Of a stretch of 64,000 bases of DNA, positions 1 to 64,000 are shown piece after piece. Each line of letters starts with the position of its first letter. Positions within the stretch are counted from its first letter, which is position 1. Under the pieces are notes generated by a model. The model was not told the DNA's origin. It worked only from the letters and a program-made list of their open reading frames with translations, and made no database searches. The position numbers and the translations under genes were made by a program. Origin of the DNA: a phage; sequence record PV946933.1. One strand, written 5' to 3'.

Positions 1-604
1 CACCGACAGATCCTGCACCCGGAGCGGAAATGGTGCCAGCGGTTGCACCAGCACCCATATGAGAGGAAGACCCGCCAGCACCGAATGGGCGACCACCACC
101 ACCACCAAATGATAGTCTACCGTAGTTACCGCCGCCGCCACCGCCACCGCCGCCTGCAATAGCTCCACCATTATTAATTCTTAGTCTCCCACCAATATCG
201 TTTTGAATACAATGACCTCCAGCTGAGCCAGGACTATTGCTACCGCCATTCCCGCCACGACCATACATCGTTACACCATGTATATTCAGTTGAACATATT
301 CATTCGGTGTATCTCCGTACATGAAGAATAAAGGAACATCTTTAGAATATGATACTAAATCTCCAGTGATATTAAACACTATAGGTGTACTACCTGCCTC
401 AAAACATCTATCTCGGAACCACTGACCATTGAAGTTATGGTCTGCTCCAAGCGTGTGAATTATTTCTTTTGAACGTCCTGCAAATTGGGACATCCATGAA
501 GGGTTTCCTAAACGAAGTTCCCTTGAAGCAGCCGACATCCATCTTTGTCCTGTTTCAGCGACGGCCGAAGTCCCAATCCAACCCGGAATTCCCACTACTG
601 CCAT
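1..604 (-). CDS. 38: gp38 tail-fibre adhesin, T2-type (N-terminal ~200 aa; C-terminus beyond window start)
   Basis: Manual translation of minus strand from ATG at 604-602: [24 protein letters not shown]...; poly-Gly runs ([25 protein letters not shown]); SD GGAGG upstream; missing from ORF track because no stop inside window. Confidence 0.85.
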
Positions 605-615
605 AAAAACCTCCA

Positions 616-630
616 GGGCCCACAGGGCCC
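616..630 (-). promoter_or_regulatory. intercistronic stem-loop GGGCCC-ACA-GGGCCC between gene 37 stop and gene 38 SD
   Basis: perfect 6-bp inverted repeat with 3-nt loop, immediately 5' of gp38 ribosome binding site. Confidence 0.5.
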
Positions 631-634
631 TTTC

Positions 635-3600
635 TTATAATAATGATTTAATTAATGCTTTCAATTCAGCAATTTCAGATTTCAATTCCTTGATTTCGTC
701 AGTATGCTCGTTGATAGTAGCAGTATTTAAACCGATAATACCGTTATAATTCAAACGAAGCAATCCAGTCTCTTTATCTTCAGAAACAAGTTCAGGCAAT
801 ACTTTTTGAACTTCCTGGGCGATTAAACCGGCTGACGGTTTAACTTCATCAGTAACGGGATTTTTAAGCAGATAAGTATAACCACCTAAGAGTTTAGATT
901 TCTCTTGTGCGTTATCGATAAGCTTAATTTCCGACTTACAACGAATATCAGAACGAATATAAACGTCGTTAACATCAATGTTATCACGGACATATACACC
1001 GGCGTTACAGTGGAAGTTAACGTTGCTAAATGTTTGGGCAAGTCCAGCTCGAATACTGAATACACCTTGACCATTAGCATACATGTTGTAGATGCCATCG
1101 CTTTCCCAGACCAATCCAGTGTCATTGTCACCAATTGCTATGCATGGCGTAGACCAGGCGGGTTCAATACCTACGCCAATACCTGCCCAACCGGAAACAA
1201 TTCTTCCTGGGGAAGTAAACTGCCCGTTGGCCAAAAATTGATAAACCGCTGCAGGATGTCCTTGTTCTGGTGTATTTTCAGTTGAACGAACAATTATACA
1301 ACCGGTACCCCAACCTGCGGTACCTGAACGTAAAGTACCTAGCTCTACACTTGTGTTATATCCATACCCCGTTGAAGAACTTCGTCCTTTAATAATAGGA
1401 TAGTACACGTTCCCGTTTAATTCGCCATGTTCTACAAATATAGGAGCTTCAAGGTTATATTGTGGGCTAATCGCACCTGAGTTTTGAGAGACCCATCTTG
1501 TAGCATTAACAAACATGCGGTTTTCACTCATTTGAACCAAGCCAAAAGAGCTTGGGCTAAATGCAATAGAGCCTTCGGCATTCAAATCAATACCGGTTGT
1601 TGTTTTATAGTTGTAAAAAGATACCGTGTCGGATTGTCCGCCTTTACCTATGAACCAGCTATTAACACCACCAACATCTGAACGAATATGTGAACTATTG
1701 ACAGCATTAGGTGCTCTAATTACTAAAGCATCATCGGCCGCAGCAATAGTCAACCTACCGGTCATCGTATCGCCTTCTTTGGCAACACGAGTAGCTATTG
1801 CATCGCGAATATTTGTAATGTCTCCTGCTGAAGTAAACGTGTTCCAAATATCCGAGAAAATATTACCATCACGAGCAATAGCAGCTTCGCCACCGCCGAC
1901 CAGAACGTTATCCGGGAAGTTAACTGTACCATCAGCGTTAAATCTTGATGTATGGCCTTGTGAACCATCTTCTTTGATATGGTGTAAAACAAATGTACCA
2001 GAATTAATTTCAGTGCCTAAAGACCAAACAGCTTTGCTGTTTAAAAACTTCTGTTTAACAATAGGATAATATTTGCTTATAGCATCATCATCAATTTCCT
2101 GGAAAACAGGAGCTGCTTGAACATATTGAATATCATAACCACCTGCGCCCGCGCCGTGACCAGTAAATTTAATATAACCGTTCGCAGCGAACGTATTGTA
2201 ACTTGATTGTAAATCTGGAATAGTAACTTTACCAGTATCTAAAGCCATACTAAACGGGCGAAGTGGACCGATATCACCATGTTTACCTTCACCGTAAGCA
2301 GTTGGAATAATATGAAGACTGCCTTCTGAACGTCTAAAAATAGCTCCATAATCTGCGTTCCAAATGCGAAGCGCATTAACTGCTCCAGATGAAATTTCGC
2401 CTGTTGTGTGAACTCCTCTATTTCCAGCAGTAACACCAGATGATTCAAATGAACCATTGACGTTCATTTCTACTTCGCCAGTAGTAAGTCTTTGAATATA
2501 GCTCATCCAGCTAGTTGCATCAGAAATTTCCATAATGTTTTTACGGATACCTCCGCTTGGATCAACAAACGTATTACCCCAAACTTTAATATCCATATTA
2601 TCAACCGAGCTGTATCCTGTTGTGTTGCCTCTAAACATTAGTGTAGAAGAATTATTTCTACCATCTATATTAACAGAACCGCCAATAACATCAATATTAC
2701 CTGGAGTAACTAACAAACCGCCATGAGTATTAATGTTTGTGGTACCCTTACCGCGGAAATAATGATGATAATTACCACCTTGGTAATATCCTAAAAGAGT
2801 CTGACCATCTCCATACGCATTATTATCATGGTAAGTAACAACAGTGGCTAATGCATAGTTTTCTGTCGGTGGCGTTGTCATAAGAAGCCCATCTGGAGAA
2901 TAACCCATAACCATTTTTCTAAGACTGGTGGTTTCTGCAGGGCCGTAAGTGAAAGTCCTTGTTCCGTTGTTTACTGTTTGGAAATATCCGTCCTGATGCC
3001 ATTTTAGCCCGGTATCATTATCACCAAGAGAAATTGAAGCAGTCCCTAATTCAGAGTATCCTTTATTGCCACCAGGAGTACCAACAGAAATAGAATGGCC
3101 TGCTTTCAATCCACCGGACCAGGTAAACGACCAAAGATAGGCATCTAACCCGTCACCGGCGTACCAGGTTATCCCGTCGTTATCTTTAACTTCATGGAAT
3201 ATACCAGATCCTACGGCATTTCGCATAACACGGAGGTGGTTAATAGCCGTTTCGCTTTCTGCCAATGGAGTGTTATTTGCTAATGAAGATATATCATAAT
3301 CGCCCGTCTTCTTCCCATCTGTAATAACTTTATCGGTCAGAATTTGTGGAGACGAAATAGATTTCCACGCTGATACTTCAGGTGAAGTAAATAGTCCACT
3401 GCCTGAAAATGCATAGGTGCTTTCGCTTCCTGCAGCATAATCTTGAACCCTGATATTAAGTACTTGTGTAGTTAATCCATCATTAGCCGGGGCATAAATG
3501 ATTCCACGTTCGCGACTATTGCCATCGAAAAAACGAACATGTGCTGTACCTGAACTTTTTGTAATAAGTTCTCCGCCTTCGGTCATAATCTTCCCGGCGG

Positions 3601-3898
3601 CAATAATATCGCGAGTTACTCGAGCAATACCAGTTAAATTGAAATCACCGGTTTGAGTGAAGGTACCATTTAAAGTATAATCACCAGTTTGATTATAGTT
3701 TCCTATATGAATAACATTCCCGTCAATACTACCGCCCTTAGCAAAACCCAGATCAATGATATTTCCTTGGTCATCTTTAGTAAAAAGTACGCGGTCTTTT
3801 AAGTTTATAGCCAATTCACCTTCGGCTAATACTGAAGCGGCAGGACGTGCTCCTGCAGTTTTGCTTCTTTTAAATTGTATTTGTTTTAAAGTAGCCAT
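635..3898 (-). CDS. 37: gp37 long tail fibre distal subunit, with C-terminal intramolecular-chaperone-like domain
   Basis: 1087 aa; N-terminus MATLKQIQFKRSK... as in T4 gp37; repeated GDNDTGL(K/V)W motifs; C-terminal ~120 aa coiled/chaperone-like tail (..SDIRCKSEIKLIDNAQEK..AELKALIKSLL). Confidence 0.93.
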   Translation of the reverse strand: MATLKQIQFKRSKTAGARPAASVLAEGELAINLKDRVLFTKDDQGNIIDLGFAKGGSIDGNVIHIGNYNQTGDYTLNGTFTQTGDFNLTGIARVTRDIIAAGKIMTEGGELITKSSGTAHVRFFDGNSRERGIIYAPANDGLTTQVLNIRVQDYAAGSESTYAFSGSGLFTSPEVSAWKSISSPQILTDKVITDGKKTGDYDISSLANNTPLAESETAINHLRVMRNAVGSGIFHEVKDNDGITWYAGDGLDAYLWSFTWSGGLKAGHSISVGTPGGNKGYSELGTASISLGDNDTGLKWHQDGYFQTVNNGTRTFTYGPAETTSLRKMVMGYSPDGLLMTTPPTENYALATVVTYHDNNAYGDGQTLLGYYQGGNYHHYFRGKGTTNINTHGGLLVTPGNIDVIGGSVNIDGRNNSSTLMFRGNTTGYSSVDNMDIKVWGNTFVDPSGGIRKNIMEISDATSWMSYIQRLTTGEVEMNVNGSFESSGVTAGNRGVHTTGEISSGAVNALRIWNADYGAIFRRSEGSLHIIPTAYGEGKHGDIGPLRPFSMALDTGKVTIPDLQSSYNTFAANGYIKFTGHGAGAGGYDIQYVQAAPVFQEIDDDAISKYYPIVKQKFLNSKAVWSLGTEINSGTFVLHHIKEDGSQGHTSRFNADGTVNFPDNVLVGGGEAAIARDGNIFSDIWNTFTSAGDITNIRDAIATRVAKEGDTMTGRLTIAAADDALVIRAPNAVNSSHIRSDVGGVNSWFIGKGGQSDTVSFYNYKTTTGIDLNAEGSIAFSPSSFGLVQMSENRMFVNATRWVSQNSGAISPQYNLEAPIFVEHGELNGNVYYPIIKGRSSSTGYGYNTSVELGTLRSGTAGWGTGCIIVRSTENTPEQGHPAAVYQFLANGQFTSPGRIVSGWAGIGVGIEPAWSTPCIAIGDNDTGLVWESDGIYNMYANGQGVFSIRAGLAQTFSNVNFHCNAGVYVRDNIDVNDVYIRSDIRCKSEIKLIDNAQEKSKLLGGYTYLLKNPVTDEVKPSAGLIAQEVQKVLPELVSEDKETGLLRLNYNGIIGLNTATINEHTDEIKELKSEIAELKALIKSLL

Positions 3899-3906
3899 AA
3901 GTCCTC

Positions 3907-4563
3907 TTAATAATAGCCGAAATCTTGAACAGAATCCTTAATAACAATTTGATCAAATCGTGGAACATGTGAAGGTTGAGATGCAGGATTCTGTGAAAAA
4001 AGGTTTGGCGCGGTTAAATTTCCTGTCATAGTGTCTCCAGAGCGTAATACTCTAGAGTTTGCGTTTGCTGTAACAATATTTATTGCTCCATCAACATAAT
4101 CTTTCCGTGTAAGGTCATAATTATTTACTGGTGATAATGAAGTTGCGCGTATTTGTGATGCTTCAATTACACCCTTTGAGCTAATATCTCCATTTCGCGT
4201 GTTAATTACTACAGTTCTACCTGCTGTTCCTTGTGATGATTTAAAACCAATACCATACCACGAAACAATATCCATATTTGTAGTATCAAATGTTGCTCCA
4301 TCATCATTACCAGGATATATACCATTTCCAGAATTACTTGCTAATGGAATCGTTATTCCATTATTAAAAATTACTCTATTTAAATAAGTACCACCATTAG
4401 CTTTAGAAACGAAATCGTTATCAGCAGCTTGTGGTTTATTGTATTCTGAATATATTTTAAATGATTTATAGAGTACATCGTCACCGGCTGGATTCAATGG
4501 AAAATTTCCTTGATGCCAAATGACAGAGCCTCCAGTTGTTGAACCTACTTTTAAATCAGCCAT
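3907..4563 (-). CDS. 36: gp36 long tail fibre hinge connector
   Basis: 218 aa; starts MADLKVGSTTGGSVIWHQGNF as T4 gp36; position between 35 and 37. Confidence 0.93.
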   Translation of the reverse strand: MADLKVGSTTGGSVIWHQGNFPLNPAGDDVLYKSFKIYSEYNKPQAADNDFVSKANGGTYLNRVIFNNGITIPLASNSGNGIYPGNDDGATFDTTNMDIVSWYGIGFKSSQGTAGRTVVINTRNGDISSKGVIEASQIRATSLSPVNNYDLTRKDYVDGAINIVTANANSRVLRSGDTMTGNLTAPNLFSQNPASQPSHVPRFDQIVIKDSVQDFGYY

Positions 4564-4586
4564 TGTATGCCCCTTTATTTTAATAG

Positions 4587-4594
4587 TATTTATA
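4587..4594 (-). promoter_or_regulatory. late promoter (TATAAATA on minus strand) upstream of gene 36
   Basis: plus-strand TATTTATA = minus-strand TATAAATA, ~25 bp upstream of gp36 ATG. Confidence 0.6.
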
Positions 4595-4621
4595 AAGAAA
4601 AAGGGAACCCGAAGGCTCCCT
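4595..4621 (-). terminator. stem-loop plus U-run after gene 35
   Basis: minus strand AGGGAGCC-TTCG-GGTTCCCT (one mismatch) followed by TTTTTCTTT. Confidence 0.55.
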
Positions 4622-4625
4622 CAAT

Positions 4626-5744
4626 TTAAACTTCTCTAAATTCTTGTCCAAACACTTTACCAGTTTTAGACGATGCTTGCGTAGGAAGTACCATTATATC
4701 TGGAGGTGAAGCAGATTCACAGACATAATTAACTCGAATACCATTGACGCCAAATTCAGCAGGTTTTGAAATTCCGCCATTTCTTGATACTTCAGAAAAG
4801 CTTAAATTCCTCATTCCGCCTTGACCAGCTTGAGCAGTTCTCTGCGCATATATAGTAAATCCGACTGCATTTTCAGGAACAACTACATAATCTTCCTTTA
4901 ATTCCCATGACTCAGCTTGTCCAGTAAACTCAGCATGTGTTGAAGAAATATATCCATTCGATTCATCATAAAAACGGATAGATATATTTGTAGTTCCAAG
5001 CGCAAGTAAATCTGCATCAGCATATAGCTGTGCTTTAAGATAAAGAACATCACCAGGAATTAAATTATAATCAGATAATTTACTTATCGCGGATGAAGTT
5101 GGTAAACGTGCAATTTCGTTATTAGTTCCACCGACCGCTGACATAAATTGCTCAACGCTTTCATACGTTCTTCTTGGAAACCCGGTAGCTCCAACGTCTT
5201 CTAAACTGTCAAATACAACATCTAAAATAGTTTGATAGTCATCTGTGCTTTTTCTATTACTTAATTTAACATGCTCTAACGCAATAGCTCTTTTAGAAGA
5301 AGTATAAAAGGCAGCATATGATACGTCAAATCTTGACAATACAGAATCAGATGGAAAAGCAGACGTTCCCGCGGCTCTTAGCCAAGATACTACCTCAGGA
5401 GGAAAATTAACCTTTCCGCTAGTTAATATAGCAACAAGTCTATTATTCGTCAAAGAGTTCATGAAGCTAACAAAAGCAGCTGACGTAGTATCATTTGATG
5501 TCGAAAAAGCATATGACTTACTATCAACTAATGCTCCTGTAGAAGGGTCAAAAACCCTTAAATGAAGTCCTGCGCTAAATGTTTGACTTCCAACAGGATT
5601 ATCCTGAAATTTAACGTATGGTCCTTCTGCAGTAGAAAGCGGGCAAGAACCCGCTATACTTATTTTATATCTTACTGAATTGCTTTCCGATAAAAATGGC
5701 GTTTGGACATATCCTTGTCCAAACTCTGCCATAAATTTTTCCAT
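4626..5744 (-). CDS. 35: gp35 long tail fibre hinge protein
   Basis: 372 aa, same length as T4 gp35; synteny 34-35-36-37. Confidence 0.93.
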   Translation of the reverse strand: MEKFMAEFGQGYVQTPFLSESNSVRYKISIAGSCPLSTAEGPYVKFQDNPVGSQTFSAGLHLRVFDPSTGALVDSKSYAFSTSNDTTSAAFVSFMNSLTNNRLVAILTSGKVNFPPEVVSWLRAAGTSAFPSDSVLSRFDVSYAAFYTSSKRAIALEHVKLSNRKSTDDYQTILDVVFDSLEDVGATGFPRRTYESVEQFMSAVGGTNNEIARLPTSSAISKLSDYNLIPGDVLYLKAQLYADADLLALGTTNISIRFYDESNGYISSTHAEFTGQAESWELKEDYVVVPENAVGFTIYAQRTAQAGQGGMRNLSFSEVSRNGGISKPAEFGVNGIRVNYVCESASPPDIMVLPTQASSKTGKVFGQEFREV

Positions 5745-5752
5745 AATACCTC

Positions 5753-8700
5753 TTATTCAACCCATTCAAATTTAACCGTTTTATTCACTGGGTCAGGAAT
5801 AATGCGAACATTACCAATTCGTAAGAAATCACGAATAGTAAGATTCCCCATTATAGCATTATCAGATGGTAAAGCACCGATATCAGATGGCTGAGGAGGG
5901 TTACCCCCATCAAATACCTGAACAAAACTTGACCAAGAGTTTTTAGTTTTCTGCCATGTACGCGTCCAGCGAGTGGTGCGCGCTTCTGGGGTCGTTGGAT
6001 AAGTAATCCAATCTTGGTAAAGCGAATCGAGTGTGTTACCAAACTGAGTCAACGTACCAGGAGATTTAACCTCTTCGCCGCGTTCTAAGTATGGAAGCCC
6101 AGTCACTTCATTAGTTTTTTCAACCATCTTAAAATAACCCGGGAATTGGTTATAAGTGGCTGAATCATTAATATCGATTGACCAGAATCCTACGGTATCA
6201 GATGTTGGCGCACGGGTATATAAATCAGAGGTTTTAGTACCCTGAGAACGAATTCTCGAGTTAACAGTTAAACCACCTGAAGTTATAGTAGCACCTTTGG
6301 CAATGATTAAGCTTTCACCAATTGTAACCTGACCAGATTGATTATTAATTGATAATGGACGTAATCCATTAAACCCACCGGTCTGATCACCAGATGCAGT
6401 AAGCATAAAATAGGTGTTAGCAGCATCATTGCGAATAAAGAATCCATAATCACCGTTTATTGCTCTAAAAGCATTCGACGATTTACTGATAAATTCGCCA
6501 TTAGCAGTAACTGAACTACCGAATGTTGCAACGCCGTTCGCGTTCAAAGAACCTAAAGCATTCACATTTATTGGCATTACAGTACCATTAATGCTAAATG
6601 CTATATTACCATCTTTATCGCGTTGAGAATAAAAGTGATAAGATGTTTCATCACTAACTTCAAATACGGTAGAACGTGTTGTGTTTGATTCCCCACTAAA
6701 TTGATTCCCCCACACGCTGACTGTCATCGTTTGAGCCGGGTTCGTTCCAGTTTGAGGTCCTTTCTCAAAAATCAGACGAGTTGCTGTTCCATCAGTATTA
6801 GAAATGGTTAGTGTACTATTTGCTGAAACTGATCCACCAAACGTAGCAGTACTAGATGATACAAGAGGGGCACTCAGATTCGTTTGTTGGGTTAATGTTA
6901 GTGAACCATTAACTGTCTGTGCAATATCCCTACGAATGAACTGAGATGAATCTAGACCATCCAGTAAATTACTATCTACGGCTTTTGCTTTTAACGGCAA
7001 ATAATTTGCTAATACGCGGTTTAATTCATATGGCGATACTGCATAGCTATTTTTCTCATATAGCTCTAAGTCCTGCGTAGAACCAACTGTATCATTACCA
7101 ACGAATGTAATTGAACCAGATGAAGTTTTAACAAAACCTCTTACCAGAGTAGTAGCTGCCCATGTTGGTTCATTCTGGACAATCCATTTTAAATTTTTTG
7201 GAGATACAGCAGTATTTGCTGACGTTCCAGCTACAGTTTCAGACTGAGTTGCAACTTTAATAACGCCTTCCTGTGCTTCAGTAGATTTAGTACCTAAAAG
7301 CTTTTTAGGAGTTATTAAAACATTATCTAATGTTCCTGCAGCAGCTTCGACTTGTGTAGCTACACGAAGTGTACCACGCTGTGTCTCATTTGCTTCAAGA
7401 ATATTAAGGGTATAATGGTCCCAGAGAGTTCCTGATTCAACTAATCCAGATAGAGCAACAACAGAAGTACGATCAGTACTATTAAATCTGGTTTTAATTT
7501 TTAATGGTGTAGAGATACGAGTATCGTCGACGCCTGCGTCGAATTCAACTTGTGTAGCAATTTCAGCTATACCACTTAAACTTTCAGTTGCTTTACGGTC
7601 ATTTAAAGTTTTAGGAGTGACTGCACGAGTATAATCAGTTCCTGTATTAACTTCACTTTGCGTAGCAATTTCAATTAAACCAATTCTTGCATCAGTTGAT
7701 GTCTTTTTATGTAACGTTTCTGGCGTTACAACCGCATTTGCCCATCCTTCTTGGCTTTGTCCAGCAATTACTTCACTTTCAACTGCTAAAATTACTGCAC
7801 CTTGTTGTGTTGGAGTAGCTTTATACTGGTCCAAAGCTTTAGGCGAAACAACTAAATTATTAGTGTTTTTATTATAAACGTTTGTACCATTTAATTCACG
7901 ACTAGAAGCTGGAGTAGCTCCTGCAGTAGATACAAAGGTTACAATACCCGATAATGATTCAGAACCTTGTCGAGCTTGAAGCTTTTTAGGAGTGATGATT
8001 GTAGTATCATCAGTACCTGCGTTAGTTTCTTGCTGTGTAGCAATTTCAGCAACGCCTCTACGAGTTTCTGTGGCAGTTCTTTCATTCAGCTTTTTAGGAG
8101 TGATGATAATATCATCAGCAAAAGAGAATGTGGTGTTCTGATTCACTTGAGCAGTAGTTGCTATTCTTGCGATACCTCTACGAGTTTCTGTAGCAGTACG
8201 ATTAGCTAATGTTTCTGGTGTAATTGCTAATTCTTTTTGTGGAGAATTTTCTAAATCAGCATTTGCTTGAGCTTGTGTAGCTAAAGCAATTACGCCTAAT
8301 CTTGCTCTAGTAGAATCATTTAAAGAATCAACTCTTTCAACTGTTGGCACGTTTTGCTGCACCACCCAGTATTTTCCATCAGAATCTTCTATATAAGCAA
8401 GCTGTAAAACTGGAACATAATTGGTTTCGCCGTTAAAAACTAATTCTTGAACAGTCACCCATTCAGCTTCAGGTGGATATTCTGAACGTTTTGGGAATTG
8501 CAGCAATTGAACTGAAGAAGCAATTTTATCTTCACCGGCAGCTTTGATTTTAACTGTTTGTCCTTTTCTCATATAATTCATGGAAATTTTAACAGTATCA
8601 CCAATGGAAATATCGGTTGGAAGCTGAAGTTCAATTGTTTGGGTTGTTCCGTTATTCGCTCCAAATACCATAACTTCTTCATTTGGACGAATACTAGAAT

Positions 8701-9625
8701 TAGTTGTTATAATACGTAAACGTGCTTTACTATCCCCGTCAAACAATCTCCACAATTTTTCATTATCATCATACATCAAGAAACCATCAATCGATGTACG
8801 GCCTTCAATGGAATGAGTTCCAACTTCTTGCACTGAAGTTGTTTCATCGTATGTAGTAACAATTGTATGATAAAGTGGATTTAATTTGTCTAAATCGACG
8901 AAATTAATAATATCGCCATGATTAGCAAATCTCGGAAGTTTAATATTAATCGCCGCGGCTGAAGTAAATCTGCGCACGATAAAATCGTTAGATTGCGCCT
9001 GATAAAGACTTGCCGGTGTTACGACTACAGCTTCTCTGCTATAATCAGCAACATACATTTGCCACAGACGATTACTAAAAATTAAAACTATCTGCGATTT
9101 TGGATGAGTCATTAGTACTGAACGTACTTGTTCGCCTCTGAAGTTTACAATACTTTGCACTGGAGCTACAATTAAAACTTGGTTAACACCAGGTTTTCCA
9201 CCAATATCTTGAAGAACGATAGTATCTCCATCAATTGGAGAAGATGGCAAAGTAAATGTAATGTCATTACCAGCTGCAGTATCAACTGAAATTGATTCGC
9301 CTGACTTTAATTGATAAGGTCCTGATGAAACAGTTGTCCAATTAGCATCAGTACGTAATGCTCTCCAGCGTACACTATTAAAAGCTCCTGCTGGTTTTGG
9401 AATATCATTTATAGCAGCCCAAAAGCGGTTATCATAAATGATTACAAAATCTTTTAAATATCCACGAGTTGGATCATATTGTTGAACTGTGTTTTCTTGA
9501 ATTAGGTAATCAACGTTAACACCGTCAGTTCCTACGGTACGATCAGCTAAAGCTACGTTGATTATTTTATCGCCACCTGCGTCCAGACCGTCTTCTGCTC
9601 TGAACTTTCTTTTAATCTCGGCCAT
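5753..9625 (-). CDS. 34: gp34 long tail fibre proximal subunit
   Basis: 1290 aa; MAEIKRKFRAEDGLDAGGDKIINVALADRT...; internal tandem TPKKL..R.ATE...G..IAT repeats. Confidence 0.95.
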   Translation of the reverse strand: MAEIKRKFRAEDGLDAGGDKIINVALADRTVGTDGVNVDYLIQENTVQQYDPTRGYLKDFVIIYDNRFWAAINDIPKPAGAFNSVRWRALRTDANWTTVSSGPYQLKSGESISVDTAAGNDITFTLPSSPIDGDTIVLQDIGGKPGVNQVLIVAPVQSIVNFRGEQVRSVLMTHPKSQIVLIFSNRLWQMYVADYSREAVVVTPASLYQAQSNDFIVRRFTSAAAINIKLPRFANHGDIINFVDLDKLNPLYHTIVTTYDETTSVQEVGTHSIEGRTSIDGFLMYDDNEKLWRLFDGDSKARLRIITTNSSIRPNEEVMVFGANNGTTQTIELQLPTDISIGDTVKISMNYMRKGQTVKIKAAGEDKIASSVQLLQFPKRSEYPPEAEWVTVQELVFNGETNYVPVLQLAYIEDSDGKYWVVQQNVPTVERVDSLNDSTRARLGVIALATQAQANADLENSPQKELAITPETLANRTATETRRGIARIATTAQVNQNTTFSFADDIIITPKKLNERTATETRRGVAEIATQQETNAGTDDTTIITPKKLQARQGSESLSGIVTFVSTAGATPASSRELNGTNVYNKNTNNLVVSPKALDQYKATPTQQGAVILAVESEVIAGQSQEGWANAVVTPETLHKKTSTDARIGLIEIATQSEVNTGTDYTRAVTPKTLNDRKATESLSGIAEIATQVEFDAGVDDTRISTPLKIKTRFNSTDRTSVVALSGLVESGTLWDHYTLNILEANETQRGTLRVATQVEAAAGTLDNVLITPKKLLGTKSTEAQEGVIKVATQSETVAGTSANTAVSPKNLKWIVQNEPTWAATTLVRGFVKTSSGSITFVGNDTVGSTQDLELYEKNSYAVSPYELNRVLANYLPLKAKAVDSNLLDGLDSSQFIRRDIAQTVNGSLTLTQQTNLSAPLVSSSTATFGGSVSANSTLTISNTDGTATRLIFEKGPQTGTNPAQTMTVSVWGNQFSGESNTTRSTVFEVSDETSYHFYSQRDKDGNIAFSINGTVMPINVNALGSLNANGVATFGSSVTANGEFISKSSNAFRAINGDYGFFIRNDAANTYFMLTASGDQTGGFNGLRPLSINNQSGQVTIGESLIIAKGATITSGGLTVNSRIRSQGTKTSDLYTRAPTSDTVGFWSIDINDSATYNQFPGYFKMVEKTNEVTGLPYLERGEEVKSPGTLTQFGNTLDSLYQDWITYPTTPEARTTRWTRTWQKTKNSWSSFVQVFDGGNPPQPSDIGALPSDNAIMGNLTIRDFLRIGNVRIIPDPVNKTVKFEWVE

Positions 9626-9659
9626 TCTCCCGGGCTCCTATTGTGTTTTCAATAATAAG

Positions 9660-9667
9660 TATTTATA
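9660..9667 (-). promoter_or_regulatory. late promoter TATAAATA for gene 34
   Basis: plus-strand TATTTATA, 35 bp upstream of gp34 ATG, SD AGGAG between. Confidence 0.65.
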
Positions 9668-9670
9668 CTT

Positions 9671-9700
9671 GTTTACTTTAAGATTCGGATGGTATATAAT
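9671..9700 (+). promoter_or_regulatory. early sigma70-type promoter (GTTTAC, 18-bp spacer, TATAAT) for rnh
   Basis: GTTTAC 9671-9676, TATAAT 9695-9700, ~30 bp upstream of rnh ATG. Confidence 0.6.
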
Positions 9701-9729
9701 AGAAATCTCACTAATTGAACGAGGTTCAT

Positions 9730-10647
9730 ATGGATTTAGAAATGATGCTGGATGAAGATTACAAAGAAGGAATCTGCTTAATTGACTTTAGTCAAATTGC
9801 GCTTTCAACTGCTCTAGTAAACTTCCCAGATAAAGAAAAAATTAATTTATCAATGGTTCGTCATTTGATATTGAACTCAATTAAGTTTAATGTCAAAAAA
9901 GCAAAAACTCTTGGATACACTAAAATTGTGTTGTGTATCGATAACGCAAAATCAGGATATTGGCGCCGTGATTTCGCTTATTACTATAAGAAAAACCGTG
10001 GAAAAGCACGAGAAGAATCTACTTGGGATTGGGAAGGTTATTTTGAATCCAGTCATAAAGTTATAGATGAATTGAAAGCTTATATGCCATACATTGTTAT
10101 GGATATTGATAAGTATGAAGCAGATGACCACATTGCTGTTCTTGTTAAAAAGTTCTCTTTAGAAGGACATAAAATTTTAATCATTTCATCGGATGGTGAC
10201 TTTACTCAACTTCATAAGTATCCAAATGTTAAGCAATGGTCACCGATGCATAAGAAATGGGTTAAAATTAAAAGCGGTTCTGCTGAAATTGACTGCATGA
10301 CTAAAATCCTTAAAGGCGACAAAAAAGATAACGTCGCTTCAGTTAAAGTGCGATCTGACTTTTGGTTTACCAGAGTTGAAGGTGAACGAACTCCTTCAAT
10401 GAAAACATCTATTGTTGAAGCTATTGCTAATGACCGTGAGCAAGCTAAGGTGCTTCTCACCGAATCTGAATATAATCGATACAAAGAAAATTTAGTTCTA
10501 ATTGATTTTGATTATATTCCTGATAATATTGCTTCAAACATTGTGAATTACTATAATTCATATAAATTACCACCGCGTGGCAAAATTTATTCATATTTTG
10601 TAAAAGCTGGTCTTTCTAAATTAACTAATAGCATTAATGAATTTTGA
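9730..10647 (+). CDS. rnh: RNase H (5'-3' exonuclease, flap endonuclease)
   Basis: MDLEMMLDEDYKEGICLIDFSQ... as T4 RNase H; ORF-track start 9715 is an upstream TTG, true ATG at 9730. Confidence 0.95.
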   Translation: MDLEMMLDEDYKEGICLIDFSQIALSTALVNFPDKEKINLSMVRHLILNSIKFNVKKAKTLGYTKIVLCIDNAKSGYWRRDFAYYYKKNRGKAREESTWDWEGYFESSHKVIDELKAYMPYIVMDIDKYEADDHIAVLVKKFSLEGHKILIISSDGDFTQLHKYPNVKQWSPMHKKWVKIKSGSAEIDCMTKILKGDKKDNVASVKVRSDFWFTRVEGERTPSMKTSIVEAIANDREQAKVLLTESEYNRYKENLVLIDFDYIPDNIASNIVNYYNSYKLPPRGKIYSYFVKAGLSKLTNSINEF

Positions 10648-10655
10648 GGTGAATA

Positions 10656-10925
10656 ATGGCTAAAAAAGAAATGGTTGAATTTGATGAAGCTATCCATGGC
10701 GAAGACCTGGCTAAATTTATCAAAGAAGCATCTGATCATAAACTGAAAATTTCTGGTTATAATGAATTGATTAAAGATATTCGAATTCGTGCCAAAGATG
10801 AACTTGGTGTTGATGGTAAGATGTTTAATCGTCTTTTAGCTTTGTATCATAAAGATAACCGTGATGTGTTTGAAGCTGAAACTGAAGAGGTAGTTGAACT
10901 TTATGACACAGTTTTCTCTAAATGA
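10656..10925 (+). CDS. dsbA: DsbA, double-stranded DNA binding protein (late transcription enhancer)
   Basis: 89 aa MAKKEMVEFDEAIHGEDL...; position between rnh and 33. Confidence 0.85.
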   Translation: MAKKEMVEFDEAIHGEDLAKFIKEASDHKLKISGYNELIKDIRIRAKDELGVDGKMFNRLLALYHKDNRDVFEAETEEVVELYDTVFSK

Positions 10926-11241
10926 TATTCGTCCGGTCGATGAGACCGGTCTTTCAGAAAAAGAACTTTCAATTAAGAAAGAAAAGGATGAAATAGCAAA
11001 GCTTCTTGATCGTCAAGAAAATGGATTTATCATTGAAAAAATGGTAGAAGAGTTTGGAATGAGTTATCTTGAAGCTACAACAGCATTCTTGGAAGAAAAT
11101 TCTATTCCTGAAACTCAATTTGCTAAATTTATTCCTTCGGGTATAATTGAAAAAATTCAGTCAGAAGCTATTGACGAAAATCTTTTACGTCCTTCTGTTG
11201 TTCGTTGTGAAAAAACTAATACATTAGATTTTCTACTATGA
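10903..11241 (+). CDS. 33: gp33 late transcription co-activator
   Basis: 112 aa from ATG 10903 (MTQFSLNDIRPVDETG...); overlaps dsbA end. Confidence 0.9.
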   Translation: MTQFSLNDIRPVDETGLSEKELSIKKEKDEIAKLLDRQENGFIIEKMVEEFGMSYLEATTAFLEENSIPETQFAKFIPSGIIEKIQSEAIDENLLRPSVVRCEKTNTLDFLL

Positions 11242-11891
11242 TTAAACTCCGCATGCCTGCTGGTGGTGAAAGATATATTGATGGTAAATCAGTTTATAAA
11301 TTATACTTAATGATAAAACAACATATGAATGGAAAGTATGATGTAATTAAGTATAATTGGTGCATGCGGGTGTCTGATGCCGCTTATCAAAAGCGAAGGG
11401 ATAAGTATTTTTTCCAGAAGTTATCAGAAAAATATAAATTAAAGGAACTTGCTTTAATCTTTATAAGCAATCTTGTTGCTAACCAGGATGCTTGGATTGG
11501 TGACATCTCTGACGCTGATGCACTTGTGTTTTATCGTGAATATATCGGACGCTTAAAGCAAATTAAATTTAAGTTTGAAGAAGATATTCGCAATATTTAC
11601 TATTTTAGTAAAAAAGTTGAAGTTTCTGCTTTTAAAGAAATCTTTGAGTATAATCCAAAAGTTCAATCAAGTTATATTTTTAAACTACTTCAATCGAATA
11701 TAATTTCGTTTGAGACGTTTATCTTGCTTGATTCGTTTTTAAATATAATTGATAAACATGATGAACAGACTGATAATTTAGTCTGGAATAATTATTCTAT
11801 AAAGTTAAAGGCTTATAGAAAAATTTTAAATATTGATTCACAGAAAGCTAAAAGTGTTTTTATTGAAACTGTGAAATCATGCAAGTATTAA
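11238..11891 (+). CDS. 59: gp59 helicase loader
   Basis: 217 aa MIKLRMPAGGERYIDGKSVYK... Confidence 0.93.
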   Translation: MIKLRMPAGGERYIDGKSVYKLYLMIKQHMNGKYDVIKYNWCMRVSDAAYQKRRDKYFFQKLSEKYKLKELALIFISNLVANQDAWIGDISDADALVFYREYIGRLKQIKFKFEEDIRNIYYFSKKVEVSAFKEIFEYNPKVQSSYIFKLLQSNIISFETFILLDSFLNIIDKHDEQTDNLVWNNYSIKLKAYRKILNIDSQKAKSVFIETVKSCKY

Positions 11892-11899
11892 TTGCTTAT

Positions 11900-11907
11900 T
11901 ATAAATA
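11900..11907 (+). promoter_or_regulatory. late promoter TATAAATA upstream of gene 32 (MotA-box-like TGCTTAT just 5')
   Basis: exact TATAAATA; TTGCTTAT at 11892-11899. Confidence 0.55.
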
Positions 11908-11929
11908 GATTATAATTATCTCACTGACC

Positions 11930-11990
11930 AGCTATGAGGTCATACATCGTCATAGCACCAACTGTTAATTAAATTAAAAAGGAAATAAAA
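11930..11990 (+). promoter_or_regulatory. gene 32 translational operator (hairpin/pseudoknot plus A/U-rich gp32 binding tract)
   Basis: GCTATGA...TCATAGC inverted repeat followed by TTAATTAAATTAAAAAGGAAATAAAAATG. Confidence 0.7.
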
Positions 11991-12899
11991 ATGTTTAAAC
12001 GTAAATCTACTGCTGAACTCGCTGCACAAATGGCTAAACTGGCTGGAAATAAAGGTGGTTTTTCTTCTGAAGATAAAGGCGAGTGGAAACTGAAACTCGA
12101 CAATGCGGGTAACGGTCAAGCAGTAATTCGTTTTCTTCCGTCTAAAAATGATGAACAAGCACCATTCGCAATTCTTGTAAATCACGGTTTCAAGAAAAAT
12201 GGTAAATGGTATATTGAAAACTGTTCATCTACCCACGGTGATTACGATTCTTGTCCAGTATGTCAGTACATCAGTAAAAATGATTTGTACAACACTGACA
12301 ATAAAGAGTATGGTCTTGTTAAACGCAAAACTTCTTACTGGGCTAACATTCTTGTAGTAAAAGACCCAGCTGCTCCAGAAAATGAAGGTAAAGTATTTAA
12401 ATACCGTTTCGGTAAGAAAATCTGGGATAAAATCAATGCAATGATTGCAGTTGATGTTGAAATGGGTGAAACTCCGGTTGATGTAACTTGTCCGTGGGAA
12501 GGTGCTAACTTTGTACTGAAAGTTAAACAAGTTTCTGGTTTTAGTAACTACGACGAATCTAAATTCCTGAATCAATCTGCGATTCCAAACATTGATGATG
12601 AATCTTTCCAGAAAGAACTGTTCGAACAAATGGTTGACCTTTCTGAAATGACTTCTAAAGATAAATTCAAATCGTTTGAAGAACTGAGCACTAAGTTCAG
12701 TCAAGTTATGGGAACTGCTGCTATGGGTGGTGCCGCAGCAACTGCCGCTAAGAAAGCCGATAAAGTTGCTGATGATTTGGATGCATTCAATGTTGATGAC
12801 TTCAAAACAAAAACTGAAGATGATTTTATGAGCTCAAGCTCTGGCAGTTCATCTAGTGCTGATGACACGGACCTGGATGACCTTTTGAATGACCTTTAA
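11991..12899 (+). CDS. 32: gp32 single-stranded DNA binding protein
   Basis: 302 aa [50 protein letters not shown]...; acidic C-terminus. Confidence 0.97.
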
Positions 12900-12921
12900 T
12901 AGATTATATTACTAATTAATT

Positions 12922-12945
12922 GGGGACCCTAGAGGTCCCCTTTTT
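12922..12945 (+). terminator. rho-independent terminator after gene 32
   Basis: GGGGACC-CTAGA-GGTCCCC followed by TTTTT. Confidence 0.8.
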
Positions 12946-12970
12946 ATTTCAAAAATTTTTTCACAAAACT

Positions 12971-13000
12971 GTTTACAAGCATAAAGCTTTATGGTACTAT
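12971..13000 (+). promoter_or_regulatory. early promoter (GTTTAC, 18 bp, TACTAT) with A/T-rich upstream tract
   Basis: GTTTAC 12971-12976, TACTAT 12995-13000; 14-bp palindrome CATAAAGCTTTATG in spacer. Confidence 0.55.
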
Positions 13001-13043
13001 ACAACTATCGGCAATACTGCTGATGATTAAAGAGGAAAATAAC

Positions 13044-13274
13044 ATGGCTAAAGTTGATATTGACATCGTTGATTTTGAATATATTGAAGAAATTATTCGT
13101 AATCGTTATCCTGAACTTAGTATCACAAGTATTCATGATGATCCCAATTATTGCAATTTTTCTATTGTCATTGAAGGTCCTCTTGAAGACCTCACCCGCT
13201 TTATGGCTAATGAATATTGTGATGGTATGGATGCTGAAGACGCAGAATTTTACATGGGACTGATTGAACAATAA
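13044..13274 (+). CDS. frd.3: small early protein (frd.3-like), unknown function
   Basis: 76 aa from ATG 13044 with SD GAGG (track start 13023 is further upstream). Confidence 0.6.
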
Positions 13275-13318
13275 CTATCAAGGGGCTATTACAGCCCCGT
13301 TAAAATGAGGAAAACGTA

Positions 13319-13684
13319 ATGTATATTGGCAAAAAGTATGAACTTGTTCCAAGACTTATTGATACATTTATTAATTATCGCCCACGTTCTAATTCATCAA
13401 TAGTTAAAATTATTCAAGAAAATGGCGGATGGTTTGAAGTTAAAGAAGCTTTCTCTGCTGATGGATTTAGAGTAATAAAACACATTGAATGCGCAAATGG
13501 AAAGCATTTTTATTTCAACGTCTGCGAAGACGAATTTCATTGTTTCCGCGAGTATAAAGAACCAACTTCTGAAGAAGATGAAGTCGAAGATAAGATTTCT
13601 GGCGTAACAAAAATTCACTGCATTGTAGACGAAAACAATGTAGATGAAATCATTGAACTTTTGCGAAAAACTTTCAAAAAGTAG
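13319..13684 (+). CDS. hypothetical early protein (frd.2-like)
   Basis: 121 aa ORF, RBS present, in frd.x cluster. Confidence 0.6.
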   Translation: MYIGKKYELVPRLIDTFINYRPRSNSSIVKIIQENGGWFEVKEAFSADGFRVIKHIECANGKHFYFNVCEDEFHCFREYKEPTSEEDEVEDKISGVTKIHCIVDENNVDEIIELLRKTFKK

Positions 13685-13713
13685 TTTACAGAAGGGTAGT
13701 AGTGTGATACTAT
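13684..13713 (+). promoter_or_regulatory. early promoter (GTTTAC, 18 bp, TACTAT) flanked by inverted repeat AGGGTA/TACCCT
   Basis: GTTTAC 13684-13689; TACTAT 13708-13713. Confidence 0.5.
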
Positions 13714-13738
13714 TACCCTATCAACTAAGGAGAATAAA

Positions 13739-13981
13739 ATGAGATTACAACGCCAGAGCATCAAAGATTCAGAAGTTAGAGGTAAATGGTATTTTAATAT
13801 CATCGGTAAAGATTCTGAACTTGTTGAAAAAGCTGAACGTCTTTTGCGTGATATGGGATGGGAAGATGAATGCGATGGATGTCCTCTTTATGAAGATGGA
13901 GAAAGCGCAGGATTCTGGATTTACCATTCTGATGTTGATCAGTTTAAAGCTGATTGGAAAACTGTGAAAAAGTCTGTTTGA
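13739..13981 (+). CDS. hypothetical small early protein
   Basis: 80 aa; RBS AAGGAGAATAAAATG. Confidence 0.6.
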   Translation: MRLQRQSIKDSEVRGKWYFNIIGKDSELVEKAERLLRDMGWEDECDGCPLYEDGESAGFWIYHSDVDQFKADWKTVKKSV

Positions 13982-13991
13982 GGAAAATATT

Positions 13992-14327
13992 ATGTCTGAC
14001 ATTCATGTAACTGGAATTTCCCAAGTAAACATTCGCTGCCAATTTAAAACTGTACCTGGGGTGACTCATATTACTTTATCACACGACCCATATTCTCGTG
14101 GAAGACAGTTAACTGGCGTAATTAAGTTTTTCGGTGGAATTGGCGGAAACGAATTTACTATAGGCGATGACGAAATTGTTGGTTGTAAATTAAAAGTTCA
14201 GAAGGGCGTGTTAGAACTTTTTAGTGATGAAGTTTTTGATGAAATTTCACGAGCAGTTAATAAAGGAATGTTAACATTAATTAAAATGATTAAAGCTAGT
14301 GGATATGTTCCCGATCCTTTATATTAG
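13992..14327 (+). CDS. hypothetical early protein (frd.1-like)
   Basis: 111 aa; SD GAGG. Confidence 0.6.
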   Translation: MSDIHVTGISQVNIRCQFKTVPGVTHITLSHDPYSRGRQLTGVIKFFGGIGGNEFTIGDDEIVGCKLKVQKGVLELFSDEVFDEISRAVNKGMLTLIKMIKASGYVPDPLY

Positions 14328-14335
14328 GAGATAAA

Positions 14336-14578
14336 ATGATTTTTGTATTTGAATTTATGAATGATGAATTTGATTATGCAATTTTTAACGCATTGTATAA
14401 TCCTGATTTAAATGAATTTAATGAAATGTTTTCTGACGCTTTGAGTATGTCAGAAGAATACTGTGGAGAATGTCAACGTGTTTGTGTGACAGTCTTTGAA
14501 AACAAAGAAAAGACTTATGAAGAATTATTCTTTGACGCTAATAAAGCCACTGAATGGTTTATTGAAAGGGGGTTTTGA
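14336..14578 (+). CDS. hypothetical small acidic protein
   Basis: 80 aa; SD AGGAG. Confidence 0.55.
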   Translation: MIFVFEFMNDEFDYAIFNALYNPDLNEFNEMFSDALSMSEEYCGECQRVCVTVFENKEKTYEELFFDANKATEWFIERGF

Positions 14579-15168
<590 letters not shown>

Positions 15169-15186
15169 TAACGCGTGGCGGAAAAT

Positions 15187-15537
15187 ATGAACTTTAATTA
15201 TTATCCTATTCTATTAGAAAAAGACGCGAAACAACCAAAATGGCAGGGTCCTCAGTTTATCAAAGGCGTCTATCAATTAGTAGTTCCCAAAGACAAGATT
15301 TATAGCAGCAGTTATTGCACTGAATCCGCTTGCAGTATTTTCGGTAATAGTTCTCCGTATTGGAATTTTGATATAAAACTGGATAGAAATATCGATATTT
15401 GGTTGAAAGCTATGGATATTGGCAATATTACGTTTGATGAGAATAATTATCATATTATTGGTCGCTTTTCCAAACGCGGTAAAGAATTGTATTTCACGCC
15501 TGAAATTGAAAGAAAATTTGATGCTAAACCGTATTGA
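15187..15537 (+). CDS. hypothetical protein in the frd/td insertion (no recognisable motif)
   Basis: 116 aa from ATG 15187 (track gives GTG start 15175, 120 aa); lies between frd and td. Confidence 0.55.
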   Translation: MNFNYYPILLEKDAKQPKWQGPQFIKGVYQLVVPKDKIYSSSYCTESACSIFGNSSPYWNFDIKLDRNIDIWLKAMDIGNITFDENNYHIIGRFSKRGKELYFTPEIERKFDAKPY

Positions 15538-15578
15538 TTATTTAGCTTCATAAAATGTATTATAATTTATATAAGGTA

Positions 15579-15587
15579 CTAAATGAA
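15579..15587 (+). repeat. direct repeat TAAATGAAA, copy 2 (td start)
   Basis: see copy 1. Confidence 0.6.
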
Positions 15588-16443
15588 ACAATACCAAGAT
15601 TTAATTAAAGACATTTTTGAAAATGGCTATGAAACCGATGACCGAACAGGCACAGGAACAATTGCTTTGTTCGGTACTAAATTACGATGGGATTTAACTA
15701 AAGGTTTTCCTGCAGTAACGACTAAGAAGCTCGCCTGGAAAGCTTGCATTGCTGAGCTAATATGGTTTTTATCGGGAAGCACAAATGTAAATGATTTGCG
15801 ATTAATTCAACATGATTCATTAATTCAAGGCAAAACAGTCTGGGATGAAAATTATGAAAATCAAGCAAAAGATTTAGGATATCATAGTGGTGAACTTGGT
15901 CCAATTTATGGAAAACAATGGCGCGATTTTGGTGGTGTAGACCAAATTATAGAAGTTGTTGATCGTATTAAAAAACTGCCAAATGATAGACGTCAAATTG
16001 TTTCAGCATGGAATCCGGCAGAACTCAAGCAGATGGCATTGCCACCTTGTCATATGTTCTATCAGTTTAATGTGCGTAATGGCTATTTGGATTTGCAGTG
16101 GTATCAACGCTCGGTAGATGTTTTCCTCGGTCTTCCATTTAATATTGCATCATATGCTGCGTTAGCTCATATTGTAGCTAAGATGTGTAATCTTATTCCG
16201 GGAGATTTGATATTTTCTGGTGGTAATACTCATATCTATATGAATCACGTAGAACAATGTAAAGAAATTTTACGTCGTGAACCTATGGATTTATGTGAAT
16301 TACAATTAAAATTTCCAGATGAATTTGATGAATGGGGCACAGAATCTCAGGTATTTTGGTTGAGTCAATTCGCAAAGCCACATAATTTTGTTCTTAACAA
16401 CTATGTATCTCATCCGCCAATTAAAGGAAAGATGGCGGTGTAA
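15583..16443 (+). CDS. td: thymidylate synthase, uninterrupted (no intron)
   Basis: 286 aa continuous ORF MKQYQDLIKDIFENGYETDDRTGTGT... Confidence 0.96.
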   Translation: MKQYQDLIKDIFENGYETDDRTGTGTIALFGTKLRWDLTKGFPAVTTKKLAWKACIAELIWFLSGSTNVNDLRLIQHDSLIQGKTVWDENYENQAKDLGYHSGELGPIYGKQWRDFGGVDQIIEVVDRIKKLPNDRRQIVSAWNPAELKQMALPPCHMFYQFNVRNGYLDLQWYQRSVDVFLGLPFNIASYAALAHIVAKMCNLIPGDLIFSGGNTHIYMNHVEQCKEILRREPMDLCELQLKFPDEFDEWGTESQVFWLSQFAKPHNFVLNNYVSHPPIKGKMAV

Positions 16444-16466
16444 TTTTAATTTAATTGAGAGGATAT

Positions 16467-16730
16467 ATGATTTTACGATTTAAAGATACTTCTGGTGTAG
16501 TTCTTTTTACACTTCCTAACCCAAGCGAGTTAGAAGTTCCAGGACCAAATCAGCCTATTATCATTTATGGCAAAAAATATTATACTCATAAAATGACTCG
16601 TGAGTATTTTGATAATAAAATTTCTACAGTTAAAACTTCTTCAGATTGTTATTATGATATTACTGTTTTAACGGAAAAACAATATGACGAATTATCACCG
16701 CGCGGGCCGTCTATGCCAAGTAGTGAATAA
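16467..16730 (+). CDS. hypothetical protein (nrdA.x-like)
   Basis: ATG 16467 with SD GAGAGGA (track start 16455 is TTG). Confidence 0.55.
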
Positions 16731-17010
16731 ATATAAATCCGACTTTGATGTTAATATTCACCGTGGTACATTTTGGGGAAATTACGTCGGTAAAGATGCT
16801 GGCAGCCGGGAGGCTGCCATTGAATTATTCAAAAAAGATTTTATACGTCGAATTAAATCCGGAGAAATAACTAAAGCACATTTAGAGCCTTTACGTGGAA
16901 TGAGGCTAGGATGCACATGTAAACCAAAGCCGTGTCATGGTGATATAATAGCTCATATAGTTAACCGATTGTTTAAAGACGATTTTCAAGTTGAGGACTT
17001 ATGCAATTAA
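16684..17010 (+). CDS. hypothetical Cys/His-motif protein (nrdA.x-like)
   Basis: 108 aa; motif [14 protein letters not shown]; overlaps upstream ORF by 47 nt. Confidence 0.55.
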
Positions 17011-19265
17011 TTAATGTTATCAAAAGTAGTGGTGTTTCTCAGAGCTTTGATCCACAAAAAATTATTAAAGTTTTATCTTGGGCAGCTGAAGGAACATCTG
17101 TAGATCCTTATGAATTATATGAAAATATTAAATCATATCTCCGTGATGGAATGACCACTGATGACATTCAAACCATTGTAATTAAGGCTGCTGCGAATTC
17201 TATTTCGGTTGAAGAGCCTGATTATCAATATGTAGCTGCGCGCTGTTTAATGTTTGCTCTTCGTAAGCATGTTTACGGACAATATGAACCACGTTCATTT
17301 ATTGATCATATTTCTTACTGTGTAAATGAAGGTAAATATGACCCTGAATTGTTGTCAAAATATTCTGCAGAAGAAATTACATTTTTAGAATCAAAAATTA
17401 AGCACGAGCGGGATATGGAATTTACTTATTCCGGGGCGATGCAATTAAAAGAAAAATATCTCGTTAAAGATAAAACCACTGGTCAAATTTATGAAACTCC
17501 GCAGTTTGCATTTATGACTATTGGAATGGCATTGCATCAAGATGAACCTGTTGATAGATTAAAACACGTTATCCGTTTTTATGAAGCAGTATCTACTCGA
17601 CAGATTTCATTGCCAACTCCTATTATGGCTGGCTGTCGTACTCCGACTCGGCAATTTAGCTCGTGTGTTGTTATTGAAGCAGGTGATTCGCTGAAGTCTA
17701 TCAATAAGGCTTCCGCTTCAATTGTTGAATATATCTCCAAACGCGCTGGAATTGGTATTAACGTTGGTATGATTCGTGCCGAAGGTTCTAAGATTGGCAC
17801 AGGTGAAGTGCGTCATACTGGTGTTATTCCTTTTTGGAAACATTTTCAGACTGCTGTTAAATCATGTTCACAGGGCGGAATTCGTGGCGGCGCTGCTACT
17901 GCTTATTATCCTATTTGGCATTTGGAAGTTGAAAATCTTCTCGTTTTGAAAAATAACAAAGGCGTAGAAGAAAACCGTATCCGTCATATGGATTATGGCG
18001 TTCAGCTGAATGATTTGATGATGGAACGATTCGGAAAGAACGATTACATTACTTTGTTTAGTCCGCATGAAATGGGTGGCGAACTTTATTATTCTTATTT
18101 TAAAGACCAAGACCGTTTCCGTGAATTATACGAAGCAGCAGAAAAAGATCCTAATATTCGTAAAAAGCGTATTAAAGCCCGTGAACTATTTGAATTGCTC
18201 ATGACTGAACGCTCAGGAACAGCAAGGATTTATGTACAGTTCATTGATAATACGAATAACTATACTCCATTTATTCGTGAAAAGGCACCTATTCGTCAGA
18301 GTAACTTGTGTTGTGAAATTGCTATTCCAACAAATGATGTGAATAGTCCTGATGCTGAAATTGGATTGTGTACGTTATCTGCATTTGTGTTGGATAACTT
18401 CGATTGGCAAGACCAAGATAAAATTAATGAATTAGCAGAAGTTCAAGTTCGCGCTCTTGATAATCTTTTGGATTACCAAGGATATCCAGTTCCTGAAGCA
18501 GAAAAAGCTAAAAAGCGTCGAAACCTTGGTGTAGGTGTTACTAACTATGCAGCTTGGCTGGCAAGTAATTTTGCTTCTTATGAAGATGCTAACGATTTAA
18601 CACATGAACTATTTGAGAGATTACAGTATGGACTCATTAAAGCATCCATTAAACTCGCCAAAGAAAAAGGACCTTGCGAATATTATTCAGACACTCGTTG
18701 GTCTCGAGGCGAATTACCTATCGACTGGTACAATAAAAAGATTGACCAAATCGCAGCTCCAAAATACGTTTGTGACTGGTCGGCGCTGCGGGAAGACCTT
18801 AAGCTCTTTGGCATCCGTAATAGCACATTATCAGCACTTATGCCATGTGAGTCATCTTCCCAAGTTTCTAACAGTACAAACGGTATCGAGCCTCCACGTG
18901 GACCAGTCTCTGTTAAAGAATCAAAAGAGGGTTCCTTTAATCAAGTCGTGCCCAATATTGAGCATAACATAGACCTCTATGATTATACGTGGAAATTAGC
19001 TAAGAAAGGTAATAAACCTTATCTTACGCAAGTAGCTATTATGTTGAAATGGGTATGTCAATCAGCTTCAGCGAATACATATTATGACCCGCAGATTTTT
19101 CCAAAAGGAAAGGTTCCAATGTCTGTAATGATTGATGACCTTTTGTACTTTTGGTATTTTGGCGGAAAAAATTTCTATTATCATAATACCCGCGACGGTT
19201 CTGGTACTGATGATTATGAAATAGAAACTCCAAAAGCTGAAGATTGTTCATCCTGTAAATTATGA
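17001..19265 (+). CDS. nrdA: aerobic ribonucleotide reductase large subunit
   Basis: 754 aa, T4 NrdA length and sequence. Confidence 0.97.
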   Translation: MQLINVIKSSGVSQSFDPQKIIKVLSWAAEGTSVDPYELYENIKSYLRDGMTTDDIQTIVIKAAANSISVEEPDYQYVAARCLMFALRKHVYGQYEPRSFIDHISYCVNEGKYDPELLSKYSAEEITFLESKIKHERDMEFTYSGAMQLKEKYLVKDKTTGQIYETPQFAFMTIGMALHQDEPVDRLKHVIRFYEAVSTRQISLPTPIMAGCRTPTRQFSSCVVIEAGDSLKSINKASASIVEYISKRAGIGINVGMIRAEGSKIGTGEVRHTGVIPFWKHFQTAVKSCSQGGIRGGAATAYYPIWHLEVENLLVLKNNKGVEENRIRHMDYGVQLNDLMMERFGKNDYITLFSPHEMGGELYYSYFKDQDRFRELYEAAEKDPNIRKKRIKARELFELLMTERSGTARIYVQFIDNTNNYTPFIREKAPIRQSNLCCEIAIPTNDVNSPDAEIGLCTLSAFVLDNFDWQDQDKINELAEVQVRALDNLLDYQGYPVPEAEKAKKRRNLGVGVTNYAAWLASNFASYEDANDLTHELFERLQYGLIKASIKLAKEKGPCEYYSDTRWSRGELPIDWYNKKIDQIAAPKYVCDWSALREDLKLFGIRNSTLSALMPCESSSQVSNSTNGIEPPRGPVSVKESKEGSFNQVVPNIEHNIDLYDYTWKLAKKGNKPYLTQVAIMLKWVCQSASANTYYDPQIFPKGKVPMSVMIDDLLYFWYFGGKNFYYHNTRDGSGTDDYEIETPKAEDCSSCKL

Positions 19266-19316
19266 TATAATTTGACTCACGGACGAGTCACTATCTATTA
19301 ACTAAGCGGAAAATTT

Positions 19317-20495
19317 ATGAGCACAGTTTTTAATACAAATCCAGTTGATGTTTTAAAAGAACCTATGTTCTTTGGTTCAGGTCTTGGTATTGCGCGTTAT
19401 GATATTCAACGCCATAAAGTTTTTGAAGATTTAACCGAAAAGCAGTTGTCATTTTTCTGGCGTCCTGAAGAAGTAAACTTAATGATGGATGCTGCACAAT
19501 TTAACAAGCTTCCTCAATATCAGCAAGATATTTTTACTAATAACCTGAAGTATCAATCACTTCTAGATAGCATTCAGGGTCGTGCACCGTCTGCTGTACT
19601 TATGTCATTAATTTCAGACCCAAGTCTTGATACATGGGTTGCTACATGGACTTTTAGTGAAACTATTCACAGCCGTTCATATACCCATATCATGCGAAAT
19701 CTTTATACTGATCCGTCAAAGGTATTTGATGAGATTGTATTAGATGAAGATATTATGAAACGCGCTGAGTCCATTGGTCGCTATTACGATGATGTTCTTA
19801 AGAAGACCCGTGAATGGGAAAATGCTAAAGAATTTGTAGAACTAGCTAAAGAATCTCCTGATGCTGATTTTCGTTTAAATCGAGCTATTAAACAAGAAGC
19901 CGAAGCCAAACGTGCTTTAATGAAATCTCTTTATCTTTGCCTTCATGTAATCAATGCATTGGAAGCTATTCGTTTTTATGTATCTTTCGCATGTACCTTT
20001 AACTTCCATAAGAACATGGAAATCATGGAAGGTAATGCCAAGATTATGAAGTTCATTGCGCGTGATGAGCAACTTCATCTTAAAGGCACTCAATATATTA
20101 TTCGTCAACTTCAACTTGGCACTGATGGTGATGAATGGGTTAAAATTGCTCAAGAGTGTGAACAAGAAGCAGTTGATATTTTCATGGAAGTTAACCGTCA
20201 AGAAAAAGACTGGGCAGTTCATTTATTTAAAGATGGCGATGTTCCTGGATTAAATACAAATAGCATGTGGAGCTTTATTGATTACTTAACTGTATCTCGT
20301 ATGAAACAGTGCGGTCTTCCATGCCCAATTACCGATGCTCCTGTTAAACACCCGTATCCTTGGATTCGTGAATACCTTAATTCTGATAATGTTCAATCCG
20401 CGCCGCAAGAAGTAGAACTGTCATCTTACCTTGTTGCACAGATTGATAATGATGTTGATGATAAAGTTATGATGAGTTTTAAAAAATATTTTTAA
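19317..20495 (+). CDS. nrdB: aerobic ribonucleotide reductase small subunit, uninterrupted (no intron)
   Basis: 392 aa continuous ORF. Confidence 0.96.
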   Translation: MSTVFNTNPVDVLKEPMFFGSGLGIARYDIQRHKVFEDLTEKQLSFFWRPEEVNLMMDAAQFNKLPQYQQDIFTNNLKYQSLLDSIQGRAPSAVLMSLISDPSLDTWVATWTFSETIHSRSYTHIMRNLYTDPSKVFDEIVLDEDIMKRAESIGRYYDDVLKKTREWENAKEFVELAKESPDADFRLNRAIKQEAEAKRALMKSLYLCLHVINALEAIRFYVSFACTFNFHKNMEIMEGNAKIMKFIARDEQLHLKGTQYIIRQLQLGTDGDEWVKIAQECEQEAVDIFMEVNRQEKDWAVHLFKDGDVPGLNTNSMWSFIDYLTVSRMKQCGLPCPITDAPVKHPYPWIREYLNSDNVQSAPQEVELSSYLVAQIDNDVDDKVMMSFKKYF

Positions 20496-20500
20496 GGAGT

Positions 20501-20514
20501 GGGCCGCAAGGCCC
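20501..20514 (+). promoter_or_regulatory. GNRA-tetraloop hairpin GGGCC-GCAA-GGCCC between nrdB and denA
   Basis: 5-bp GC stem, no strong U-run; likely RNA stability or processing element. Confidence 0.45.
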
Positions 20515-20522
20515 ATTTTATT

Positions 20523-22110
<1,588 letters not shown>

Positions 22111-22113
22111 GCT

Positions 22114-22166
22114 GTTTACAAGTCCCTCATGTTGTGTTATAGTAGACTTACTGACATAACATGAGG
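22114..22166 (+). promoter_or_regulatory. early promoter plus leader hairpin module, copy A (GTTTAC, TATAGT; 15-bp stem pairs spacer with SD)
   Basis: GTTTAC 22114-22119, TATAGT 22138-22143; 22125-22139 pairs with 22152-22166 including GAGG. Confidence 0.55.
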
Positions 22167-22171
22167 ACTTT

Positions 22172-22678
22172 ATGATGGATTTGCAGCTTATTACTACTGA
22201 GATGGTCGTTGAAGCATACGGTGATACTACAGATGGGATTTCTGTATTTAAAGGAAATCGTCGAGTTGGATATATCACCGATCTTAAGAAAGATTTAGCT
22301 AAGCAAGTTAAGCGGAAAACGACCATTAAAGAATATCGAAATCGTCGTCTTGAGCAAGCCCGTGATATGCTTCCTGATGCAGTTGAGGAGATGAAAGTCT
22401 TTTTAGAAAATCAGCTTGCGAAATATGATTGTGATGTGTTCATTAATCAGACTCAACCTAATGTTCATATTAACAACTGTAAATGCTATATCATCGTTAA
22501 TCCTTTGACGGGAAAACATCGTCTTGGAATTAGTAATCCAAATCGTAGCGCATCAGATATGGCAGAAGATGTTGAGGCATGCTTTAAAATTTCTAAATCT
22601 CCGGCTGAACATCATATTTTAATTAACGGTCTTTCTCAAGACGATATTGTAGAGGTTATTAAAACTTTATGCATGTAA
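22172..22678 (+). CDS. alc: Alc-like protein (by position and length; sequence not independently verified)
   Basis: 168 aa ORF between rnlA and pseT.x. Confidence 0.7.
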   Translation: MMDLQLITTEMVVEAYGDTTDGISVFKGNRRVGYITDLKKDLAKQVKRKTTIKEYRNRRLEQARDMLPDAVEEMKVFLENQLAKYDCDVFINQTQPNVHINNCKCYIIVNPLTGKHRLGISNPNRSASDMAEDVEACFKISKSPAEHHILINGLSQDDIVEVIKTLCM

Positions 22679-23022
22679 GTAATTTTACAGCTGGATTGCT
22701 ATTACTTGTAATAGCATTTGGCGGAACTTCTTTAATTTTAAAAAATAAAATTGAAAGATTAGAAACGTCTGTTGTAGAAATTACAAAAACGGCCAATGAA
22801 AACGCTTTAGCATTAGATAATTTGCGAATTCAGTATAATTATATTGATGCGATGAATAATAAAAATCGTGAGGCAATTGCTGCTATTGAGCGTGAAAATG
22901 AAAAACTGCGCAAAGACGCAAAGAAGGCGGATGTGGTGGCTCATAAGCCAGGATTGGTTGAAAAACAAATCAACAACTCCTTCAACAAGTTCGCAGAAGA
23001 CATCCAGGACCTTTCTAAATGA
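22669..23022 (+). CDS. i-spanin (pseT.3-like), N-terminal transmembrane helix
   Basis: 117 aa; hydrophobic N-terminus AGLLLLVIAFGGTSLIL then charged coiled region. Confidence 0.7.
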   Translation: MHVSNFTAGLLLLVIAFGGTSLILKNKIERLETSVVEITKTANENALALDNLRIQYNYIDAMNNKNREAIAAIERENEKLRKDAKKADVVAHKPGLVEKQINNSFNKFAEDIQDLSK

Positions 23023-23318
23023 TTAAACTATCAGCAGTAATATTATCTATTGGTCTTCTAGTTGGTTGTTCGACAAAGCCTCTAGAAGTAAAGAAAGAAA
23101 CAGTTCATCCTAATTGGCCTGTGCAAATAAAGTCATATGACGAAGCTAAACTATCTTGGCAAGTTAAAGTTATTGATGGTAAAGCTTGGGTCGGTATGCC
23201 ATTTGAAGATTCCCAGGAATTTCGTATTTGGCTTAATGATGTAAAACGATATGTGCATGACCAGAAAACTATGATATGTTATTATCGTCAAGAGCTAAAA
23301 GAGGATAAATGTAAATGA
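23019..23318 (+). CDS. o-spanin lipoprotein (pseT.2-like)
   Basis: 99 aa; signal plus lipobox LLVGC; overlaps i-spanin end. Confidence 0.7.
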   Translation: MIKLSAVILSIGLLVGCSTKPLEVKKETVHPNWPVQIKSYDEAKLSWQVKVIDGKAWVGMPFEDSQEFRIWLNDVKRYVHDQKTMICYYRQELKEDKCK

Positions 23319-23541
23319 TTTCATGGCATCAATTTGAACATCTCAAAGGATTGATTTATGAATCCGAGATGGCTGCAATGATTTATGGACGCCAGATTCA
23401 ACGATTAGAATCTTTACCTCCAACTAATGATGTTTTATTAGCTCAATCTCGGGCTAATCTTAAAAATGAATACCAAAATAAGTGGGGTAAAGCATCTAAA
23501 GACCTGCATGATTATATTCAATCATTGGTTGAGAAAAATAA

Positions 23542-23545
<4 letters not shown>
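23315..23545 (+). CDS. hypothetical protein
   Basis: 76 aa, ATGA overlap with upstream gene. Confidence 0.55.
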
Positions 23546-24745
<1,200 letters not shown>

Positions 24746-24746
<1 letters not shown>

Positions 24747-25123
24747 TGGCTTTGCATCATGAAACTTGGGCTATTGTTATTGTAAATAGCGATTTAGTTG
24801 GTACTAGTAATGGGCAATTTTGCGTATTCACTAGTGAAATTAGGGCTTGGGAGGAATGTCTTAAATTAAGAGAAAAGAATCCTGATGTTAAAAAACTAAA
24901 CTGCCTTTACCATGGAAAACTTATGAATAATCTAGAAAAGATTTATCGTCTTTGCGATAAAATCGAAAAAGAAAAGAAATACCTATTTTGTCTATGGCCT
25001 ATTGTTGACGGAAGAGTAGGCTTAGATGTTCTTGATTATGAAACAGAAGACAAAGTAGATGGTTCAATTTTTGATAACGCTTTGGATGTTATTGATTGGC
25101 TTGAAGAAAATTATGTGAGGTAA
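24746..25123 (+). CDS. hypothetical protein (cd.x region)
   Basis: 125 aa ORF. Confidence 0.55.
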
Positions 25124-25125
25124 AT

Positions 25126-25401
25126 ATGTTTCCGACTTACTCTAAAATCGTAGAAGTAGTGTTTAGCCAAATTATCGCTAATAACATGTTTGAAAAGCTT
25201 GATAATGCAGCTGAGCTTCGAATCCACGCTCAAGTGACTCATGTATTGAACGCTTTGCTTCCAGACCAAGTGGATTCTATTGCAATTACGCTATATCCAG
25301 GTTCCGCGCATATCATTGTCGTATTCGGTCTTGATGCTGAGCTAGTCATCAAAGGCGATATTCGTTTTGAATCACAGACATCAGAATTCAAAGCAATTTA
25401 A
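25126..25401 (+). CDS. hypothetical protein (cd.x region)
   Basis: 91 aa, SD GAGG. Confidence 0.55.
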   Translation: MFPTYSKIVEVVFSQIIANNMFEKLDNAAELRIHAQVTHVLNALLPDQVDSIAITLYPGSAHIIVVFGLDAELVIKGDIRFESQTSEFKAI

Positions 25402-25462
25402 TAGTTTACTTTACGGTAGAGTTGTGATATTATAGCTCTACCAAACAAATGAGGAAATTGAA

Positions 25463-25699
25463 ATGCTAAGTGAAAAACCAATTACTGTTAAAGAATTCCA
25501 AGAAAAAGTTAAACTATTTGCTCAGGAATTGGTAAATAAGGTTTCTGAACGATTTCCTGAAACATCGGTTCGTGTTATTACCGAAACTCCTCGTTCAGTA
25601 TTAGTAATTGTGAATCCAGGTGATGGCGATCAAATATCGCATCTTAAATTAGATTTTGATGGATTAGTTGAAGCACAAAGGGTGTATGGCGTACTATGA
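25463..25699 (+). CDS. hypothetical protein (cd.x region)
   Basis: 78 aa, SD GAGGA. Confidence 0.55.
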   Translation: MLSEKPITVKEFQEKVKLFAQELVNKVSERFPETSVRVITETPRSVLVIVNPGDGDQISHLKLDFDGLVEAQRVYGVL

Positions 25700-26034
25700 T
25701 GAATTTAACTGATATAATTGATAATTGTCTTGAAAATGATACTGGCGATCATAGAGCGCTTGATTCTGAAACAGCACAGTTCATTAGAATAACTTTAATG
25801 AACGATACTCTGGTGAACAGTATTCATCCTTCTGTGTATGATGCTATTATTGTGACGAAGTATCCTGTTGAGCTTCACAAAAAGATGGCTGGTGCAATTT
25901 TTATTGATAAGAAAAACCGCTTTAAAGATGGGCAGAATATAATTAGTTCTGTTATTAAAAGTATAACTAAACTTCGTCACGAAATTTATCGTGTTGAAAC
26001 TACTAAATCTGCTTATCTGGTGATTATGAAATGA
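25696..26034 (+). CDS. hypothetical protein (cd.x region)
   Basis: 112 aa, ATGA overlaps. Confidence 0.55.
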   Translation: MMNLTDIIDNCLENDTGDHRALDSETAQFIRITLMNDTLVNSIHPSVYDAIIVTKYPVELHKKMAGAIFIDKKNRFKDGQNIISSVIKSITKLRHEIYRVETTKSAYLVIMK

Positions 26035-26612
26035 AAGCGAGCACAGTACTTCAAATTGCATATTTAGTATCACAAGAATCCAAATGTTGCTCCTGGAAGG
26101 TAGGAGCAGTAATTGAAAAGAATGGACGTATTATTTCTACTGGGTATAATGGTTCCCCCGCAGGGGGTGTGAACTGTTGTGATTATGCTGCTGAACAAGG
26201 TTGGTTGTTGAATAAACCTAAACATACTATCATTCAAGGTCATAAACCCGAATGTGTATCGTTTGGTTCAACTGATCGTTTTGTTTTGGCGAAAGAACAC
26301 CGTAGTGCTCACTCTGAATGGTCGTCTAAAAATGAAATTCATGCTGAACTAAATGCGATTTTGTTTGCTGCACGAAATGGTTCTTCAATTGAAGGTGCTA
26401 CTATGTATGTAACACTTTCTCCTTGCCCAGATTGTGCAAAAGCGATAGCTCAATCTGGAATTAAAAAGTTGGTTTATTGCGAAACATACGATAAAAATAA
26501 ACCTGGCTGGGATGATATTCTGCGAAATGCGGGTATTGAAGTGTTTAATGTTCCTAAGAAAAACTTGAATAAGTTAAACTGGGAAAATATCAACGAATTC
26601 TGTGGTGAATAA
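26031..26612 (+). CDS. cd: dCMP deaminase
   Basis: 193 aa; zinc motifs HAELNA and PCPDCAKAI. Confidence 0.95.
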   Translation: MKASTVLQIAYLVSQESKCCSWKVGAVIEKNGRIISTGYNGSPAGGVNCCDYAAEQGWLLNKPKHTIIQGHKPECVSFGSTDRFVLAKEHRSAHSEWSSKNEIHAELNAILFAARNGSSIEGATMYVTLSPCPDCAKAIAQSGIKKLVYCETYDKNKPGWDDILRNAGIEVFNVPKKNLNKLNWENINEFCGE

Positions 26613-26848
26613 TGAAATTTCGTTTGGTACAACTCACAGCAATTAGTTCTTATTCTAACGAGAACATTTCATTTGCTGTAGAGTATAAGAAATATTTTTT
26701 CTCTAAATGGAAGCAGTATTATAAGTCAGAATGGGTTTGTATTGATAGACCGTATAGTTGGAAATCTGATTTAGAAAAATGCCAAAAATTGCTTTCCACT
26801 CTTAAAGAACGTGGAACAACCCATATTAAAACTGTAATAGGTAAATAA
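26612..26848 (+). CDS. hypothetical protein (31.2-like)
   Basis: 78 aa. Confidence 0.55.
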   Translation: MKFRLVQLTAISSYSNENISFAVEYKKYFFSKWKQYYKSEWVCIDRPYSWKSDLEKCQKLLSTLKERGTTHIKTVIGK

Positions 26849-27157
26849 ATGAAATTGACAACTGAACAGAAAGTAGCAATTCGTGAAATTTTGAAAACTA
26901 AATTGTCCATGGGTATTTCAAACGTGGTTTTTGAAAAGTCTGATGGTACTATTCGTACTATGAAAGGCACTCGTGATGCAGACTTTATGCCAACCATGCA
27001 AACCGGTAAATTGACTGAATCTACTCGGAAAGAATCTACTGATATGATTCCAGTATTTGATGTTGAACTCGGTGCATGGCGAGGTTTTTCTATTGACAAA
27101 TTGATTTCCGTTAATGGTATGAAAGTTGAGCATTTGCTTCAATTTATTGGTAAATAA
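26849..27157 (+). CDS. hypothetical protein (31.1-like)
   Basis: 102 aa. Confidence 0.55.
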   Translation: MKLTTEQKVAIREILKTKLSMGISNVVFEKSDGTIRTMKGTRDADFMPTMQTGKLTESTRKESTDMIPVFDVELGAWRGFSIDKLISVNGMKVEHLLQFIGK

Positions 27158-27183
27158 ATGCTTTAAGAATTATTTGTTATTAT
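27157..27183 (+). promoter_or_regulatory. middle promoter (MotA box AATGCTTTA, -10 TATTAT) for gene 31
   Basis: box 27157-27165, TATTAT 27178-27183. Confidence 0.5.
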
Positions 27184-27213
27184 TAATTCATCTGTTAACA
27201 AAAAGGAAAAACA

Positions 27214-27549
27214 ATGTCTGAAGTACAACAGCTACCAATTCGTGCTGTCGGTGAATATGTTATTTTAGTTTCTGAACCTGCACAAGCCGGTGATGAAGAA
27301 GTCACAGAATCAGGACTCATTATCGGTAAACGTGTTCAAGGTGAAGTTCCTGAACTGTGTGTAATTCACTCTGTTGGTCCTGATGTTCCTGAAGGTTTCT
27401 GTGAAGTTGGTGATTTGACTTCTCTTCCAGTTGGTCAAATTCGAAACGTTCCGCATCCTTTTGTAGCTCTGGGTCTTAAGCAGCCAAAAGAAATTAAACA
27501 AAAATTCGTTACTTGTCACTATAAAGCTATTCCATGTCTTTATAAGTGA
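27214..27549 (+). CDS. 31: gp31 co-chaperonin (GroES analogue)
   Basis: 111 aa [22 protein letters not shown]... Confidence 0.93.
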
Positions 27550-27557
27550 TATAAATA
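27550..27557 (+). promoter_or_regulatory. late promoter TATAAATA upstream of rIII
   Basis: exact TATAAATA directly after gene 31 stop. Confidence 0.55.
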
Positions 27558-27696
27558 ATAATATGAATTGGGTGTCGGAATAATAAGTTAACCGAACAAT
27601 TCTACGTGGTAGTCTACAACTGAGAGATCTGTCGAAAGAAGATGAAATTCAGAAGAACGTGACTACCGAGTTTTAATCTCTAACGAGAATTTTTAA

Positions 27697-27945
27697 ATGA
27701 TTAAACAATTACAACACGCTCTCGAACTGCAACGAAACGCATGGAATAATGGTCACGAAAACTATGGCGCATCTATTGATGTTGAAGCCGAAGCTCTTGA
27801 AATCCTGCGTTATTTCAAACATCTGAATCCTGCTCAAACTGCACTAGCTGCTGAGCTCCAGGAAAAAGATGAACTTAAATATGCTAAGCCTCTGGCTTCT
27901 GCTGCACGAAAAGCAGTTCGTCACTTTGTGGTAACACTGAAGTAA
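27697..27945 (+). CDS. rIII: rIII lysis inhibition accessory protein
   Basis: 82 aa ORF at the T4 rIII position between 31 and 30.9. Confidence 0.8.
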   Translation: MIKQLQHALELQRNAWNNGHENYGASIDVEAEALEILRYFKHLNPAQTALAAELQEKDELKYAKPLASAARKAVRHFVVTLK

Positions 27946-28065
27946 TTATGTTGACGAGGTTTATGGTTATCCTGTCGGTAAATATTCAAAACCTAAGTAC
28001 CCCTTTGAGGGCTTTCGCAGGCAATGCCAATAAGTCCTGCATTTTCATTTAAAAGAGAATTTATA

Positions 28066-28242
28066 ATGGCAAAACAAGCTAAAGCAAAGAAAGCAGTTGA
28101 AAAGAAAGTTGGTGATTCTAAACGCGCTGGTTACAAGCGTGGGTCGAACTCTCGTATCAATCAAACTGTTGAGAAGATCATGCGCCGAGCACGTGCGGTT
28201 CTTCGAGATGATGCTTCTCGTTTTGGTAAGCAGAAAGCATAA
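28066..28242 (+). CDS. small basic protein (30.9-like)
   Basis: 58 aa from ATG 28066 (MAKQAKAKKAVEKKVGDSKRAGYKRG...); track start 28024 is upstream. Confidence 0.55.
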   Translation: MAKQAKAKKAVEKKVGDSKRAGYKRGSNSRINQTVEKIMRRARAVLRDDASRFGKQKA

Positions 28243-28246
28243 GTTG

Positions 28247-28271
28247 AGGACTCCTTCGGGAGTCCTTTTTT
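28247..28271 (+). terminator. rho-independent terminator (UUCG tetraloop)
   Basis: AGGACTCC-TTCG-GGAGTCCT followed by TTTTTT. Confidence 0.8.
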
Positions 28272-28295
28272 ATTTTCCAAAGATTGCACAAAGTT

Positions 28296-28325
28296 GTTTA
28301 CAGTATGGTTCCTTTGTGATAGTAT
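28296..28325 (+). promoter_or_regulatory. early promoter (GTTTAC, 18 bp, TAGTAT) with flanking inverted repeat
   Basis: GTTTAC 28296-28301; CCTTTGT / ACAAAGG arms flank the -10. Confidence 0.5.
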
Positions 28326-28352
28326 TATCTTACACAAACAAAGGAGAATAAA

Positions 28353-28685
28353 ATGAAAACGATTAATCTGAACGCTGCGGTTAAAACTAAATGCTTCAAT
28401 GGTAAATATGATGAAACTATGTGGTTCTTAATGGCAGTTGAAGGTGATATTATTGAAGTAGAAACAACAGAAGGTATGGGAACAGATTTCACCTTTACAA
28501 TTCAAGTTCATAATTTCTTTACTGGTTGGATTTATGAATTGAATACAGTAATCGTTGGAAAAATTGAACAAAATGAATTAGGTGAATGGTATTATGTTAC
28601 AGCTCGCCAACGGGCCGAACGCTTAATTGAGAAGATGAAAAAAGTTGGCAAACTTGACATGCAGCACTGGAAAGTAGTAAAATAA
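28353..28685 (+). CDS. hypothetical protein (30.8-like)
   Basis: 110 aa; RBS AAGGAGAATAAAATG. Confidence 0.6.
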   Translation: MKTINLNAAVKTKCFNGKYDETMWFLMAVEGDIIEVETTEGMGTDFTFTIQVHNFFTGWIYELNTVIVGKIEQNELGEWYYVTARQRAERLIEKMKKVGKLDMQHWKVVK

Positions 28686-28687
28686 TT

Positions 28688-28716
28688 GTTTACTTTGGTA
28701 CAGGATATGATATTAT
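28688..28716 (+). promoter_or_regulatory. early promoter (GTTTAC, 17 bp, TATTAT) bracketed by GGTACAGG / CCTGTACC
   Basis: GTTTAC 28688-28693, TATTAT 28711-28716, 8-bp inverted repeat 28697-28704 / 28719-28726. Confidence 0.5.
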
Positions 28717-28752
28717 ATACCTGTACCGCAATTAAACATCTTGGAGAATAAA

Positions 28753-29118
28753 ATGAACTACATCAACTTTGAACGTAAATATGTTTCTAACGGTATTGCA
28801 GGTTCTATTGATACTATCTGCCTTTGGAAACATCAAAATGGATCAGTATGCGAAATTGAACAGTATATGACTCCTAACTACGTTTATATGCGATTTGAAA
28901 ATGGCATCACGGTTTCAATCACGAAAGAAGGTTCTTCTTTTAAAATCGCATTAGATGATGATTTCCGTCAACGCGATTTAGGTACTCATCCTTGCTGGAA
29001 TGGCGTCAATCGTAAGCTTCTGGTTAAAACTTGGATTCGTCATATTCTGAGTAACAGAGCTAAACCTGAGCATCTTGAAGCGATCTTTGATGTAGTTCTT
29101 AATGAATTTGATATTTAA
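28753..29118 (+). CDS. hypothetical protein (30.7-like)
   Basis: 121 aa from ATG 28753 (track start 28741 is TTG). Confidence 0.6.
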   Translation: MNYINFERKYVSNGIAGSIDTICLWKHQNGSVCEIEQYMTPNYVYMRFENGITVSITKEGSSFKIALDDDFRQRDLGTHPCWNGVNRKLLVKTWIRHILSNRAKPEHLEAIFDVVLNEFDI

Positions 29119-29158
29119 AATAAAATAGGGGCTTCGGCCCCTTACTGAGGAAAATACT

Positions 29159-29446
29159 ATGTTTATGACTACTTATTTTGATACCCGTAAAAATTTCTGT
29201 GAAGTGGTTTTCTCTAAGGCACCTAAAGGCCTTCCTGCTCATTTGCAACCTACCAGTGAATCGATTAAAAACTACGTTAATGCAGTATGTCCTTTAAAGT
29301 TCCGTACTGTAAATGGACGTGATACTCTAGCAATCATTAAACTCAATCGTGAAATTGACATTGACCCTTCAATTGCGCGTGAAATTAATATTTCTGACAT
29401 TGGTGGTGGTAATGTTAAATCGCACGGATTTCAGATGAGGTTCTAA
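29159..29446 (+). CDS. hypothetical protein (30.6-like)
   Basis: 95 aa. Confidence 0.55.
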   Translation: MFMTTYFDTRKNFCEVVFSKAPKGLPAHLQPTSESIKNYVNAVCPLKFRTVNGRDTLAIIKLNREIDIDPSIAREINISDIGGGNVKSHGFQMRF

Positions 29447-29643
29447 TGAAATTCTTTTTGGGTCAAACTGTTGAATTAAAGGGAGTCGGTATACCTGGAT
29501 TAATTTCTAAGGTTTTGCCTGCATTTAAATGGAGAGACGTTCAAATAAAAGAGGCTTATATTGTTTCCTGGGTAGATGGAAATGAAGACCTTCGTATGGG
29601 TGATGAATTATCTCCTATCTATGGATTAAAGGAATTAGTATGA
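29446..29643 (+). CDS. hypothetical protein (30.5-like)
   Basis: 65 aa. Confidence 0.5.
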   Translation: MKFFLGQTVELKGVGIPGLISKVLPAFKWRDVQIKEAYIVSWVDGNEDLRMGDELSPIYGLKELV

Positions 29644-29846
29644 ATATAATTAATAAGATTTTTGGAATTCAGTACATTAAGGTCACATATAAAGTAACGT
29701 ATAAAGGTCCGTATACCGATGAACATGAAGAACCACAAGTTAAGTCTATTATATTAGAAAAGGACCCTAACTGGCCAGTTGAATTTCGTCTTCCTTGCTA
29801 TGGTCATTGGGCTGATGTTGAAATTATAAGTATTGAAAATGTCTGA
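29640..29846 (+). CDS. hypothetical protein (30.4-like)
   Basis: 68 aa. Confidence 0.5.
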   Translation: MNIINKIFGIQYIKVTYKVTYKGPYTDEHEEPQVKSIILEKDPNWPVEFRLPCYGHWADVEIISIENV

Positions 29847-30297
29847 GCTAGAGATAAGAAGCAATTTTAGATGGCCATCATGTGCATTAAGCAATTTCGC
29901 CCAATGGCCTTTCGTTATGGATGGTATCCAATTTGGAGGTCTCGAAGGATTCCTCCAAGGATGTAAGGTGAAAAATGTTGAACAGCAAAGACGTATATTT
30001 GGGATGTCCGGATTGGATGCACAAAAAGCTGGACGAGCTTATGCTAGAGCTCAGGACCGCGGTACGTTGTTCTGGCTTGGAGTTCCATTTTCAAGATACT
30101 CCCCGGCGTGGAAAGAATTATACACAAATGCATATTTTGAAGCAGCGATCCAAAACAGGGGCTTTCGTGATGCATTACAAGCCTCGAAAGGAAAAGTTTT
30201 GAAGCACAGCATGGCTAGTGGTCTAACAAAAGATGATACAATACTAACTGAAGCTGAATTTATTGATGTGTTAAACCTATTAAGAGACTCTCTATGA
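29839..30297 (+). CDS. NADAR/YbiA-like (DUF1768) protein, 30.3-like
   Basis: 152 aa from ATG 29839; signature ALSNFAQWPF...GGLEGFLQGCK. Confidence 0.65.
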   Translation: MSELEIRSNFRWPSCALSNFAQWPFVMDGIQFGGLEGFLQGCKVKNVEQQRRIFGMSGLDAQKAGRAYARAQDRGTLFWLGVPFSRYSPAWKELYTNAYFEAAIQNRGFRDALQASKGKVLKHSMASGLTKDDTILTEAEFIDVLNLLRDSL

Positions 30298-31139
30298 AGC
30301 CAACTATTTTGACTGATATTGATGGAGTATGTTTAAGCTGGCAATCAGGCCTTCCTTATTTTGCTCAGAAATATAATCTTCCATTAGAACATATTTTAAA
30401 AATGATCCAAGATGAGAAATTTATTTCTCCAGGTAAACTCTTTAATTGTGACGAAGAACTTGGCGTCAAGTTAATTGAAAAATACAATCGTTCAGATTTT
30501 ATTCGTTACTTGTCTCCGTATAAAGATGCCCTGTGTGTAATTAACAAATTAAAAGAAGATTATAATTTTGTAGCTGTTACAGCATTGGGTGATTCTATTG
30601 ATGCTCTATTAAATCGTCAATTTAATTTGAATGCTCTTTTTCCTGGTGCCTTTTCAGAAGTAATGATGTGCGGTCATGATTCTTCAAAAGAAGAGTTGTT
30701 CAAAAAGGCAAAAGAGAAATATAACGTAATTTGTTATATTGACGATCTCGCTCATCACTGCGATCATGCGAGTGAAATATTAAATGTTCCTGTTTATTGG
30801 ATGGCTCGAGGAGAACGTGACAATATTCCAAAAACTGCTCAGCGAGTTTATACATGGAATGATGTAGAAAATAAGCTTTTTTCGCCGAAGGAAAATAAAG
30901 AAAGTTTTGATAGTGAAAAAGCTATAAAAGATTTAATTGAGAAGATGGTTAAAAACGATTCTTTTCCTTGGAACACTACCTGGAGAACGCCTGGATTAAA
31001 TCCTTATAATCCATATTATCTATATCATCCATATCAGACACATCCGTTTCAGACATGGAACTATATTAAACCTGGTGGCATAGAGTATTTGTATAATAGA
31101 CCTACTAGTGGTGATAATATTTTTCAAGGAGCATTCTAA
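30294..31139 (+). CDS. HAD-superfamily hydrolase-like protein (30.2-like)
   Basis: 281 aa; N-terminal ILTDIDGV motif; aromatic/Pro-rich C-terminus. Confidence 0.6.
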   Translation: MKPTILTDIDGVCLSWQSGLPYFAQKYNLPLEHILKMIQDEKFISPGKLFNCDEELGVKLIEKYNRSDFIRYLSPYKDALCVINKLKEDYNFVAVTALGDSIDALLNRQFNLNALFPGAFSEVMMCGHDSSKEELFKKAKEKYNVICYIDDLAHHCDHASEILNVPVYWMARGERDNIPKTAQRVYTWNDVENKLFSPKENKESFDSEKAIKDLIEKMVKNDSFPWNTTWRTPGLNPYNPYYLYHPYQTHPFQTWNYIKPGGIEYLYNRPTSGDNIFQGAF

Positions 31140-31408
31140 TGTTTGTTGTTCATACTATTTATGAAAATGAAGGTAATACTACACGTGATTACGGTCACGT
31201 AAATCAATTTTTTAGATGCAATCCAGAATTCCGTGCTCAAAAAGACGAACGAATTTTTAAAAAATGTGTAGAACAAGGTTTCATTTACGTCAAGCACTGG
31301 ATGCAAGGAAATAAAGTTAGAACTACATATCATAAGTCTTTGCCTGAGCTTAATGATGAATTGATTTATAATAGAAATGTAAATCAAACTCTGAAGGATG
31401 AACAATGA
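31139..31408 (+). CDS. hypothetical protein (30.1-like)
   Basis: 89 aa. Confidence 0.55.
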   Translation: MFVVHTIYENEGNTTRDYGHVNQFFRCNPEFRAQKDERIFKKCVEQGFIYVKHWMQGNKVRTTYHKSLPELNDELIYNRNVNQTLKDEQ

Positions 31409-32865
31409 TTCTTAAAATTCTGAATGAAATAGCATCTATTGGATCAACTAAGCAGAAGCAAGCAATTCTTGAAAAGAATAAAGATAATGAATTGCTTAAA
31501 CGAGTATATCGTCTGACTTATTCTCGTGGGTTGCAGTATTATATCAAGAAATGGCCTAAACCTGGTATTGCTACCCAGAGTTTTGGAATGCTGACTATTA
31601 CCGATATGCTTGACTTCATTGAATTCACGTTAGCTACTCGGAAATTAACTGGCAATGCAGCAATTGAGGAATTAACTGGATATATCACCGATGGTAAAAA
31701 GGATGATGTTGAAGTTTTGCGTCGAGTTATGATGCGAGACCTTGAATGCGGTGCTTCAGTATCTATTGCAAACAAAGTTTGGCCAGGTTTAATTCCTGAA
31801 CAGCCTCAAATGCTCGCAAGTTCTTATGATGAAAAAGGCATTAGTAAGAATATCAAATTTCCAGCTTTTGCGCAGTTAAAAGCAGATGGAGCTCGGTGTT
31901 TTGCTGAAGTCCGAGGTGATGAATTAGATGATGTTCGTCTTTTATCGCGAGCTGGCAATGAATACCTAGGATTAGATCTTCTTAAGGAAGAGTTAATCAA
32001 AATGACTGCTGAAGCCCGCCAGATTCATCCAGAAGGCGTGTTAATCGATGGCGAATTGGTATACCATGAGCAAGTTGAAAAGGAGCCAGAAGGCCTAGAT
32101 TTTCTTTTTGACTCTCCTGAAAATAGTAAAGTTAAAGAGTTTGCCGAAGTAGCTGAATCTCGTACTGCTTCTAATGGAATCGCTAATAAATCTTTAAAGG
32201 GAACTATTTCAGAAAAAGAAGCCAAATGTATGAAGTTTCAGGTCTGGGATTATGTCCCGTTGGTAGAAATATACGGTCTTCCGGCGTTTCGTTTAAAATA
32301 TGATGTACGTTTTTCTAAACTAGAACAAATGACATCAGGATATGATAAAGTAATTTTAATTGAAAACCAAGTAGTAAATAACCTAGATGAAGCTAAGGTA
32401 ATTTATAAAAAGTATATTGACCAAGGTCTTGAAGGTATTATTCTCAAAAATACCGATGGATTGTGGGAAAATGCTCGTTCAAAAAATCTCTATAAATTTA
32501 AAGAAGTAATTGATGTTGATTTAAAAATTGTAGGAATTTATCCTCACCGTAAAGACCCTACTAAAGCGGGTGGATTTATTCTTGAATCAGAGTGTGGAAA
32601 AATTAAAGTAAATGCAGGTTCAGGCTTAAAAGATAAAGCTGGCGTAAAATCACATGAACTTGACCGTACTCGCATTATGGAAAACCAAAATTATTATATT
32701 GGAAAAATTCTAGAGTGCGAATGCAATGGTTGGTTAAAATCTGATGGCCGCACTGATTACGTTAAATTATTTCTTCCGATTGCGATTCGTTTACGTGAAG
32801 ATAAAACTAAAGCTAATACATTTGAGGATGTATTTGGTGATTTTCATGAGGTAACTGGTTTATGA
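31405..32865 (+). CDS. 30: ATP-dependent DNA ligase
   Basis: 486 aa; adenylation motif KADGAR; T4 ligase sequence. Confidence 0.96.
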   Translation: MILKILNEIASIGSTKQKQAILEKNKDNELLKRVYRLTYSRGLQYYIKKWPKPGIATQSFGMLTITDMLDFIEFTLATRKLTGNAAIEELTGYITDGKKDDVEVLRRVMMRDLECGASVSIANKVWPGLIPEQPQMLASSYDEKGISKNIKFPAFAQLKADGARCFAEVRGDELDDVRLLSRAGNEYLGLDLLKEELIKMTAEARQIHPEGVLIDGELVYHEQVEKEPEGLDFLFDSPENSKVKEFAEVAESRTASNGIANKSLKGTISEKEAKCMKFQVWDYVPLVEIYGLPAFRLKYDVRFSKLEQMTSGYDKVILIENQVVNNLDEAKVIYKKYIDQGLEGIILKNTDGLWENARSKNLYKFKEVIDVDLKIVGIYPHRKDPTKAGGFILESECGKIKVNAGSGLKDKAGVKSHELDRTRIMENQNYYIGKILECECNGWLKSDGRTDYVKLFLPIAIRLREDKTKANTFEDVFGDFHEVTGL

Positions 32866-33050
32866 AAGCTTACTTAGAAACAATTGTCATTGCTCAAAAA
32901 GAAGGTGGAGATGTTTCTACTTCGGTATCACAAGTCATTCTCGAATTTGTAGATGCATATGCTTATAATAAATTTACAGAAACATTTGATGCCTACGAAA
33001 AAGGTCCAAAGTTTGAAATATATCGTACTCTCTTACCACTAGATTATTAA
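32862..33050 (+). CDS. hypothetical protein (alt.1-like)
   Basis: 62 aa. Confidence 0.5.
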   Translation: MKAYLETIVIAQKEGGDVSTSVSQVILEFVDAYAYNKFTETFDAYEKGPKFEIYRTLLPLDY

Positions 33051-33071
33051 AGGCCTTCGGGCCTTTAATTT

Positions 33072-33079
33072 TATAAATA
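33072..33079 (+). promoter_or_regulatory. late promoter TATAAATA for alt (preceded by hairpin AGGCC-TTCG-GGCCT 33051-33064)
   Basis: exact TATAAATA 24 bp upstream of Alt ATG. Confidence 0.6.
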
Positions 33080-33102
33080 GAATAAACACTAGAGAGGATA
33101 TG

Positions 33103-35157
33103 ATGGAACTCATTACAGAATTATTTGACGAAGATACTACTCTTCCGATTACAAACTTAAATCCAAAGAAGAAAATACCACAAATTTTTTCAGTTCATGT
33201 TGATGATGCAATTGAACAACCAGGCTTTCGTTTATGTACCTATACATCTGGAGGTGATACTAATCGCGATTTAAAAATGGGCGATAAAATGATGCATATT
33301 GTTCCTTTTACATTAACTGCTAAAGGTTCAATTGCTAAATTAAAAGGTCTCGGTCCAAGTCCAATTAATTACATCAATTCAGTTTTTACTGTTGCAATGC
33401 AGACGATGCGTCAGTATAAAATTGATGCCTGCATGCTTCGTATTCTTAAGTCTAAAACTGCTGGTCAAGCTCGACAAATTCAAGTTATTGCTGATAGACT
33501 TATCCGTAGTCGTTCAGGTGGCAGATACGTCCTTCTTAAGGAACTCTGGGATTATGATAAAAAGTATGCATATATTCTTATACATCGCAAAAACGTATCA
33601 CTAGAAGACATTCCAGGAGTTCCGGAAATTAGTACCGAGCTCTTTACTAAAGTTGAATCGAAGGTCGGCGATGTTTATATCAATAAAGATACTGGGGTTC
33701 AAGTAACTAAAAATGAGGCAATTGCGGCATCTATTGCGCAAGAAAACGATAAACGTTCTGACCAAGCTGTAATTGTTAAAGTTAAAATTTCCCGTAGAGC
33801 AATTGCACAAAGTCAGTCATTGGAATCTTCTAGATTTGAAACACCAATGTTTCAAAAATTTGAGGCTTCAGCAGCAGAATTAAATAAACCTGCCGACGCG
33901 CCTTTAATTTCTGATGCGAACGAATTAACCGTTATTTCTACTTCAGGATTTGCATTAGAGAATGCTCTTAATAGTGTTACGGCTGGAATGGCATTCAGAG
34001 AAGCTTCTATAATTCCTGAAGATAAAGAATCTGATGTTAATGCAGAAATAAAAAATAAAGCTTTAGAAAGATTACGAAAAGAATCTATTACTTCAATAAA
34101 AACTTTAGAAACTATTGCTTCTATAGTCGATGATACTTTAGAAAAATATAAAAGTGCTTGGTTAGAAAGAAATATTAACAAGCATTCGCATTTAAATCAA
34201 GATGCTGCAAATGAGTTAGTGCAAAATTCTTGGAATGCAATAAAAACAAAGATTATTCGAAGAGAATTACGTGGATATGCTCTTACCGTTGGGTGGTCAT
34301 TGCATTCTATAGTCGAAAATAAAGATTCATCTAAATACACACCGGCTCAAAAACGCGGAATTCGTGAATATGTGGGTTCAGGATATGTAGACATGAATAA
34401 TGCTCTTTTGGGATTATATAATCCAGATGAGCGTACAAGTATTTTGACAGCACCCGAAATAGAACAAGCCATCGATAATTTAGATTCAGCCTTTAAAAAT
34501 GGCGATCGATTGCCAAAAGGTATTACTTTATATCGTTCACAGCGAATGTTACCTTCAATATATGAAGCATTGGTAAAAAATCGAGTTTTTTATTTTAGAA
34601 ATTTTGTATCAACATCGTTATATCCAAACATTTTTGGTACTTGGATGACTGATTCAGCTGTGGGTGTTTTACCAGATGAAAAACGTCTAAGCATTTCTAT
34701 CGATAAAAATGATGAAGGGCTTGTTAATTCTAGCGATAATTTAGTTGGAATTGGATGGGTTATTACTGGAGCTGATAAAGTCAATGTTGTTTTACCCGGT
34801 GGAAGTTTAGCGCCTTCAAATGAAATGGAAGTCATTTTGCCACGTGGATTAATGGTCAAAATTAATAAAATAACCGATGCATCTTACAATGATGGAACAG
34901 TTAAAACTAACAACAAGCTTATTCAAGCTGAAGTTATGACTACGGAAGAACTCACCGAATCGGTAATTTATGACGGTGACCGTCTAATGGAAACTGGTGA
35001 ATTGGTTGCAATGACAGATGATATTGAAATAGAAGACAGAGTTGACTTTGCATCATTTGTTTCATCAAATGTTAAACAGAAAGCAGAATCATCTCTCGGA
35101 ATTATTGCGTCTTGCATAGATATTACAAACATGCCTTACAAGTTCGTTCAAGGATAA
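33103..35157 (+). CDS. alt: Alt ADP-ribosyltransferase (virion-packaged)
   Basis: N-terminus MELITELFDEDTTLPITNL...; ART motifs LYRSQ, FVSTSL, EVILPRG; SD GAGAGGA. Confidence 0.93.
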   Translation: MELITELFDEDTTLPITNLNPKKKIPQIFSVHVDDAIEQPGFRLCTYTSGGDTNRDLKMGDKMMHIVPFTLTAKGSIAKLKGLGPSPINYINSVFTVAMQTMRQYKIDACMLRILKSKTAGQARQIQVIADRLIRSRSGGRYVLLKELWDYDKKYAYILIHRKNVSLEDIPGVPEISTELFTKVESKVGDVYINKDTGVQVTKNEAIAASIAQENDKRSDQAVIVKVKISRRAIAQSQSLESSRFETPMFQKFEASAAELNKPADAPLISDANELTVISTSGFALENALNSVTAGMAFREASIIPEDKESDVNAEIKNKALERLRKESITSIKTLETIASIVDDTLEKYKSAWLERNINKHSHLNQDAANELVQNSWNAIKTKIIRRELRGYALTVGWSLHSIVENKDSSKYTPAQKRGIREYVGSGYVDMNNALLGLYNPDERTSILTAPEIEQAIDNLDSAFKNGDRLPKGITLYRSQRMLPSIYEALVKNRVFYFRNFVSTSLYPNIFGTWMTDSAVGVLPDEKRLSISIDKNDEGLVNSSDNLVGIGWVITGADKVNVVLPGGSLAPSNEMEVILPRGLMVKINKITDASYNDGTVKTNNKLIQAEVMTTEELTESVIYDGDRLMETGELVAMTDDIEIEDRVDFASFVSSNVKQKAESSLGIIASCIDITNMPYKFVQG

Positions 35158-35160
35158 ATC

Positions 35161-37218
35161 ATGGAACTTATTACAGAATTATTTGACGGCGCTTCGGCGC
35201 CGGTTGTTAACTTAAATCCTAAGCATAAAATACCTCAAATTTTTGCTATTCAAGCCGGTGAAGAAAGCGTGCTTCCTGGATTTAGATTTTGTACATACAC
35301 CTCTGGTGGTGATACAAATAAAAACGTTAAGCCAGGCGATAAAATGATGCATATCGTAATGATAGGTGTTAATGAGAAACTATCATTAGTTAAACTTAAA
35401 AACTTGGGTGGAAATCCAATTGGTGTCATTAATGCGGTTTTTGATACTGCTCTTCAGACAATGAAACAATACAAAATTGACGCATGCTTATTCCGCGTAC
35501 TAAAGAGTAAAACAAATGGTGCAGCTCGTCAAATGCAAGTTATTGCCGACCGTTTAGTACGTACTAAAGGAGCAGGTCGATATGTTCTTTTAAAGGAAAT
35601 CTGGGATTACGATAAAAAGTACGCATATATTATGGTTTACCGTAAAAATGCTAATTTAGAAGACATTCCAGGTGTACCTCCTATTTCAACTGAGTTATTC
35701 ACAAAAGTTGAATCAAAGGTTGGTGATGTTTATGTAGATGTTAAAACAGGTAATGCTGTTCCTAAAGCTGTTGCTGTTGCTGCTTCTATTGCTTTAGAAA
35801 ACGATAAGCGCACGGATCAAGCTGTTATTCAGAAAACTAAAATTAGTCGTCGGTTAGCAGCACAAGCTCAATATTCTACTGTCGATGCTTCACTTCAGGG
35901 TGATAGCTTCGCTGCTAAGAAATATCAAGAGTTTGAATCTAAAGTTCCGGTATATAAAGCAGAAGGACCAATGAACTCTGGCGTTATTCAGGTTGGTTCA
36001 AACTTCAGCAAAGGAGCTATCGGTGGTATGAGAAGTGCTTCCCGTTTTAAATCTAGTGATTATGAATTAGAAAGCTTCCGAAATCATATTGCATTGGCTC
36101 ATGCGCGTTTACGTGATCCATCTATCAAGTTACAGAGCGATATATCATATCAAGGTTCTCAAGAATATTTAAAGAATAAAGAATTTTTTGATTATAAAAC
36201 TGATAAAATTTTAAGTGATCTTGCTGACATTAATATTTCTAATAGCTTTGATGTTATTAAGAAAATTGTCAATGATTTAGTTAAAGGTTCTAAAGCCACA
36301 CCAGATGAAAAGGTAGCTATTGTTCAATTTGTCATGAATGGCATTTATAAATTGATTAATGAGTCTGCTTCTCAAGCGTATGAATATGCAAGTACTGAAG
36401 TAACCCCAAAAGGATTAACTCGGGCTGAGTCTGATGTAATTGAAGATTATTGTGCAGATTCATATGTTGAAATGAACTCGTTCCTTTTAGGTAAACCGGA
36501 TTCTACCCGTGAAGAATATATGGAACGAGCTATTAAACACATCGAGACAATGGATTCTGCCTTTGCCAAAGGATCAGTTCTTCCTCCAGGAACTACACTT
36601 TACCGTGGGCAAGAAGTTACCTTTAAAACTTTACGTCATAATATTGAAAATAAAATGTTCTACTTCAAGAACTTCGTATCCACATCGCTTAAACCAAATA
36701 TCTTCGGTGAGTATGGTAAAAACTATATGGCTCTAGATGATTCCAGTACAGTATTTTCTGGTGAAGGAGAAGGTTCAGTTGATGCTGAAGATTTAATGCA
36801 TATGGGTAGTCACTCTGCTTATGCGAATGAAGATGCTGAAACTAGCGTAGGTATGGTAATTAAAGGGGCTGAGCGAATTAAAGTTATCGTTCCAGGTCAT
36901 TTATCAGGATTTCCATCAGAAGCTGAAGTTATTTTACCACGTGGAATTTTGCTGAAGATTAATAAAGTGAGTACGTACATGATGAAAGAAACTGCTTATA
37001 ATAAGTATCTAATCGAAGGCACAATCGTTCCTCCTTCTGAACAATTAGAAGAATCGGTATATGATGGCGACCATCTAATGGAAACTGGTGAAGTTCGTCC
37101 AATGGCTGGATTTAATCAATTCCTTGTAGAAGAATCAAAAGAAGAGGAAAACGAAGTTTCTCAAATCTTGGCTTCTTTGGTTAACATCAACGGAATGTCT
37201 AAAAAGTTCAAGATGTAG
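35161..37218 (+). CDS. second Alt-like ADP-ribosyltransferase paralogue
   Basis: 685 aa; shares MELITELFD N-terminus, YKIDAC, GRYVLLKE.WDYDKKYAYI, LYRGQ, FVSTSL, EVILPRG with adjacent Alt; divergent middle. Confidence 0.85.
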   Translation: MELITELFDGASAPVVNLNPKHKIPQIFAIQAGEESVLPGFRFCTYTSGGDTNKNVKPGDKMMHIVMIGVNEKLSLVKLKNLGGNPIGVINAVFDTALQTMKQYKIDACLFRVLKSKTNGAARQMQVIADRLVRTKGAGRYVLLKEIWDYDKKYAYIMVYRKNANLEDIPGVPPISTELFTKVESKVGDVYVDVKTGNAVPKAVAVAASIALENDKRTDQAVIQKTKISRRLAAQAQYSTVDASLQGDSFAAKKYQEFESKVPVYKAEGPMNSGVIQVGSNFSKGAIGGMRSASRFKSSDYELESFRNHIALAHARLRDPSIKLQSDISYQGSQEYLKNKEFFDYKTDKILSDLADINISNSFDVIKKIVNDLVKGSKATPDEKVAIVQFVMNGIYKLINESASQAYEYASTEVTPKGLTRAESDVIEDYCADSYVEMNSFLLGKPDSTREEYMERAIKHIETMDSAFAKGSVLPPGTTLYRGQEVTFKTLRHNIENKMFYFKNFVSTSLKPNIFGEYGKNYMALDDSSTVFSGEGEGSVDAEDLMHMGSHSAYANEDAETSVGMVIKGAERIKVIVPGHLSGFPSEAEVILPRGILLKINKVSTYMMKETAYNKYLIEGTIVPPSEQLEESVYDGDHLMETGEVRPMAGFNQFLVEESKEEENEVSQILASLVNINGMSKKFKM

Positions 37219-37270
37219 TTTACAAGTCACTCGTGTTGTGTTATAATAATCTTACTGACATAACATGAGG
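37218..37270 (+). promoter_or_regulatory. early promoter plus leader hairpin module, copy B (GTTTAC, TATAAT)
   Basis: 48/53 identical to copy A at 22114-22166; GTTTAC overlaps stop of upstream gene. Confidence 0.55.
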
Positions 37271-37278
37271 AACACAAA

Positions 37279-37569
37279 ATGAAATCTTCTTTGCGCTTTT
37301 TAGGTCAAGAACTCGTAGTTGAAGGCGTTATTCCTGCTGATAACGCTTTTAATGAAGCGGTTTACGACGAATTTATCAAAATTTTTGGAACAGATAAAAA
37401 GTTCGGAATTTTTCCTTCTGAAAATTTTTCAAAGCCAGAGCAGACTGAAAGTATTTTCCAAGGTGTAGTAACAGGTAAATTTGAGTCAGAAGCTCCGGTA
37501 AAAATTGAAGTTTATATTGAAGACAGTTTAGTTGCTTCAGTTGCTGCTTTTATTTCATTCCGTAAATAA
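37279..37569 (+). CDS. hypothetical protein
   Basis: 96 aa, SD GAGGA; convergent with gene 54. Confidence 0.55.
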   Translation: MKSSLRFLGQELVVEGVIPADNAFNEAVYDEFIKIFGTDKKFGIFPSENFSKPEQTESIFQGVVTGKFESEAPVKIEVYIEDSLVASVAAFISFRK

Positions 37570-37575
37570 AAATAT

Positions 37576-37593
37576 GGGGACCGAAAGGTCCCC
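37576..37593. terminator. bidirectional terminator hairpin GGGGACC-GAAA-GGTCCCC between convergent genes
   Basis: 7-bp GC stem, GNRA loop, A/T-rich runs on both sides. Confidence 0.7.
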
Positions 37594-37597
37594 ATTG

Positions 37598-38563
37598 TTA
37601 TATTGCTCCTAATATTTTACTTTGCGAGTTGACAATTCCTGTCATAGTATTAATGTTTGAAATGCTTCCTGCAGTTCCTCCTAATCTACTAAGTCGTGAA
37701 AGCGAATTAGATAGTCCAGTAACACCTCCACTATTTCCGAGAACGCTTTGAATGCCATTTATAGCAGCAGATTCAAGCCATTCAAGCGCAGCTTGTCTAT
37801 CAACTGCTCCAGCCTGCATGACTCTATACGCAAAAGTAACATCAAATGTAGTTATTTGATTATCTCCATCATATGATAACTCAGGAGCGCTCACTGACAC
37901 TGGAATGCATCCGGTGAACATCACAGCAGTATGAGGTAATCCATTACGAGCATGAAGATTAACCTGAATGTCTGCCTCGACATCTTGCGGTAAAGCACGC
38001 AATCCAGTTACTGGGTCTTGAACAGCGTTAACCCAGTCTTGCATCGCACGATAATTACATGCTTCTGAATCCATCCTAAATGAAATAACCAAAGGGTCTA
38101 ATTCTCTCCCAGTTATACGAATATTAGGAGAATTATAGTTCCAGTCAGTTTCATAGGATAATCTATTCTCTGGCATTTTTACGGAGTATATCATCAATCC
38201 AGATGAGTTATATGCCATGTTAAAGAAGTCAATTAAATATGTACCAACTGTAAATGAGCCTAATAAACTTTGAACTGTACGTTGACTCATGGCACCAATA
38301 AGATATTTACTAACTCCTGATTTTCTTATCAGTTTTTGTGTGCCAGCAGTAATTAGCGTGGTAATTCCCTGATTAATATCGCCTTGAGTTAATCCTAACC
38401 AATCTGAATTTAGGCCCAAGTTATTATAAGAAAAGTTGCTAATTGAACTTATCAACGAAGAGCTTTTAGTTGATGGAGTTGTCGCAAAAACGCAGCTAAA
38501 CATATTATTACGTTGGAAATCTGCGTTTATTGCTTGATTATTAAATTCCTCTAAAGAATACAT
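37598..38563 (-). CDS. 54: gp54 baseplate tail tube initiator
   Basis: 321 aa; T4 gp54 sequence and synteny. Confidence 0.93.
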   Translation of the reverse strand: MYSLEEFNNQAINADFQRNNMFSCVFATTPSTKSSSLISSISNFSYNNLGLNSDWLGLTQGDINQGITTLITAGTQKLIRKSGVSKYLIGAMSQRTVQSLLGSFTVGTYLIDFFNMAYNSSGLMIYSVKMPENRLSYETDWNYNSPNIRITGRELDPLVISFRMDSEACNYRAMQDWVNAVQDPVTGLRALPQDVEADIQVNLHARNGLPHTAVMFTGCIPVSVSAPELSYDGDNQITTFDVTFAYRVMQAGAVDRQAALEWLESAAINGIQSVLGNSGGVTGLSNSLSRLSRLGGTAGSISNINTMTGIVNSQSKILGAI

Positions 38564-39657
38564 TAAAAAGTCCCCGCATATAAAGAAGCACGGTTTAACG
38601 TGATAATTTCTCTCATAGTAATCTCAAGAGTAAATGTACTAGGGAGGTTTGGAGCAATAGCTAATCCGTTAAAGTTACCATTAGGTGTTTTATCAAATCT
38701 GATACTCTGTATTTGGCATGGGCCAAATATTTCCGTTTTTCCATCAAACTTAGATGTTGCACCAAAGTTTTTCACCATCCAAATTGTCGGGTTTGAAACT
38801 ACTAGGACGTTAGTTAAACTCGATGTCATTTTCTCAAATAGTGTTTTATTTTTAGCTGCGTCTTCCGGAGATAAAGGTTCAATTAACGTAGAACGATACC
38901 AATCATCTAAATACCCCTTTATTTCAGCAGCATATTGAGATTTGCCCGTTTCACCATAAGAAAAATAGTTAAAATATTGATAGATATTAATAATAGCCAT
39001 TAAATCTTCTGTGGAACGTGGAGTCAAATCCCATGTAAACACTTTAGTTCTATTTTCAGCGCCGCCATACATACTTCTGGCTGTCGTATAAATCTGTTCG
39101 TTATTATCAGCCATTATACCTTGTGTTATACTTTCCAGTGCCCCAAATACTGCAGTTGAAGCAATATTACTTAGCACACCAGTAGCAGTACCTCCGCCTC
39201 TGCTGATAAGACTTTCTTGAACATCATTAAATCTATGTGATGATGTATCAACATCAGATTTAGATCTTGGTAAAAGAATATTTGCAACAGGGGCTTTACT
39301 TATTGTTCCTGAATTATTATCTGATATTAATCCATTTGACAGTTTTGATACTGTATTACTGATAGTGTTTCTGGCTGTACGTAAAATACTCGAAGATGAA
39401 GAAGAGTAGTTAGATCTCATCGATCTAAGACTTCCAGAATCCCTAGATGACATATTGTATGCAGTAAATAATAATCCATTCTTATATAGATCTGTTACCT
39501 GGAAGTCCCCTGTAGTGTCATTACCACTAGCACGCCCAGTTGGAAACTGGGCAGTGTATGTTTTAGTTCCTACTTCTGATTTAGTACTCTGTCCGGCTGA
39601 AATTTTCTCACCGGACTTTTTAATTAAATCAGCAGTTATTTCTTTAACAATTGCCAT
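38563..39657 (-). CDS. 48: gp48 baseplate tail tube cap
   Basis: 364 aa. Confidence 0.93.
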   Translation of the reverse strand: MAIVKEITADLIKKSGEKISAGQSTKSEVGTKTYTAQFPTGRASGNDTTGDFQVTDLYKNGLLFTAYNMSSRDSGSLRSMRSNYSSSSSSILRTARNTISNTVSKLSNGLISDNNSGTISKAPVANILLPRSKSDVDTSSHRFNDVQESLISRGGGTATGVLSNIASTAVFGALESITQGIMADNNEQIYTTARSMYGGAENRTKVFTWDLTPRSTEDLMAIINIYQYFNYFSYGETGKSQYAAEIKGYLDDWYRSTLIEPLSPEDAAKNKTLFEKMTSSLTNVLVVSNPTIWMVKNFGATSKFDGKTEIFGPCQIQSIRFDKTPNGNFNGLAIAPNLPSTFTLEITMREIITLNRASLYAGTF

Positions 39658-39665
39658 ATTATTCC

Positions 39666-41438
39666 TTAATTAACTCCAGTCGCATCAAATACACCAGGAG
39701 CAGTCGTGCTCGTTACGGGTGTCATATTATGAACGACAGTATTTTTCTTAATAACATTATTAGTATTATTGATTGAAGGAGATGCTTGTTGAACAGGAGC
39801 TTGTTGTGCTTTGTTCTTTTCAATAACCTGGACTTGTTTTGCTTCTGGCGATTTAGCAGAAGTTTCAGGTTTGGCATTAGGCTGATTTTTCTTGAGCTCT
39901 TGATAAGTAGCATCAATTTTAGAAAATCTAGCAGCAAGCTCTTTTTTAACTGCCGGTGAATTATTTAAATCCGGATCATCCATCCGTTTTTTAAGGTCTT
40001 CATAGGCAGCTTCAACTGATTTAACTGTTGAGTCTTTACTCATATCAGCTGAATCGGCATATTGATCAAAACGATTCATAGCAGCACGAGCTTCATTAGC
40101 TTTCATTAAAGCAATTTTAGCTTCCTCCGGAGAAAGTTGCTTTAATTTTTCTTCTTCCTCTGCTCTCTCTTCATCAGTCGTTAGTGCTTCTTTATTATCA
40201 ACACCACGAATCCAGTTAGATGCACGAGTTTTCCAGTTCGCAATTTTGTCTAGTCCTTTTGCTATCGGACCAAGTTCTCCATTCATTCTTTTATATTGAT
40301 AGTTTGCAACTTTTTCTTGGTCTTCTTTGTTAAGAGAAGCATTTGTAGTATTTTGGAAATTTTCTAGTGCTCTTCCTTCTACTTCATCAGCGGTATCCTT
40401 CATGCCAGGAATGACTCGAAGAATTGCAGCAGATAATTTAGCCATACCTAATTGAATAAGCTCTCCTAAATTAAAAAGAACCTTTCCAAGCCCTTCTACA
40501 ATAGCTACAGTCAAACCACCCCAGTCTCCCGCTTCCCAGAATTTTTTAATTTCATCGATAGAACTAAAGATGCTTTGTAATAAAGGACCCCATGTTCCGG
40601 TTTCGCTAGAGAATTTAGTAAAGTCTGTACTGAACAAATCCCAAGCCTGTGAAAATTTATCTGACCAATATTTGAAATGAACCATCAACAGGTCTATTCC
40701 GACAACAACAGCCAATATCATTGCTGTCATTTTAGCAGCTTCGATAGCAGCACTGACGGTATACTTAAATAACATGCTTGATATTTTATCAGTAATTGAA
40801 ATAGATTTCTTAAATCCGAAATCAACAGTCTTTGTTAATTTATCTAAAGCTTGAGATAATTTTAAGTTAAATGCGTCTTTTTTCTGTTTTTCTTCTGGCG
40901 ATTCTTGTTTGGGCTCAACTGGCTGAGGGGTAGGGAAAAAATCAGCATCAGGATCATTATTAACTGCTTCAGGAGCCGGTAATAAAGGACCCACAGATTC
41001 AGCTGTATCATCCTCAACAACTTTAACAGGAATAGCGCTTTCAACTGTGGCTAAACTGGTTCCTGTTTGTTGAATTCCAGCTGTCTGAATTTTTTGCTCT
41101 AATAAACTCGTTAATTTATCTAATTTACTCCCGAGCGATTCACCGATTTCTTTATTAATATTGTTGCCAATTTCAACAGTTTCAGCAATTAACTCGGAAC
41201 CAGCAGTAGTATCACTCACTGCGTTTTCTACGTTGTCAATTGCTCCAATTATTTCATTCGATTTTTCTTCGACAGTTTGAGCAATTAGTTCAGAAGCAGC
41301 TTGAGCATCATCCAATTTCGTAGATATATCGTTAAGTCCAGATAAAGTATTAGAAGCGGATTTAGCCGCTTCCTGTGTTGGTTTATTATCTGAAATAACT
41401 TTTCTACGCATCGTTTGCATTTCTTGTGGCTTTTTCAT
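39666..41438 (-). CDS. 29: gp29 tail tape measure / baseplate hub protein
   Basis: 590 aa. Confidence 0.93.
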   Translation of the reverse strand: MKKPQEMQTMRRKVISDNKPTQEAAKSASNTLSGLNDISTKLDDAQAASELIAQTVEEKSNEIIGAIDNVENAVSDTTAGSELIAETVEIGNNINKEIGESLGSKLDKLTSLLEQKIQTAGIQQTGTSLATVESAIPVKVVEDDTAESVGPLLPAPEAVNNDPDADFFPTPQPVEPKQESPEEKQKKDAFNLKLSQALDKLTKTVDFGFKKSISITDKISSMLFKYTVSAAIEAAKMTAMILAVVVGIDLLMVHFKYWSDKFSQAWDLFSTDFTKFSSETGTWGPLLQSIFSSIDEIKKFWEAGDWGGLTVAIVEGLGKVLFNLGELIQLGMAKLSAAILRVIPGMKDTADEVEGRALENFQNTTNASLNKEDQEKVANYQYKRMNGELGPIAKGLDKIANWKTRASNWIRGVDNKEALTTDEERAEEEEKLKQLSPEEAKIALMKANEARAAMNRFDQYADSADMSKDSTVKSVEAAYEDLKKRMDDPDLNNSPAVKKELAARFSKIDATYQELKKNQPNAKPETSAKSPEAKQVQVIEKNKAQQAPVQQASPSINNTNNVIKKNTVVHNMTPVTSTTAPGVFDATGVN

Positions 41439-41968
41439 TCAAATAATCCAATAATATTGCCAATTCCGGTTATTGGACCATTAGGGCCAGGAATTGCTAA
41501 AGTTGTAAAAATGTCATTTGCCCATTTTAAAACGAATGCTGGCATCTCAAGAAAATTAATTTCTTTAACTTCATCATTGACCTTAAGCAAGCATTTGGAT
41601 AACATATCGCTCACCGTTAAAAATTGTTCAAATTTTCCAGGAGGTCTAAAATAAAATGTATTTCCTTGGTATTGAAATTCCAATCTTTGGCATACATAAA
41701 CATCATTAATGTCATAAGTATAACCATCTATTTCTTTGCGAGATTTAATCTTTCCATTAAATTCCAATAAATGAATAGAAACGAAATCAACTTCTGCCGG
41801 TGATAAATTCGGACAAATAGAATCAATAAGAAGTTTTAAATTTTCATCAGGACCTTTAACATCTTTTAAAATGTTATAATGTTTAAGACCCATTTTAGGA
41901 ATAGAAACTTCTTTATTGCTTATTGGAAGAACTACTTTCTTCAGTGGTAGTATCAGATTTAAATTCAT
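41435..41968 (-). CDS. 28: gp28 baseplate hub distal subunit
   Basis: 177 aa; overlaps 3' end of gene 27. Confidence 0.88.
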
Positions 41969-43088
41969 TTTTAACCTTAACTGGGTCTATTGTTTCCAGT
42001 TTCGTTGCATTAGTGAACATATATAGATGAGTTACTGAATTATTATTGGATAATTCGTGGATAACTTCATCAACGTAAAATTCTGTTTTAAATTGGTTTT
42101 TACTATCATTAAAAATAATTTTAACGCCAGGTGTCAAGTTAAAATTACCGACAGTAGAACATTTAGCATAGCCATCGTATTGCGCCATAGTTTGAAGACG
42201 AATAGCTTCTTCATATCCGTTCCTATAAGTCATTTCAGAATAAGCACCTGACCTTGACACTACAATAGAGTTTTCGCCCTTTCCTGTAGTAATCATTGGT
42301 ATTGAAGAATCTAAAAATGAATGCGCATAGATAGTAGCATTTTTCATTGGGTCACGTTTGTGAGGATTCGATTTAGTCAACCAAACGAAATCATATGCTA
42401 ATGGATATTTTAATTCTTGGATGAATTGACCTATTAAAGATGGCTCACCGACAATCATTGGATATGGTTCTTGATTTATCATCATATCATAGTCCATCAT
42501 GTTAACTCCCATGATGTCTTGCCACACAAATACAAATTTGTCGCTTCCTACAGCTAGACCAACTTCTCTTACATAGGACAAATAATTTTCAAATGTACTA
42601 GTCCATGGAATATCAGGAACATAAGCATTTATAGCATTTATTGCTGGAGTTAATAATGTGCGATCTTGATAAATGACGCCAAGCATTTCCTTTATAGATT
42701 CACCTGCATCAGAGAAAAACGGTCTGCCAAATTTAAGATTTTCTATAGAATGAATAGTTCCCAATTCAATAGCAATGATGTTATCACCCTTTGAATCTAC
42801 TGACACGGAAAAATGCTTACACCCATAAATTCGTGTTTTAACATTATTAATATCGTTTGCATTAGCTACAGAAATCTGAATTATTTCATTTCCATCCATT
42901 TTTGTATGGATATTTTTAGAATCATAAAACTGCAGCATTCCTTCATTTCGGCCATAAAGAGAATCCCGCATAGTTAATGTGGTAATAGTAGCAGCTAATT
43001 CAACAAATCTATTATTACTCCAAGCGTCGTAGCTATCAAATAATTTAACGCTGAGATTTGGATATCCTGGGCGTTGCAACATACTCAT
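41913..43088 (-). CDS. 27: gp27 baseplate hub subunit
   Basis: 391 aa. Confidence 0.93.
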
Positions 43089-43837
43089 TATTGTTTATCC
43101 TTCTCAATCAGTTTTAATACGAATCCGCGCTCAGCAGGAATCATTTTCATTATTGAATTTAAGCTATAATTACTTTTTACGAGCGTGTGATTGATTTGAT
43201 AAAAAGTAAATATTTCATCTGGGTTAACTAATAGCTTAAATACATCTACTATATCAGTGTATTTTTTTACATACTTATTACAACACGACATATGCAATGT
43301 TAAATTAATAGGATTCATTGCATCGAGAATTTTTTCTAATGTTTCTATCTCGATTGCATCAACAAGTTCTATTTGACTTGATTCGCTAATTTCCTTCCAA
43401 TCATACCATGTTTCATCTACTTGAACAGAATGAATATTTTCAGTAATCATCTTTGCTTTATTTTCATAAAACTCAGAAGGAAACTTTAATTTAATTTTAA
43501 CATTAGCTACATCAAAAACAGGTTCCTTTAATTCTTTTTGATATATTTCAAATGGAACTGTCTTTTCTTTTTTACATTTTGGACATACAAATGTGACCGG
43601 TACTTTAGTTTTACCTATTGACCCTACAAATACCTGCAAAAATATAAATGGTTGCCAAGTCTTCGGATAGTCTCCAAAATAATCAGCAATTAAATCAGCA
43701 ATTATTTCTTTTTGTTCTTGTGGTGACCGATGTTCTATATCGTTTCGAACTAACAAAAAATCTCGATAATCTTCTACCGTAAATGGTTTAAAACGATGAA
43801 CACCATCTGGTAATTTACAACGAATAATGTTTGCCAT
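43088..43837 (-). CDS. 51: gp51 baseplate hub assembly catalyst
   Basis: 249 aa. Confidence 0.9.
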
Positions 43838-43854
43838 AGATGCTCCTTTTATTC

Positions 43855-43862
43855 TATTTATA
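43855..43862 (-). promoter_or_regulatory. late promoter TATAAATA for gene 51
   Basis: plus-strand TATTTATA 18 bp upstream of gp51 ATG. Confidence 0.6.
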
Positions 43863-43866
43863 AATA
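43859..43866 (+). promoter_or_regulatory. late promoter TATAAATA for gene 26, overlapping the divergent gene 51 promoter
   Basis: TATTTATAAATA palindrome gives TATAAATA on both strands. Confidence 0.6.
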
Positions 43867-43887
43867 TGATAAATAAAGGAGCTAAAT

Positions 43888-44514
43888 ATGTATGAATACA
43901 AATTTGATGTGAGAGTTGGTTCTAAAATAATCAACTGTCGCGCATTTACTCTTAAAGAATATCTAGAACTTATTACTGCTAAAAAGAACGGTTCAGTAGA
44001 AGAGATCGTTAAAAAGCTAATCAAAGACTGTACAAATGCAAAAGATTTAAACCGCCAAGAATCAGAACTACTGCTGATTCATTTATGGGCGCATTCTCTT
44101 GGAGAAGTTAATCACGAAAACTCCTGGAAGTGCACCTGTGGAACTGAAATACCAACCCATATAAATCTATTACATACACAGATAGATGCACCAGAAGACC
44201 TCTGGTATACACTGGGTGACATTAAAATTAAGTTCCATTACCCTAAAATTTTTGATGATAAAAATATAGCCCACATGATAGTATCATGCATAGAAACGAT
44301 TCATGCTAACGGTGAAAGCATTCCAATTGAAGACTTGAATGAAAAAGAGTTGGAAGATTTATATTCTATCATCACAGAGTCAGATATTGTAGCTATAAAA
44401 GATATGCTTTTAAAGCCTACTGTGTATTTGGCTGTTCCAATTAAATGTCCAGAGTGTGGAAAATCTCACGCTCATGTAATAAGAGGACTCAAAGAATTCT
44501 TTGAGCTATTGTAA
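43888..44514 (+). CDS. 26: gp26 baseplate hub subunit
   Basis: 208 aa. Confidence 0.9.
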
Positions 44515-44912
44515 TGGCAAATATTAATAAGCTTTATTCTGACATTGACCCAGAAATGAAAATGGATTGGGACAAAGACGTTTCCAGATCCCTTGGATTA
44601 AGGTCAATTAAAAATAGCCTTTTGGGAATTATTACAACCAGAAAAGGGTCGAGACCATTTGACCCGGAATTTGGATGTGATTTATCTGACCAGCTTTTTG
44701 AGAATATGACTCCTCTTACTGCTGATACTGTTGAGCGTAACATTGAAAGCGCAGTAAGAAACTACGAGCCACGTATTGATAAATTAGCAGTTAATGTAAT
44801 ACCAGTTTATGATGATTATACTCTGATAGTAGAAATACGCTTTTCGGTCATCGATAACCCTGATGATATTGAACAGATAAAACTACAACTGGCTTCCAGT
44901 AACAGAGTATAA
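44514..44912 (+). CDS. 25: gp25 baseplate wedge protein
   Basis: 132 aa [28 protein letters not shown]... Confidence 0.93.
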   Translation: MANINKLYSDIDPEMKMDWDKDVSRSLGLRSIKNSLLGIITTRKGSRPFDPEFGCDLSDQLFENMTPLTADTVERNIESAVRNYEPRIDKLAVNVIPVYDDYTLIVEIRFSVIDNPDDIEQIKLQLASSNRV

Positions 44913-44938
44913 TGCTTCACGTATAAACATGGTATAAT
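44911..44938 (+). promoter_or_regulatory. middle promoter (MotA box AATGCTTCA, -10 TATAAT) for uvsY
   Basis: box 44911-44919, TATAAT 44933-44938. Confidence 0.6.
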
Positions 44939-44978
44939 GAATCTAAGTCCATCCAATAACAATTGAATAGAGAACAAT

Positions 44979-45392
44979 ATGAAATTAGAAGATCTTCAAG
45001 AAGAATTGAAGAAAGATGTGTTTATAGATTCGACTAAATTACAGTATGAAGCAGCTAATAATGTGATGTTATATAGTAAATGGCTTAATAAGCATTCAAG
45101 TATTAAAAAGGAAATGCTTAGAATTGACGCACAGAAAAAAGTTGCTCTTAAAGCTAAATTAGACTACTACTCGGGACGAGGAGATGGTGATGAATTTAGT
45201 ATGGATCGTTATGAGAAATCAGAAATGAAGACAGTTCTATCAGCCGATAAGGATGTTTTAAAAGTTGATACTTCATTACAATATTGGGGAATTTTATTAG
45301 ATTTCTGTAGCGGAGCTCTTGATGCTATTAAATCACGCGGATTTGCTATTAAGCATATTCAAGACATGCGAGCATTTGAGGCTGGAAAATAA
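44979..45392 (+). CDS. uvsY: UvsY recombination mediator
   Basis: 137 aa MKLEDLQEELKKDVFIDSTKLQYEAANN... Confidence 0.95.
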   Translation: MKLEDLQEELKKDVFIDSTKLQYEAANNVMLYSKWLNKHSSIKKEMLRIDAQKKVALKAKLDYYSGRGDGDEFSMDRYEKSEMKTVLSADKDVLKVDTSLQYWGILLDFCSGALDAIKSRGFAIKHIQDMRAFEAGK

Positions 45393-45616
45393 TGAGATAT
45401 AGCATTGATGATGCTTTTAATTATGAAGAAGAATTTGAAACGGAAATTCAATTCTTAATGAAAAAGTATAATCTCAAGCGTCAGGATATTCGTATCCTGG
45501 CCGACCACCCATGCGGTGAAGATGTCCTTTATATTAAAGGAAAATTTGCCGGATATCTTGATGAATATTTTTATTCTAAAGATATGGGCATTGATATGCA
45601 TATGAGAGTTATATAA
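45392..45616 (+). CDS. hypothetical protein (uvsY.-1-like)
   Basis: 74 aa. Confidence 0.6.
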   Translation: MRYSIDDAFNYEEEFETEIQFLMKKYNLKRQDIRILADHPCGEDVLYIKGKFAGYLDEYFYSKDMGIDMHMRVI

Positions 45617-45619
45617 ATA
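45612..45619 (+). promoter_or_regulatory. late promoter TATAAATA
   Basis: exact match 26 bp upstream of small ORF ATG 45645. Confidence 0.5.
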
Positions 45620-45644
45620 GATATATAATTTAGAGGAGACAATC

Positions 45645-45788
45645 ATGTCAGATAAGATTTGTGTTGTCTGTAAAACTCCAATCGATTCTGCATTGGTTGT
45701 TGAAACAGACAAAGGTCCTGTACATCCTGGGCCTTGTTATAATTACATTAAAGAACTACCAGTTTCAGAAAGTTCGGAAGAACAATTA
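45645..45788 (+). CDS. small Cys-containing protein, 47 aa (uvsY.-2-like); below ORF-track cutoff
   Basis: manual translation MSDKICVVCKTPIDSALVVETDKGPVHPGPCYNYIKELPVSESSEDN; SD GAGGAG. Confidence 0.45.
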
Positions 45789-45834
45789 AATGAAACACAA
45801 CTTTTGCTATAGTGTGACCTTTAGTCTATAGTTT

Positions 45835-45864
45835 TGGCCCTTCCTTTTTGGTTGGGCCTTTTTT
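45835..45864 (+). terminator. rho-independent terminator after uvsY operon
   Basis: GGCCC...GGGCC stem followed by TTTTTTT. Confidence 0.65.
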
Positions 45865-45868
45865 TAAT

Positions 45869-46099
45869 TTAAAAGCTTTCTTCTACTTCATCGTCTGAAT
45901 CTTCTAATTCAGCTCTTTTTCCTGCCAAAGCATCTCTGACTGAGATGTCATCAGTATCTTTTAATTCAGTTTCTTTGACTCTTTTCTTATAATAAGCTTC
46001 AAGTTCTTCTAAACCTTCTAATGTTTGGCATGATGCAATTTTACCCATAAATTCATCAATAGAAGCTTCATAAAGAAATTGTTTAAATTCTAGTAACAT
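45869..46099 (-). CDS. uvsW.1: UvsW.1 small acidic protein
   Basis: 76 aa from ATG 46099 (MLLEFKQFLYEASIDEF...); track start 46111 is TTG. Confidence 0.8.
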   Translation of the reverse strand: MLLEFKQFLYEASIDEFMGKIASCQTLEGLEELEAYYKKRVKETELKDTDDISVRDALAGKRAELEDSDDEVEESF

Positions 46100-46124
46100 C
46101 TTTTTCTCCAAAGGGCCGAAGCCC

Positions 46125-47636
46125 TTATAAATTAACTGTTTTCATTACGTAATTAAATTTTTCATCTGCATAGCGCTGAATACGATCAATGCCGTGTTTT
46201 AAAAGATAATTCAAATGAACATATTTCTTTTTCGTATTAGCAGATTTTGGCTTAACACCGCAATCATCTATGAGGTCCCAGACCGTTGCGATTGTTTTAG
46301 AACCATGCTTACGTAATACGCGACCTATTGTTTGCAATACAATAATTTTAGATTTAACACCGTGTGCTAAAACAACGTGATGCAGATTTTTAACTGAAAT
46401 ACCAGTAGAAAATACACCATAACTAGCTACTATAATTATTCCTTTACCGTTTTCAGCTAGGGTTTTCATTACGTTGCGTGTTTCGGTATCAACTTCCCCT
46501 GATACGTAATAAACTTTATCGTATTCATTTTTAATTAAATCGAAAATAGCTTTACCGTGCGATACGTGTTTAAACATGACAAAAGCGTTTTCATCTTTTT
46601 GCGCAAGTTTAATAGCTAATTTAGCGATCCATTTATTTCTTTTACTGAGCCCAGTAATAATTTTTATTTCTTCTTGGTAAGTTTTTCCCTTTAATTTAGT
46701 AGTGAACTCATCAGGATAACGAAGAAAAATACTATTAATTTTTAACTCAGTTACTTGTCCATCTTCCATTAATTTAGAAGTCGTTACTGGCTTAAATATT
46801 TCACCAAACATTCCAACATACTGCATGATATTAGCTTTGCCATCACGCAATGAACCTGATAGACCAAATTTGAACATGCAGTTATTTAAACCTGATATGA
46901 TAGATGAAATGCTTTTTCCTGTAGCAAGATGGCATTCATCATTCATCATCATTCCAAATTGTGAAAACCATTCTTTTGGTTGTTTTACTACAGTTTGCCA
47001 TGTACCAACAACGACTGGCGCATCATTTTTATATTTATCATCTTTTGATGCTCCACCACCGATTTTCTTTATCATTGCATGACTGAATAAACGATAATCA
47101 ACAAAGTCATCAGCCATCTGAGTTGTTAAAGCAGTTGTTGGAACAATGATAAGAATTTTACCTTCATAATTTTCCAAATAATATCGAGCAAGCAAAGCTT
47201 GAATTAAAGATTTACCTGCGGATGTTGGAAGATTAAGAATTCTACGACGATTAACTAATCCTTCGAACACTGCATCTTTTTGATACCAGTGCGGTTCAAT
47301 TCTTTTATTTCCTGAATAGATTTCTAATTTAGAAAGCCATTCATCAAAATCTTTTCTTGATAATTCTTCTTTTTCGTTAATCTGTGGGTCAATCCAAGCT
47401 TTATAGCCAAAGTTATCACAGAACTTTTTAATTTGCCCGACTAAGCCAAACGGAAGAAGGCGATTATAATCTAAAAGACGGATTCGTCCATCCCAGTGAC
47501 CATATTTGTATTTCGGATTAAACCGATACCCATCAGCTTCAAAGCTAAAGAAATCACGGAGTTCATGAAATGTACTTTCTTCACAATCAATTCTCACGTG
47601 ACTAAAATCATAAAAATGTACTTTAATGTCAGTCAT
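46125..47636 (-). CDS. uvsW: UvsW RNA-DNA/DNA helicase
   Basis: 503 aa; helicase motifs PTSAGKS, DECH. Confidence 0.95.
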   Translation of the reverse strand: MTDIKVHFYDFSHVRIDCEESTFHELRDFFSFEADGYRFNPKYKYGHWDGRIRLLDYNRLLPFGLVGQIKKFCDNFGYKAWIDPQINEKEELSRKDFDEWLSKLEIYSGNKRIEPHWYQKDAVFEGLVNRRRILNLPTSAGKSLIQALLARYYLENYEGKILIIVPTTALTTQMADDFVDYRLFSHAMIKKIGGGASKDDKYKNDAPVVVGTWQTVVKQPKEWFSQFGMMMNDECHLATGKSISSIISGLNNCMFKFGLSGSLRDGKANIMQYVGMFGEIFKPVTTSKLMEDGQVTELKINSIFLRYPDEFTTKLKGKTYQEEIKIITGLSKRNKWIAKLAIKLAQKDENAFVMFKHVSHGKAIFDLIKNEYDKVYYVSGEVDTETRNVMKTLAENGKGIIIVASYGVFSTGISVKNLHHVVLAHGVKSKIIVLQTIGRVLRKHGSKTIATVWDLIDDCGVKPKSANTKKKYVHLNYLLKHGIDRIQRYADEKFNYVMKTVNL

Positions 47637-47665
47637 GTCTAAATACCATGTAATAAATATATCTA

Positions 47666-47673
47666 TATTTATA
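47666..47673 (-). promoter_or_regulatory. late promoter TATAAATA for uvsW
   Basis: plus-strand TATTTATA 30 bp upstream of uvsW ATG. Confidence 0.55.
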
Positions 47674-47686
47674 CTGAGGAAATATT

Positions 47687-48367
47687 ATGATAGATAAAGA
47701 TTATATTGCAGAGCTGAAGGCTCTTGATGATAATAAAGAAGCTAAAGCTAAATTAGCTGAATATGCTGAACAGTTTGGTATAAAGGTCAAAAAGAATAAA
47801 TCTTTTGATAATATCGTTGTTGATATTGAAGAAGCCCTCCAGAAGCTCGCTAGTGAACCTATGCCAGAGACTGATGGGTTATCTATTAAAGACTTAATCA
47901 ATGCTGCTGATGCTGCAGAGGGATTAAAATATGACGATGAAGAAGTCAATCCAGAGGCAGCACTTCTGATTGATTCTCCGGTTAAATCTGATATTAAAAT
48001 TGAAGTAGTCGAAACGGATAAAATTCCTGAAAATACCGATGTTTTGATTGAAGATACTCCTTTTGTTGAAGAAAAATTCGAACAGGCTGTAGCTGAGATT
48101 ATTGAATCTGAAAAGCCGTCTGTATTTACTCTTCCGGAAAACTTTAGTCCGAATCTTCAGCTGATTGGAAAAAATCCAGGATTCTGCACTGTTCCTTGGT
48201 GGATTTACCAGTGGATTGCTGAAACTCCGGATTGGAAATCTCACCCAACTAGTTTTGAACACGCGTCGGCACATCAAACTTTATTTAGCTTAATTTACTA
48301 CATTAACCGCGACGGATCAGTTCTAATTCGTGAAACACGCAACTCTTCTTTCGTAACATTAAAATAA
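47687..48367 (+). CDS. inh: Inh, inhibitor of prohead protease
   Basis: 226 aa ORF at the T4 inh position next to hoc. Confidence 0.8.
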   Translation: MIDKDYIAELKALDDNKEAKAKLAEYAEQFGIKVKKNKSFDNIVVDIEEALQKLASEPMPETDGLSIKDLINAADAAEGLKYDDEEVNPEAALLIDSPVKSDIKIEVVETDKIPENTDVLIEDTPFVEEKFEQAVAEIIESEKPSVFTLPENFSPNLQLIGKNPGFCTVPWWIYQWIAETPDWKSHPTSFEHASAHQTLFSLIYYINRDGSVLIRETRNSSFVTLK

Positions 48368-48376
48368 GGATAACTT

Positions 48377-49228
48377 ATGGCTTTTACAGTTGATATAACT
48401 CCTAAAACACCTACTGGAGTTATAGATCAGACTCAGCAGTTTACTGCTACACCCAGTGGTGAAACTGGAGGTGGAACTATTACCTATGCTTGGACTGTAG
48501 ACGATGTTCCACAAGATGGGGCTGAAGCAACTTTTAGTTATGTACTAAAAGGACCTGCCGGTCAAAAGACTATTAAGGTGGTTGCAACAAATACAATTCC
48601 AGATACTGATGCTGAAACAGCAGAAGCTACTACAACTATCACAGTTCAAAATAAGACACAGACAACTACCTTGGCAGTAACTCCTGATAGTCTTGCTGCT
48701 GGAGTGATTGGAACTCCTGTTGAATTTACTGCTGCCTTAGCTTCTCAACCACCAGGCGCATCTGCTACGTATCAGTGGCATGTAGATGGTTCTCCTGTGA
48801 GCGAAGCAACTTCTGCTACATTCAATTACACTCCTTCCACAAGCGGAGTTAAAACAATTAAGTGTGTAGCTCAAGTAACTGCGGCAGATTATGATGCAAA
48901 GGAAGTTACTTCTAATGAAGTATCACTGACTGTGAATGATAAAGTTGCTCAAGAACCAGAAGGTGAATTACCTTATGTTCATCCTCTTCCACATCGTACT
49001 TCAGCTTACATCTGGTGCGGTTGGTGGGTTATGGATGAAATCCAAAAAATGACCGAAGAAGGTAAAGATTGGAAAACTGACGACCCAGATAGTAAGTACT
49101 ACTTGCATCGTTACACTCTTCAGAAGATGATGAAAGACTATCCAGAAGTTGATGTTCAAGAATCGCGTAATGGATACATCATTCATAAAACTGCTTTAGA
49201 AACTGGTATCATCTATACCTATCCATAA
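48377..49228 (+). CDS. hoc: Hoc outer capsid decoration protein (two Ig-like domains plus capsid-binding domain)
   Basis: 283 aa; MAFTVDITPKTPTGVIDQTQQFTATPSG...; C-terminus ...YIIHKTALETGIIYTYP. Confidence 0.9.
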   Translation: MAFTVDITPKTPTGVIDQTQQFTATPSGETGGGTITYAWTVDDVPQDGAEATFSYVLKGPAGQKTIKVVATNTIPDTDAETAEATTTITVQNKTQTTTLAVTPDSLAAGVIGTPVEFTAALASQPPGASATYQWHVDGSPVSEATSATFNYTPSTSGVKTIKCVAQVTAADYDAKEVTSNEVSLTVNDKVAQEPEGELPYVHPLPHRTSAYIWCGWWVMDEIQKMTEEGKDWKTDDPDSKYYLHRYTLQKMMKDYPEVDVQESRNGYIIHKTALETGIIYTYP

Positions 49229-49233
49229 TCTTA

Positions 49234-49258
49234 GGGGCTTCGGCCCCTTTCTTCATTT
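49234..49258 (+). terminator. rho-independent terminator after hoc
   Basis: GGGGC-TTCG-GCCCC followed by TTTCTTCATTTT. Confidence 0.75.
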
Positions 49259-49316
49259 TGAAAGCACACAAAACACAATCAGAAAATGATGTATATAATG
49301 GCACCAACTCGATAAC

Positions 49317-49532
49317 ATGAGATTGATTATGAGAACTGAGGTTGTGGTGTTTACTCTTCATGAGTCTGGAAAGTCATTCATTGAAATTGCTCGTGAATTG
49401 AACTTACAGGCGAAAGAAGTGGCTGTATTATGGGCTCGAGCTATGACTGCTAAAAATAAATTTGAGACTCGAGAAAAAGTTGTCTATAGAAAAAGACATA
49501 TTAATAAAAAGGTGAAAAATGGAACAGTATGA
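49317..49532 (+). CDS. hypothetical protein
   Basis: 71 aa ORF. Confidence 0.5.
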   Translation: MRLIMRTEVVVFTLHESGKSFIEIARELNLQAKEVAVLWARAMTAKNKFETREKVVYRKRHINKKVKNGTV

Positions 49533-49797
49533 TCTTTATGAAAATGAATCTTTTGCTAATCAATTACGCGAAAAAGCACTTAAAAGTAAACAGTTTAAAC
49601 TAGAGTGTTTTATTAAAGATTTTTCGGAACTTGCTAATAAATCAGCTGAGCAAGGTAAAACATATTTTAGTTATTATTGTACCGCTCGCGATAAATTGAT
49701 TACTGAAGAAATTGGTGATTGGCTGAGAAAAGAAGGATTTAGCTTTAAAGTCAATAGTGATCAGCGTGATGGTGATTGGTTAGAAATTACATTTTGA
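49519..49797 (+). CDS. hypothetical protein
   Basis: 92 aa ORF. Confidence 0.55.
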   Translation: MEQYDLYENESFANQLREKALKSKQFKLECFIKDFSELANKSAEQGKTYFSYYCTARDKLITEEIGDWLRKEGFSFKVNSDQRDGDWLEITF

Positions 49798-49806
49798 GGA
49801 TTAATT

Positions 49807-50811
49807 ATGTTTAAAAAGTATAGCAGTCTTGAAAATCATTACAATTCTAAATTCATTGAAAAACTTTACAGTTTAGGATTGACTGGCGGCGAATGGGTAG
49901 CTCGTGAAAAGATTCATGGCACAAATTTCTCACTGATTATTGAACGCGATAAAGCAACTTGTGCTAAACGTACTGGACCGATTCTTCCTGCTGAAGATTT
50001 CTTTGGGTATGAAATTATTCTAAAGAATTACGCTGATTCCATTAAAGCAGTACAAGATATTATGGAAACTTCGGCAGTTGTATCTTATCAAGTCTTCGGC
50101 GAATTCGCTGGACCTGGCATTCAGAAGAATGTTGATTATGGTGATAAAGATTTTTATGTATTTGACATTATTGTTACTACCGAAAGTGGTGATGTGACTT
50201 ATGTCGATGATTATATGATGGAATCATTCTGTAATACATTCAAATTTAAAATGGCTCCACTTTTAGGTCGCGGTAAATTTGAAGAGCTTATTAAATTGCC
50301 AAATGATTTAGATTCTGTCGTCCAAGATTATAATTTTACAGTAGACCATGCTGGATTAGTTGATGCAAATAAATGCGTTTGGAATGCCGAAGCAAAAGGC
50401 GAAGTATTTACCGCTGAAGGATATGTATTGAAACCTTGTTATCCTTCTTGGATGCCTAATGGCAATCGCGTAGCGATTAAATGCAAGAACTCTAAATTTA
50501 GTGAAAAGAAAAAGTCTGATAAGCCTATTAAAGCTAAAGTTGAACTGTCAGAAGCTGATAACAAATTGGTGGGAATTTTAGCTTGTTACGTTACACTGAA
50601 CCGAGTAAATAACGTTATTTCTAAAATTGGCGAAATTGGTCCGAAGGATTTTGGAAAGGTGATGGGACTAACTGTTCAAGATATTTTGGAAGAAACTTCT
50701 CGTGAAGGTATTACTCTAACTCAAGCGGATAATCCTTCTTTGATTAAAAAGGAATTAGTTAAAATGGTACAAGATGTACTTCGTCCAGCTTGGATTGAAT
50801 TGGTAAGTTAA
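49807..50811 (+). CDS. rnlB: RNA ligase 2
   Basis: 334 aa; nucleotidyltransferase motif EKIHGTN. Confidence 0.93.
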
Positions 50812-50817
50812 ATAAAA

Positions 50818-50845
50818 AGGGACCTTTCGGTCCCTTTGTTTTATT
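50818..50845. terminator. bidirectional terminator between rnlB and gene 24
   Basis: AGGGACC-TTTC-GGTCCCT with T-runs on both strands. Confidence 0.75.
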
Positions 50846-52124
50846 CATCAACGATAATTTTTGGTAGCTTAACACCTAATAAAACAGACAAATCTGAACG
50901 ACCCGCCATTTTATCCATGTCTCCACCATCAATTATTCTTGCTTCTTTTTCGTCTTTTGCTACAGTGTAAGGATTTGCAGATAAAGCATATCTAACCAAT
51001 AAACCGATAGATGGCTGCAAACTTTCTGGATCAACTACAACTTTAAATGCACCTACATGTTCAGGGTCATCTAAGTCAAGACCTTCTGTATACGGAGCAT
51101 AGAAAATTGATCCGACAATTTCTTTTTCGCCAATATTTTCTACCACGCCAACGATTACATAATCTAATGGGCTGTTAGTATCGCAATAAAGCGGTAAACC
51201 ATTAGCTAAGAACCCATAGGCATTTTGTGAAAGATATTTATCATCTTCTGGTTTATGTTTTAACCAACCTGATGCAGCAAGAATCGCAGCGGCACGAGCT
51301 GAAGCAACACAGAACGTTGCTGTATAAGTTGATTCTTTTTGGATATGCGAAACCATTTCACATACCATTCGGTATAATGAACGACCGGCTTCAGGTGCAG
51401 ATGCATAACTCAAATCAATGAATCCGGTATCAGTAATTCCTGTAACTTTATAGCGTTTTGACACTGTAATCAAAGACTGTAGAATATCTTTATTGATTTC
51501 ATCCGCCATTTCAGTTGCAAGCAAATCTTCCAAGAAATTAGGAGCATCGAATCCATTTGCTTCTAAATCTTGTGCTAATTCAACTGTAATGCCAGTTTTA
51601 AGTTTACGAGATTTAACTGCGGTTTGCCATTTATTAATCTGGAATCTAGCATCAGCAATTTCGCTATCAGAGCTTTCAAATTTGCTCGTTGACGCTGCGT
51701 CAGAAAATAGACGAACCTTTAAAAGAACAATTGCAATCTGAAGAGCTAGTTCTAAATCGCTTTCTTCAATGGTAGCAAAAGGTGTATCTTCTAATACTTT
51801 ATAAACGATATTATTATATTTGAATAAATCGCCTTTATTGAGAGTTAATTTAGACTCTTCTGTTAATTCTGTGATTTGTTCTCGGTCTACATACCCAGCT
51901 TCGCCAGCGTAAGTAGCACCAGTTTTAAATGTAAATTCATTATCTGGGTTAAGGTATTTGATACCATAAAAAGCAGCAACAGGTTGATTAGTTCTTTGCG
52001 TTGCTACAATGTCAGAATATATTAATTTAGTGGTAGCGCGAGTCAAAGCAACGAGATTTGGGCGACCGATTGAGTTGCTATTCGTTGTGGTTGATTCGCG
52101 CAGAAGTTCGTTGATTTTAGCCAT
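50841..52124 (-). CDS. 24: gp24 capsid vertex protein
   Basis: 427 aa MAKINELLRESTTTNSNSIGRPNLVALTR... Confidence 0.95.
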   Translation of the reverse strand: MAKINELLRESTTTNSNSIGRPNLVALTRATTKLIYSDIVATQRTNQPVAAFYGIKYLNPDNEFTFKTGATYAGEAGYVDREQITELTEESKLTLNKGDLFKYNNIVYKVLEDTPFATIEESDLELALQIAIVLLKVRLFSDAASTSKFESSDSEIADARFQINKWQTAVKSRKLKTGITVELAQDLEANGFDAPNFLEDLLATEMADEINKDILQSLITVSKRYKVTGITDTGFIDLSYASAPEAGRSLYRMVCEMVSHIQKESTYTATFCVASARAAAILAASGWLKHKPEDDKYLSQNAYGFLANGLPLYCDTNSPLDYVIVGVVENIGEKEIVGSIFYAPYTEGLDLDDPEHVGAFKVVVDPESLQPSIGLLVRYALSANPYTVAKDEKEARIIDGGDMDKMAGRSDLSVLLGVKLPKIIVDE

Positions 52125-52151
52125 TGTATTTTCCTTGTTGAAATATAATAC

Positions 52152-52159
52152 TATTTATA
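52152..52159 (-). promoter_or_regulatory. late promoter TATAAATA for gene 24
   Basis: plus-strand TATTTATA 28 bp upstream of gp24 ATG. Confidence 0.6.
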
Positions 52160-52223
52160 AAGTTATTTACAAGACCAAAGTAATATGATATTATATTCAT
52201 ATACAAATGGAGTGGTGTTTAAA

Positions 52224-52886
52224 ATGAAATATTTAATATATCAAATTACTAATATCATCAATGGAAAAATTTACATCGGAGCTCATGCTACTCTTGACGA
52301 AAACGATGGTTATATGGGTTCTGGCGTAAACATCAAAAAATCCATCAAAAAATATGGTATTCATAACTTTAAAAAAGAAATTCTTTATTCTTTCTCCTCA
52401 TCTGAGGAGATGTATAAAATGGAAGCTTTACTAGTCAATGAGGAATTCGTTATGAGAACTGATACTTATAATGCTGCTATTGGTGGTAGAGGAAATCCAG
52501 TTATAGTTCATTTGCAAGATCCTTCATATCGTAATATGTTATCAATGCGAACAAAAGAAGGAATGACTGCGGAAGCTAAACGAAAAATATCAAAGGCAAA
52601 AACAGGCGTTAAGCAATCTGATGAAACTATCGCGAAGCGAGTTAAAGGGCGCAATGAATATTATAAAACACATGTTCATCCACGAAAAAATAAACCTATA
52701 TCGATTTCACATCGTAAAGCTATTTCTGAAAAACTTAGCGGTATTAAAAAATTTATTCCAATATGTATAAAGGGTGTCAAATTTGATAATCCTGATTACG
52801 CAGCGGAGCATTTTAAAGTTAGTCCTAAAACTATTCGCAATTGGATAAATGCGGATGATATGCCTGATTGCTATCGTATAAAATAG
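52224..52886 (+). CDS. segD: GIY-YIG homing endonuclease (SegD-like, between genes 23 and 24)
   Basis: KYLIYQITNIINGKIYIGAH motif; track start 52185 is an alternative ATG. Confidence 0.8.
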   Translation: MKYLIYQITNIINGKIYIGAHATLDENDGYMGSGVNIKKSIKKYGIHNFKKEILYSFSSSEEMYKMEALLVNEEFVMRTDTYNAAIGGRGNPVIVHLQDPSYRNMLSMRTKEGMTAEAKRKISKAKTGVKQSDETIAKRVKGRNEYYKTHVHPRKNKPISISHRKAISEKLSGIKKFIPICIKGVKFDNPDYAAEHFKVSPKTIRNWINADDMPDCYRIK

Positions 52887-52910
52887 AAAAAGGGAACCCG
52901 AAGGTTCCCT
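52881..52910. terminator. bidirectional terminator between segD and gene 23
   Basis: AGGGAACC-CGAA-GGTTCCCT; minus strand followed by TTTTTCTATTT. Confidence 0.75.
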
Positions 52911-52935
52911 AAAATTGTGCTTCTATCGTTAGAGA

Positions 52936-54501
52936 TTAGATACCTTTAACATATACACGTCTAAAGTAAGCGTTTTTACCAAGGCTATTCAGAATAGAAG
53001 GCATACCGCTCTGGATGCGAGAAGCCGGAGCCTGAGCAGCGGATTCTGCAAATGGGTTGATACCGATACCGTAACGAGTTTTGAATCCCATTACTGGTTG
53101 GAAGTTCTTCGGATCGGAACCACGCAGCGGAGTCAGAGCTACATATGGAGCATAGTAAATACCAGCATCCATTTCGTTCGGACCTTTATAACCTACAGTG
53201 AAATAATCCTGTTTAGCATACTGGTCGATATATACACGGTATTTACCACCCAGAACGCCGGCAAATACTGACTTGGTAGTATCAGTGTTAAAGCCGGTAG
53301 CCAGACCCTGTGCAGCATAAGAAATGCCAGTATCAACTGAAGCCAGAACGTTAACTACGTTACGGGAAGCGATAATGAAGTTACCTTCACCACGACCGGT
53401 CTGACGAGCAATTTCAACTGCTTCTTTGTCAATCTGGAACAACAGAGCTTTAAAGGATTCACCCGCCCAGCGAGCACCACGAATATCAATTGGATCCTGG
53501 AAGTCAAATACACCAGCTTTAGAACCCGGAGTCAGGGTCATACCAGATTTACCAACCTGTGCGGAGTAGTTAATCCAATCAACAATTTCACGGTTGATTT
53601 CCAGCATGATTTCGGTAGCCAGAATACCAGACAGTTCAGCATCAGCATCCATACCGTGAACAGCGCGGAGGTCTTGTGCTAATTCGATAGAGTAAGCAGC
53701 TTTCAGCTGGCGAGATTTAGCTTCGATAACTTGCTTATCGATACGGAAGCCCATTTCATTCCATGGGTTATCGGTAGAACCGTTGAAACCTTCCTGGAGT
53801 TCAGCGATAGAAGTAGCCATACCTTCAGCGATTTCTACCAGTACACCAGCTTCCATTTGTTTCTTAATTTCAGCATCTAATTTAGCTGCGTCAGTTGCAC
53901 TAGTATCAATTTGCTTAGCTTCTGTAGCTTGCAGATACACAGTACCAGTGTCCTGGAAGAAGTGGGTGTAAATAGTTCCAACTTCAAGAGTATCACTTGC
54001 TTTCAAAGCAGCGAATTTCTTAGCAGCACCCTGACCAGAGAACATTGCATCTGGACCATACATTGGGTGGAATGCTTCTTTAGCACCGGCAGCGATTGGG
54101 TCTTTACCATATACTGCGCGCAGTGCGAATACCTGACCGGTCGGGCTGTTCATCGGCTGAACACCGCAAATATCGAAAGCAATCAGGTTAGGAATAGCAC
54201 GACGTACCATACCCATAACAGCTGGGCCAATCTGAGTTACTGCGCCAGAAGTCTGACCTGCAGCGATGTTAGTAGCGTTGTAACCGTGGTCACCACCGAT
54301 TTCAGCTTCTGTTAAGAAAGAACCGAACGCCTGAGCGATTTTTTCGTCTTTGTACTCTGGAGCTGTCTGGAAATCTTTTTCCTGGTTTTCAAAGATTTTA
54401 GCGATAATCGCTTGTTTGCTATTAGCAATTTCCGGTAAACCCTCACCTTCCAGTAATGGCTTCCATTTGTTCAAAAGTTCAGCTTTAGTTTTGATAGTCA
54501 T
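52936..54501 (-). CDS. 23: gp23 major capsid protein
   Basis: 521 aa MTIKTKAELLNKWKPLLEGEGLPEIANSKQ... Confidence 0.97.
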   Translation of the reverse strand: MTIKTKAELLNKWKPLLEGEGLPEIANSKQAIIAKIFENQEKDFQTAPEYKDEKIAQAFGSFLTEAEIGGDHGYNATNIAAGQTSGAVTQIGPAVMGMVRRAIPNLIAFDICGVQPMNSPTGQVFALRAVYGKDPIAAGAKEAFHPMYGPDAMFSGQGAAKKFAALKASDTLEVGTIYTHFFQDTGTVYLQATEAKQIDTSATDAAKLDAEIKKQMEAGVLVEIAEGMATSIAELQEGFNGSTDNPWNEMGFRIDKQVIEAKSRQLKAAYSIELAQDLRAVHGMDADAELSGILATEIMLEINREIVDWINYSAQVGKSGMTLTPGSKAGVFDFQDPIDIRGARWAGESFKALLFQIDKEAVEIARQTGRGEGNFIIASRNVVNVLASVDTGISYAAQGLATGFNTDTTKSVFAGVLGGKYRVYIDQYAKQDYFTVGYKGPNEMDAGIYYAPYVALTPLRGSDPKNFQPVMGFKTRYGIGINPFAESAAQAPASRIQSGMPSILNSLGKNAYFRRVYVKGI

Positions 54502-54519
54502 TTGTGTTAACCTTTAAAA

Positions 54520-55329
54520 TTAGAAACGAGATGCGACTTTCGCATATACACTTACAATATCTTCTGCACCAGGTGCAGTTTTATCTTCTACAGCTTCAGT
54601 GACGAAATTCAGTCCGGCTGCTTCAGTATCAGGAGTATTTATACCCTCAGTAATAGTGCTTTCATCTTTATTAGACTTCTTCACCATTTCTACGATGGCA
54701 CTCAATTTATTTGAGAATTCATCTGAATAATCCATACCTTCGACCAGAGCAGAGACTTTTTCTTTTTGAGACTCAGTCAGATCTTTAGTACTTTCGCTCA
54801 ATGCCACTTCACGCTGCACATAATTGATATATGCGTCGCGCATATTGAGTTCTTCGAACAGACGAGCTGATTCTTCTTTATGTTCTTGCAGCTCTTCTTC
54901 CATTTCAGCCACAACATCAACTGATTCTTCTGGAACAACAACGTTGTGTTCAACAAAGAGCTCTTTTAATCCACCAAGCATGGATTCAAACAGTTCGGCT
55001 TTGATGCCTTTATCAACTGCTAATTTATTTTCAGCGAGCCATTCTTTCGCAAGATGGTCGATGAATTTAGAAGCTTGCTCAGCGATTTTCTTCTCAGCTT
55101 TTTCTTCGGCTTCTTCTTTATTTTTTTCTACTTCTTCTTCTGCTTTTTCAGCAATTTTAGCGATATGAGATTCAGCTAATTTAACGGCGTGCTGCTTGAC
55201 GGTAGCTTCGAATACAGTGCCGAAAGTTTCTTTTGCTTCCGGAGAAATATTAACTGATTCGAAAATACTATCAAGAGCAACGGAAGCATCAATTTTTTGC
55301 GCTTCAGCAATCAGTTGTTCTTTAAGCAT
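54520..55329 (-). CDS. 22: gp22 prohead core scaffold protein
   Basis: 269 aa, Glu/Lys-rich. Confidence 0.93.
   Translation of the reverse strand: MLKEQLIAEAQKIDASVALDSIFESVNISPEAKETFGTVFEATVKQHAVKLAESHIAKIAEKAEEEVEKNKEEAEEKAEKKIAEQASKFIDHLAKEWLAENKLAVDKGIKAELFESMLGGLKELFVEHNVVVPEESVDVVAEMEEELQEHKEESARLFEELNMRDAYINYVQREVALSESTKDLTESQKEKVSALVEGMDYSDEFSNKLSAIVEMVKKSNKDESTITEGINTPDTEAAGLNFVTEAVEDKTAPGAEDIVSVYAKVASRF
54636..54643 (-). promoter_or_regulatory. candidate late promoter TATAAATACTCCTGA inside 3' end of gene 22 (gene 23 promoter)
   Basis: plus-strand TATTTATA; ~135 bp upstream of gp23 ATG. Confidence 0.4.
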
Positions 55330-55356
55330 TTTGTAGTCCTGTTGTTTAGATAATAA

Positions 55357-55364
55357 TATTTATA
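55357..55364 (-). promoter_or_regulatory. late promoter TATAAATA for gene 22, overlapping gene 21 stop
   Basis: plus-strand TATTTATA 28 bp upstream of gp22 ATG. Confidence 0.6.
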
Positions 55365-55998
55365 ACGCTTTTTTCATGGCCTCTGCGAGAGCCATATAGG
55401 CGTCATCGGCACTTGTATCGGCTTCCGCCGTCTGTGATTCGGTAATTTCCTTAGGAGTTACCCATGCATCTGGAGCACTTGGACCCCATACTGCATCAAC
55501 ACCTACAGTTAATTTGAATCCTTCGTTTACGATACGATAACCTTTATTTGTGTCAGTCAATGAACCTAATCCACGAGAAGAAACTCCTGGAATCCATCCG
55601 GCACGAATATTAGCTGCTAATTTATCTCCAGGACCGTGGTCACCTTCAATAACACGAGCTCGTCCGTATACGTCATTTCCTTTCCACCACATATCTTCTA
55701 TAATGATAGCGGCTTGCATCGGGTCAACATTAGCGCGTGGAGGATGATTTAATTCTCCGAGAGCTTGTTTAGTTAAAACTTGCTCATTAATATAGTCTTT
55801 TACCGCTTTTTCTAATATGCGTTTTGGATAAAGACGTTTATTTCTATTGACGACTTCCGCTTGCATGAATATTCCTTCGATGTATAAACCCGGTTTTAAA
55901 CCTAAGTCTTTTCCATCGTGGGATTCAAGCATTGGCACACCATCAATAATTTCGCCAGGTTGACCCCAAGTTTCAATTAGTAATTGGGGTTCATTCAT
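55360..55998 (-). CDS. 21: gp21 prohead core protease
   Basis: 212 aa. Confidence 0.95.
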   Translation of the reverse strand: MNEPQLLIETWGQPGEIIDGVPMLESHDGKDLGLKPGLYIEGIFMQAEVVNRNKRLYPKRILEKAVKDYINEQVLTKQALGELNHPPRANVDPMQAAIIIEDMWWKGNDVYGRARVIEGDHGPGDKLAANIRAGWIPGVSSRGLGSLTDTNKGYRIVNEGFKLTVGVDAVWGPSAPDAWVTPKEITESQTAEADTSADDAYMALAEAMKKAL

Positions 55999-56423
55999 TA
56001 GCTTAATCCTAATGCTTTACGGCGTTTAAGAGCTTTTTTACGCTTACGCTGAGCACGAGATTGACCTGCTGGATTGGCAATCTTCGTTTTGGTAGCTTTG
56101 CGAGCAATTTGTCTACGTTTTGCTTTAGACAGCCCAGTGGTTTGAAATGCATTACGTTCGCGTGTTTTGCGGTCTTTAGTACGTGTAATTTCACCACGAG
56201 CTGAAACATGCTTAACAATGAATTCATTTAACGGCATATTTTCATTAATAGAAGCTAATGCAACTGCTAAATCAGTTTCATCATCAAGCATATTCTCGAC
56301 AATTGTATTTATATCGTCTTTATTTAAAGCAGAAGACAATTCGTCAAAGCGACCCTGTGCTTCAGGAATAAGTGCTTCGACATTCTCGAGAACTAATTCA
56401 TGAGTTTCAGGGATCAGAAGCAT
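55998..56423 (-). CDS. 68: gp68 prohead core protein
   Basis: 141 aa, basic C-terminus. Confidence 0.85.
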
Positions 56424-56667
56424 TATTCATCATCCTCGTCTTCGTCATCTTCGTCAGAGTCTTTGTCTTTTTTGTCGTCTTTATCATCACCATCTTCGTC
56501 TTCATCATCCTCGTCTTCAGGTTCTTCACCTTCGATTAAGAAATTACGAGCGATAGCGATTTTTTCTTCTTTAATTAAATCAATCGTTCTTGCAGCCATG
56601 GCTTCAGCAAATAATTTACGAGCGGCTACGAGGTCGTTTGATTTAATAGCTTCAATTAAACCTTCCA

Positions 56668-56668
<1 letters not shown>
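56423..56668 (-). CDS. 67: gp67 prohead core protein
   Basis: 81 aa with poly-acidic tract [15 protein letters not shown]. Confidence 0.85.
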
Positions 56669-58293
<1,625 letters not shown>

Positions 58294-58302
58294 TTAAGCA
58301 GG

Positions 58303-58320
58303 ATGGGGATTTCTCCCCAT
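58303..58320 (-). promoter_or_regulatory. hairpin ATGGGGA-GAAA-TCCCCAT just after gene 19 stop
   Basis: 7-bp stem with GNRA loop, no U-run. Confidence 0.45.
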
Positions 58321-58325
58321 TCATT

Positions 58326-58817
58326 TTATTCCCAATAATCGAGAGCGAGAGTTACTTCAAAGGTTTGGATTTCATTGTTTGAATCCCAATCTAATTGAAG
58401 TTCACCCACGTTGGTAGGCCACAAGCCTTTAATTTCGACTTCTTTTGTTACAGTTTTAGCGTCACGAGCATATTGGCGAACAACAGCGCTCTTTTTATAC
58501 TCTGCTGGTTTTCCACCAGTAATTTCGTTCCCTTGCCCAGCAGCAATGCTTTGCCAGTCAACAAACTTCTGGCGAGCATCATGTGCCTCATCGTTCATTA
58601 CTGTAACAGTCCAGTCATCGAATGTACGATCGCCTGCTACGTTAATTTTACGGTTCATAAATCCGACTGGAATTTTTTCTACAATACCAGCTGGTAAAGC
58701 AGTGGCTTTACATTGAAACGTAAAATTTTGTCCAAGATAAGAAATTTCTACTTGGAATAAGTTAGGTCGAGCAAAATCACCAGATTCAAACGCTCGTGTT
58801 ACATCATCTACAAACAT
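58326..58817 (-). CDS. 19: gp19 tail tube protein
   Basis: 163 aa MFVDDVTRAFESGDFARPNLFQVEISYLG... Confidence 0.96.
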   Translation of the reverse strand: MFVDDVTRAFESGDFARPNLFQVEISYLGQNFTFQCKATALPAGIVEKIPVGFMNRKINVAGDRTFDDWTVTVMNDEAHDARQKFVDWQSIAAGQGNEITGGKPAEYKKSAVVRQYARDAKTVTKEVEIKGLWPTNVGELQLDWDSNNEIQTFEVTLALDYWE

Positions 58818-58831
58818 ATTAGCCTCTGTAG

Positions 58832-58839
58832 TATTTATA
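58832..58839 (-). promoter_or_regulatory. late promoter TATAAATA for gene 19 (proximal copy)
   Basis: plus-strand TATTTATA 15 bp upstream of ATG. Confidence 0.6.
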
Positions 58840-58890
58840 TCCCTATGTTTAACCTAGGGCATATAGAATTAAAGAATTAAGGATATAGTG

Positions 58891-58898
58891 TATTTATA
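58891..58898 (-). promoter_or_regulatory. second late promoter TATAAATA (distal copy), next to hairpin GGCCTG..CAGGCC 58900-58917
   Basis: plus-strand GTATTTATAT repeated 60 bp from proximal copy. Confidence 0.5.
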
Positions 58899-58924
58899 TG
58901 GCCTGCCGAAACAGGCCTTTAGAA

Positions 58925-59530
58925 TCATTCTAGTAAATCCCAAAGATCTACGCTATTTCTTTTTGACTTTTCTCGGTTAGATTCCCAAGTGATTATTTCT
59001 AAATTTTTTACGCTTGCTATAATTTCCGGCGGAATTAAATTATCAAATCCATATTTGATAGATACTTTATGATCGAGTTGGTAAGCACCTTCTACACCGC
59101 ACACTCCTATTTTATCAGCATTCGGCCATTTTGACCAAATTTTTCTTATTTTAGCTGACTTAGTTATAGAATGAACTCTACTAGCATATAATGCAAACTC
59201 TTTTCTTTTACCAGTCCATCGAGGATGTTTATCGCCTCTTTGCCATGGTCTGCTTATTCCGGATTGAACTTCCGAATTTTTAATAGCAACTTGTTTAATG
59301 CTGCATTTTCTACACGCATGTGTGGGTGTTCTATTTAAAAGCTGAATGCTTCTACTAAATTTAATACCGCATAAATCACATTTAGCGTCAACTATTTTAT
59401 TACTATTCTTTGGCATTAATTCTATTGGAACAGATACTGTATCATGATATGATACTTCATATCCTAGAATTGCCGACCACATTTTTGAATGATTTCTTGG
59501 TTTTATTGTAACAAACTTAGAAATAATCAC
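58925..59530 (-). CDS. free-standing HNH homing endonuclease with zinc-finger-like CxxC pairs
   Basis: CDLCG...CRKC and HNH-like LDHKVSIKYGFDN...N; likely GTG start 59530 after SD GAGGA (track TTG 59569 overlaps gp18 terminator). Confidence 0.65.
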   Translation of the reverse strand: MIISKFVTIKPRNHSKMWSAILGYEVSYHDTVSVPIELMPKNSNKIVDAKCDLCGIKFSRSIQLLNRTPTHACRKCSIKQVAIKNSEVQSGISRPWQRGDKHPRWTGKRKEFALYASRVHSITKSAKIRKIWSKWPNADKIGVCGVEGAYQLDHKVSIKYGFDNLIPPEIIASVKNLEIITWESNREKSKRNSVDLWDLLE

Positions 59531-59547
59531 TTGTTTCCTCGAGAATA

Positions 59548-59561
59548 GGGGCCGAAGCCCC
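59548..59561 (-). terminator. hairpin GGGGC-TTCG-GCCCC after gene 18
   Basis: 5-bp GC stem with UUCG loop then U-rich tract. Confidence 0.6.
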
Positions 59562-59569
59562 ACAATCAA

Positions 59570-61549
59570 TTAACCTGCAAGACCAGTTAACTCATCGAAA
59601 TCTGCACCAGTAGCAGTTGCGACGAAATTAAGTTGGATATAATTTATACTACGAGCCGGTTGGATGTAGAATGTTGCAACAAACTCATTTCTATCAATTA
59701 CTGACGGAGTGTTATTTGTTGTATCGCAAACTACACGATATTCATAAATTCCACCGAGAGCTTTAATTCCCTGTAAGTATTGGGCAGTTTCTGTGCGGAA
59801 TGATGAACGAGTAAACGCGTTGTTTAATTCGAACAAACGATATTTTGAACTACGTCCGATATTCGTTTTCAACATATTAAACAGACGACGAACGTTAATA
59901 CGATCAAATGGAGAAGGAACAGAAGTAGCTGTTTTATCACCATACAATACGTAACCATCACCACCTGTACCAGTTACTGGGTTGATAGCTTCTTGGTATA
60001 AACGGTCGCGCTGAGCTTGGCGAGTTTCAATAGCAAGTTTAATAACGTTAAGAATCTGACCACGATTATAACCAGCTGGAGACATCCAAGTCTGAGAAAC
60101 GTTATCAGTTCTTGCGCATAAACCGGCAATATCAGCTGCTAATGGAACCCAGCGATTGACATCATTATATTTGTCATATTGATATTTGTAGTTACCATCA
60201 ATTGCTGCGTAGGTTGAACTGATATTAAAGTTATTATCAGTGTATGAACCTGCTGCAGTTCTCCAATTGACTAAGTTATCAACAGCACGAGTTACAGGAA
60301 TTCCAACTACAGTTTCACGCGGTGGTGAGCACAATACTAAGCAATCTTGGCGAGCATCCCCAATTGAAACGACGTGTTTTTGGACAGTAGATGCTGTTTC
60401 TAAAGATTCACCGGCACAAGAACCCGCAATAAACAGCTGAACGTCAACGGATTCACGGTCAGCAAAGAAGTCCCAAGCTTCCATTAAATCTCCTGCTGTT
60501 ACTTCAGCATTTGATGATAATCCACCAGACAGAGTTAAAATTCCAGAGAAGCCTTCTGGCCAGTTTTGTGCAGTTGCAAAAATATATTCTGAACCACCTT
60601 TTGCGAAAAAGTCATCAATATAGATGTTACTATCGTAAATATCTTTTTCGCCACGCTTTGTTGAAAGAACGACGCTTTGAACAATAGCATCATTGCGACG
60701 AACTATAATAGCGTATTGCGAATCAGTTTGTGGTCCATATCCAAACACTGCTTTGGCAGTAGATGCGCGTGTTCCGCCACCTGGATAAATTGGGAGTAAT
60801 GCAGAAGCTCCTTTTGCGTAGTCAGCTTTAGATACGATTTCGATTTCGATTTTATCGCCCAACTCGCCTGGATAAAGAGCTACTACTCCTGGAATTCCAT
60901 ATTTTTCGAGATTTGTTTGAAATTCAACTGCTGTCATAGCAGCTTCAGCATTTTCAATCTCAGCTAATAAAATACCGGAATCAGTAATAATTTTTCCAAG
61001 AGTTATTACTGCAGCTAAACCAGAGGAAGACGAAGAAATTTCCGCGGTCCAGTTAGAACCTAATGCTGGATATTCACCGACTTCTTTCGCTTTAGCGATA
61101 ATTTTTGCGGTAGGAATATTAATTTTCTTAATTTTTCCATCAGCATCTACTTCGGTAATTTTACACTCTGTTTCAACATCTTCTGAAACATACTTAACCG
61201 TGATTTTATCTCCAACCGCGTAGTTACTACCTGGGGTAGAAATAGTGTATTCAATATTACCAGCAATCGGAGATGAGTTTTTAGCGGTATCTCTATCGAC
61301 AGCACGCACAACTCGCAAATCATTTCCGTATTGTAAGAAATTCATTGCAGACATAAAATAGTCAGCAGTTTCAGCTGTAGGTTGACCAAAAGTATTAACT
61401 AAATCTACTTCATTTGTAACCTGTTTAATTTGAAAAGCAGGACCCCACTGGAATTTACCGGCCAAAGCTGCTGTACCAGTAGAGTTATTAACCACGGTGC
61501 TTTGAACCGTAGTTTCTTTGAGCTCAATGCCCGGAGATAATAAAGTCAT
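59570..61549 (-). CDS. 18: gp18 contractile tail sheath protein
   Basis: 659 aa MTLLSPGIELKETTVQSTVVNNSTGTAAL... Confidence 0.97.
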   Translation of the reverse strand: MTLLSPGIELKETTVQSTVVNNSTGTAALAGKFQWGPAFQIKQVTNEVDLVNTFGQPTAETADYFMSAMNFLQYGNDLRVVRAVDRDTAKNSSPIAGNIEYTISTPGSNYAVGDKITVKYVSEDVETECKITEVDADGKIKKINIPTAKIIAKAKEVGEYPALGSNWTAEISSSSSGLAAVITLGKIITDSGILLAEIENAEAAMTAVEFQTNLEKYGIPGVVALYPGELGDKIEIEIVSKADYAKGASALLPIYPGGGTRASTAKAVFGYGPQTDSQYAIIVRRNDAIVQSVVLSTKRGEKDIYDSNIYIDDFFAKGGSEYIFATAQNWPEGFSGILTLSGGLSSNAEVTAGDLMEAWDFFADRESVDVQLFIAGSCAGESLETASTVQKHVVSIGDARQDCLVLCSPPRETVVGIPVTRAVDNLVNWRTAAGSYTDNNFNISSTYAAIDGNYKYQYDKYNDVNRWVPLAADIAGLCARTDNVSQTWMSPAGYNRGQILNVIKLAIETRQAQRDRLYQEAINPVTGTGGDGYVLYGDKTATSVPSPFDRINVRRLFNMLKTNIGRSSKYRLFELNNAFTRSSFRTETAQYLQGIKALGGIYEYRVVCDTTNNTPSVIDRNEFVATFYIQPARSINYIQLNFVATATGADFDELTGLAG

Positions 61550-61567
61550 TTTTAATCCTCTTTAATA

Positions 61568-61575
61568 TGCTTTAA
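61568..61575 (-). promoter_or_regulatory. late promoter TATAAATA for gene 18
   Basis: plus-strand TATTTATA 19 bp upstream of ATG. Confidence 0.6.
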
Positions 61576-61580
61576 TATAT

Positions 61581-64000
<2,420 letters not shown>

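Follow-up and report, generated by a model that had tools for sequence, protein, structure and literature searches.

A predicted T2/S16-type distal-tip module with a probable OmpA-type adhesin in the long tail fiber locus of a Tequatrovirus

Several phages with a gp38-capped long tail fiber have been described in detail. In Salmonella phage S16 (PDB 6F45; Dunne et al. 2018), gp37 carries an autocleaving chaperone, and gp38 is composed of an attachment domain with Trp prongs, a beta-helix, and a polyglycine sandwich with a long poly-Gly stretch at aa ∼151-158. The three gp38 tryptophans act as prongs that insert into pockets of gp37, and the long poly-Gly motif at the center of S16 gp38 is 151-GGGGGGGG-158 (numbering from PMC6851490). 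Cleavage of gp37 has been placed at DLNVS^SDRRIKK in S16 and at DVYIR^SDGRLKI in the fPS phage, and the fragment released in S16 is 113 aa long (PMC7917993). The S16 adhesin binds Salmonella OmpC. Among related adhesins, the receptor of Escherichia phage IME340 (MH051916), a Tequatrovirus, was identified as OmpA by deletion, complementation, and adsorption assays (PMC6499177), and FL12, FL20, and FL18 are classed as OmpA 'type 2' adhesins (Lutz et al. 2025, PMC12032242). Among the OmpA loop variants of that study, infection confined to variants 1, 3, and 4 is the mark of type 2. Phage EV240 uses OmpA/HepI, and exchange of one variable-loop residue is sufficient to convert the RB51-type OmpF specificity to OmpW in RB68 (bioRxiv 10.64898/2026.04.02.716166).

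Here, a 64,000-nucleotide stretch of phage DNA (sequence record PV946933.1; hereafter the window) was analyzed, whose core genome is that of a Tequatrovirus. With a probability of roughly 90%, we read the locus at its beginning as a distal-tip module for a long tail fiber of T2/S16 type, carrying an OmpA-type adhesin and assembled by recombination. The gp37 cleavage motif of the window aligns to that of S16, and its gp38 is homologous to the S16 adhesin throughout the parts listed above, with the variable loops differing between the two.

Gene layout and tip architecture

The module and its expression signals are encoded on the minus strand as follows.

635..3898 (-), gene 37, long tail fiber distal subunit precursor (ORF list; 1087 aa plus stop)
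953..3898 (-), predicted mature gp37, aa 1-982 (cleavage site placed by alignment)
615..631 (-), intercistronic hairpin AGGGCCC-UGU-GGGCCCU, GC-rich, 3' of the gp37 stop and 5' of the gp38 ribosome-binding site
610..614 (-), Shine-Dalgarno sequence GGAGG, 5 nt 5' of the gp38 ATG (sequence reading)
2..604 (-), gene 38, receptor-recognizing adhesin, first 201 codons (translation; Pfam; PDB matches)
4587..4594 (-), TATAAATA, matching the T4-type late-promoter consensus, 5' of gene 36 (pattern search)

A previous reading of the letters alone (the sequence-only reading) had proposed a T2-type host-range module, in which a gp37 with a self-cleaving-type chaperone is followed by a glycine-rich gp38. 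This proposal is borne out by Pfam, by homology to 9V85 and 6F45, by the Ser/Lys motif, and by the three tryptophans, and the length of 1087 aa that it gave for gp37 is exact for the ORF at 635..3898 (-), the product of which ends in ...SDIRCKSEIKLIDNAQEKSKLL...AELKALIKSLL. Pfam assigns Gp34_trimer (aa 453-550), gp37_trimer (aa 724-777), and Peptidase_S74 (aa 983-1038) domains to this protein. Residues 914-1086 align to the S16 gp37 chain 6F45_A (phmmer, E=4e-30), and by homology to S16, aa ∼914-982 are expected to constitute the C-terminal tip of the mature chain and the predicted docking end for gp38. Over window positions 274-4000, Shigella phage ESh24 (ON528734) shares 93% nucleotide identity.

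Gene 38 lies immediately downstream, following a 30-nt spacer that contains a hairpin and the Shine-Dalgarno sequence. The hairpin has a folding energy of -16.3 kcal/mol with z=-1.6 (fold of the 50-nt context) and is scored as terminator-like by a consensus scan. It is present at the equivalent position in all eight aligned phages, with stem sequences that vary and pairing that, by eye, appears to be kept. Exact 50-mers and 25-mers across this hairpin had no match in IMG/VR, the 25-mer had none in the JGI metagenomes, and no protein identical to gp37 turned up in an exact-sequence look-up. A pattern search found no TATAAATA late promoter between genes 36, 37, and 38, including directly upstream of gp38, and because of this gp36, gp37, and gp38 are probably transcribed together. 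The TATAAATA site nearest to gp38 is the one upstream of gene 36. Late synthesis of the three proteins would then probably proceed from the promoter at 4587-4594.

The gp38 ORF begins with an ATG at 604-602 (-) and remains open, with no stop, through 201 codons to the window start. Since its full-length relatives ST2 and IME340 are 259 aa long, the window therefore holds 201 of ∼259 residues (78%), with the last ∼58 lying beyond it. The claim that only the N-terminal part of gp38 is present must accordingly be corrected, as the visible portion includes the poly-Gly helix and the GGGGGRPFG motif. The order of the two genes and the poly-Gly motifs were read correctly, with the ORF running from 604 (-) and glycine runs at aa 151-159 and 167-171.

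The 36-37-38 gene order as in T4 and the Tequatrovirus core genome would also fit a T4-type fiber, in which the C-terminal tip of gp37 binds the receptor and gp38 serves as a chaperone in assembly without becoming part of the virion. However, gp38 belongs to adhesin families, with Pfam matches to PF21721 Gp38_N (E=4.8e-21, 74.9 bits) and PF05268 GP38 (E=7.4e-54, 183.3 bits) that exceed the cut-offs of 25, and its homologs include the adhesins carried on the virions of PP01 (9V85, E=2e-67) and S16 (6F45_D, E=5.5e-48). The C-terminal end of gp37 is, moreover, predicted to be a cleavable-type S74 domain. T4 gp37 is not known to have an S74 domain. At E<=0.01, Pfam returned no tail-fiber-assembly chaperone family for gp38, and a PDB search returned no T4 gp37 tip structure for gp37, yielding only S16 gp37 and gp34 chains. 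With neither a chaperone-family match for gp38 nor a T4 tip match for gp37 at this threshold, a T4-type tip was rejected, and its probability is next to nil.

The gp37 chaperone domain and its predicted self-cleavage

Within the T2/S16-type reading, two features at the 3' end of gene 37 would prepare the fiber for gp38.

638..952 (-), intramolecular chaperone domain at the gp37 C-terminus, 105 aa long (aa 983-1087; Pfam PF13884; invariant columns)
950..955 (-), predicted autocleavage site Arg982/Ser983, motif DVYIR^SDIRCK (gp37 alignments)

The domain matches PF13884 Peptidase_S74 ('chaperone of endosialidase') over gp37 aa 983-1038 with E=1.2e-11 and 45.2 bits (cut-off, 22), and it forms the last 105 aa of the protein, C-terminal to Gp34_trimer and gp37_trimer. 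It contains Ser983, Lys988, and the core AGLIAQEVQKVLPE, and it closes with a heptad-like helix, EIKELKSEIAELKALIKSLL. In an alignment of five gp37 sequences, the S, K, A-Q, and L-P-E columns of the domain are invariant. A self-cleaving-type chaperone of ∼120 aa had been proposed for this end; Pfam upholds the type, and the size is revised to 105 aa (983-1087), as set by alignment to the reported S16 cleavage site. The predicted fragment is thus 105 aa in the window versus 113 aa in S16.

The window motif DVYIR^SDIRCK aligns to the S16 cleavage site, and its Y-I-R-S-D-x-R-x-K pattern is invariant in five of five gp37 sequences (T2, T6, IME340, ST2, and the window). The cleavage motif is found in all seven gp37 C-termini compared, among them those of ESh24, PhAPEC2, and bov9_1. 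In SDIRCK, the lysine stands five residues past the predicted cleavage serine, the canonical i/i+5 spacing of a Ser983/Lys988 pair. The Pfam family of the gp37 C-terminus is shared with its founder, the endosialidase of phage K1F. Work ascribed to Schulz et al. in 2010 is said to have found that the endosialidase domain uses a Ser/Lys dyad, with the lysine five residues past the serine, and is released after trimerization. The K1F chaperone sits on a tailspike rather than a long tail fiber, and no adhesin occupies the end that its cleavage exposes.

These features suggest an order of events for the window fiber. The C-terminal chaperone domains (aa 983-1087) would set three gp37 chains in register, and gp37 would then cut itself between Arg982 and Ser983 by means of the Ser983/Lys988 dyad. 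The 105-aa chaperone fragment is predicted to be released after trimerization, which would expose the end of a trimeric beta-helix.

The loop residues of the motif are unlike those of S16 (SDIRCK versus SDRRIK), as might be expected if the S74-like domain were a degenerate, uncleaved remnant, with gp38 binding elsewhere or the fiber being non-functional. Against this, both Ser983 and Lys988 are retained, the motif around them does not vary among T2, T6, IME340, and ST2, and the Pfam score is double what the cut-off requires. The domain is also 96-100% conserved at the DNA level in ESh24, and the C-termini of ESh24, PhAPEC2, and bov9_1 are near-identical; such conservation across these phages argues for selection. 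We therefore consider degeneration very unlikely and retain a cleavable chaperone as the predicted state of gp37.

The gp38 adhesin and its probable receptor

Three features of gp38 bear on how it would attach to the fiber and to the host.

479..604 (-), gp38 N-terminal attachment domain, aa 1-42, allelic type 'A' (Pfam Gp38_N)
2..268 (-), predicted polyglycine (PGII) sandwich, visible receptor-binding region, aa 113-201 (glycine runs; column variability, 11 adhesins)
128..154 (-), nine-glycine run, aa 151-159 (position as in S16 gp38 151-GGGGGGGG-158)

In the attachment domain, Trp9, Trp22, and Trp37 are invariant in the gp38 alignment. The type-A form of this domain is found with a gp37 tip and chaperone domain likewise of type A. 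By analogy with S16, a single gp38 monomer would cap the gp37 end through this three-helix domain, inserting the three tryptophans into three equivalent pockets. The remainder of gp38 is predicted to consist of a beta-helix and a polyglycine-II sandwich of glycine-rich motifs, the variable loops of which would touch the host receptor. Residues 113-201 are 40% glycine and include a 9-Gly run (aa 151-159) and a 5-Gly run (aa 167-171), with glycine-rich motifs at 115-121 (GRGGNGG), 129-130 (GG), 146-159, and 167-178, and the GGGGGRPFG motif also lies inside the window. Per-column variability among 11 adhesins delimits variable segments at aa ∼121-132, 159-166, and 176-201. The hypervariable segments had been thought to lie beyond the window start; three are in fact within it, and only the last ∼58 aa are outside. 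Glycine-rich and variable segments, the lack of which the sequence-only reading had named as evidence against itself, are thus both present in the window.

Overall, gp38 is 98.5% identical to ST2, 95% to IME340, 84% to T6, and 52% to T2. The label 'T2-type' therefore holds for the architecture, while the adhesin sequence itself is far from T2 and nearer T6. Phage T2 has in common with the window the architecture, the S-D-x-R-x-K motif, the three tryptophans, and GGGGGRPFG; its gp37 is 1341 aa long as compared to 1087 aa, and its chaperone domain and gp38 N-terminus represent a third allelic type.

Across aa 113-201, gp38 is 100% identical to IME340, 96% to FL12 and EV240, 84% to T6 and FL04, 56% to ESh24, and 53% to T2. 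OmpA is the predicted receptor because of the identities to IME340, FL12, and EV240, which served as the OmpA comparison adhesins, standing in for K3 and Ox2. When 234 records were ranked against the receptor-binding part of IME340, the OmpA adhesins named above scored 83-100%, followed by RB3/RB5/RB6/RB7 at 77%. The window gp38 also carries the 5-residue deletion of the OmpA group, where T6 and FL04 have GGGYYSPFPQMRLTF, and has an OmpA-group segment in common. Identity to IME340, together with these group signatures that set it apart from T6-like Tsx adhesins, makes OmpA most probably the receptor of the window gp38. With the last ∼58 residues outside the window, this assignment rests on 78% of gp38.

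A receptor other than OmpA, either Tsx, as in T6, or another porin, would leave the architecture unchanged. It would apply if the C-terminal variable segments beyond the window diverged from those of IME340, or if minor differences in other parts of gp38 prevailed. The Tsx-specific gp38 of T6 is 84% identical, both overall and over aa 113-201, and its first glycine-rich region is identical to that of the window; OmpA 'type 2' adhesins are near Tsx adhesins, which suggests a recent switch (Lutz et al., PMC12032242), and the last 58 aa of gp38 fall outside the window. The visible variable segments, however, are those of IME340, whereas T6 and FL04 differ from them by the 5-residue deletion (in T6, five extra residues, SPFPQ, in the second variable segment) and in the third segment. 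ST2, the closest full-length relative (98.5%), has an IME340-like C-terminus, and right up to the window edge the DNA keeps 96-98% identity to IME340. Since the variable segments match OmpA-verified IME340 rather than T6 or FL04, the Tsx assignment suggested by 84% T6 identity was judged the less likely, and a receptor other than OmpA is improbable, though it keeps a small share of the probability.

In relatives, gp38 totals ∼250-265 aa, its C-terminal residues ...PTWxNVGAIYGPRV are conserved, and the next gene is the holin gene t; IME340 shares with the window the 259-aa length class and has the gene order 37-38-t. We infer that the missing ∼58 residues of the window gp38 would resemble those of ST2 and IME340. 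If like its relatives, the protein would end in ...EGSLWVYTGGNGGEVGSAGGRCNIHGNGTEYNGG.AGYAVIGS.PTW.NVGAIYGPRV. The C-terminal part of the IME340 and ST2 adhesins is marked by GEGSLWVYTGGNGGEVGSAGGRCNIHGNGTEYNGG. The final variable segments of gp38 lie in the last ∼58 residues, and recombination inside gp38 is common. The last variable segments of the OmpA group (a GEGSL..YT insertion and CN.HG.GTEY) fall beyond the window start.

Recombination inside gp38 and what the module means

The relatives of the locus change within gp38. When identity is measured in sliding 150-nt segments, ESh24 matches the window at 89-100% from 2000 to 640 and IME340 at only 37-63%, while from ∼450 to 1 the identity to IME340 is 96-99%. 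The same holds for the proteins: gp38 aa 1-45 match ESh24 at 100% and IME340 at 80%, and aa 46-201 are 99-100% identical to IME340. In ESh24, PhAPEC2, and bov9_1, the chaperone is near-identical and gp38 aa 1-45 are 98-100% identical to the window, but aa 113-201 belong to another allele with 54-64% identity. Conversely, the distal half of gp37 and the chaperone of IME340 are of another type (26% amino acid identity over the last 220 residues; 37-63% at the DNA level), and its gp38 N-terminus is of type B as opposed to type A in the window; T6 likewise has a type-B gp38 N-terminus and chaperone domain. These identities show the locus to be a natural recombinant in which the segment from the distal half of gp37 through the chaperone to the attachment domain of gp38 is of the ESh24 kind and the receptor-binding part of gp38 is of the IME340 kind. 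The crossover is located inside gp38, near aa 1-50, at about window 600-450, where the attachment domain ends.

In all 11 phages compared, which fall into three types, the gp37 C-terminal type is matched to the gp38 N-terminal type, and one OmpA-binding gp38 module occurs on all three gp37/gp38 N-terminal types. T2 gp37 and the PP01 gp38 N-terminus are functionally incompatible (PMC12892980). It is conceivable, at rather long odds, that the pairing reflects obligate structural co-adaptation instead of linkage, and that the unseen 58 residues could alter or widen the receptor range beyond OmpA. If co-adaptation were to hold, a general 'plug' rule would follow, by which any gp38 receptor-binding part would be portable to any T-even fiber.

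Descriptions of T2, T6, S16, PP01, and many field isolates already cover this architecture, a chaperone that cleaves itself, a polyglycine adhesin, and modular shuffling, and the window module leaves current understanding unchallenged. What it provides is a clear case of modular exchange inside gp38. The gp37/gp38 tip module decides which bacteria the phage attaches to, and its practical yield is the prediction of an OmpA receptor with an adhesin of the narrow-host-range 'type 2' kind, which aids the choice or engineering of therapeutic phages.

Organization of the tail-fibre locus

The tail-fibre end of the window carries an ordinary T2/S16-type fibre-tip module, in which gp37 is the distal subunit of the long tail fibre and gp38 the receptor-recognizing adhesin at its tip. 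The sequence-only reading had rightly recognized this module, and its length of 1087 residues for gp37 was exact.

Features of the locus (all on the minus strand)
2-604, minus: gp38 ORF, ATG at 604-602, 201 codons without a stop up to the window edge (translation)
gp37-gp38 spacer, minus: Shine-Dalgarno sequence GGAGG, 5 nt 5' of the gp38 ATG (read from sequence)
631-615, minus: GC-rich hairpin AGGGCCC-UGU-GGGCCCU, between the gp37 stop and the gp38 Shine-Dalgarno sequence (fold and terminator-like scan)
635..3898, minus: gp37 ORF, 1087 aa (ORF listing, window 1-4000)
~1080-1140, minus: gp37 motif copy, aa ~917-937 (ORF translation)
~2998-3070, minus: gp37 motif copy, aa ~285-305 (ORF translation)
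3907-4563, minus: gp36, upstream of gp37
4587-4594, minus: T4-type late-promoter consensus TATAAATA, ahead of gene 36 (pattern search)
4626-5744, minus: gp35, upstream of gp36
5753-9625, minus: gp34, upstream of gp35

The consensus ahead of gene 36 is the only T4-type late-promoter consensus near genes 36, 37 and 38, which are therefore probably co-transcribed as a single late transcript. It is directly preceded by a CUUCGG-loop stem-loop (GAGGGAGCCTTCGGGTTCCCTT plus a T-run; 4601-4622, minus) just 3' of the gp35 stop codon. Residues 59-124 of gp35, the proximal hinge connector, match Pfam PF15711 ILEI (E=4.8e-8, 33.8 bits, cut-off 27), the interleukin-like EMT inducer/FAM3 fold, a family whose name is surprising for the hinge protein of a phage fibre.

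The gp37-gp38 spacer is 30 nt long and holds both the hairpin and the Shine-Dalgarno sequence. A hairpin was present at this junction in all eight aligned phages (the window and relatives L001-L007). Judged by eye, the stems vary yet keep pairing (GGGCCC/GGGCCC, GGGCC/GGCCC, GGGGG/CCCCC, AGAGGGC/GCCCTCT, GGGGC/GCCCC), and the loop is a C(UUCG)G-type tetraloop in five relatives as compared to UGU in the window. An exact 25-mer spanning the window's hairpin had no match in IMG/VR or JGI metagenomes. The putative function of the hairpin is probably that of an mRNA-stabilizing or attenuating element.

While the window core shares 97% identity with Tequatrovirus phage W143, the tail-fibre end is far more divergent, its best full-length match being 87.5% (Escherichia phage ST2); ESh24 is 93% identical over window 274-4000 by megablast. 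ARAGORN found no tRNA genes in the 64-kb window (1-64000). Two adjacent ORFs of 685 aa each (33100-35157 and 35161-37218, plus) may form a tandem paralogue pair; in relatives, the 24-kb region containing both is annotated with two genes for Alt-like RNA polymerase ADP-ribosyltransferases.

The gp37 chaperone domain and the gp38 adhesin

Pfam Peptidase_S74 ("chaperone of endosialidase") matches gp37 at residues 983-1038 (45.2 bits, cut-off 22), and the C-terminal ~175 residues align with S16 gp37 as solved in the fibre-tip structure (6F45_A, E=4e-30). The S16 intramolecular chaperone comprises the C-terminal 113 residues; it is autocleaved between the paired serines of DLNVS^SDRRIKK, which uncovers the surface where gp38 docks, and Yersinia T4-like phages have DVYIR^SDGRLKI as the corresponding site (PMC7917993). 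S16 is also named among fibres that lose the chaperone by autoproteolysis (PMC7289586). A Y-I-R-S-D-x-R-x-K block is invariant in alignments with T2, T6, IME340 and ST2 gp37, occurs in ESh24, PhAPEC2 and bov9_1, and reads DVYIR-SDIRCK in the window, with Ser983 and Lys988. By alignment, we infer that the cut would fall at Arg982|Ser983 and release a 105-aa fragment (window 638-952). The intact Ser/Lys motif and high conservation make it unlikely that the domain is a non-cleaving chaperone remnant. The self-cleaving chaperone-like C-terminus proposed earlier thus held as to family, by the Peptidase_S74 match and Ser/Lys motif, but not as to length, given as ~120 aa.

gp37 also has two copies of an (S/A)(I/L)GDNDTGL(K/V)W..DG(Y/I) motif, SISLGDNDTGLKWHQDGY and IAIGDNDTGLVWESDGIY, the second aligning with IAIGDNDTGLRWGGDGI of the S16 gp37 tip; the motif appears to be a structural unit that recurs in fibre shaft and tip.

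Pfam assigns the visible part of gp38 to Gp38_N (aa 1-42, E=4.8e-21) and to GP38 (aa 47-199, E=7.4e-54), and the adhesin structures solved for PP01 (9V85, E=2e-67) and S16 (6F45_D, E=5.5e-48) also match it. The family assignments of gp38 and gp37 exclude a T4-type arrangement. Three gp38 tryptophans insert into gp37 pockets (PMC6851490), and W9, W22 and W37 are present and invariant in the alignment; the mechanistic steps of the fibre-tip model are those we infer from homologues. Residues 113-201 are 40% glycine, with GRGGNGG at 115-121, a nine-Gly run at 151-159 in the position of the long S16 motif (151-158), and a further glycine-rich motif at 167-178. Since full-length relatives (ST2, IME340) have 259 aa, the window covers 78% of gp38, leaving the last ~58 residues outside. 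The sequence-only reading, which saw only an N-terminal part, therefore needs correcting in this share as well as in the chaperone length. Its placing of the hypervariable segments beyond the window start was also wrong for three of them, as variable columns among 11 adhesins cluster at aa ~121-132, 159-166 and 176-201. Glycine-rich and variable segments are thus both present, favouring an adhesin. The T2-type label is borne out for architecture only, with gp38 just 52% identical to that of T2, as compared to 84% for T6, 95% for IME340 and 98.5% for ST2.

Identity to the window gp38 by segment (aa 1-45; 46-112; 113-201)
IME340: 80%; 99%; 100%
ESh24: 100%; 91%; 56%
FL12: 67%; 100%; 96%
EV240: 80%; 97%; 96%
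T6: 78%; 85%; 84%
FL04: 78%; 99%; 84%
T2: 64%; 42%; 53%

The ST2 record (OM982647), a T4-like genome of 171 kb that includes gp37, gp38 and holin, annotates gp37 and gp38 as "hypothetical protein", and its taxonomy line nevertheless gives Guernseyvirinae; Kagunavirus. It looks like a mis-classified record.

Mosaic structure and predicted receptor

Sliding 150-nt identity profiles were calculated against ESh24, IME340 and ST2. In the distal half of gene 37 with its chaperone domain (window ~2000-640), identity is 89-100% to ESh24 but merely 37-63% to IME340. IME340 identity is ~62% near the gp37/gp38 boundary (bin 673), increases over bins 598 and 523 and stands at 96-99% between window ~450 and position 1, a stretch over which ESh24 drops to 67%. 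This switch places the crossover inside the first ~50 gp38 codons, close to where the attachment domain ends. Megablast matches of many phages stop at window 274, 243, 135 or 129 (gp38 codons ~110, 120, 156 and 158), in or beside glycine-rich motifs, and these positions fit the published proposal (PMC12032242) that such motifs are recombination points. ST2 has the same gp38 as the window, but its gp37 distal half is just 62-77% identical; no match with exactly the window's combination, in which gp37 is ESh24-like and the receptor-binding part IME340-like, was found.

Three gp37 C-terminus types (...AELKALIKSL(L/IK), ...FTKIARKISxYFKF and ...RVKELESKLM) and three gp38 N-terminal types correspond one-to-one in 11/11 phages. 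The pairing may reflect no more than linkage between neighbouring stretches of DNA; in a 2026 study, however, PP01 gp38 proved compatible with T2 gp37 only once the N-terminal 113 residues had been exchanged (PMC12892980). The receptor-binding part assorts independently of these types (window, relatives L002-L010), the OmpA version occurring on all three (window and ST2; IME340 and EV240; FL12).

OmpA was established as the IME340 receptor in BL21 through resistant mutants, an ompA deletion with complementation, and measured adsorption rates (PMC6499177). FL12, FL18 and FL20 carry OmpA-dependent "type 2" adhesins of narrow host range, while FL04 and the classical Tsx phage T6 use Tsx (PMC12032242). 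EV240 is OmpA/HepI, and CM8 gains OmpA specificity from EV240 gp38 (bioRxiv 10.64898/2026.04.02.716166). With the IME340 receptor-binding part as tblastn query, these OmpA adhesins score 83-100%, and the RB3/RB5/RB6/RB7 phages form the next group (77%). The window gp38 has two OmpA-group signatures, a 5-residue deletion in the second variable segment as compared to GGGYYSPFPQMRLTF in T6/FL04, and one 14-residue segment common to both the window gp38 and the group. Based on this identity and these signatures, OmpA is the predicted receptor, with a probability of roughly 0.75. The final ~58 residues lie beyond the window edge, and exchange of one residue can be enough to redirect porin specificity, e.g., in RB68 (bioRxiv 10.64898/2026.04.02.716166). 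Tsx or another porin, the sole serious alternative, appears improbable. While the module itself is known biology, the predicted OmpA "type 2" specificity and the mapped recombination junction are what this analysis adds to the sequence-only reading.

Follow-up and report, generated by a model that had tools for sequence, protein, structure and literature searches.

Whether an RNA of the T4 genes e, soc, 49 and I-TevI can be translated depends on the promoter used, the Shine-Dalgarno sequence (SD) and/or the AUG being paired in long transcripts that come from upstream (PMC3014915). The internal promoter of these genes is a late one (gp55, TATAAATA), and it is their early RNA that is silent. A second group of described elements, the PeSLs (promoter-early stem-loops), comprises the cassettes of early promoter, stem-loop and SD reported for T4-type phages by Arbiol et al. 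2010, in which the stems lie between the -35 and -10 elements or over the -10, and one of which reduced downstream lacZ expression to an extent similar to that of the rrnB T1 terminator (PMC2839356). PeSLs were extended to the T4/PST pair by Comeau et al. 2014; the stems are interpreted as terminators or attenuators, and in the PST/T4 set they are found just upstream of the promoter (PMC4122927). A third case is the ribosome-binding-site hairpin of mobE in Aeromonas phage Aeh1, which, together with its homing-endonuclease kin, keeps a selfish gene nearly silent. T4 early promoters, a class built from UP, -35 GTTTAC, TGn and -10 elements, contain extra consensus regions noted by Hinton 2010 (PMC2988021). 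In the literature searched, with older subscription works (e.g. Miller et al. 2003) outside reach, no SD masking is described at T4 early promoters or at alc, and no experiments on masking at alc or alt.-3 were found.

The locus considered here belongs to a phage DNA stretch of 64,000 nucleotides (PV946933.1), referred to as the window, in which a short module occurs twice, upstream of alc and upstream of alt.-3. Our main reading, to which we give a probability of roughly 0.6, is that each copy combines a T4 early-type sigma-70 promoter with a translational insulator, and that the module at alt.-3 was acquired when the alc cassette was transferred there. The insulator part is supported on thermodynamic and comparative grounds, which are set out below together with the explanations that compete with it.

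A sequence-only reading had pointed to a repeat of about 53 bp, and this was reproduced: positions 22114-22166 and 37218-37270 are identical at 48 of 53 positions (49 of 54 when extended by one base, 22114-22167 against 37218-37271), with unrelated sequence on either side. The repeat search places the two copies, 15,104 bp apart, in a family of their own (D4, n=2), and no third copy was found in the window. The window is from a Tequatrovirus: around both modules its sequence matches that of many such T4-like phages at 97-98% identity. Its plus strand, on which both modules, the genes on either side of them and the middle- and late-promoter motifs described below lie, is the strand of the early genes. 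Both copies are intergenic. Copy 1 separates the end of rnlA (gene 63; 20986-22110, stop TAA 22108-22110) from the start of alc, the inhibitor of host transcription (22175-22678, with an alternative ATG at 22172), which was identified from the ORF list, Pfam PF17527 (E 4.5e-92) and the T4 annotation. Copy 2 follows alt (33100-35157) and a full-length alt-like gene (35161-37218), and precedes alt.-3 (37279-37569), a 96-residue DUF5498 protein by the ORF list, Pfam PF17602 (E 1.4e-64) and the T4 annotation. As a corrected detail, the final G of the alt-like stop codon (TAG, 37216-37218) doubles as the G of the copy 2 GTTTAC. The alt.-3 unit is closed against the converging late gene 54 by a bidirectional intrinsic terminator (37574-37595). 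When 26 T4-type early promoter/leader modules are compared without gaps over 53 nt, identity averages 26 ± 5.9, and the alc/alt.-3 pair (48/53) shares the top rank with the pair 70695/27079 (48/53), the pair 53942/166806 reaching 45/53. The likeness of the two copies is thus above background but not unique, having equals among early modules.

Each copy had been proposed to carry GTTTAC, a spacer and TATAGT or TATAAT, and both turn out to be good T4-type early promoters, as judged from their scores and from the annotation of a related phage. In copy 1 (22114-22143; 10/12 plus a TG extension), the -35 GTTTAC (TTTACA at 22115-22120) is followed by a 17-bp spacer, TGn at 22135-22137 and the -10 TATAGT at 22138-22143. 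In copy 2 (37218-37247; 11/12 plus a TG extension), GTTTAC at 37218-37223, a 17-bp spacer with TGn and the -10 TATAAT at 37242-37247 are arranged in the same way. Promoter scoring ranks both among the best sigma-70 matches within 19-38 kb, and in phage Lutter, a related RefSeq record, a 30-nt promoter is annotated at exactly both orthologous sites; the T4 GenBank and RefSeq records contain no promoter features at the alc module site. From promoter geometry we infer that transcription starts at an A seven nucleotides past the -10 in copy 1 (22150) and at the A at 37254 in copy 2. The T4 equivalents of these predicted starts are about 136300 (alc) and about 123057 (alt.-3) on the minus strand of NC_000866.4, and a T4 dRNA-seq data set exists (GSE255091; bioRxiv 10.1101/2024.04.04.588121).

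The spacer had also been claimed to pair with the SD region, and folding of both leaders recovers the hairpins, with a pair list that gives a stem in each. In copy 1, the 5' arm (22120-22138), containing the anti-SD CCCTC within the -35/-10 spacer, pairs with a 3' arm (22153-22170) that contains the SD GAGG at 22163-22166; in copy 2, the 5' arm (37230-37242), with an anti-SD beginning CTC within the promoter spacer, pairs with a 3' arm (37257-37270) containing GAGG at 37267-37270, the last G of which is unpaired, position 12 showing a C-to-A change. The core stem, formed by module positions 12/13-25 with 40-52/53, measures 14 bp in copy 1 against 13 bp in copy 2; a further extension of 4-5 bp brings the copy 1 helix to about 19-20 bp, while copy 2 has 13 bp plus 2. 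Fold energies are -24.8 kcal/mol (z -4.8) and -19.6 kcal/mol (z -4.5), respectively, none of 200 dinucleotide shuffles folding as well for either copy. The five substitutions between the copies spare the structure, as had been suggested: position 16 exchanges an A-U for a G-U pair, position 12 is at the stem end and positions 29, 32 and 33 are in the loop. That loop also holds the -10 of each copy (22138-22143; 37242-37247) and, by geometry, the predicted starts, 3 nt ahead of the 3' arm. An RNA initiated at the promoter would therefore lack the 5' arm, and RNAs truncated at the predicted +1 are indeed computed to be unstructured (z -0.9 and +0.5). Neither copy matched an Rfam family when positions 20000-39000 were scanned by E-value.

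The consequences for ribosome access were expressed as the cost of opening the stretch from the SD to AUG+2, which amounts to 10.5 (copy 1) and 11.5 (copy 2) kcal/mol in read-through RNA versus 2.1 and 2.5 kcal/mol in promoter-initiated RNA. Both halves of the original proposal, that promoter RNA begins inside the hairpin with its SD free and that read-through RNA sequesters the SD, are supported by these computed values, together with the predicted start in the loop for the former and with the co-variation of the arms at alc across genera, described below, for the latter. According to de Smit and van Duin, opening-energy differences this large reportedly correspond to orders of magnitude in initiation. 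Opening energies were used instead of the mean unpaired probability of the SD, which misled for alt.-3 by registering a weak alternative pairing in the short RNA; in promoter-initiated alt.-3 RNA, the SD keeps a weak pairing with a downstream UCUUC. When 14 nt of the spacer were shuffled, the observed opening energy was reached by 28 of 300 shuffles for alc and 1 of 300 for alt.-3. The shuffle is thus a weakly discriminating test for alc, and, since alc shuffles often match, the complementarity is in part explained by base composition, the spacer being rich in C and U and the SD in purines.

Taken as a mechanism, the arrangement would work as follows. The 17-bp spacer would hold a pyrimidine-rich anti-SD arm, with the -10 and the start in the loop, and the first ~20 nt of the 5' UTR, SD included, would form the 3' arm. 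Initiation at the module's own early promoter would yield an mRNA devoid of the 5' arm and with an open ribosome-binding site, whereas RNA arriving from upstream would possess both arms, fold, and hide the SD of alc or alt.-3. Such RNA could come from rnlA and a candidate middle promoter in the case of alc, and from the late-transcribed alt genes in the case of alt.-3. Alc and alt.-3 would consequently be made only while early promoters fire, despite being transcribed later as the tails of upstream messages. Translational coupling was considered and judged unlikely in view of the position of the ribosomal helicase, at about +11 from the P site.

With regard to the sources of read-through RNA, whose existence and amount we infer, as we do its effect on translation, a candidate MotA-type middle promoter precedes rnlA (TGCTT at 20934-20938 and TACTAT at 20954-20959, by motif match), and a late-promoter motif TATAAATA at 33072-33079, directly after a terminator hairpin, stands 21 nt before the alt ATG (33100); the orthologous site in phage Lutter is an annotated late promoter. 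The terminator scan found no terminator ahead of either module copy and no terminator-like site on the plus strand between the alt promoter and copy 2. Late transcripts would be expected to cross alt and alt-like into copy 2, and rnlA transcripts to run into copy 1. In published T4 omics data (PMC9697503), both alc and alt.-3 fall into the class of early RNA/early protein, whereas rnlA is assigned to early RNA/late protein and alt to the late genes, classes that are consistent with translational insulation and are no proof of it.

The comparative evidence comes from the alc side. Alc homologues were found in 1,137 phage records, and rnlA-alc spacers were collected from eight genera in GenBank and from 37 IMG/VR loci, giving a set of 33 distinct leaders (32 rnlA-alc leaders plus the window's alt.-3 leader). 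The gene orders rnlA-alc and alt-alt.-3-gene 54 are kept in every genus sampled. Gelderland-, Karam-, Kagamiyama-, Jiaoda-, Braga- and Dhakavirus, as well as several further lineages, share the same layout at alc: GTTTACA, immediately followed by the 5' arm, the -10 in a loop of 12-21 nt, and a 3' arm ending in the SD (GGAGA or GAGGA). The arm sequences themselves differ between genera, for instance ATCTCCGTTTAGTT/AACTAAACGGAGAT, ATCCTCATTTTGTTG/CAACAAAATGAGGAT, ATCCTCATCAG/CTGATGAGGAT and AACCTCTCATTTTT/AAAAATGAGAGGTT, and an SD-containing stem is present in 9 of 13 lineage variants, with z from -3.8 to -7.1.

Co-variation was tested in 19 alc leaders from other genera. With MAFFT/RNAalifold on whole leaders, the 3' arms were misaligned between genera and the consensus was weak; it was replaced by an alignment whose sole anchors were GTTTAC and the end of the SD purine run, and which was therefore not fitted to the structure; a gapless comparison of two loci (L014 and L051), in which a loop indel produced false breaks, was excluded. 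In the anchored alignment, pairing extends to 86% of cells, compared with 65.6 ± 1.8 for shuffled data (0/500), and this falls to 34-50% when the partner is slid. Double-sided changes occur in 11 of 15 stem pairs, with a covariation score of 0.569 versus 0.196. When spacers and 5' UTRs are swapped between leaders, cognate duplexes average -21.0 kcal/mol and non-cognate ones -11.0 ± 3.7, and none of 20,000 permutations attains the cognate mean. This co-variation of the alc arms across genera constitutes, on the sequence evidence, the strongest support short of experiment. The opening contrast is likewise recovered outside the window, where 11 of 15 tested alc leaders, T4 included, require 9-18 kcal/mol in read-through and 1-3 kcal/mol in promoter-initiated RNA.

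The SD-masking design at alc is nevertheless widespread, not universal. An SD-masking stem is absent from Mosigvirus (RB69) and from locus L053; in Tegunavirus TG1 and locus L045, the stem round the -10 ends short of the SD; and three further loci (L030, L031 and L054) possess a terminator and a different promoter. Strand asymmetry also varies: the Tequatrovirus stem contains 2-3 G-U pairs and is 5-10 kcal/mol more stable when folded as the sense than as the antisense strand, whereas in other genera the arms form perfect Watson-Crick repeats and both strands fold equally well. Asymmetry from G-U pairs was therefore dropped as general evidence, being valid in Tequatrovirus only, and does not prove a role at the RNA level.

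In Tequatrovirus, the two-copy state is the rule among matching records: blastn with the 54-mer hit 999 places in 500 phage records, i.e. essentially two copies per record, and pattern scans gave few copies, 9 loci in IMG/VR and 7 in metagenome contigs. T4 has both sites, its copies differing at 1 of 54 positions, and in phage Lutter and one IMG/VR genome the two copies are identical. Polymorphisms are partly common to both loci (G/A at position 16, G/A at position 32). Every sampled core-stem substitution retains pairing, as U-G, A-U or U-A (C15U, G16A and G40A), C13U doing so only in the register C13-G52, as the reference fold bulges position 13; the sole sampled exception is C12A, at the stem end.

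The alt.-3 side has a different history. Homologues of alt.-3 were found in 837 records, and the alt.-3 promoters of Dhaka-, Karam-, Kagamiyama-, Mosig-, Gapriver- and Marfavirus have GTTTACA plus a short hairpin lying wholly within the spacer (for example ACACCAC-AAGGA-TGTGGT). In these six genera, the alt.-3 SD (CATGAGGA) is unmasked and the contrast in opening energy between read-through and promoter-initiated RNA is absent, from which it follows that masking is dispensable for alt.-3, is ancestral at alc and was probably copied to alt.-3 in Tequatrovirus. The alt.-3 copy, which is specific to Tequatrovirus, looks like a promoter-cassette transfer from alc in the ancestor of that genus. The copied patch extends from GTTTACA to ACATGAGGA, two motifs that already flank the alt.-3 promoter in other genera, and a patch bounded in this way would fit the requirement of a short gene-conversion tract. 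Another example is a Dhaka-like genome (L043/L082), in which the last 30 nt of the alc leader are those of its own alt.-3 leader, suggesting a second, independent and partial alc/alt.-3 exchange. In Mosigvirus, the RB69 alc leader and the LF82-4 alt.-3 leader are identical at 49 of 62-63 positions.

The design was also sought among early promoters in general, by scanning the early strand of T4 (1-80 kb and 140-169 kb) and the window. A read-through penalty of at least 7.7 kcal/mol was found at 9 of 36 candidate early promoters, namely the two window copies, window 28297 and, in T4, 53942 (nrdC.8), 166806 (ndd.4), 13185 (modB), 62796 (regB), 65412 (denV) and 70695 (e.8). In a swap test with 24 well-defined T4-type early modules, the cognate upstream half raised the opening energy of the translation initiation region by 5.6 kcal/mol on average and a non-cognate one by 2.9; a rise of at least 6 kcal/mol was seen in 11 of the 24 cognate modules versus 17.6% of non-cognate combinations, and 0 of 20,000 permutations matched. 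Overall, the masking design recurs at about ten other T4 early promoters. At two early promoters of the window, with first hexamers at 25405 and 28689, the stem encloses the -10, leaves the SD untouched and produces no opening contrast; since these stems skip the SD, early-promoter hairpins may have another, more general role, and the two promoters are the chief ground for considering one.

That last observation also counts for the likeliest alternative, which we consider unlikely: a PeSL-type cassette whose stem-loop mainly attenuates or terminates upstream transcription, the SD pairing being a by-product of an intergenic space of ~60 nt. The published cassettes, their effect on lacZ and their extension to T4/PST speak for it, and so do the -10-enclosing stems devoid of the SD at 25405, 28689, TG1 and L045. 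However, no U-run follows the alc stem in any lineage, A-rich translation initiation regions being found there instead; the loops, at 12-21 nt, are far above intrinsic-terminator size; and the terminator scan calls neither copy, yet calls real terminators in the same region. In addition, the alc 3' arm covers the SD at the cost of a large loop, whereas the stems that ignore the SD have a small one. An intrinsic (Rho-independent) terminator was, for its part, rejected, given the missing U-run, the size of the loops and the absence of a terminator call at either site.

It is well established that Rho acts on untranslated RNA, and a variant with distinctly poor odds builds on this: once the SD is masked, untranslated alc or alt.-3 RNA would be open to Rho and transcription would stop within the gene, the module insulating translation and transcription together. 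Such a variant agrees with everything that speaks for SD masking and would reconcile that evidence with the reported attenuator effect of PeSLs, but pseT.3, pseT.2 and pseT, 3' of alc, would forfeit read-through transcription. Either an attenuator of the PeSL type or Rho-dependent polarity could coexist with SD masking.

Very unlikely, in our view, is an element of RNA processing or stability, that is, an RNase III site or a 3'-end barrier guarding the cleaved rnlA and alt messages, even though both stems begin 10-12 nt past the stop codon of the upstream gene and the copy 1 helix, extension included, is ~19-20 bp long. RNase III substrates span about two helical turns, and an RNase III site is unlikely because most genera have stems of no more than 11-17 bp (copy 2 has 13 bp plus 2); a 3' barrier could do without the SD in its 3' arm, and yet 9 of the 13 lineage variants use the SD there. 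We give hardly any credence to an element acting at the DNA level, in which the inverted repeat round the -10 would serve as the operator of a dimeric protein or as a cruciform modulating the promoter, for example in early shut-off. A spacing of 12-21 nt between arms disfavours cruciform extrusion. A sequence-specific operator is unlikely because the arms co-vary instead of staying constant, their sequences varying freely between genera with complementarity kept, which is the signature of a structure, and the Tequatrovirus G-U pairs, with their better-folding sense strand, also stand against a DNA element; in its favour are the perfect, strand-symmetric repeats outside Tequatrovirus, which make a structural role of the DNA conceivable, and the fact that the mechanism of T4 early-promoter shut-off is not completely understood (PMC3014915). 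Finally, the notion that the module has no selected function, its likeness stemming from recent duplication or gene conversion plus the early consensus and its stem being accidental, could appeal to the equally alike promoter pairs (48/53, 45/53), to the alc shuffles that keep a high opening energy (28/300) and to non-cognate duplexes reaching -11 kcal/mol, but is scarcely tenable and already disfavoured by the co-variation in 19 alc leaders from other genera, by the swap tests at alc and in the 24 modules, and by the retention of both copies in all 500 matching Tequatrovirus records (999 places).

If the insulator reading of the two modules is extended to a large subset of T4 early genes, a genome-wide rule can be formulated, according to which the SD is masked by the promoter's own spacer, translation occurs only from the gene's own early promoter and read-through RNA is silent. 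This extension is tentative, and we lean somewhat towards doubting it. The T4 candidates are 53942 (nrdC.8), 166806 (ndd.4), 13185 (modB), 62796 (regB), 65412 (denV), 70695 (e.8), 8217, 15287, alc and alt.-3. Were the rule true, shut-off of the early promoters would end synthesis of these proteins at once, the read-through RNA would perhaps be open to Rho, and the regulation would move with the promoter cassette during gene-conversion exchange, as seen repeatedly for alc/alt.-3. The insulator reading itself, if true, would provide a simple cis-acting cause for the long-standing observation that some T4 early proteins cease to be made at early-promoter shut-off while their coding sequences are still transcribed within longer middle and late messages, and it would mean that a strong promoter can accommodate, in its -35/-10 spacer, a second code at the RNA level. 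For phage engineering and annotation, moving or replacing such a promoter would alter translation besides transcription, and near-identical promoter cassettes would be expected places of ectopic recombination.

How, then, do the modules compare with the systems described at the outset? As T4 early promoters they are typical, both copies sharing GTTTAC, the 17-bp spacer, TGn and TATAGT/TATAAT, with an A/T-rich upstream region likewise present; what goes beyond that class is the conserved complementarity between spacer and 5' UTR, whose sequence varies by promoter and genus. Hairpins of the mobE type, unlike the alc and alt.-3 modules, have no early promoter as their core. The modules fit most of the PeSL definition: an upstream stop codon, an early promoter, a stem-loop, an SD and an ATG follow one another in a short intergenic cassette, the stem-loop of PeSLs may sit between the -35 and -10 or over the -10, G-T pairs have been noted in them, and PeSL cassettes are repeated in the genome and proposed as recombination substrates, which the putative alc-to-alt.-3 transfer fits. 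In two features they depart from it: they bear no terminator signature, though factor-dependent attenuation is conceivable, and their location is not hyperplastic. Unlike in PeSLs, the SD itself serves as the 3' arm, the -10 and the predicted start are in the loop, and no U-run follows; and whereas PeSLs preferentially occupy hyperplastic regions with variable ORFs, the alc site lies between conserved genes. The closest likeness is to e, soc, 49 and I-TevI, where an internal promoter placed between the arms yields transcripts devoid of the 5' arm, the same geometry as in both copies. The differences are that alc and alt.-3 use a sigma-70 early promoter with the 5' arm in its -35/-10 spacer, no late-promoter motif TATAAATA being found in or near either module, and that silence is predicted for middle or late read-through RNA, which inverts the timing. 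By this analogy, the modules can be regarded as the early-promoter version of a logic known for the T4 late genes e, soc, 49 and I-TevI.

The design in which the -35/-10 spacer of an early promoter pairs with the Shine-Dalgarno (SD) region of the next gene is also found at 28296-28356 (GTTTACA-GTATGGTTCCTTTG-TGATAGTAT), where the promoter spacer is complementary to CAAAGGAG, the SD region of an ORF that begins at 28354. The computed read-through penalty, i.e., the extra energy required to open the SD-to-AUG stretch in RNA started upstream rather than at the promoter, is ~10 kcal/mol, and a terminator (28246-28267) immediately precedes the promoter. In T4 (NC_000866.4), the early promoter/leader modules of nrdC.8 (L075, ~53942) and ndd.4 (L076, ~166806) are 45/53 identical, with strong SD masking of 12-13 kcal/mol computed for both, and from SD to ATG the nrdC.8 leader has the same sequence, GGAGGAACACAAAATG, as the alt.-3 leader. 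Two early promoters of the window carry the -10 element in the loop of a hairpin, with arms GGTAGAG...CTCTACC at 25404-25466 and GGTACAGGATAT...ATATACCTGTACC at 28688-28757; SD masking is absent at both, because the 3' arm stops short of the SD.

The alc and alt.-3 leaders themselves appear to have exchanged parts more than once. Within IMG/VR genome 2706795356, the final 30 nt of the alc leader L043 (ACCTTACACAAACATGAGGAGAACATTATG) are identical to the genome's alt.-3 leader L082, the 5' halves are unlike, and the alc stem still forms. Judged from these leaders, alc and alt.-3 have exchanged cassettes a second time, here in part. The Mosigvirus alc promoter has a short spacer hairpin of the type found at alt.-3 in other genera, and the Mosigvirus leaders L016 (RB69 alc) and L060 (LF82-4 alt.-3) share 49/62-63 positions. 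When these two loci are compared, cassettes common to both occur in three genera.

At three Gaprivervirus-like loci (L030, L031 and L054), a classical terminator, AAAGGGGTGTACAAGCCCCTTCTTTCT, and a promoter of another type, without GTTTAC, lie upstream of alc. Their Alc tblastn match is ~740 nt long rather than ~500, a difference suggestive of an insertion within alc or beside it.

Upstream of rnlA, a candidate MotA-dependent middle promoter (20930-20960; TGCTT at 20934-20938, TACTAT at 20954-20959) contains a small spacer hairpin, CCACA-TGGAG-TGTGG, similar to the mini-hairpins that early promoters of other genera carry in their spacers. A 40-nt repeat present twice (4596-4635 and 52885-52924; 85% identity) includes a G+C-rich hairpin, GGGAACCCGAAGGCTCCC, and the copies are probably two related terminators. 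alt.-3 and the late gene 54, which converges on it, are separated by a perfect hairpin, ATGGGGACC-GAAA-GGTCCCCAT (37574-37595), that forms a bidirectional terminator.

Upstream of alt.-3, the window holds a tandem pair of full-length alt paralogues of 685 aa each (33100-37218), the second having an ADP-ribosyltransferase domain. This second copy is likewise full-length in T2, phiD1 and CrRp10, whereas in T4 it is replaced by the decayed fragments alt.-1 and alt.-2 only.

Follow-up and report, generated by a model that had tools for sequence, protein, structure and literature searches.

A second full-length Alt-like ADP-ribosyltransferase gene beside alt in a T4-like phage, and its remnant in T4

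Introduction

Why does a T4-like phage carry two full-length Alt-like genes side by side, and what might the second one do? T4 is the reference for phage reprogramming of Escherichia coli by ADP-ribosylation, with three enzymes described (Alt, ModA and ModB). T4 Alt is an NAD+:arginine ADP-ribosyltransferase, of which about 40 copies are carried in the head and injected with the DNA. The locus considered here lies in a window of 64,000 nucleotides (PV946933.1; the whole stretch of DNA that was analysed), whose source phage is a Tequatrovirus (T4-like phage).

Organization of the locus

The ORF map shows two adjacent genes on the plus strand, spaced 3 nt apart and followed by a homologue of T4 alt.-3:

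33103 to 35157, plus strand: ORF1, alt orthologue, 684 aa (Pfam PF03496, PHROG 802)
35161 to 37218, plus strand: ORF2, alt paralogue (alt.-2 / Alt2), 685 aa, intact
37219 to 37247, plus strand: strong sigma-70-type promoter (TTTACA, 17 nt, TATAAT, with TG; 11/12 matches), serving the downstream alt.-3
37279 to 37569, plus strand: alt.-3 homologue, 96 aa, DUF5498, the 3′ neighbour of the locus
37574 to 37595, either strand: bidirectional hairpin resembling an intrinsic terminator, between alt.-3 and the convergent gene 54

ORF1 reads as 685 aa from an ATG at 33100 and as 684 aa from the T4-equivalent ATG at 33103. It is 96% identical to T4 Alt, while ORF2 is 41% identical; ORF1 is the Alt orthologue and ORF2 a full-length paralogue. 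The first-pass annotation, which had described two tandem full-length Alt-like genes, was right in this respect, and the pairwise alignment it proposed gives 41% identity by BLASTP, far beyond chance (E = 5e-158). The gene alt.-3 is the conserved right-hand neighbour in every state of the locus that we saw.

Domain architecture and catalytic residues

ORF2 can be divided into the following parts, all on the plus strand:

35161 to 35178: codons 1-6 (MELITE), predicted N-terminal propeptide, I-T-E/L, identical to T4 Alt 1-6
35179 to 35874: N-terminal domain, aa 7-238 (Pfam PF26846 Tevenvirinae_ADPRT, precomputed)
35875 to 36432: middle domain, aa 239-424, all-helical and lineage-specific
36433 to 37053: ADP-ribosyltransferase (ART) domain, aa 425-631 (Pfam PF03496, Foldseek, profile alignment, motifs)
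36604 to 36606: catalytic Arg, R482
36679 to 36687: STS motif, S507-T-S509
36919 to 36927: E-x-E motif, E587-A-E589, preceded by the ARTT loop G-F-P-S
37054 to 37215: predicted C-terminal propeptide, aa 632-685, beginning SVYDGDHLMETGE (from motif conservation)

Similarity to Alt is distributed very unevenly over these parts. Identity is 100% over residues 1-6, 67% in the N domain (7-238), 12-24% and gap-rich in the middle (239-424), 36-37% in the ART domain (425-631) and 39% in the C-terminal tail (632-685). The first-pass annotation had noted a common MELITELFD start, which both ORFs do have, and a divergent central region at about residues 230-420, which the low identity of the middle bears out. 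The strong divergence of the catalytic domain had escaped it.

Both ORFs carry the catalytic motifs that had been pointed out from the sequence, namely an LYR motif (R478 in ORF1, R482 in ORF2), STS (503-505 and 507-509) and E-x-E-V-I-L-P-R-G (EME 574-576 and EAE 587-589). The glutamate of the E-x-I-L-P-R-G originally noted is the second Glu of a complete E-x-E. The first-pass annotation had left room for ORF2 to lack catalytic residues on careful alignment; the full R / S-T-S / E-x-E set was found, and R482, S507, S509, E587 and E589 are invariant among 18 family members.

Pfam PF03496 (ADPrib_exo_Tox) matches ORF1 at E = 2e-34 and ORF2 at E = 5.5e-20, and PHROG 802 contains both (full-length match to ORF2, E = 5.9e-255). 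In profile alignment the ORF2 catalytic residues fall on the Arg and Q/E-x-E of C3cer and BECa. The AF2 model of ORF2, which is of moderate quality (pLDDT 73 overall, low confidence at 514-557), matches Vis, Certhrax, CDTa, VIP2, C3 and iota toxin in Foldseek at E values of 1e-8 to 1e-5, with probability 1.00 and target TM-scores of 0.6-0.7 against the catalytic domains of Vis, C3 and Certhrax. ORF1 and ORF2 both have the C3/VIP2-type ADP-ribosyltransferase fold, and as modelled ORF2 has the split beta-sandwich with a (Q/E)-x-E ARTT loop. ORF2 also has both hallmarks of the Alt-like Tevenvirinae family, an N-terminal Tevenvirinae_ADPRT domain and an ADPrib_exo_Tox domain with its catalytic residues. 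The E-x-E form is typical of the arginine-specific R-S-E toxin members, and by this rule we infer that ORF2 modifies arginine.

The PF26846 assignment is a precomputed one for the ORF2 cluster; our own Pfam scan of ORF2 did not return it. The N domain is modelled well (pLDDT 84) and has no confident homologue in the PDB, but models of other, unrelated large phage proteins show a similar fold in their N-terminal parts, and toxin-like domains such as zeta toxin or deaminase occur in some of these proteins. We propose that the ORF2 N domain is a packaging/delivery module; going by these models, the N domain common to Alt and Alt2 may be a general one. For the middle domain, no homologues outside the family were found among 1.84 billion representatives.

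Expression signals and processing motifs

Three elements on the plus strand, the first and last of them read from the sequence, bear on expression:

33049 to 33066, plus strand: GC-rich hairpin AAAGGCC-TTCG-GGCCTTT, directly 3′ of the alt.1 stop codon
33072 to 33079, plus strand: T4-type late promoter consensus TATAAATA, 23 nt before the alt start codon
35149 to 35153, plus strand: Shine-Dalgarno AAGGA, 7 nt upstream of the ORF2 start codon and lying in the 3′ end of alt

The hairpin is missing from the terminator scan because its T-run is imperfect. It is terminator-like and appears to divide the early gene 30/alt.1 unit from alt, and a conserved terminator upstream of alt has been described in T4-like phages (PMC1524935). 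The late-promoter consensus is the sole plus-strand match in 32800-37300, with none directly before ORF2, and in T4 alt belongs to the late genes (PMC9697503). These consensus motifs suggest that alt and ORF2 are co-transcribed late.

In T4, the prohead protease gp21 cuts Alt at ITE-6 and LTE-619 to give a product of 68.2 kDa (PMC5694885), a mass that our calculation reproduces. ORF1 has both motifs (ITE-6, LTE-619). The I-T-E/L of ORF2, which the first-pass annotation had picked out as a candidate cleavage site, is the gp21 site of T4 Alt (PMC5694885), conserved in ORF2. At the other end, the ART domain of ORF2 stops at a cleavage motif, L-E-E631/S, where LEE-631 is an L-x-E before SVYDGD; this second, C-terminal motif had been overlooked. 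An (L/I)-x-E is kept at both positions in ORF2 and in all examined relatives but P0014, which does not fit the C-terminal pattern used.

Prevalence, age and loss in T4

ORF2 is not a new gene. Of 407 matching records, 402 contain its body at 93-99% nucleotide identity, and the gene is kept in about 80% of the roughly 505 public phage records that match the locus. Carriers include T2, RB68, RB10 and Shfl2, and the order alt, X, alt.-3, gene 54 recurs in T2, RB68, Shfl2, slur13, W143 and Bas36/38/41. ORF2 is the orthologue of T4 alt.-1/alt.-2, of the RB ‘alt.-2’ and of the BASEL ‘Alt2’. Public annotations call it "alt.-2", "Alt2", "Alt-like" or ‘Alt-like RNA polymerase ADP-ribosyltransferase’, and papers of 2006 and 2014 had already remarked on alt duplications (PMC1524935, PMC4177764). 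The gene is therefore already known and annotated, and the novelty implied by the first-pass annotation does not hold, as about 400 public phage genomes, including T2, contain it.

Among six phages, ORF2 has a dN/dS of 0.036-0.064 with dS up to 0.27 and about 100 synonymous differences per pair, and 6/6 copies are intact; the gene is under strong purifying selection and looks functional. It is more uniform than Alt, which has several divergent alleles. In the database, 772 members make up the main cluster, of 685-aa proteins, and a minority of clusters are shorter (415-624 aa). The Dhakavirus UP19 has both genes too, arranged alike, which makes the duplication old: the gene in position 2 groups with ORF2 (middle 46%, ART 55%, C tail 62%) and the one in position 1 with Alt (ART 57-61%).

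The gene is missing or fragmentary in T4, ‘sutha’ and several metagenomic phages, so it must be dispensable on at least some hosts. The comparison of T4 and T2 loci proposed in the first pass finds it full-length in T2 and as a remnant in T4. Two differences between the window and T4 account for this:

35320 to 35324, plus strand: run of five A, four in T4 (compared by eye)
35500 to 37198, plus strand: 1699 bp missing from T4 (T4 locus compared with the window by blastn; junction read)

By blastn, the T4 locus is colinear with the window as far as 35508 and then from 37199 onward, at 94.6% identity, and the deletion is flanked by near-identical 9-mers, CTAAAGAGT (35500-35508) and CTAAAAAGT (37199-37207). 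T4 alt.-1 and alt.-2 (NP_049810, NP_049809) together cover roughly codons 1-116 of ORF2 and are split from each other by the frameshift at the four-A run. PHROGs 23015 (61 aa) and 15247 (67 aa) match residues 1-56 and 62-117 of ORF2, and for this reason we equate them with alt.-1 and alt.-2; they hit ORF2 at 2e-40 and 3e-38, and ORF1 far more weakly (1e-21 and 2e-19). The T4 record describes alt.-1 and alt.-2 as a duplicate of the start of alt; they are instead the remnant of a full-length gene, which T4 lost when a frameshift of 1 nt and a microhomology deletion of 1699 bp broke it. With both lesions, T4 can make at most two small fragments of the protein, and it is owing to this loss that T4 is described with only three ADP-ribosyltransferases. 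The first-pass annotation had reckoned with a gene well known in T4 itself, and this is half true, as T4 has the broken 5′ remnant only.

Possible roles of the second copy

What, then, does the intact gene do? Purifying selection, late-promoter context, cleavage motifs and an old duplication together favor ORF2 as a second head-packaged, injected arginine ADP-ribosyltransferase, probably with targets unlike those of Alt. The same idea, with a different substrate-recognition region, had been put forward in the first pass; it is borne out in part, by an intact paralogue, catalytic residues, fold, purifying selection and late context, and its novelty falls away. The alt-alt2 pair would be transcribed late as one unit from the TATAAATA promoter at 33072, and the precursors (about 76 kDa each) would enter the prohead by way of the common N-terminal propeptide, N domain and C-terminal tail. 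There gp21 would trim ORF2 after I-T-E6 and L-E-E631 to a mature protein of about 69 kDa, to be ejected together with the DNA. In the new host, the enzyme would use NAD+ to mono-ADP-ribosylate arginines (R-S-ExE type) on targets unlike those of Alt.

Distinct targets are suggested by a middle domain and an ARTT loop unlike those of Alt. In the position-2 lineage E-x-E is preceded by an aromatic residue (F-P-S-E-A-E in ORF2, E-Y-x-E-E-A-E in relatives), parallel to that in Y-P-G-Q-Y-E of C3cer; in the position-1 lineage its place is taken by A, I, H or Q. A different substrate-recognition surface in ORF2 is plausible from these sequences.

There are other possible explanations. Alt2 could be an active enzyme that is left out of the head and acts late, on proteins of the host or the phage, while still in the cell that makes it; we consider this unlikely. 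The one virion mass-spectrometry data set that we found for a two-copy phage, SH7, shows the first copy only (2 peptides, assigned to a copy by coordinates; PMC5238451), and the evidence for processing is at the level of motifs. That run, with 13 proteins, was however too shallow for a negative, and the N propeptide, N domain (67%), C-terminal cleavage motif and tail in common with Alt are conserved across genera and have no obvious role in a purely cytoplasmic enzyme. It appears rather improbable that Alt2 serves as a back-up or extra dose of Alt, redundant in its targets (RNA polymerase alpha Arg265 and others). T4 does grow well on Alt alone, and family, catalytic motifs and presumed operon are all common to the two, but the lineages have been separate from a time before Tequatrovirus and Dhakavirus diverged. 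Identity between the ART domains is only ~36%, the middle domains show no sequence relationship, and the ARTT loops differ. Moreover, purifying selection maintains both genes in about 80% of records, and simple redundancy seldom lasts.

A decaying duplicate, or a catalytically dead structural protein of the internal head, could explain the mere fragments in T4 and ‘sutha’ and the shorter database clusters (415-624 aa). This reading already fails the sequence tests and is most improbable, given dN/dS of 0.04-0.06 over about 100 synonymous differences per pair, six intact copies out of six, catalytic residues that are all invariant and a 685-aa main cluster of 772 members.

Returning to the injected enzyme, we found no reported Alt2 phenotype in the literature, nor biochemical data on ORF2-type proteins in its searchable part. 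Target specificity in the Alt family is biologically consequential. In a transposon screen Alt of T4 and of Bas37 mattered, with one gene named per phage (10.1101/2025.11.20.689424). Tentatively, Alt2 could be a second virion-delivered effector with a host target of its own, such as a defence system or a part of transcription or translation, and it is an obvious candidate for a host-range or anti-defence factor. About 80% of sequenced T4 relatives, T2 included, carry this fourth enzyme gene. If our reading is true, most T-even phages inject Alt2 and T4 has lost it, so that T4 under-represents the injected arsenal of its genus. The value of the observation is in drawing attention to a neglected gene and not in a new kind of system.

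Comparison with known systems

Among the closest known proteins are the RB ‘alt.-2’, T2 and BASEL ‘Alt2’ products, which are 685-aa orthologues of ORF2 encoded in the same orientation between alt and alt.-3. T4 ModA and ModB, with only about 200 aa, are expressed early and are not known to be packaged. They are phage R-S-E ADP-ribosyltransferases of a broad clade that includes ORF2 (PMC5512222). Compared by description rather than by alignment, ORF2 differs from them in its 685 aa, its Alt-type N domain and its place behind a late promoter, and it was rejected as a ModA/ModB-type enzyme on these features.

T4 Alt is likewise among the closest known systems. ORF2 equals it in length and has the same succession of predicted propeptide, N domain, middle and ART domains and predicted C-terminal propeptide, with aa 632-685 corresponding to the 63 residues removed from T4 Alt; the R-STS-ExE and gp21 cleavage motifs are common to both, and so, presumably, are operon and late promoter. 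The differences are a middle domain not confidently alignable to that of Alt, an ARTT loop of F-P-S-EAE against A-P-S-N-EME, and an acidic, low-confidence insertion (514-557) between STS and the ARTT loop. With the toxins C3bot, C3cer, Vis, Certhrax, CDTa, iota Ia and BECa, ORF2 has in common the catalytic fold and the Arg / S-T-S / (Q/E)-x-E residues. Unlike these C3/VIP2/iota-like toxins, to which it is only 14-20% identical, ORF2 carries at its N terminus a phage-specific module of ~420 residues where they have a translocation/adaptor domain, and its delivery would be by phage ejection and not by secretion.

Organization and occurrence of the gene pair

The region under study is that of a T4-like (Tequatrovirus) genome in the orientation opposite to the T4 map, with the gene order 30.2, 30.1, DNA ligase (gene 30), alt.1, ORF1, ORF2 and alt.-3, followed by late genes 54, 48 and 29 in convergent orientation. 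The features of the pair are as follows.

33072-33079, + strand: late-promoter box TATAAATA, a perfect match, 23 nt upstream of alt
33103-35157, + strand: ORF1, 684 codons, alt orthologue
35161-37218, + strand: ORF2, 685 codons, Alt paralogue

The two ORFs are separated by 3 nt. Identity to T4 Alt is 96% for ORF1, which identifies it as the alt orthologue, and 41% for ORF2. The first-pass annotation described tandem ORFs with a common MELITELFD start, conserved blocks, catalytic motifs and a divergent centre, and every checkable detail of that description is correct; the pairwise alignment that it proposed gives 41% identity between the two proteins (BLASTP, E = 5e-158). Beside the pair, the alt.1 homologue (62 aa, 32862-33050) matches Pfam PF24647 ‘Phage blade protein’ along its entire length (E = 1.9e-29).

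The locus is matched by about 505 public phage records, 374 of which cover at least 80% of it, and the two-thirds specific to ORF2 are found in 402 records at 93-99% nucleotide identity, including T2, RB68, RB10 and Shfl2. Comparison of the T4 and T2 alt loci, also proposed at first pass, finds the body of ORF2 in T2 and only a remnant in T4. The ORF2 gene is variously named ‘Alt-like RNA polymerase ADP-ribosyltransferase’, ‘alt.-2’ (RB phages, Shfl2 notes) and ‘ADP-ribosyltransferase Alt2’ (BASEL phages), and publications of 2006 (PMC1524935) and 2014 (PMC4177764) refer to paralogous copies adjacent to alt. The gene is therefore not new, being annotated in hundreds of genomes with its duplicate nature already in print. 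A literature search on the function or virion detection of Alt2 / alt.-2 returned annotation-level remarks only and no study of the protein.

Conservation of the catalytic domain

All six ORF2 orthologues compared are intact and differ mostly at synonymous sites (dN/dS 0.036-0.064, dS up to 0.27), and the pseudogene reading is rejected on this result. Catalytic residues R482, S507-T-S509 and E587-A-E589 of ORF2 do not vary among 18 diverse members of the family, so the possibility that the second ORF might lack the Arg, S-T-S or E-x-E motif does not hold. The gene pair is real, intact and conserved. A family profile aligns the catalytic residues of ORF2 with the catalytic Arg and Q/E-x-E of the toxins C3cer and BECa; toxins are reached by this profile only, as a single-sequence search of PDB sequences with ORF2 gave no match. 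The AlphaFold model of ORF2 (pLDDT 73) matches Vis, Certhrax, CDTa, VIP2, C3 and iota toxin. In the toxin family, the E-x-E form goes with arginine-specific enzymes.

Predicted expression, processing and packaging

T4 alt is a late gene (PMC9697503). In the window, a GC-rich hairpin lies 3′ of alt.1 and is followed by the late box of alt; a promoter motif scan found no second late box upstream of ORF2, whose own Shine-Dalgarno sequence is located inside the 3′ end of alt. A strong sigma-70 promoter serving alt.-3 is predicted 3′ of ORF2, together with a bidirectional terminator that would end the unit. The prohead protease trims T4 Alt at ITE-6 and LTE-619 to 68.2 kDa (PMC5694885), a mass that our calculation reproduces. 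ORF2 carries ITE-6 and, preceding an invariant SVYDGD, LEE-631. Among the relatives examined, the (L/I)-x-E motif is present at the N-terminal site in all and at the C-terminal site in all but one (family protein P0014, which has no fit to the C-terminal pattern searched). The predicted mature ORF2 protein comprises residues 7-631 (69.2 kDa), with N-terminal LFDGASAPVVNLNPK from L7 and C-terminal PPSEQLEE to E631.

From this promoter context and these processing motifs, ORF2 would be expressed late and packaged in the head. Its shared ends and 67% identical N domain are as expected if Alt and Alt2 enter the head by the same route; in the shallow virion proteome of phage SH7, only the first copy was detected (PMC5238451). 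The initial proposal of a second injected ADP-ribosyltransferase with another substrate-recognition region is a reasonable one and holds up in each of the tests made at the level of sequence.

Age of the duplication and variation of Alt

Dhakavirus UP19 (locus L010) also has the pair, with its two genes in this order. Outside the N domain, position rather than genome determines which genes group together: ORF2 is 46%, 55% and 62% identical to UP19 gene 2 in the middle, ART and C-tail parts, versus 12%, 36% and 39% to ORF1. This position-wise grouping dates the duplication before the Tequatrovirus/Dhakavirus split. N domains (35179-35874 and 33121-33816 in the window, compared with UP19) instead group by genome, with 66-67% identity within a genome and 42-47% across genera. 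Recent gene conversion as the source of the 67% identical N domains is ruled out, because in this domain the paralogues differ at synonymous sites to saturation (pS 0.64), as they do in the ART domain. The similarity of the N domains would therefore reflect constraint or an old exchange, and both old gene conversion and cassette exchange are possible sources of the grouping by genome.

For the T4-type Alt allele (ORF1 33800-35157, middle and ART), coverage of the query reaches 80% or more in just some 175 of 493 records. T2, RB68, Shfl2 and slur13 (loci L003, L004, L005 and L006) carry a 697-aa allele that is 99% identical to the T4 type in the N domain, 33% in the middle, 67% in the ART domain and 95% in the tail, and between the T2-type and T4-type middle and ART parts dN is 0.21 and dN/dS about 0.4. 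By these measures Alt is polymorphic and the more variable partner, whereas Alt2 is far more uniform.

Remnants and hybrid loci

In T4, the space after alt is filled by the small ORFs alt.-1 and alt.-2, which the T4 record explains as an old duplicate of the start of alt. By blastn, the T4 locus is colinear with the window at 94.6% identity through alt into ORF2, to 35508, and resumes at 37199. The deletion junction lies within a pair of nearly identical 9-mers (CTAAAGAGT at 35500, CTAAAAAGT at 37199), so that 1699 bp are absent from T4. The A run at 35320-35324 has five residues in the window and four in T4, a frameshift that divides the T4 remnant into two ORFs. PHROG 23015 and 15247 (61 and 67 aa) align to residues 1-56 and 62-117 of ORF2 and are on that ground taken to represent alt.-1 and alt.-2; both match ORF2 much better than ORF1. 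Colinearity, gap, frameshift and PHROG matches together identify T4 alt.-1 and alt.-2 as the wreck of a full-length gene still present in the window phage. The suspicion that ORF2 might be a well-known gene of T4 itself is thus borne out for the remnant and not for the full-length gene, which T4 does not have.

Escherichia phage sutha (L007, 5012-5128) has a 696-aa alt and, after it, 38 codons left over from the Alt2 3′ end, which marks an independent loss by a deletion other than that of T4. Four further loci (L008, L009, L014 and L015; proteins P0006, P0007, P0003 and P0004) have the order ligase, alt.1, hybrid, alt.-3, where the single hybrid gene joins an Alt-type N terminus of about 45, 105, 195 or 220 residues to an Alt2-type body. 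These loci fit unequal recombination between tandem copies, and their crossover points differ in all four genes. Since all four come from metagenome or SRA assemblies, they could also be assembly chimeras; in the window, the two copies share no identical stretch longer than 20 nt.

Defence and the N-domain fold

T4 Alt was reported to be necessary to evade the Mokosh type I defence system, and the ‘Alt’ of Bas37 (bas37_0033) gave no complementation (HIDEN-SEQ preprint, 10.1101/2025.11.20.689424). Alt and Alt2 are both present in each of Bas36, Bas38 and Bas41, where ‘Alt’ is the higher-numbered gene of the pair and ‘Alt2’ the lower, so bas37_0033 is probably copy 1.

Foldseek matches the predicted fold of the ORF2 N domain (35161-35883) to large uncharacterized proteins from unrelated phages (E 1e-8 to 1e-4, query TM-score 0.4-0.55; BFVD entries A0A0A0YVG6, A0A075E0T7, A0A513QBT8, A0A4P2TEA4, A0A2L0UZ96 and A0A6J5KPZ7). 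Some entries bear the label zeta-toxin, deaminase or ParB-like, a variety that hints at the N domain being a general packaging or delivery module joined to varied effectors.

Divergence and target choice

The divergent centre noticed at first pass corresponds to the all-helical middle domain (239-424), which is only 12-24% identical between ORF1 and ORF2. A phmmer search of 1.84 billion representatives for relatives outside the family gave one borderline, repetitive match only, and comparison with Pfam and PDB yielded nothing beyond a CesA-like match without significance. Identity between the two ART domains is 36-37%. An aromatic residue precedes E-x-E in the ARTT loop of the position-2 (Alt2) lineage (F-P-S-E-A-E, E-Y-P-E-E-A-E); its counterpart in the position-1 (Alt) lineage is A, I, H or Q. 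Because middle domain, ART domain and ARTT loop all diverge, Alt2 likely has targets different from those of Alt. The aromatic residue of the position-2 loop resembles that of C3cer, which reads Y-P-G-Q-Y-E.

Follow-up and report, generated by a model that had tools for sequence, protein, structure and literature searches.

A probable free-standing homing endonuclease gene of the T6 ORF19.1 family between the genes for tail sheath and tail tube of a T4-like phage

In T4-like phages, some of which now serve in therapy, recombination, marker exclusion and mosaicism are shaped by homing endonuclease genes. In T4 they are often promoter-less cassettes whose ribosome-binding site is sequestered by RNA structure (PMC2988022). 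The genes of the T-even Mob proteins (MobA-MobE, of which MobE has been studied most) are intergenic cassettes of this kind beside conserved essential genes, sporadic among close relatives, with an HNH-type nuclease followed in the protein by a distinct C-terminal region, and with the expected target in the neighbouring gene and not at the insertion point (PMC2988022). In the marker exclusion associated with SegF, SegG and MobE, carriers differ from susceptible genomes by clustered changes in the adjacent gene and short flanks travel with the cassette, and in the replacement of mobC and mobE by SegH and Hef different endonuclease genes occupy one site in related phages (PMC2988022). The hairpins of I-TevI, I-TevII, I-TevIII, segB and Aeh1 mobE pair the Shine-Dalgarno and start region to restrain translation; they are local and built with upstream sequence which the late-promoter transcripts do not contain, and so act as a temporal switch (PMC2988022).

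The locus described here lies in a stretch of 64,000 nucleotides of phage DNA (PV946933.1), referred to below as the window. It belongs to the most heavily expressed late structural operon, and the gene that it holds is carried by about a quarter of the sequenced Tequatroviruses, nearly always under the label 'hypothetical'. It resembles the Mob loci in its intergenic promoter-less position beside a conserved essential gene, in the combination of a predicted HNH-type nuclease with a separate DNA-binding region, in its sporadic occurrence and in an expected target within the neighbouring gene. Unlike the Mob proteins, the window protein has its predicted nuclease at the C-terminus and matches no Pfam HNH or NUMOD profile, and its surroundings are not nucleotide-metabolism genes. 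Judged by this reversed order of domains and by the lack of an HNH_3 or NUMOD match, it is not a member of the Mob family. Clustered changes in the adjacent gene, co-travelling short flanks and two different genes at one site recall the SegF/SegG/MobE and SegH/Hef cases; unlike there, the two alleles of this locus have nearly the same nuclease domain, start region and RNA helix, the DNA-binding half alone setting them apart, and the cleavage sites are predicted ones.

As in the I-TevI-type hairpins, the Shine-Dalgarno and start region are predicted to be paired, but with a partner within the ORF, some 500 nt farther downstream, and in registers that differ between two clades. Since this partner is within the nuclease-coding part of the ORF, every transcript contains it, from whichever promoter. 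The start region of the maturation-protein gene of the RNA coliphage MS2 is likewise closed by distant pairing, and initiation there is probably limited to a kinetic window on the nascent RNA, with a very low yield of protein. Genome type, gene and geometry differ between the two cases: the MS2 partner is upstream, in the leader, and the kinetic model put forward below for the window would have its partner downstream. A literature search on ORF19.1, gp19.1 or a homing endonuclease between the sheath and tube genes found no study of the gene; two 2010 reviews do not name ORF19.1, although the single "other HNH" that Petrov et al. record in T6 is possibly ORF19.1.

An optional cassette after gene 18

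All genes of the locus are on the minus strand, in the order gp18, ORF, gp19 (Table 1). A sequence-only reading of the window had pointed to an ORF of about 200 aa on the strand of genes 18 and 19 with CxxC...CxxC and LDHK...N...N motifs, in a span (58891-59561) which runs from a promoter copy to the upstream hairpin and thus contains the whole ORF. The ORF is as described, with 201 aa on the minus strand, CDLC...CRKC and YQLDHK...NL...N. The mechanical ORF call (58925-59569, minus strand) begins with TTG at 59569; this start was dropped and the GTG at 59530 was preferred. The ATG at 59482 was ruled out as a start because residues 1-16 are conserved in the homologues.

Table 1. Coordinates of the features of the 18-19 region in the window.
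Feature	Position	Strand	Remarks
gp18, tail sheath	59570-61549	minus	stop codon 59570-59572
Synonymous-substitution patch, 3' end of gene 18, codons ARSINYI(T/Q)LNFV	59621-59656	minus	recognition/immunity site proposed from sequence
Inserted cassette relative to T4, ~643 bp	58926-59568	minus	alignment and BLAST against T4 NC_000866 100200-101400
GGGGCUUCGGCCCC hairpin, UUCG loop, directly 3' of the gene 18 stop	59548-59561	minus	cassette-borne
Shine-Dalgarno GAGGA of the ORF	59536-59540	minus	sequence; predicted largely paired in the long-range structure
Long-range helix, 5' arm (3 nt of spacer, GTG start, codons 2-8)	59508-59533	minus	inverted repeat I1; MFE and centroid folds
ORF19.1-type gene, 201 aa, GTG start, TGA stop	58925-59530	minus	98% identity to T6 ORF19.1 (CAA84443); AF2 model
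Cys4 zinc-finger segment (C51, C54, C73, C76)	59303-59380	minus	presumed DNA-binding module
HNH-like beta-beta-alpha core, residues 150-188, YQLDH...NL....W..N..K	58967-59083	minus	catalytic candidates D153, H154, N176, N185
Long-range helix, 3' arm, ~500 nt downstream	58986-59011	minus	codes VKNLEIITW, second beta strand of the HNH motif
Hairpin GGCCTGTTTCGGCAGGCC, native post-gene-18 hairpin, here 3' of the inserted ORF	58900-58917	minus	identical in T4; unchanged at 13 Tequatrovirus loci
Late promoter motif TATAAATA before gene 19, distal copy	58891-58898	minus	native, same in T4
Late promoter motif TATAAATA before gene 19, proximal copy	58832-58839	minus	native, same in T4
gp19, tail tube	58326-58817	minus	

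The cassette stands in the place of the 7-bp ACGGTGC of T4, between the gene 18 stop codon and ATTCTAAAGGCC, and the RB3 cassette has the same boundaries. T4 has no gene at this position, the gap between its genes 18 and 19 being 116 bp. Among about 500 Tequatrovirus records the empty T4 junction was found in 382, a T6-type allele in 70 and an RB3-type allele in 48, all counts being of raw records with the kinship among genomes ignored. The empty junctions are identical to one another and no remnants of a cassette were seen in them. As far as computation shows, the earlier proposal of an insertion into a late operon holds, in the form of an optional and precisely bounded nuclease cassette after gene 18.

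The two alleles are only 27% identical over the N-terminal 120 residues, in phage genomes which are 95-99% identical. Their nuclease domain, start region and RNA helix are nearly identical and the DNA-binding half alone differs. Towards gene 18, all carriers of an allele have the same flank haplotype over about 90 bp, a different one for each allele, with the backgrounds farther out shuffled, and no linkage to the allele was seen on the gene 19 side in the Tequatrovirus loci compared. Full-length homologues were found at about 45 loci, in GenBank phages, in IMG/VR and in assembled metagenomes, and every one of them sits between gp18 and gp19 homologues, also in phages with gp18 only 35-47% identical, with one variation, Sinorhizobium phiM12, in which the ORF directly follows the sheath gene and a different gene is downstream. 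The ORF is syntenic wherever it occurs but far from universal, being found in 118 of about 500 Tequatrovirus records. It is intact, and T6-type copies differ by 11 synonymous and three non-synonymous changes; none of the copies at the loci read showed a frameshift, and from these sequences the ORF appears to be under purifying selection.

The flanking hairpins and promoters had been read differently, with the ORF starting in or just after the gene 18 terminator hairpin and a late promoter duplicated behind it. The GGGGCTTCGGCCCC hairpin, which spans 59548-59561 and separates the stop codon of gene 18 (59570-59572) from the start of the ORF, proved to be carried by the cassette and is not the native gene 18 hairpin; GC hairpins of different sequence stand upstream of the homologues at loci L088, L094, L100, L090, L097 and L098. 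The hairpin and the two promoter motifs downstream of the ORF are present as claimed (GTATTTATAT at 58831-58840 and 58890-58899, 59 bp apart, read on the coding strand as TATAAATA), but they are not products of the insertion: the hairpin and both copies are base-for-base identical in T4 and in 13 of 13 Tequatrovirus loci, so that the supposed duplicated late promoter is the native upstream region of gene 19. A late promoter for the ORF itself was sought in the window and none was found between 61578 and the ORF. In VR7-type relatives, a TATAAATA motif lies about 20 nt upstream of their ORF.

The protein and its predicted nuclease domain

The N-terminal region of the ORF product is rich in beta strands and contains a treble-clef-like zinc finger of the Cys4 type (C51, C54, C73 and C76 in CDLC...CRKC); a helical linker and a C-terminal HNH-like nuclease domain at residues ~105-201 follow. 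The residues D153, H154, N176 and N185 of YQLDHK...NL...N do not vary across 34 homologues or across 19 distant relatives, and are the sole invariant columns among 144 diverse representatives. The AF2 model of the full-length protein had a pLDDT of 89.6, and that of the domain alone a pLDDT of 89.7 and a pTM of 0.80. Foldseek with the whole-protein model gave nothing significant; with the domain-only model HNH proteins ranked first, at E > 0.1, which lends moderate support to a beta-beta-alpha metal-finger fold. The predicted structure and the invariant motif together argue, with moderate strength, that the C-terminal domain is HNH-like.

A profile search for HNH and NUMOD domains had been suggested as a check on the HNH assignment, and here sequence profiles and structure gave different answers, the predicted structure and invariant motif agreeing with the assignment and the profile libraries giving no match. 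The Pfam scan of the window protein returned no HNH at E ≤ 1 and no NUMOD, with weak DUF4379 and Prim-Pol noise only; NCBIfam and PADLOC returned nothing for the protein; and a profile of the 34 homologues against PDB sequences found no HNH, only weak zinc-finger-type matches (mS66, C2H2 fingers). Matches to HNH_4 were weak and few, in one of the 34 homologues (E = 0.078), one of the 19 distant relatives (E = 0.0018) and four of the 144 representatives (best E = 3.5e-4). The strong match was to PHROG 5104, phage proteins of unknown function (E = 8.7e-82, residues 14-213 of the mechanical ORF against 1-209 of the 228 profile positions). The HNH core of the window protein lacks the paired cysteines of many HNH domains. 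In comparison with the small stand-alone HNH nickases of solved structure, Geobacter Gme HNH (4h9d) and phage GVE2 HNH (5h0o), identity is only 8-17%, and the window domain differs in the absence of such cysteines, in two short helices between the strands and in its fusion to a zinc finger.

At least 1046 clusters carry the nuclease domain, and the N-termini of these relatives vary (HTH, NUMOD3, zinc ribbons, DUF4379, DUF7487), the domain being joined to exchangeable DNA-binding modules across the family. One relative interrupts a ribonucleotide reductase gene, with an intein and a GIY-YIG ORF alongside, and another adjoins a GIY-YIG ORF. If the assignment is correct, current profile libraries overlook a whole family of HNH-like nucleases, with more than 1000 clusters. 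From its sequence, the ORF in the window is a probable free-standing homing endonuclease gene.

The gene 18 patch and the long-range RNA helix

In the last 316 nt of gene 18, 13 of the 19 differences between T4 and the window fall within 27 nt (59627-59653) and nearly all of them are synonymous. The type of this patch is linked to the allele, each having its own patch type in all loci compared (4/4 T6-type, 3/3 RB3-type), and 13 of 14 carriers of a GTG-start homologue, from several genera, have ATA AAT TAT where T4 has ATT AAC TAC. The T4-type patch, present in 246 raw records (about half of the Tequatrovirus records), appears from the matches to be confined to genomes without the gene, the listed carriers all being at least 91.6% identical across patch and junction. 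Carrier-type patches also occur in genomes without the gene (RB14, FelixPlatter; ~20 and ~60 raw records by subtraction), so the patch is not diagnostic of carriage. On this distribution the patch is proposed as the target of the endonuclease and the site of immunity to it, which would give a concrete candidate target of 36 nt of gene 18; it could instead be hitch-hiking donor sequence. Within gene 18 the carrier-type patch may form a late-promoter-like TATAAATT, whose first T is found in the AGT-ATA versions only.

The long-range helix formed by inverted repeat I1 is 26 nt long and 92% complementary, with 25 of 26 positions paired when G-U is allowed. It is present in the MFE and centroid folds with a pairing probability of 1.00, and the fold of the whole-ORF mRNA has z = -7.5 against shuffles. 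Its existence is supported by covariation: it is predicted at a probability of 1.00 in all 14 GTG-start lineages, in which 83% of cells are paired as against at most 50% with slid partners, with double changes at seven pairs, and 0 of 500 shuffles reach the observed values, statistics which are inflated by kinship among the sequences compared. Synonymous U-A to C-G double changes were found in three lineages, and between L099 and VR7 a triple compensatory change alters amino acids on both arms. Relatives in which the helix is absent, such as L090, encode the peptides of the two arms with codons that are not complementary (ATG ATT ATT AGT AAA / AAT CTA GAA ATT ATT). In ATG-start relatives a different helix, of 21-23 bp, joins the translation start region to the DNHIVPE codons and has compensatory changes of its own, which reach into the non-coding spacer. 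In distant IMG/VR homologues the long-range helix was not above shuffled controls, and the feature is limited to clades of enterobacterial phages.

At the start region of the window (-12 to +5), 15 of 18 nt are predicted to be paired, with a mean unpaired probability of 0.18; the predicted values at 19 other loci are 0.02-0.37. Both helix classes have the 5' arm always centred on the Shine-Dalgarno sequence and the start codon, and whether this codon is GTG or ATG goes with the codons of the partner arm, which points to control of initiation. Both classes bracket almost the entire ORF, and the local upstream GC hairpin excludes the Shine-Dalgarno sequence. According to these folding models, the message appears to block its own translation, its 3' part pairing with the start site.

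A proposed homing cycle and its alternatives

The reading that we consider probable is that of a compact promoter-less cassette which carries a free-standing homing endonuclease of the T6 ORF19.1 family after the gene 18 stop, with a homing cycle and with translation held back by the helix. In the enzyme, DNA binding would fall to a Cys4 zinc-finger region and cleavage to a divergent HNH (His-Me finger) nuclease at the C-terminus, and the abundant message of gene 18 would carry the gene as a late transcript. In mixed infections the enzyme would nick or cut genomes that lack the gene, at a site 50-85 bp upstream of the insertion point, where the 3' end of gene 18 is highly conserved. By recombinational repair the cut genome would then receive a copy of the cassette together with a short piece of flank; carriers would be shielded by the cluster of synonymous changes in this stretch. 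Translation would be very low, with the ribosome-binding site, GTG start and first seven codons paired with the 3' part of the ORF about 500 nt downstream, and initiation would take place mainly before the 3' segment is transcribed or while a ribosome holds the helix open. We infer cleavage, target, homing and the regulatory effect of the helix from the comparisons given above. If they are right, the locus is a clean example, backed by covariation, of long-range mRNA pairing through which a toxic selfish gene can travel within a very strong transcription unit.

The ORF might instead be an ancient resident gene for an accessory nuclease or DNA-binding protein, with a role in the life of the phage itself, for instance in degradation of host or competitor DNA or in late-gene regulation; it would be inherited vertically at the 18/19 locus and lost repeatedly, also in T4, and would not be mobile. 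The common locus of every full-length homologue down to 35-47% gp18 identity would agree with this, as strict synteny across distant phages is also expected from vertical inheritance with repeated loss, and so would the intact ORFs under purifying selection and the elaborate, conserved control of expression. Repeated loss, however, would have had to leave the base-exact T4 junction in 382 records, without remnants, in near-identical genomes, and would not account for two alleles with 27% identity over the N-terminal 120 residues at one site in genomes 95-99% identical, each dragging a flank haplotype of ~90 bp among shuffled outer backgrounds, nor for relatives of the nuclease domain in classic homing-endonuclease sites; we regard a resident gene as unlikely. 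Somewhat less credit still is given to a decayed or domesticated homing endonuclease that no longer cuts, with the polymorphism due to ordinary Tequatrovirus recombination. T4 offers precedents in the defunct I-TevIII and in several seg and mob genes without determined activity (PMC2988022), the core is devoid of the zinc-binding cysteines typical of many HNH domains, and few susceptible targets would be left by the many gene-lacking genomes which already carry carrier-type patches. Against decay, the four candidate catalytic residues (D153, H154, N176, N185) are invariant in 144 representatives, substitutions are mostly synonymous, frameshifted copies were absent from the loci read, and the T4-type patch persists in about half of the Tequatrovirus records (246, raw), so that such an enzyme seems quite improbable.

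Two further alternatives concern the helix. It may be real but serve mainly in RNA processing or insulation, as a possible substrate for RNase III; cleavage there would cut out or disable the endonuclease message and leave genes 18 and 19 once more with mRNAs of their own, protected by hairpins, limiting the cost of the cassette to the phage. Its length and near-perfect pairing (a duplex of at least 26 bp), the position of the cassette inside one of the most heavily expressed late units, where the cassette itself supplies the gene 18 message with a hairpin at the 3' end, and the bracketing of almost the entire ORF by both helix classes are all consistent with processing. The constant position of the 5' arm on the Shine-Dalgarno sequence and start codon in both classes, and the start codon that tracks its partner codons, speak instead for initiation; as the main function processing is rather unlikely, although the two roles are not mutually exclusive. 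That the inverted repeat is a by-product of coding constraint, MIISKF and NLEIITW merely happening to be encoded by complementary codons, with no function at the RNA level, is very improbable. Both arms do encode the most conserved peptides of the protein, and relatedness of the compared sequences inflates the shuffle statistics; yet L090 writes the same peptides with non-complementary codons, the U-A to C-G double changes in three lineages are synonymous, the triple change alters both peptides, and the helix of the second clade is in a different register, with separate compensatory changes that extend into the non-coding spacer.

An extension of the homing endonuclease reading can be offered only tentatively, as a possibility that we judge doubtful. 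The ORF19.1 family might represent a widespread unrecognised class of HNH-like enzymes with a co-transcriptional timer, re-invented in a second register with a co-evolving start codon, and the two alleles with swapped DNA-binding halves might compete for the locus, each tied to its own immune version of gene 18. In such a timer the 3' coding segment of the mRNA would close the start site and so allow a brief burst of enzyme per transcript, and the rival alleles and immune gene 18 versions would amount to an arms race of target and immunity inside an essential structural gene. The alleles would then also provide a natural pair with exchanged DNA-binding halves for studies of specificity.

The ORF had been counted as the first of two homing endonuclease genes in the window, together with segD. 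A segD-like ORF is indeed present at 52185-52886; it was missed by two regular-expression scans of the window for GIY-YIG motifs and turned up through the listing of ORFs.

Boundaries and start of the inserted gene

Alignment showed that T4 and the window are collinear until one base beyond the gene 18 (tail sheath) stop codon and again from ATTCTAAAGGCC, the first base of which is the last base of the TGA of the ORF19.1-type ORF lying before gene 19 (tail tube). The intervening ~643 bp (58926-59568), hereafter the cassette, are replaced in T4 by ACGGTGC. As judged from these sequences, the cassette was shown to be optional and exactly bounded.

The elements described in an earlier, sequence-only reading were found: CDLC...CRKC, YQLDHK...NL...N, both hairpins and two copies of GTATTTATAT, the latter 59 bp apart beyond the ORF in the window sequence. 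What had been taken for a duplicated late promoter is native to the gene 19 upstream region, since T4 has both TATAAATA motifs and the hairpin following the ORF unchanged, and none of them varies among the 13 Tequatrovirus loci compared. The hairpin ahead of the ORF had been read as the gene 18 terminator; the native post-gene-18 hairpin actually sits after the ORF, and the UUCG hairpin ahead of it arrived with the cassette.

Mechanical ORF calling gave a TTG start abutting the gene 18 stop codon, which was rejected in favour of the GTG at 59530. This is almost certainly the real start (201 aa), given the GAGGA that precedes it with a 5-nt spacer, the annotation of T6 ORF19.1 from the equivalent GTG, a PHROG 5104 match beginning exactly at the GTG residue (profile search, E = 9e-82) and the N-terminal MIISKF kept among homologues.

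Features of the window around the ORF19.1-type gene and at the segD position
Feature	Coordinates	Strand	Remark
gp18 (tail sheath)	59570-61549	-	ORF calling
GC hairpin, UUCG loop, upstream of ORF	59548-59561	-	sequence
Helix 5' arm	59508-59533	-	GTG start and codons 2-8
Helix 3' arm	58986-59011	-	VKNLEIITW codons, HNH core, ~500 nt downstream
Hairpin downstream of ORF	58900-58917	-	sequence
gp19 (tail tube)	58326-58817	-	ORF calling
gp23	52936-54501	-	
segD-like 233-aa ORF	52185-52886	+	GIY-YIG-like N-terminus YLIYQITNIINGKIYIGAH
gp24	50841-52124	-	

The predicted nuclease family and its annotation

No nuclease domain was recognised in the protein by Pfam, NCBIfam or PADLOC: Pfam gave DUF4379 (treble-clef zinc finger) alone, below threshold, the NCBIfam and PADLOC scans gave no matches, and among PDB sequences the family profile found nothing but zinc fingers. 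The HNH assignment of the sequence-only reading was likewise missed by HNH and NUMOD profiles. With the nuclease domain as query, phmmer retrieved at least 1046 clusters from 1.84 billion representatives; the domain is nearly always C-terminal in them, and when 144 of them were aligned the sole invariant columns were D153, H154, N176 and N185, the HNH signature. The predicted fold and the catalytic residues are those of HNH enzymes, whereas sequence profiles fail to match; we conclude that the protein is a predicted divergent HNH-like nuclease. Mob-family membership was excluded by the reversed domain order and the lack of a profile match.

In relatives, the N-terminal partners of the nuclease domain are HTH_7/23/38, NUMOD3, zinc ribbons, DUF4379 and DUF7487. 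The commonest is DUF7487 (PF24308, function unknown), present in 22 of the 144 representatives (best E 3e-50), which suggests that DUF7487 is a repeat module through which homing endonucleases bind DNA. A 372-aa relative in IMG/VR contig 3300040781_000109 (L072:2086-3204) lies within a fractured ribonucleotide reductase large-subunit gene, the barrel domain of which is split at about positions 396/460; beside it are a GIY-YIG ORF and the C-terminal end of an intein, and the small-subunit gene is downstream. Another relative adjoins a GIY-YIG ORF, and a further one comes after a DnaB-like helicase gene. By its varied DNA-binding modules and typical sites, the wider family appears to behave like homing endonucleases.

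The ORF is already in GenBank as T6 ORF19.1, and its copies are mostly labelled 'hypothetical', occasionally 'HNH endonuclease' or 'homing endonuclease'. Discordant labels are 'putative head morphogenesis protein' (T6 RefSeq), 'holin' (SYGD1) and 'type II restriction endonuclease' (Roth77). The ORF is unannotated in Aplg8 and RB6, and in Salmonella phage S16 (L100, NC_020416 89900-90220) gp100.1 is annotated with 107 aa, the 206-aa GTG-start ORF being intact. A literature search found no paper studying ORF19.1.

As to the second homing endonuclease gene proposed for the window, segD, an ORF with a GIY-YIG-like motif is indeed present between gp23 and gp24, on the opposite strand, at the position of segD in T4; its identity comes from position and motif alone. 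In a Logan SRR18080419 contig, an ORF directly after gene 19 (L088:1615-2172), at the expected place of the portal gene, gave a faint NUMOD3 match; that phage thus probably has a second endonuclease gene, this one lying between its genes 19 and 20.

Long-range RNA helix and expression

An inverted repeat of 26 nt occurs in the ORF, and 25 of the positions pair as RNA. Both the MFE and the centroid structure predicted for the full-length ORF mRNA (z = -7.5 versus shuffles) contain the resulting helix, lengthened by UUCUCG/CGAGAA and GGA/UCU, which leaves the SD largely paired as well. It was predicted with a probability of 1.00 in 14 of 14 GTG-start lineages, the proteins of which are 43-68% identical to that of the window. 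In a gap-free two-arm alignment 83% of the cells were paired, against at most 50% with the partners slid, and both-sided changes occurred at seven helix pairs; none of 500 shuffles matched the observed values. Several individual changes are compensatory. In three lineages ATT/GAA became ATC/GAG, synonymous on both arms; in locus L092 the pair at position -1 changed from A-U to U-A, and in L088 the distal helix segment is rewritten. Between L099 and VR7, UUC to AGA faces GAA to UCU, which alters one amino acid per arm and keeps perfect pairing.

The ATG-start relatives write the same peptides in non-complementary codons and have another helix of 21-23 bp, from the SD/AUG region to the DN(H/N)I(V/T/C)P(E/S) codons, ~500 nt downstream. 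Its compensatory changes extend into the non-coding spacer (AGGAACAAU/AUUGUUCCU, AGGAGUAAU/AUUACUCCU, AGGGCAUAUG/CAUAUGCCCU). The start codon follows its partner, GUG with CAC and AUG with CAU. No helix exceeding shuffled controls was found in more distant homologues. These comparisons show that the predicted long-range helix over the start site is under selection. In contrast to the local promoter-dependent hairpins of I-TevI to I-TevIII, segB and Aeh1 mobE, the start of the ORF19.1 type is predicted to be sequestered by its own distal coding sequence.

No TATAAATA was found from the copy upstream of gene 18 (61578-61585) down to the ORF; in this phage the cassette is therefore without its own promoter and depends on the late transcripts of gene 18. 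The same arrangement is described in a review for seven free-standing endonuclease genes of T4 (PMC2988022). TATAAATA lies ~20 nt before the ORF in the VR7-like loci L005, L099, L008 and L089 and ~9 nt before it in Erwinia phage Gravdalen/L103, and the window has its GC hairpin where these loci have a consensus late promoter. The family thus joins two upstream architectures to one downstream RNA helix, and transcription of the gene is predicted to be late in every case. The helix would hold translation very low although transcription is very high, ribosomes loading only before the 3' arm is synthesised or while a ribosome keeps the helix open. A role of the helix in RNase III processing, instead of or besides such control, is possible.

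Distribution, alleles and the gene 18 patch

In the phage collection the 18/19 junction was empty (T4-type) in 382 records, and contained the T6-type allele, that of the window, in 70 and the RB3-type allele in 48, three states covering essentially all of the ~500 records having 18/19 flanks. In keeping with the sequence-only reading, the gene is not universal among T4-like phages, yet it is syntenic wherever readable. Outside Tequatrovirus, 240 phage records with members of the family were found by tblastn. Gene surroundings were read in VR7, RB3, Klebsiella Roth77 and PKO111, Salmonella S16, Acinetobacter Tonic, Erwinia Gravdalen, 12 metagenome contigs and about 30 IMG/VR contigs. Every full-length homologue with readable surroundings directly follows the sheath gene, and the tube gene is downstream in all readable loci except Sinorhizobium phiM12, with gp18 identity to that of the window as low as 35-47% in some syntenic carriers (genomes with the gene). 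Being optional in presence and constant in position, the gene is optional but locus-faithful.

Staphylococcus phage SAJK-IND (MG010123, 32 kb) contains Tequatrovirus 18-19 DNA despite its host name, as do OR584013 and PV654520, named Pseudomonas phages, the identity over all three being 96-98%; the three are probably mislabelled or contaminated assemblies.

The T6-type and RB3-type alleles are mosaic: they are ~97% identical in DNA over the upstream hairpin, SD and first six codons and ~95% over the last ~220 nt, with just 27% protein identity in the zinc-finger-encoding middle. Their N-terminal halves cluster with different subfamilies from other genera. The pair looks like DNA-binding modules exchanged on a common nuclease and regulatory frame.

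Over the final 316 nt of gene 18, 13 of the 19 differences between T4 and the window are packed into 27 nt (59627-59653), nearly all synonymous, in the codons for ARSINYI(T/Q)LNFV. This patch has three main versions.

Main versions of the gene 18 patch (record counts ignore phylogeny)
Patch	Sequence	Records	Found in
A	GCT AGA AGC ATT AAC TAC ATT ACC TTA AAC TTC GTA	246	T4, other gene-less genomes
B	GCT CGT AGT ATA AAT TAT ATC CAA CTT AAT TTC GTC	90	4/4 T6-type carriers read
C	GCG CGC AGT ATA AAT TAT ATT ACT TTG AAT TTC GTC	108	3/3 RB3-type carriers read

Over patch and junction, identity to the window was 91.6% or more in every carrier listed among the 118, and the 80-90% band held 248 records, in agreement with the patch A count, all listed ones being gene-less; patch A is therefore present in at most a couple of carriers. 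Upstream of the flank, gene 18 backgrounds vary among carriers, and no linkage to the allele was found on the gene 19 side in the Tequatrovirus loci compared. At the level of these sequences, the flank haplotypes were shown to be allele-specific.

In the cycle we propose, the enzyme would nick or cut gene 18 of the patch-A type when a phage having it co-infects the cell, repair would transfer the cassette and about 90 bp of gene 18 to the recipient, and the synonymous patch would confer immunity on carriers. The three central patch codons read ATA AAT TAT in 13 of the 14 genomes with a GTG-start homologue, across genera, and the 29 nt of patch B also accompany the L088 homologue, which is only 68% identical. 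Highly conserved sequences are typical targets of homing endonucleases, and the patch, the encoded peptide of which is among the most conserved of gp18, is of this kind. Gene-less genomes with patch B or C occur (RB14, FelixPlatter), and what the patch represents may be donor DNA that hitch-hiked instead of an immunity site. As a probable T-even homing endonuclease gene the ORF19.1 type is ordinary in kind; new are the coupling of patch type to allele, the pair of alleles with swapped modules and the predicted sequestration of a start site by distal coding sequence of the same gene.

The carrier-type patch (59621-59656, minus strand) reads GTATAAATTATAT and contains TATAAATT, which differs from the late-promoter consensus by one base and is absent from the T4-type patch. 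This candidate internal late promoter could serve the cassette and gene 19.
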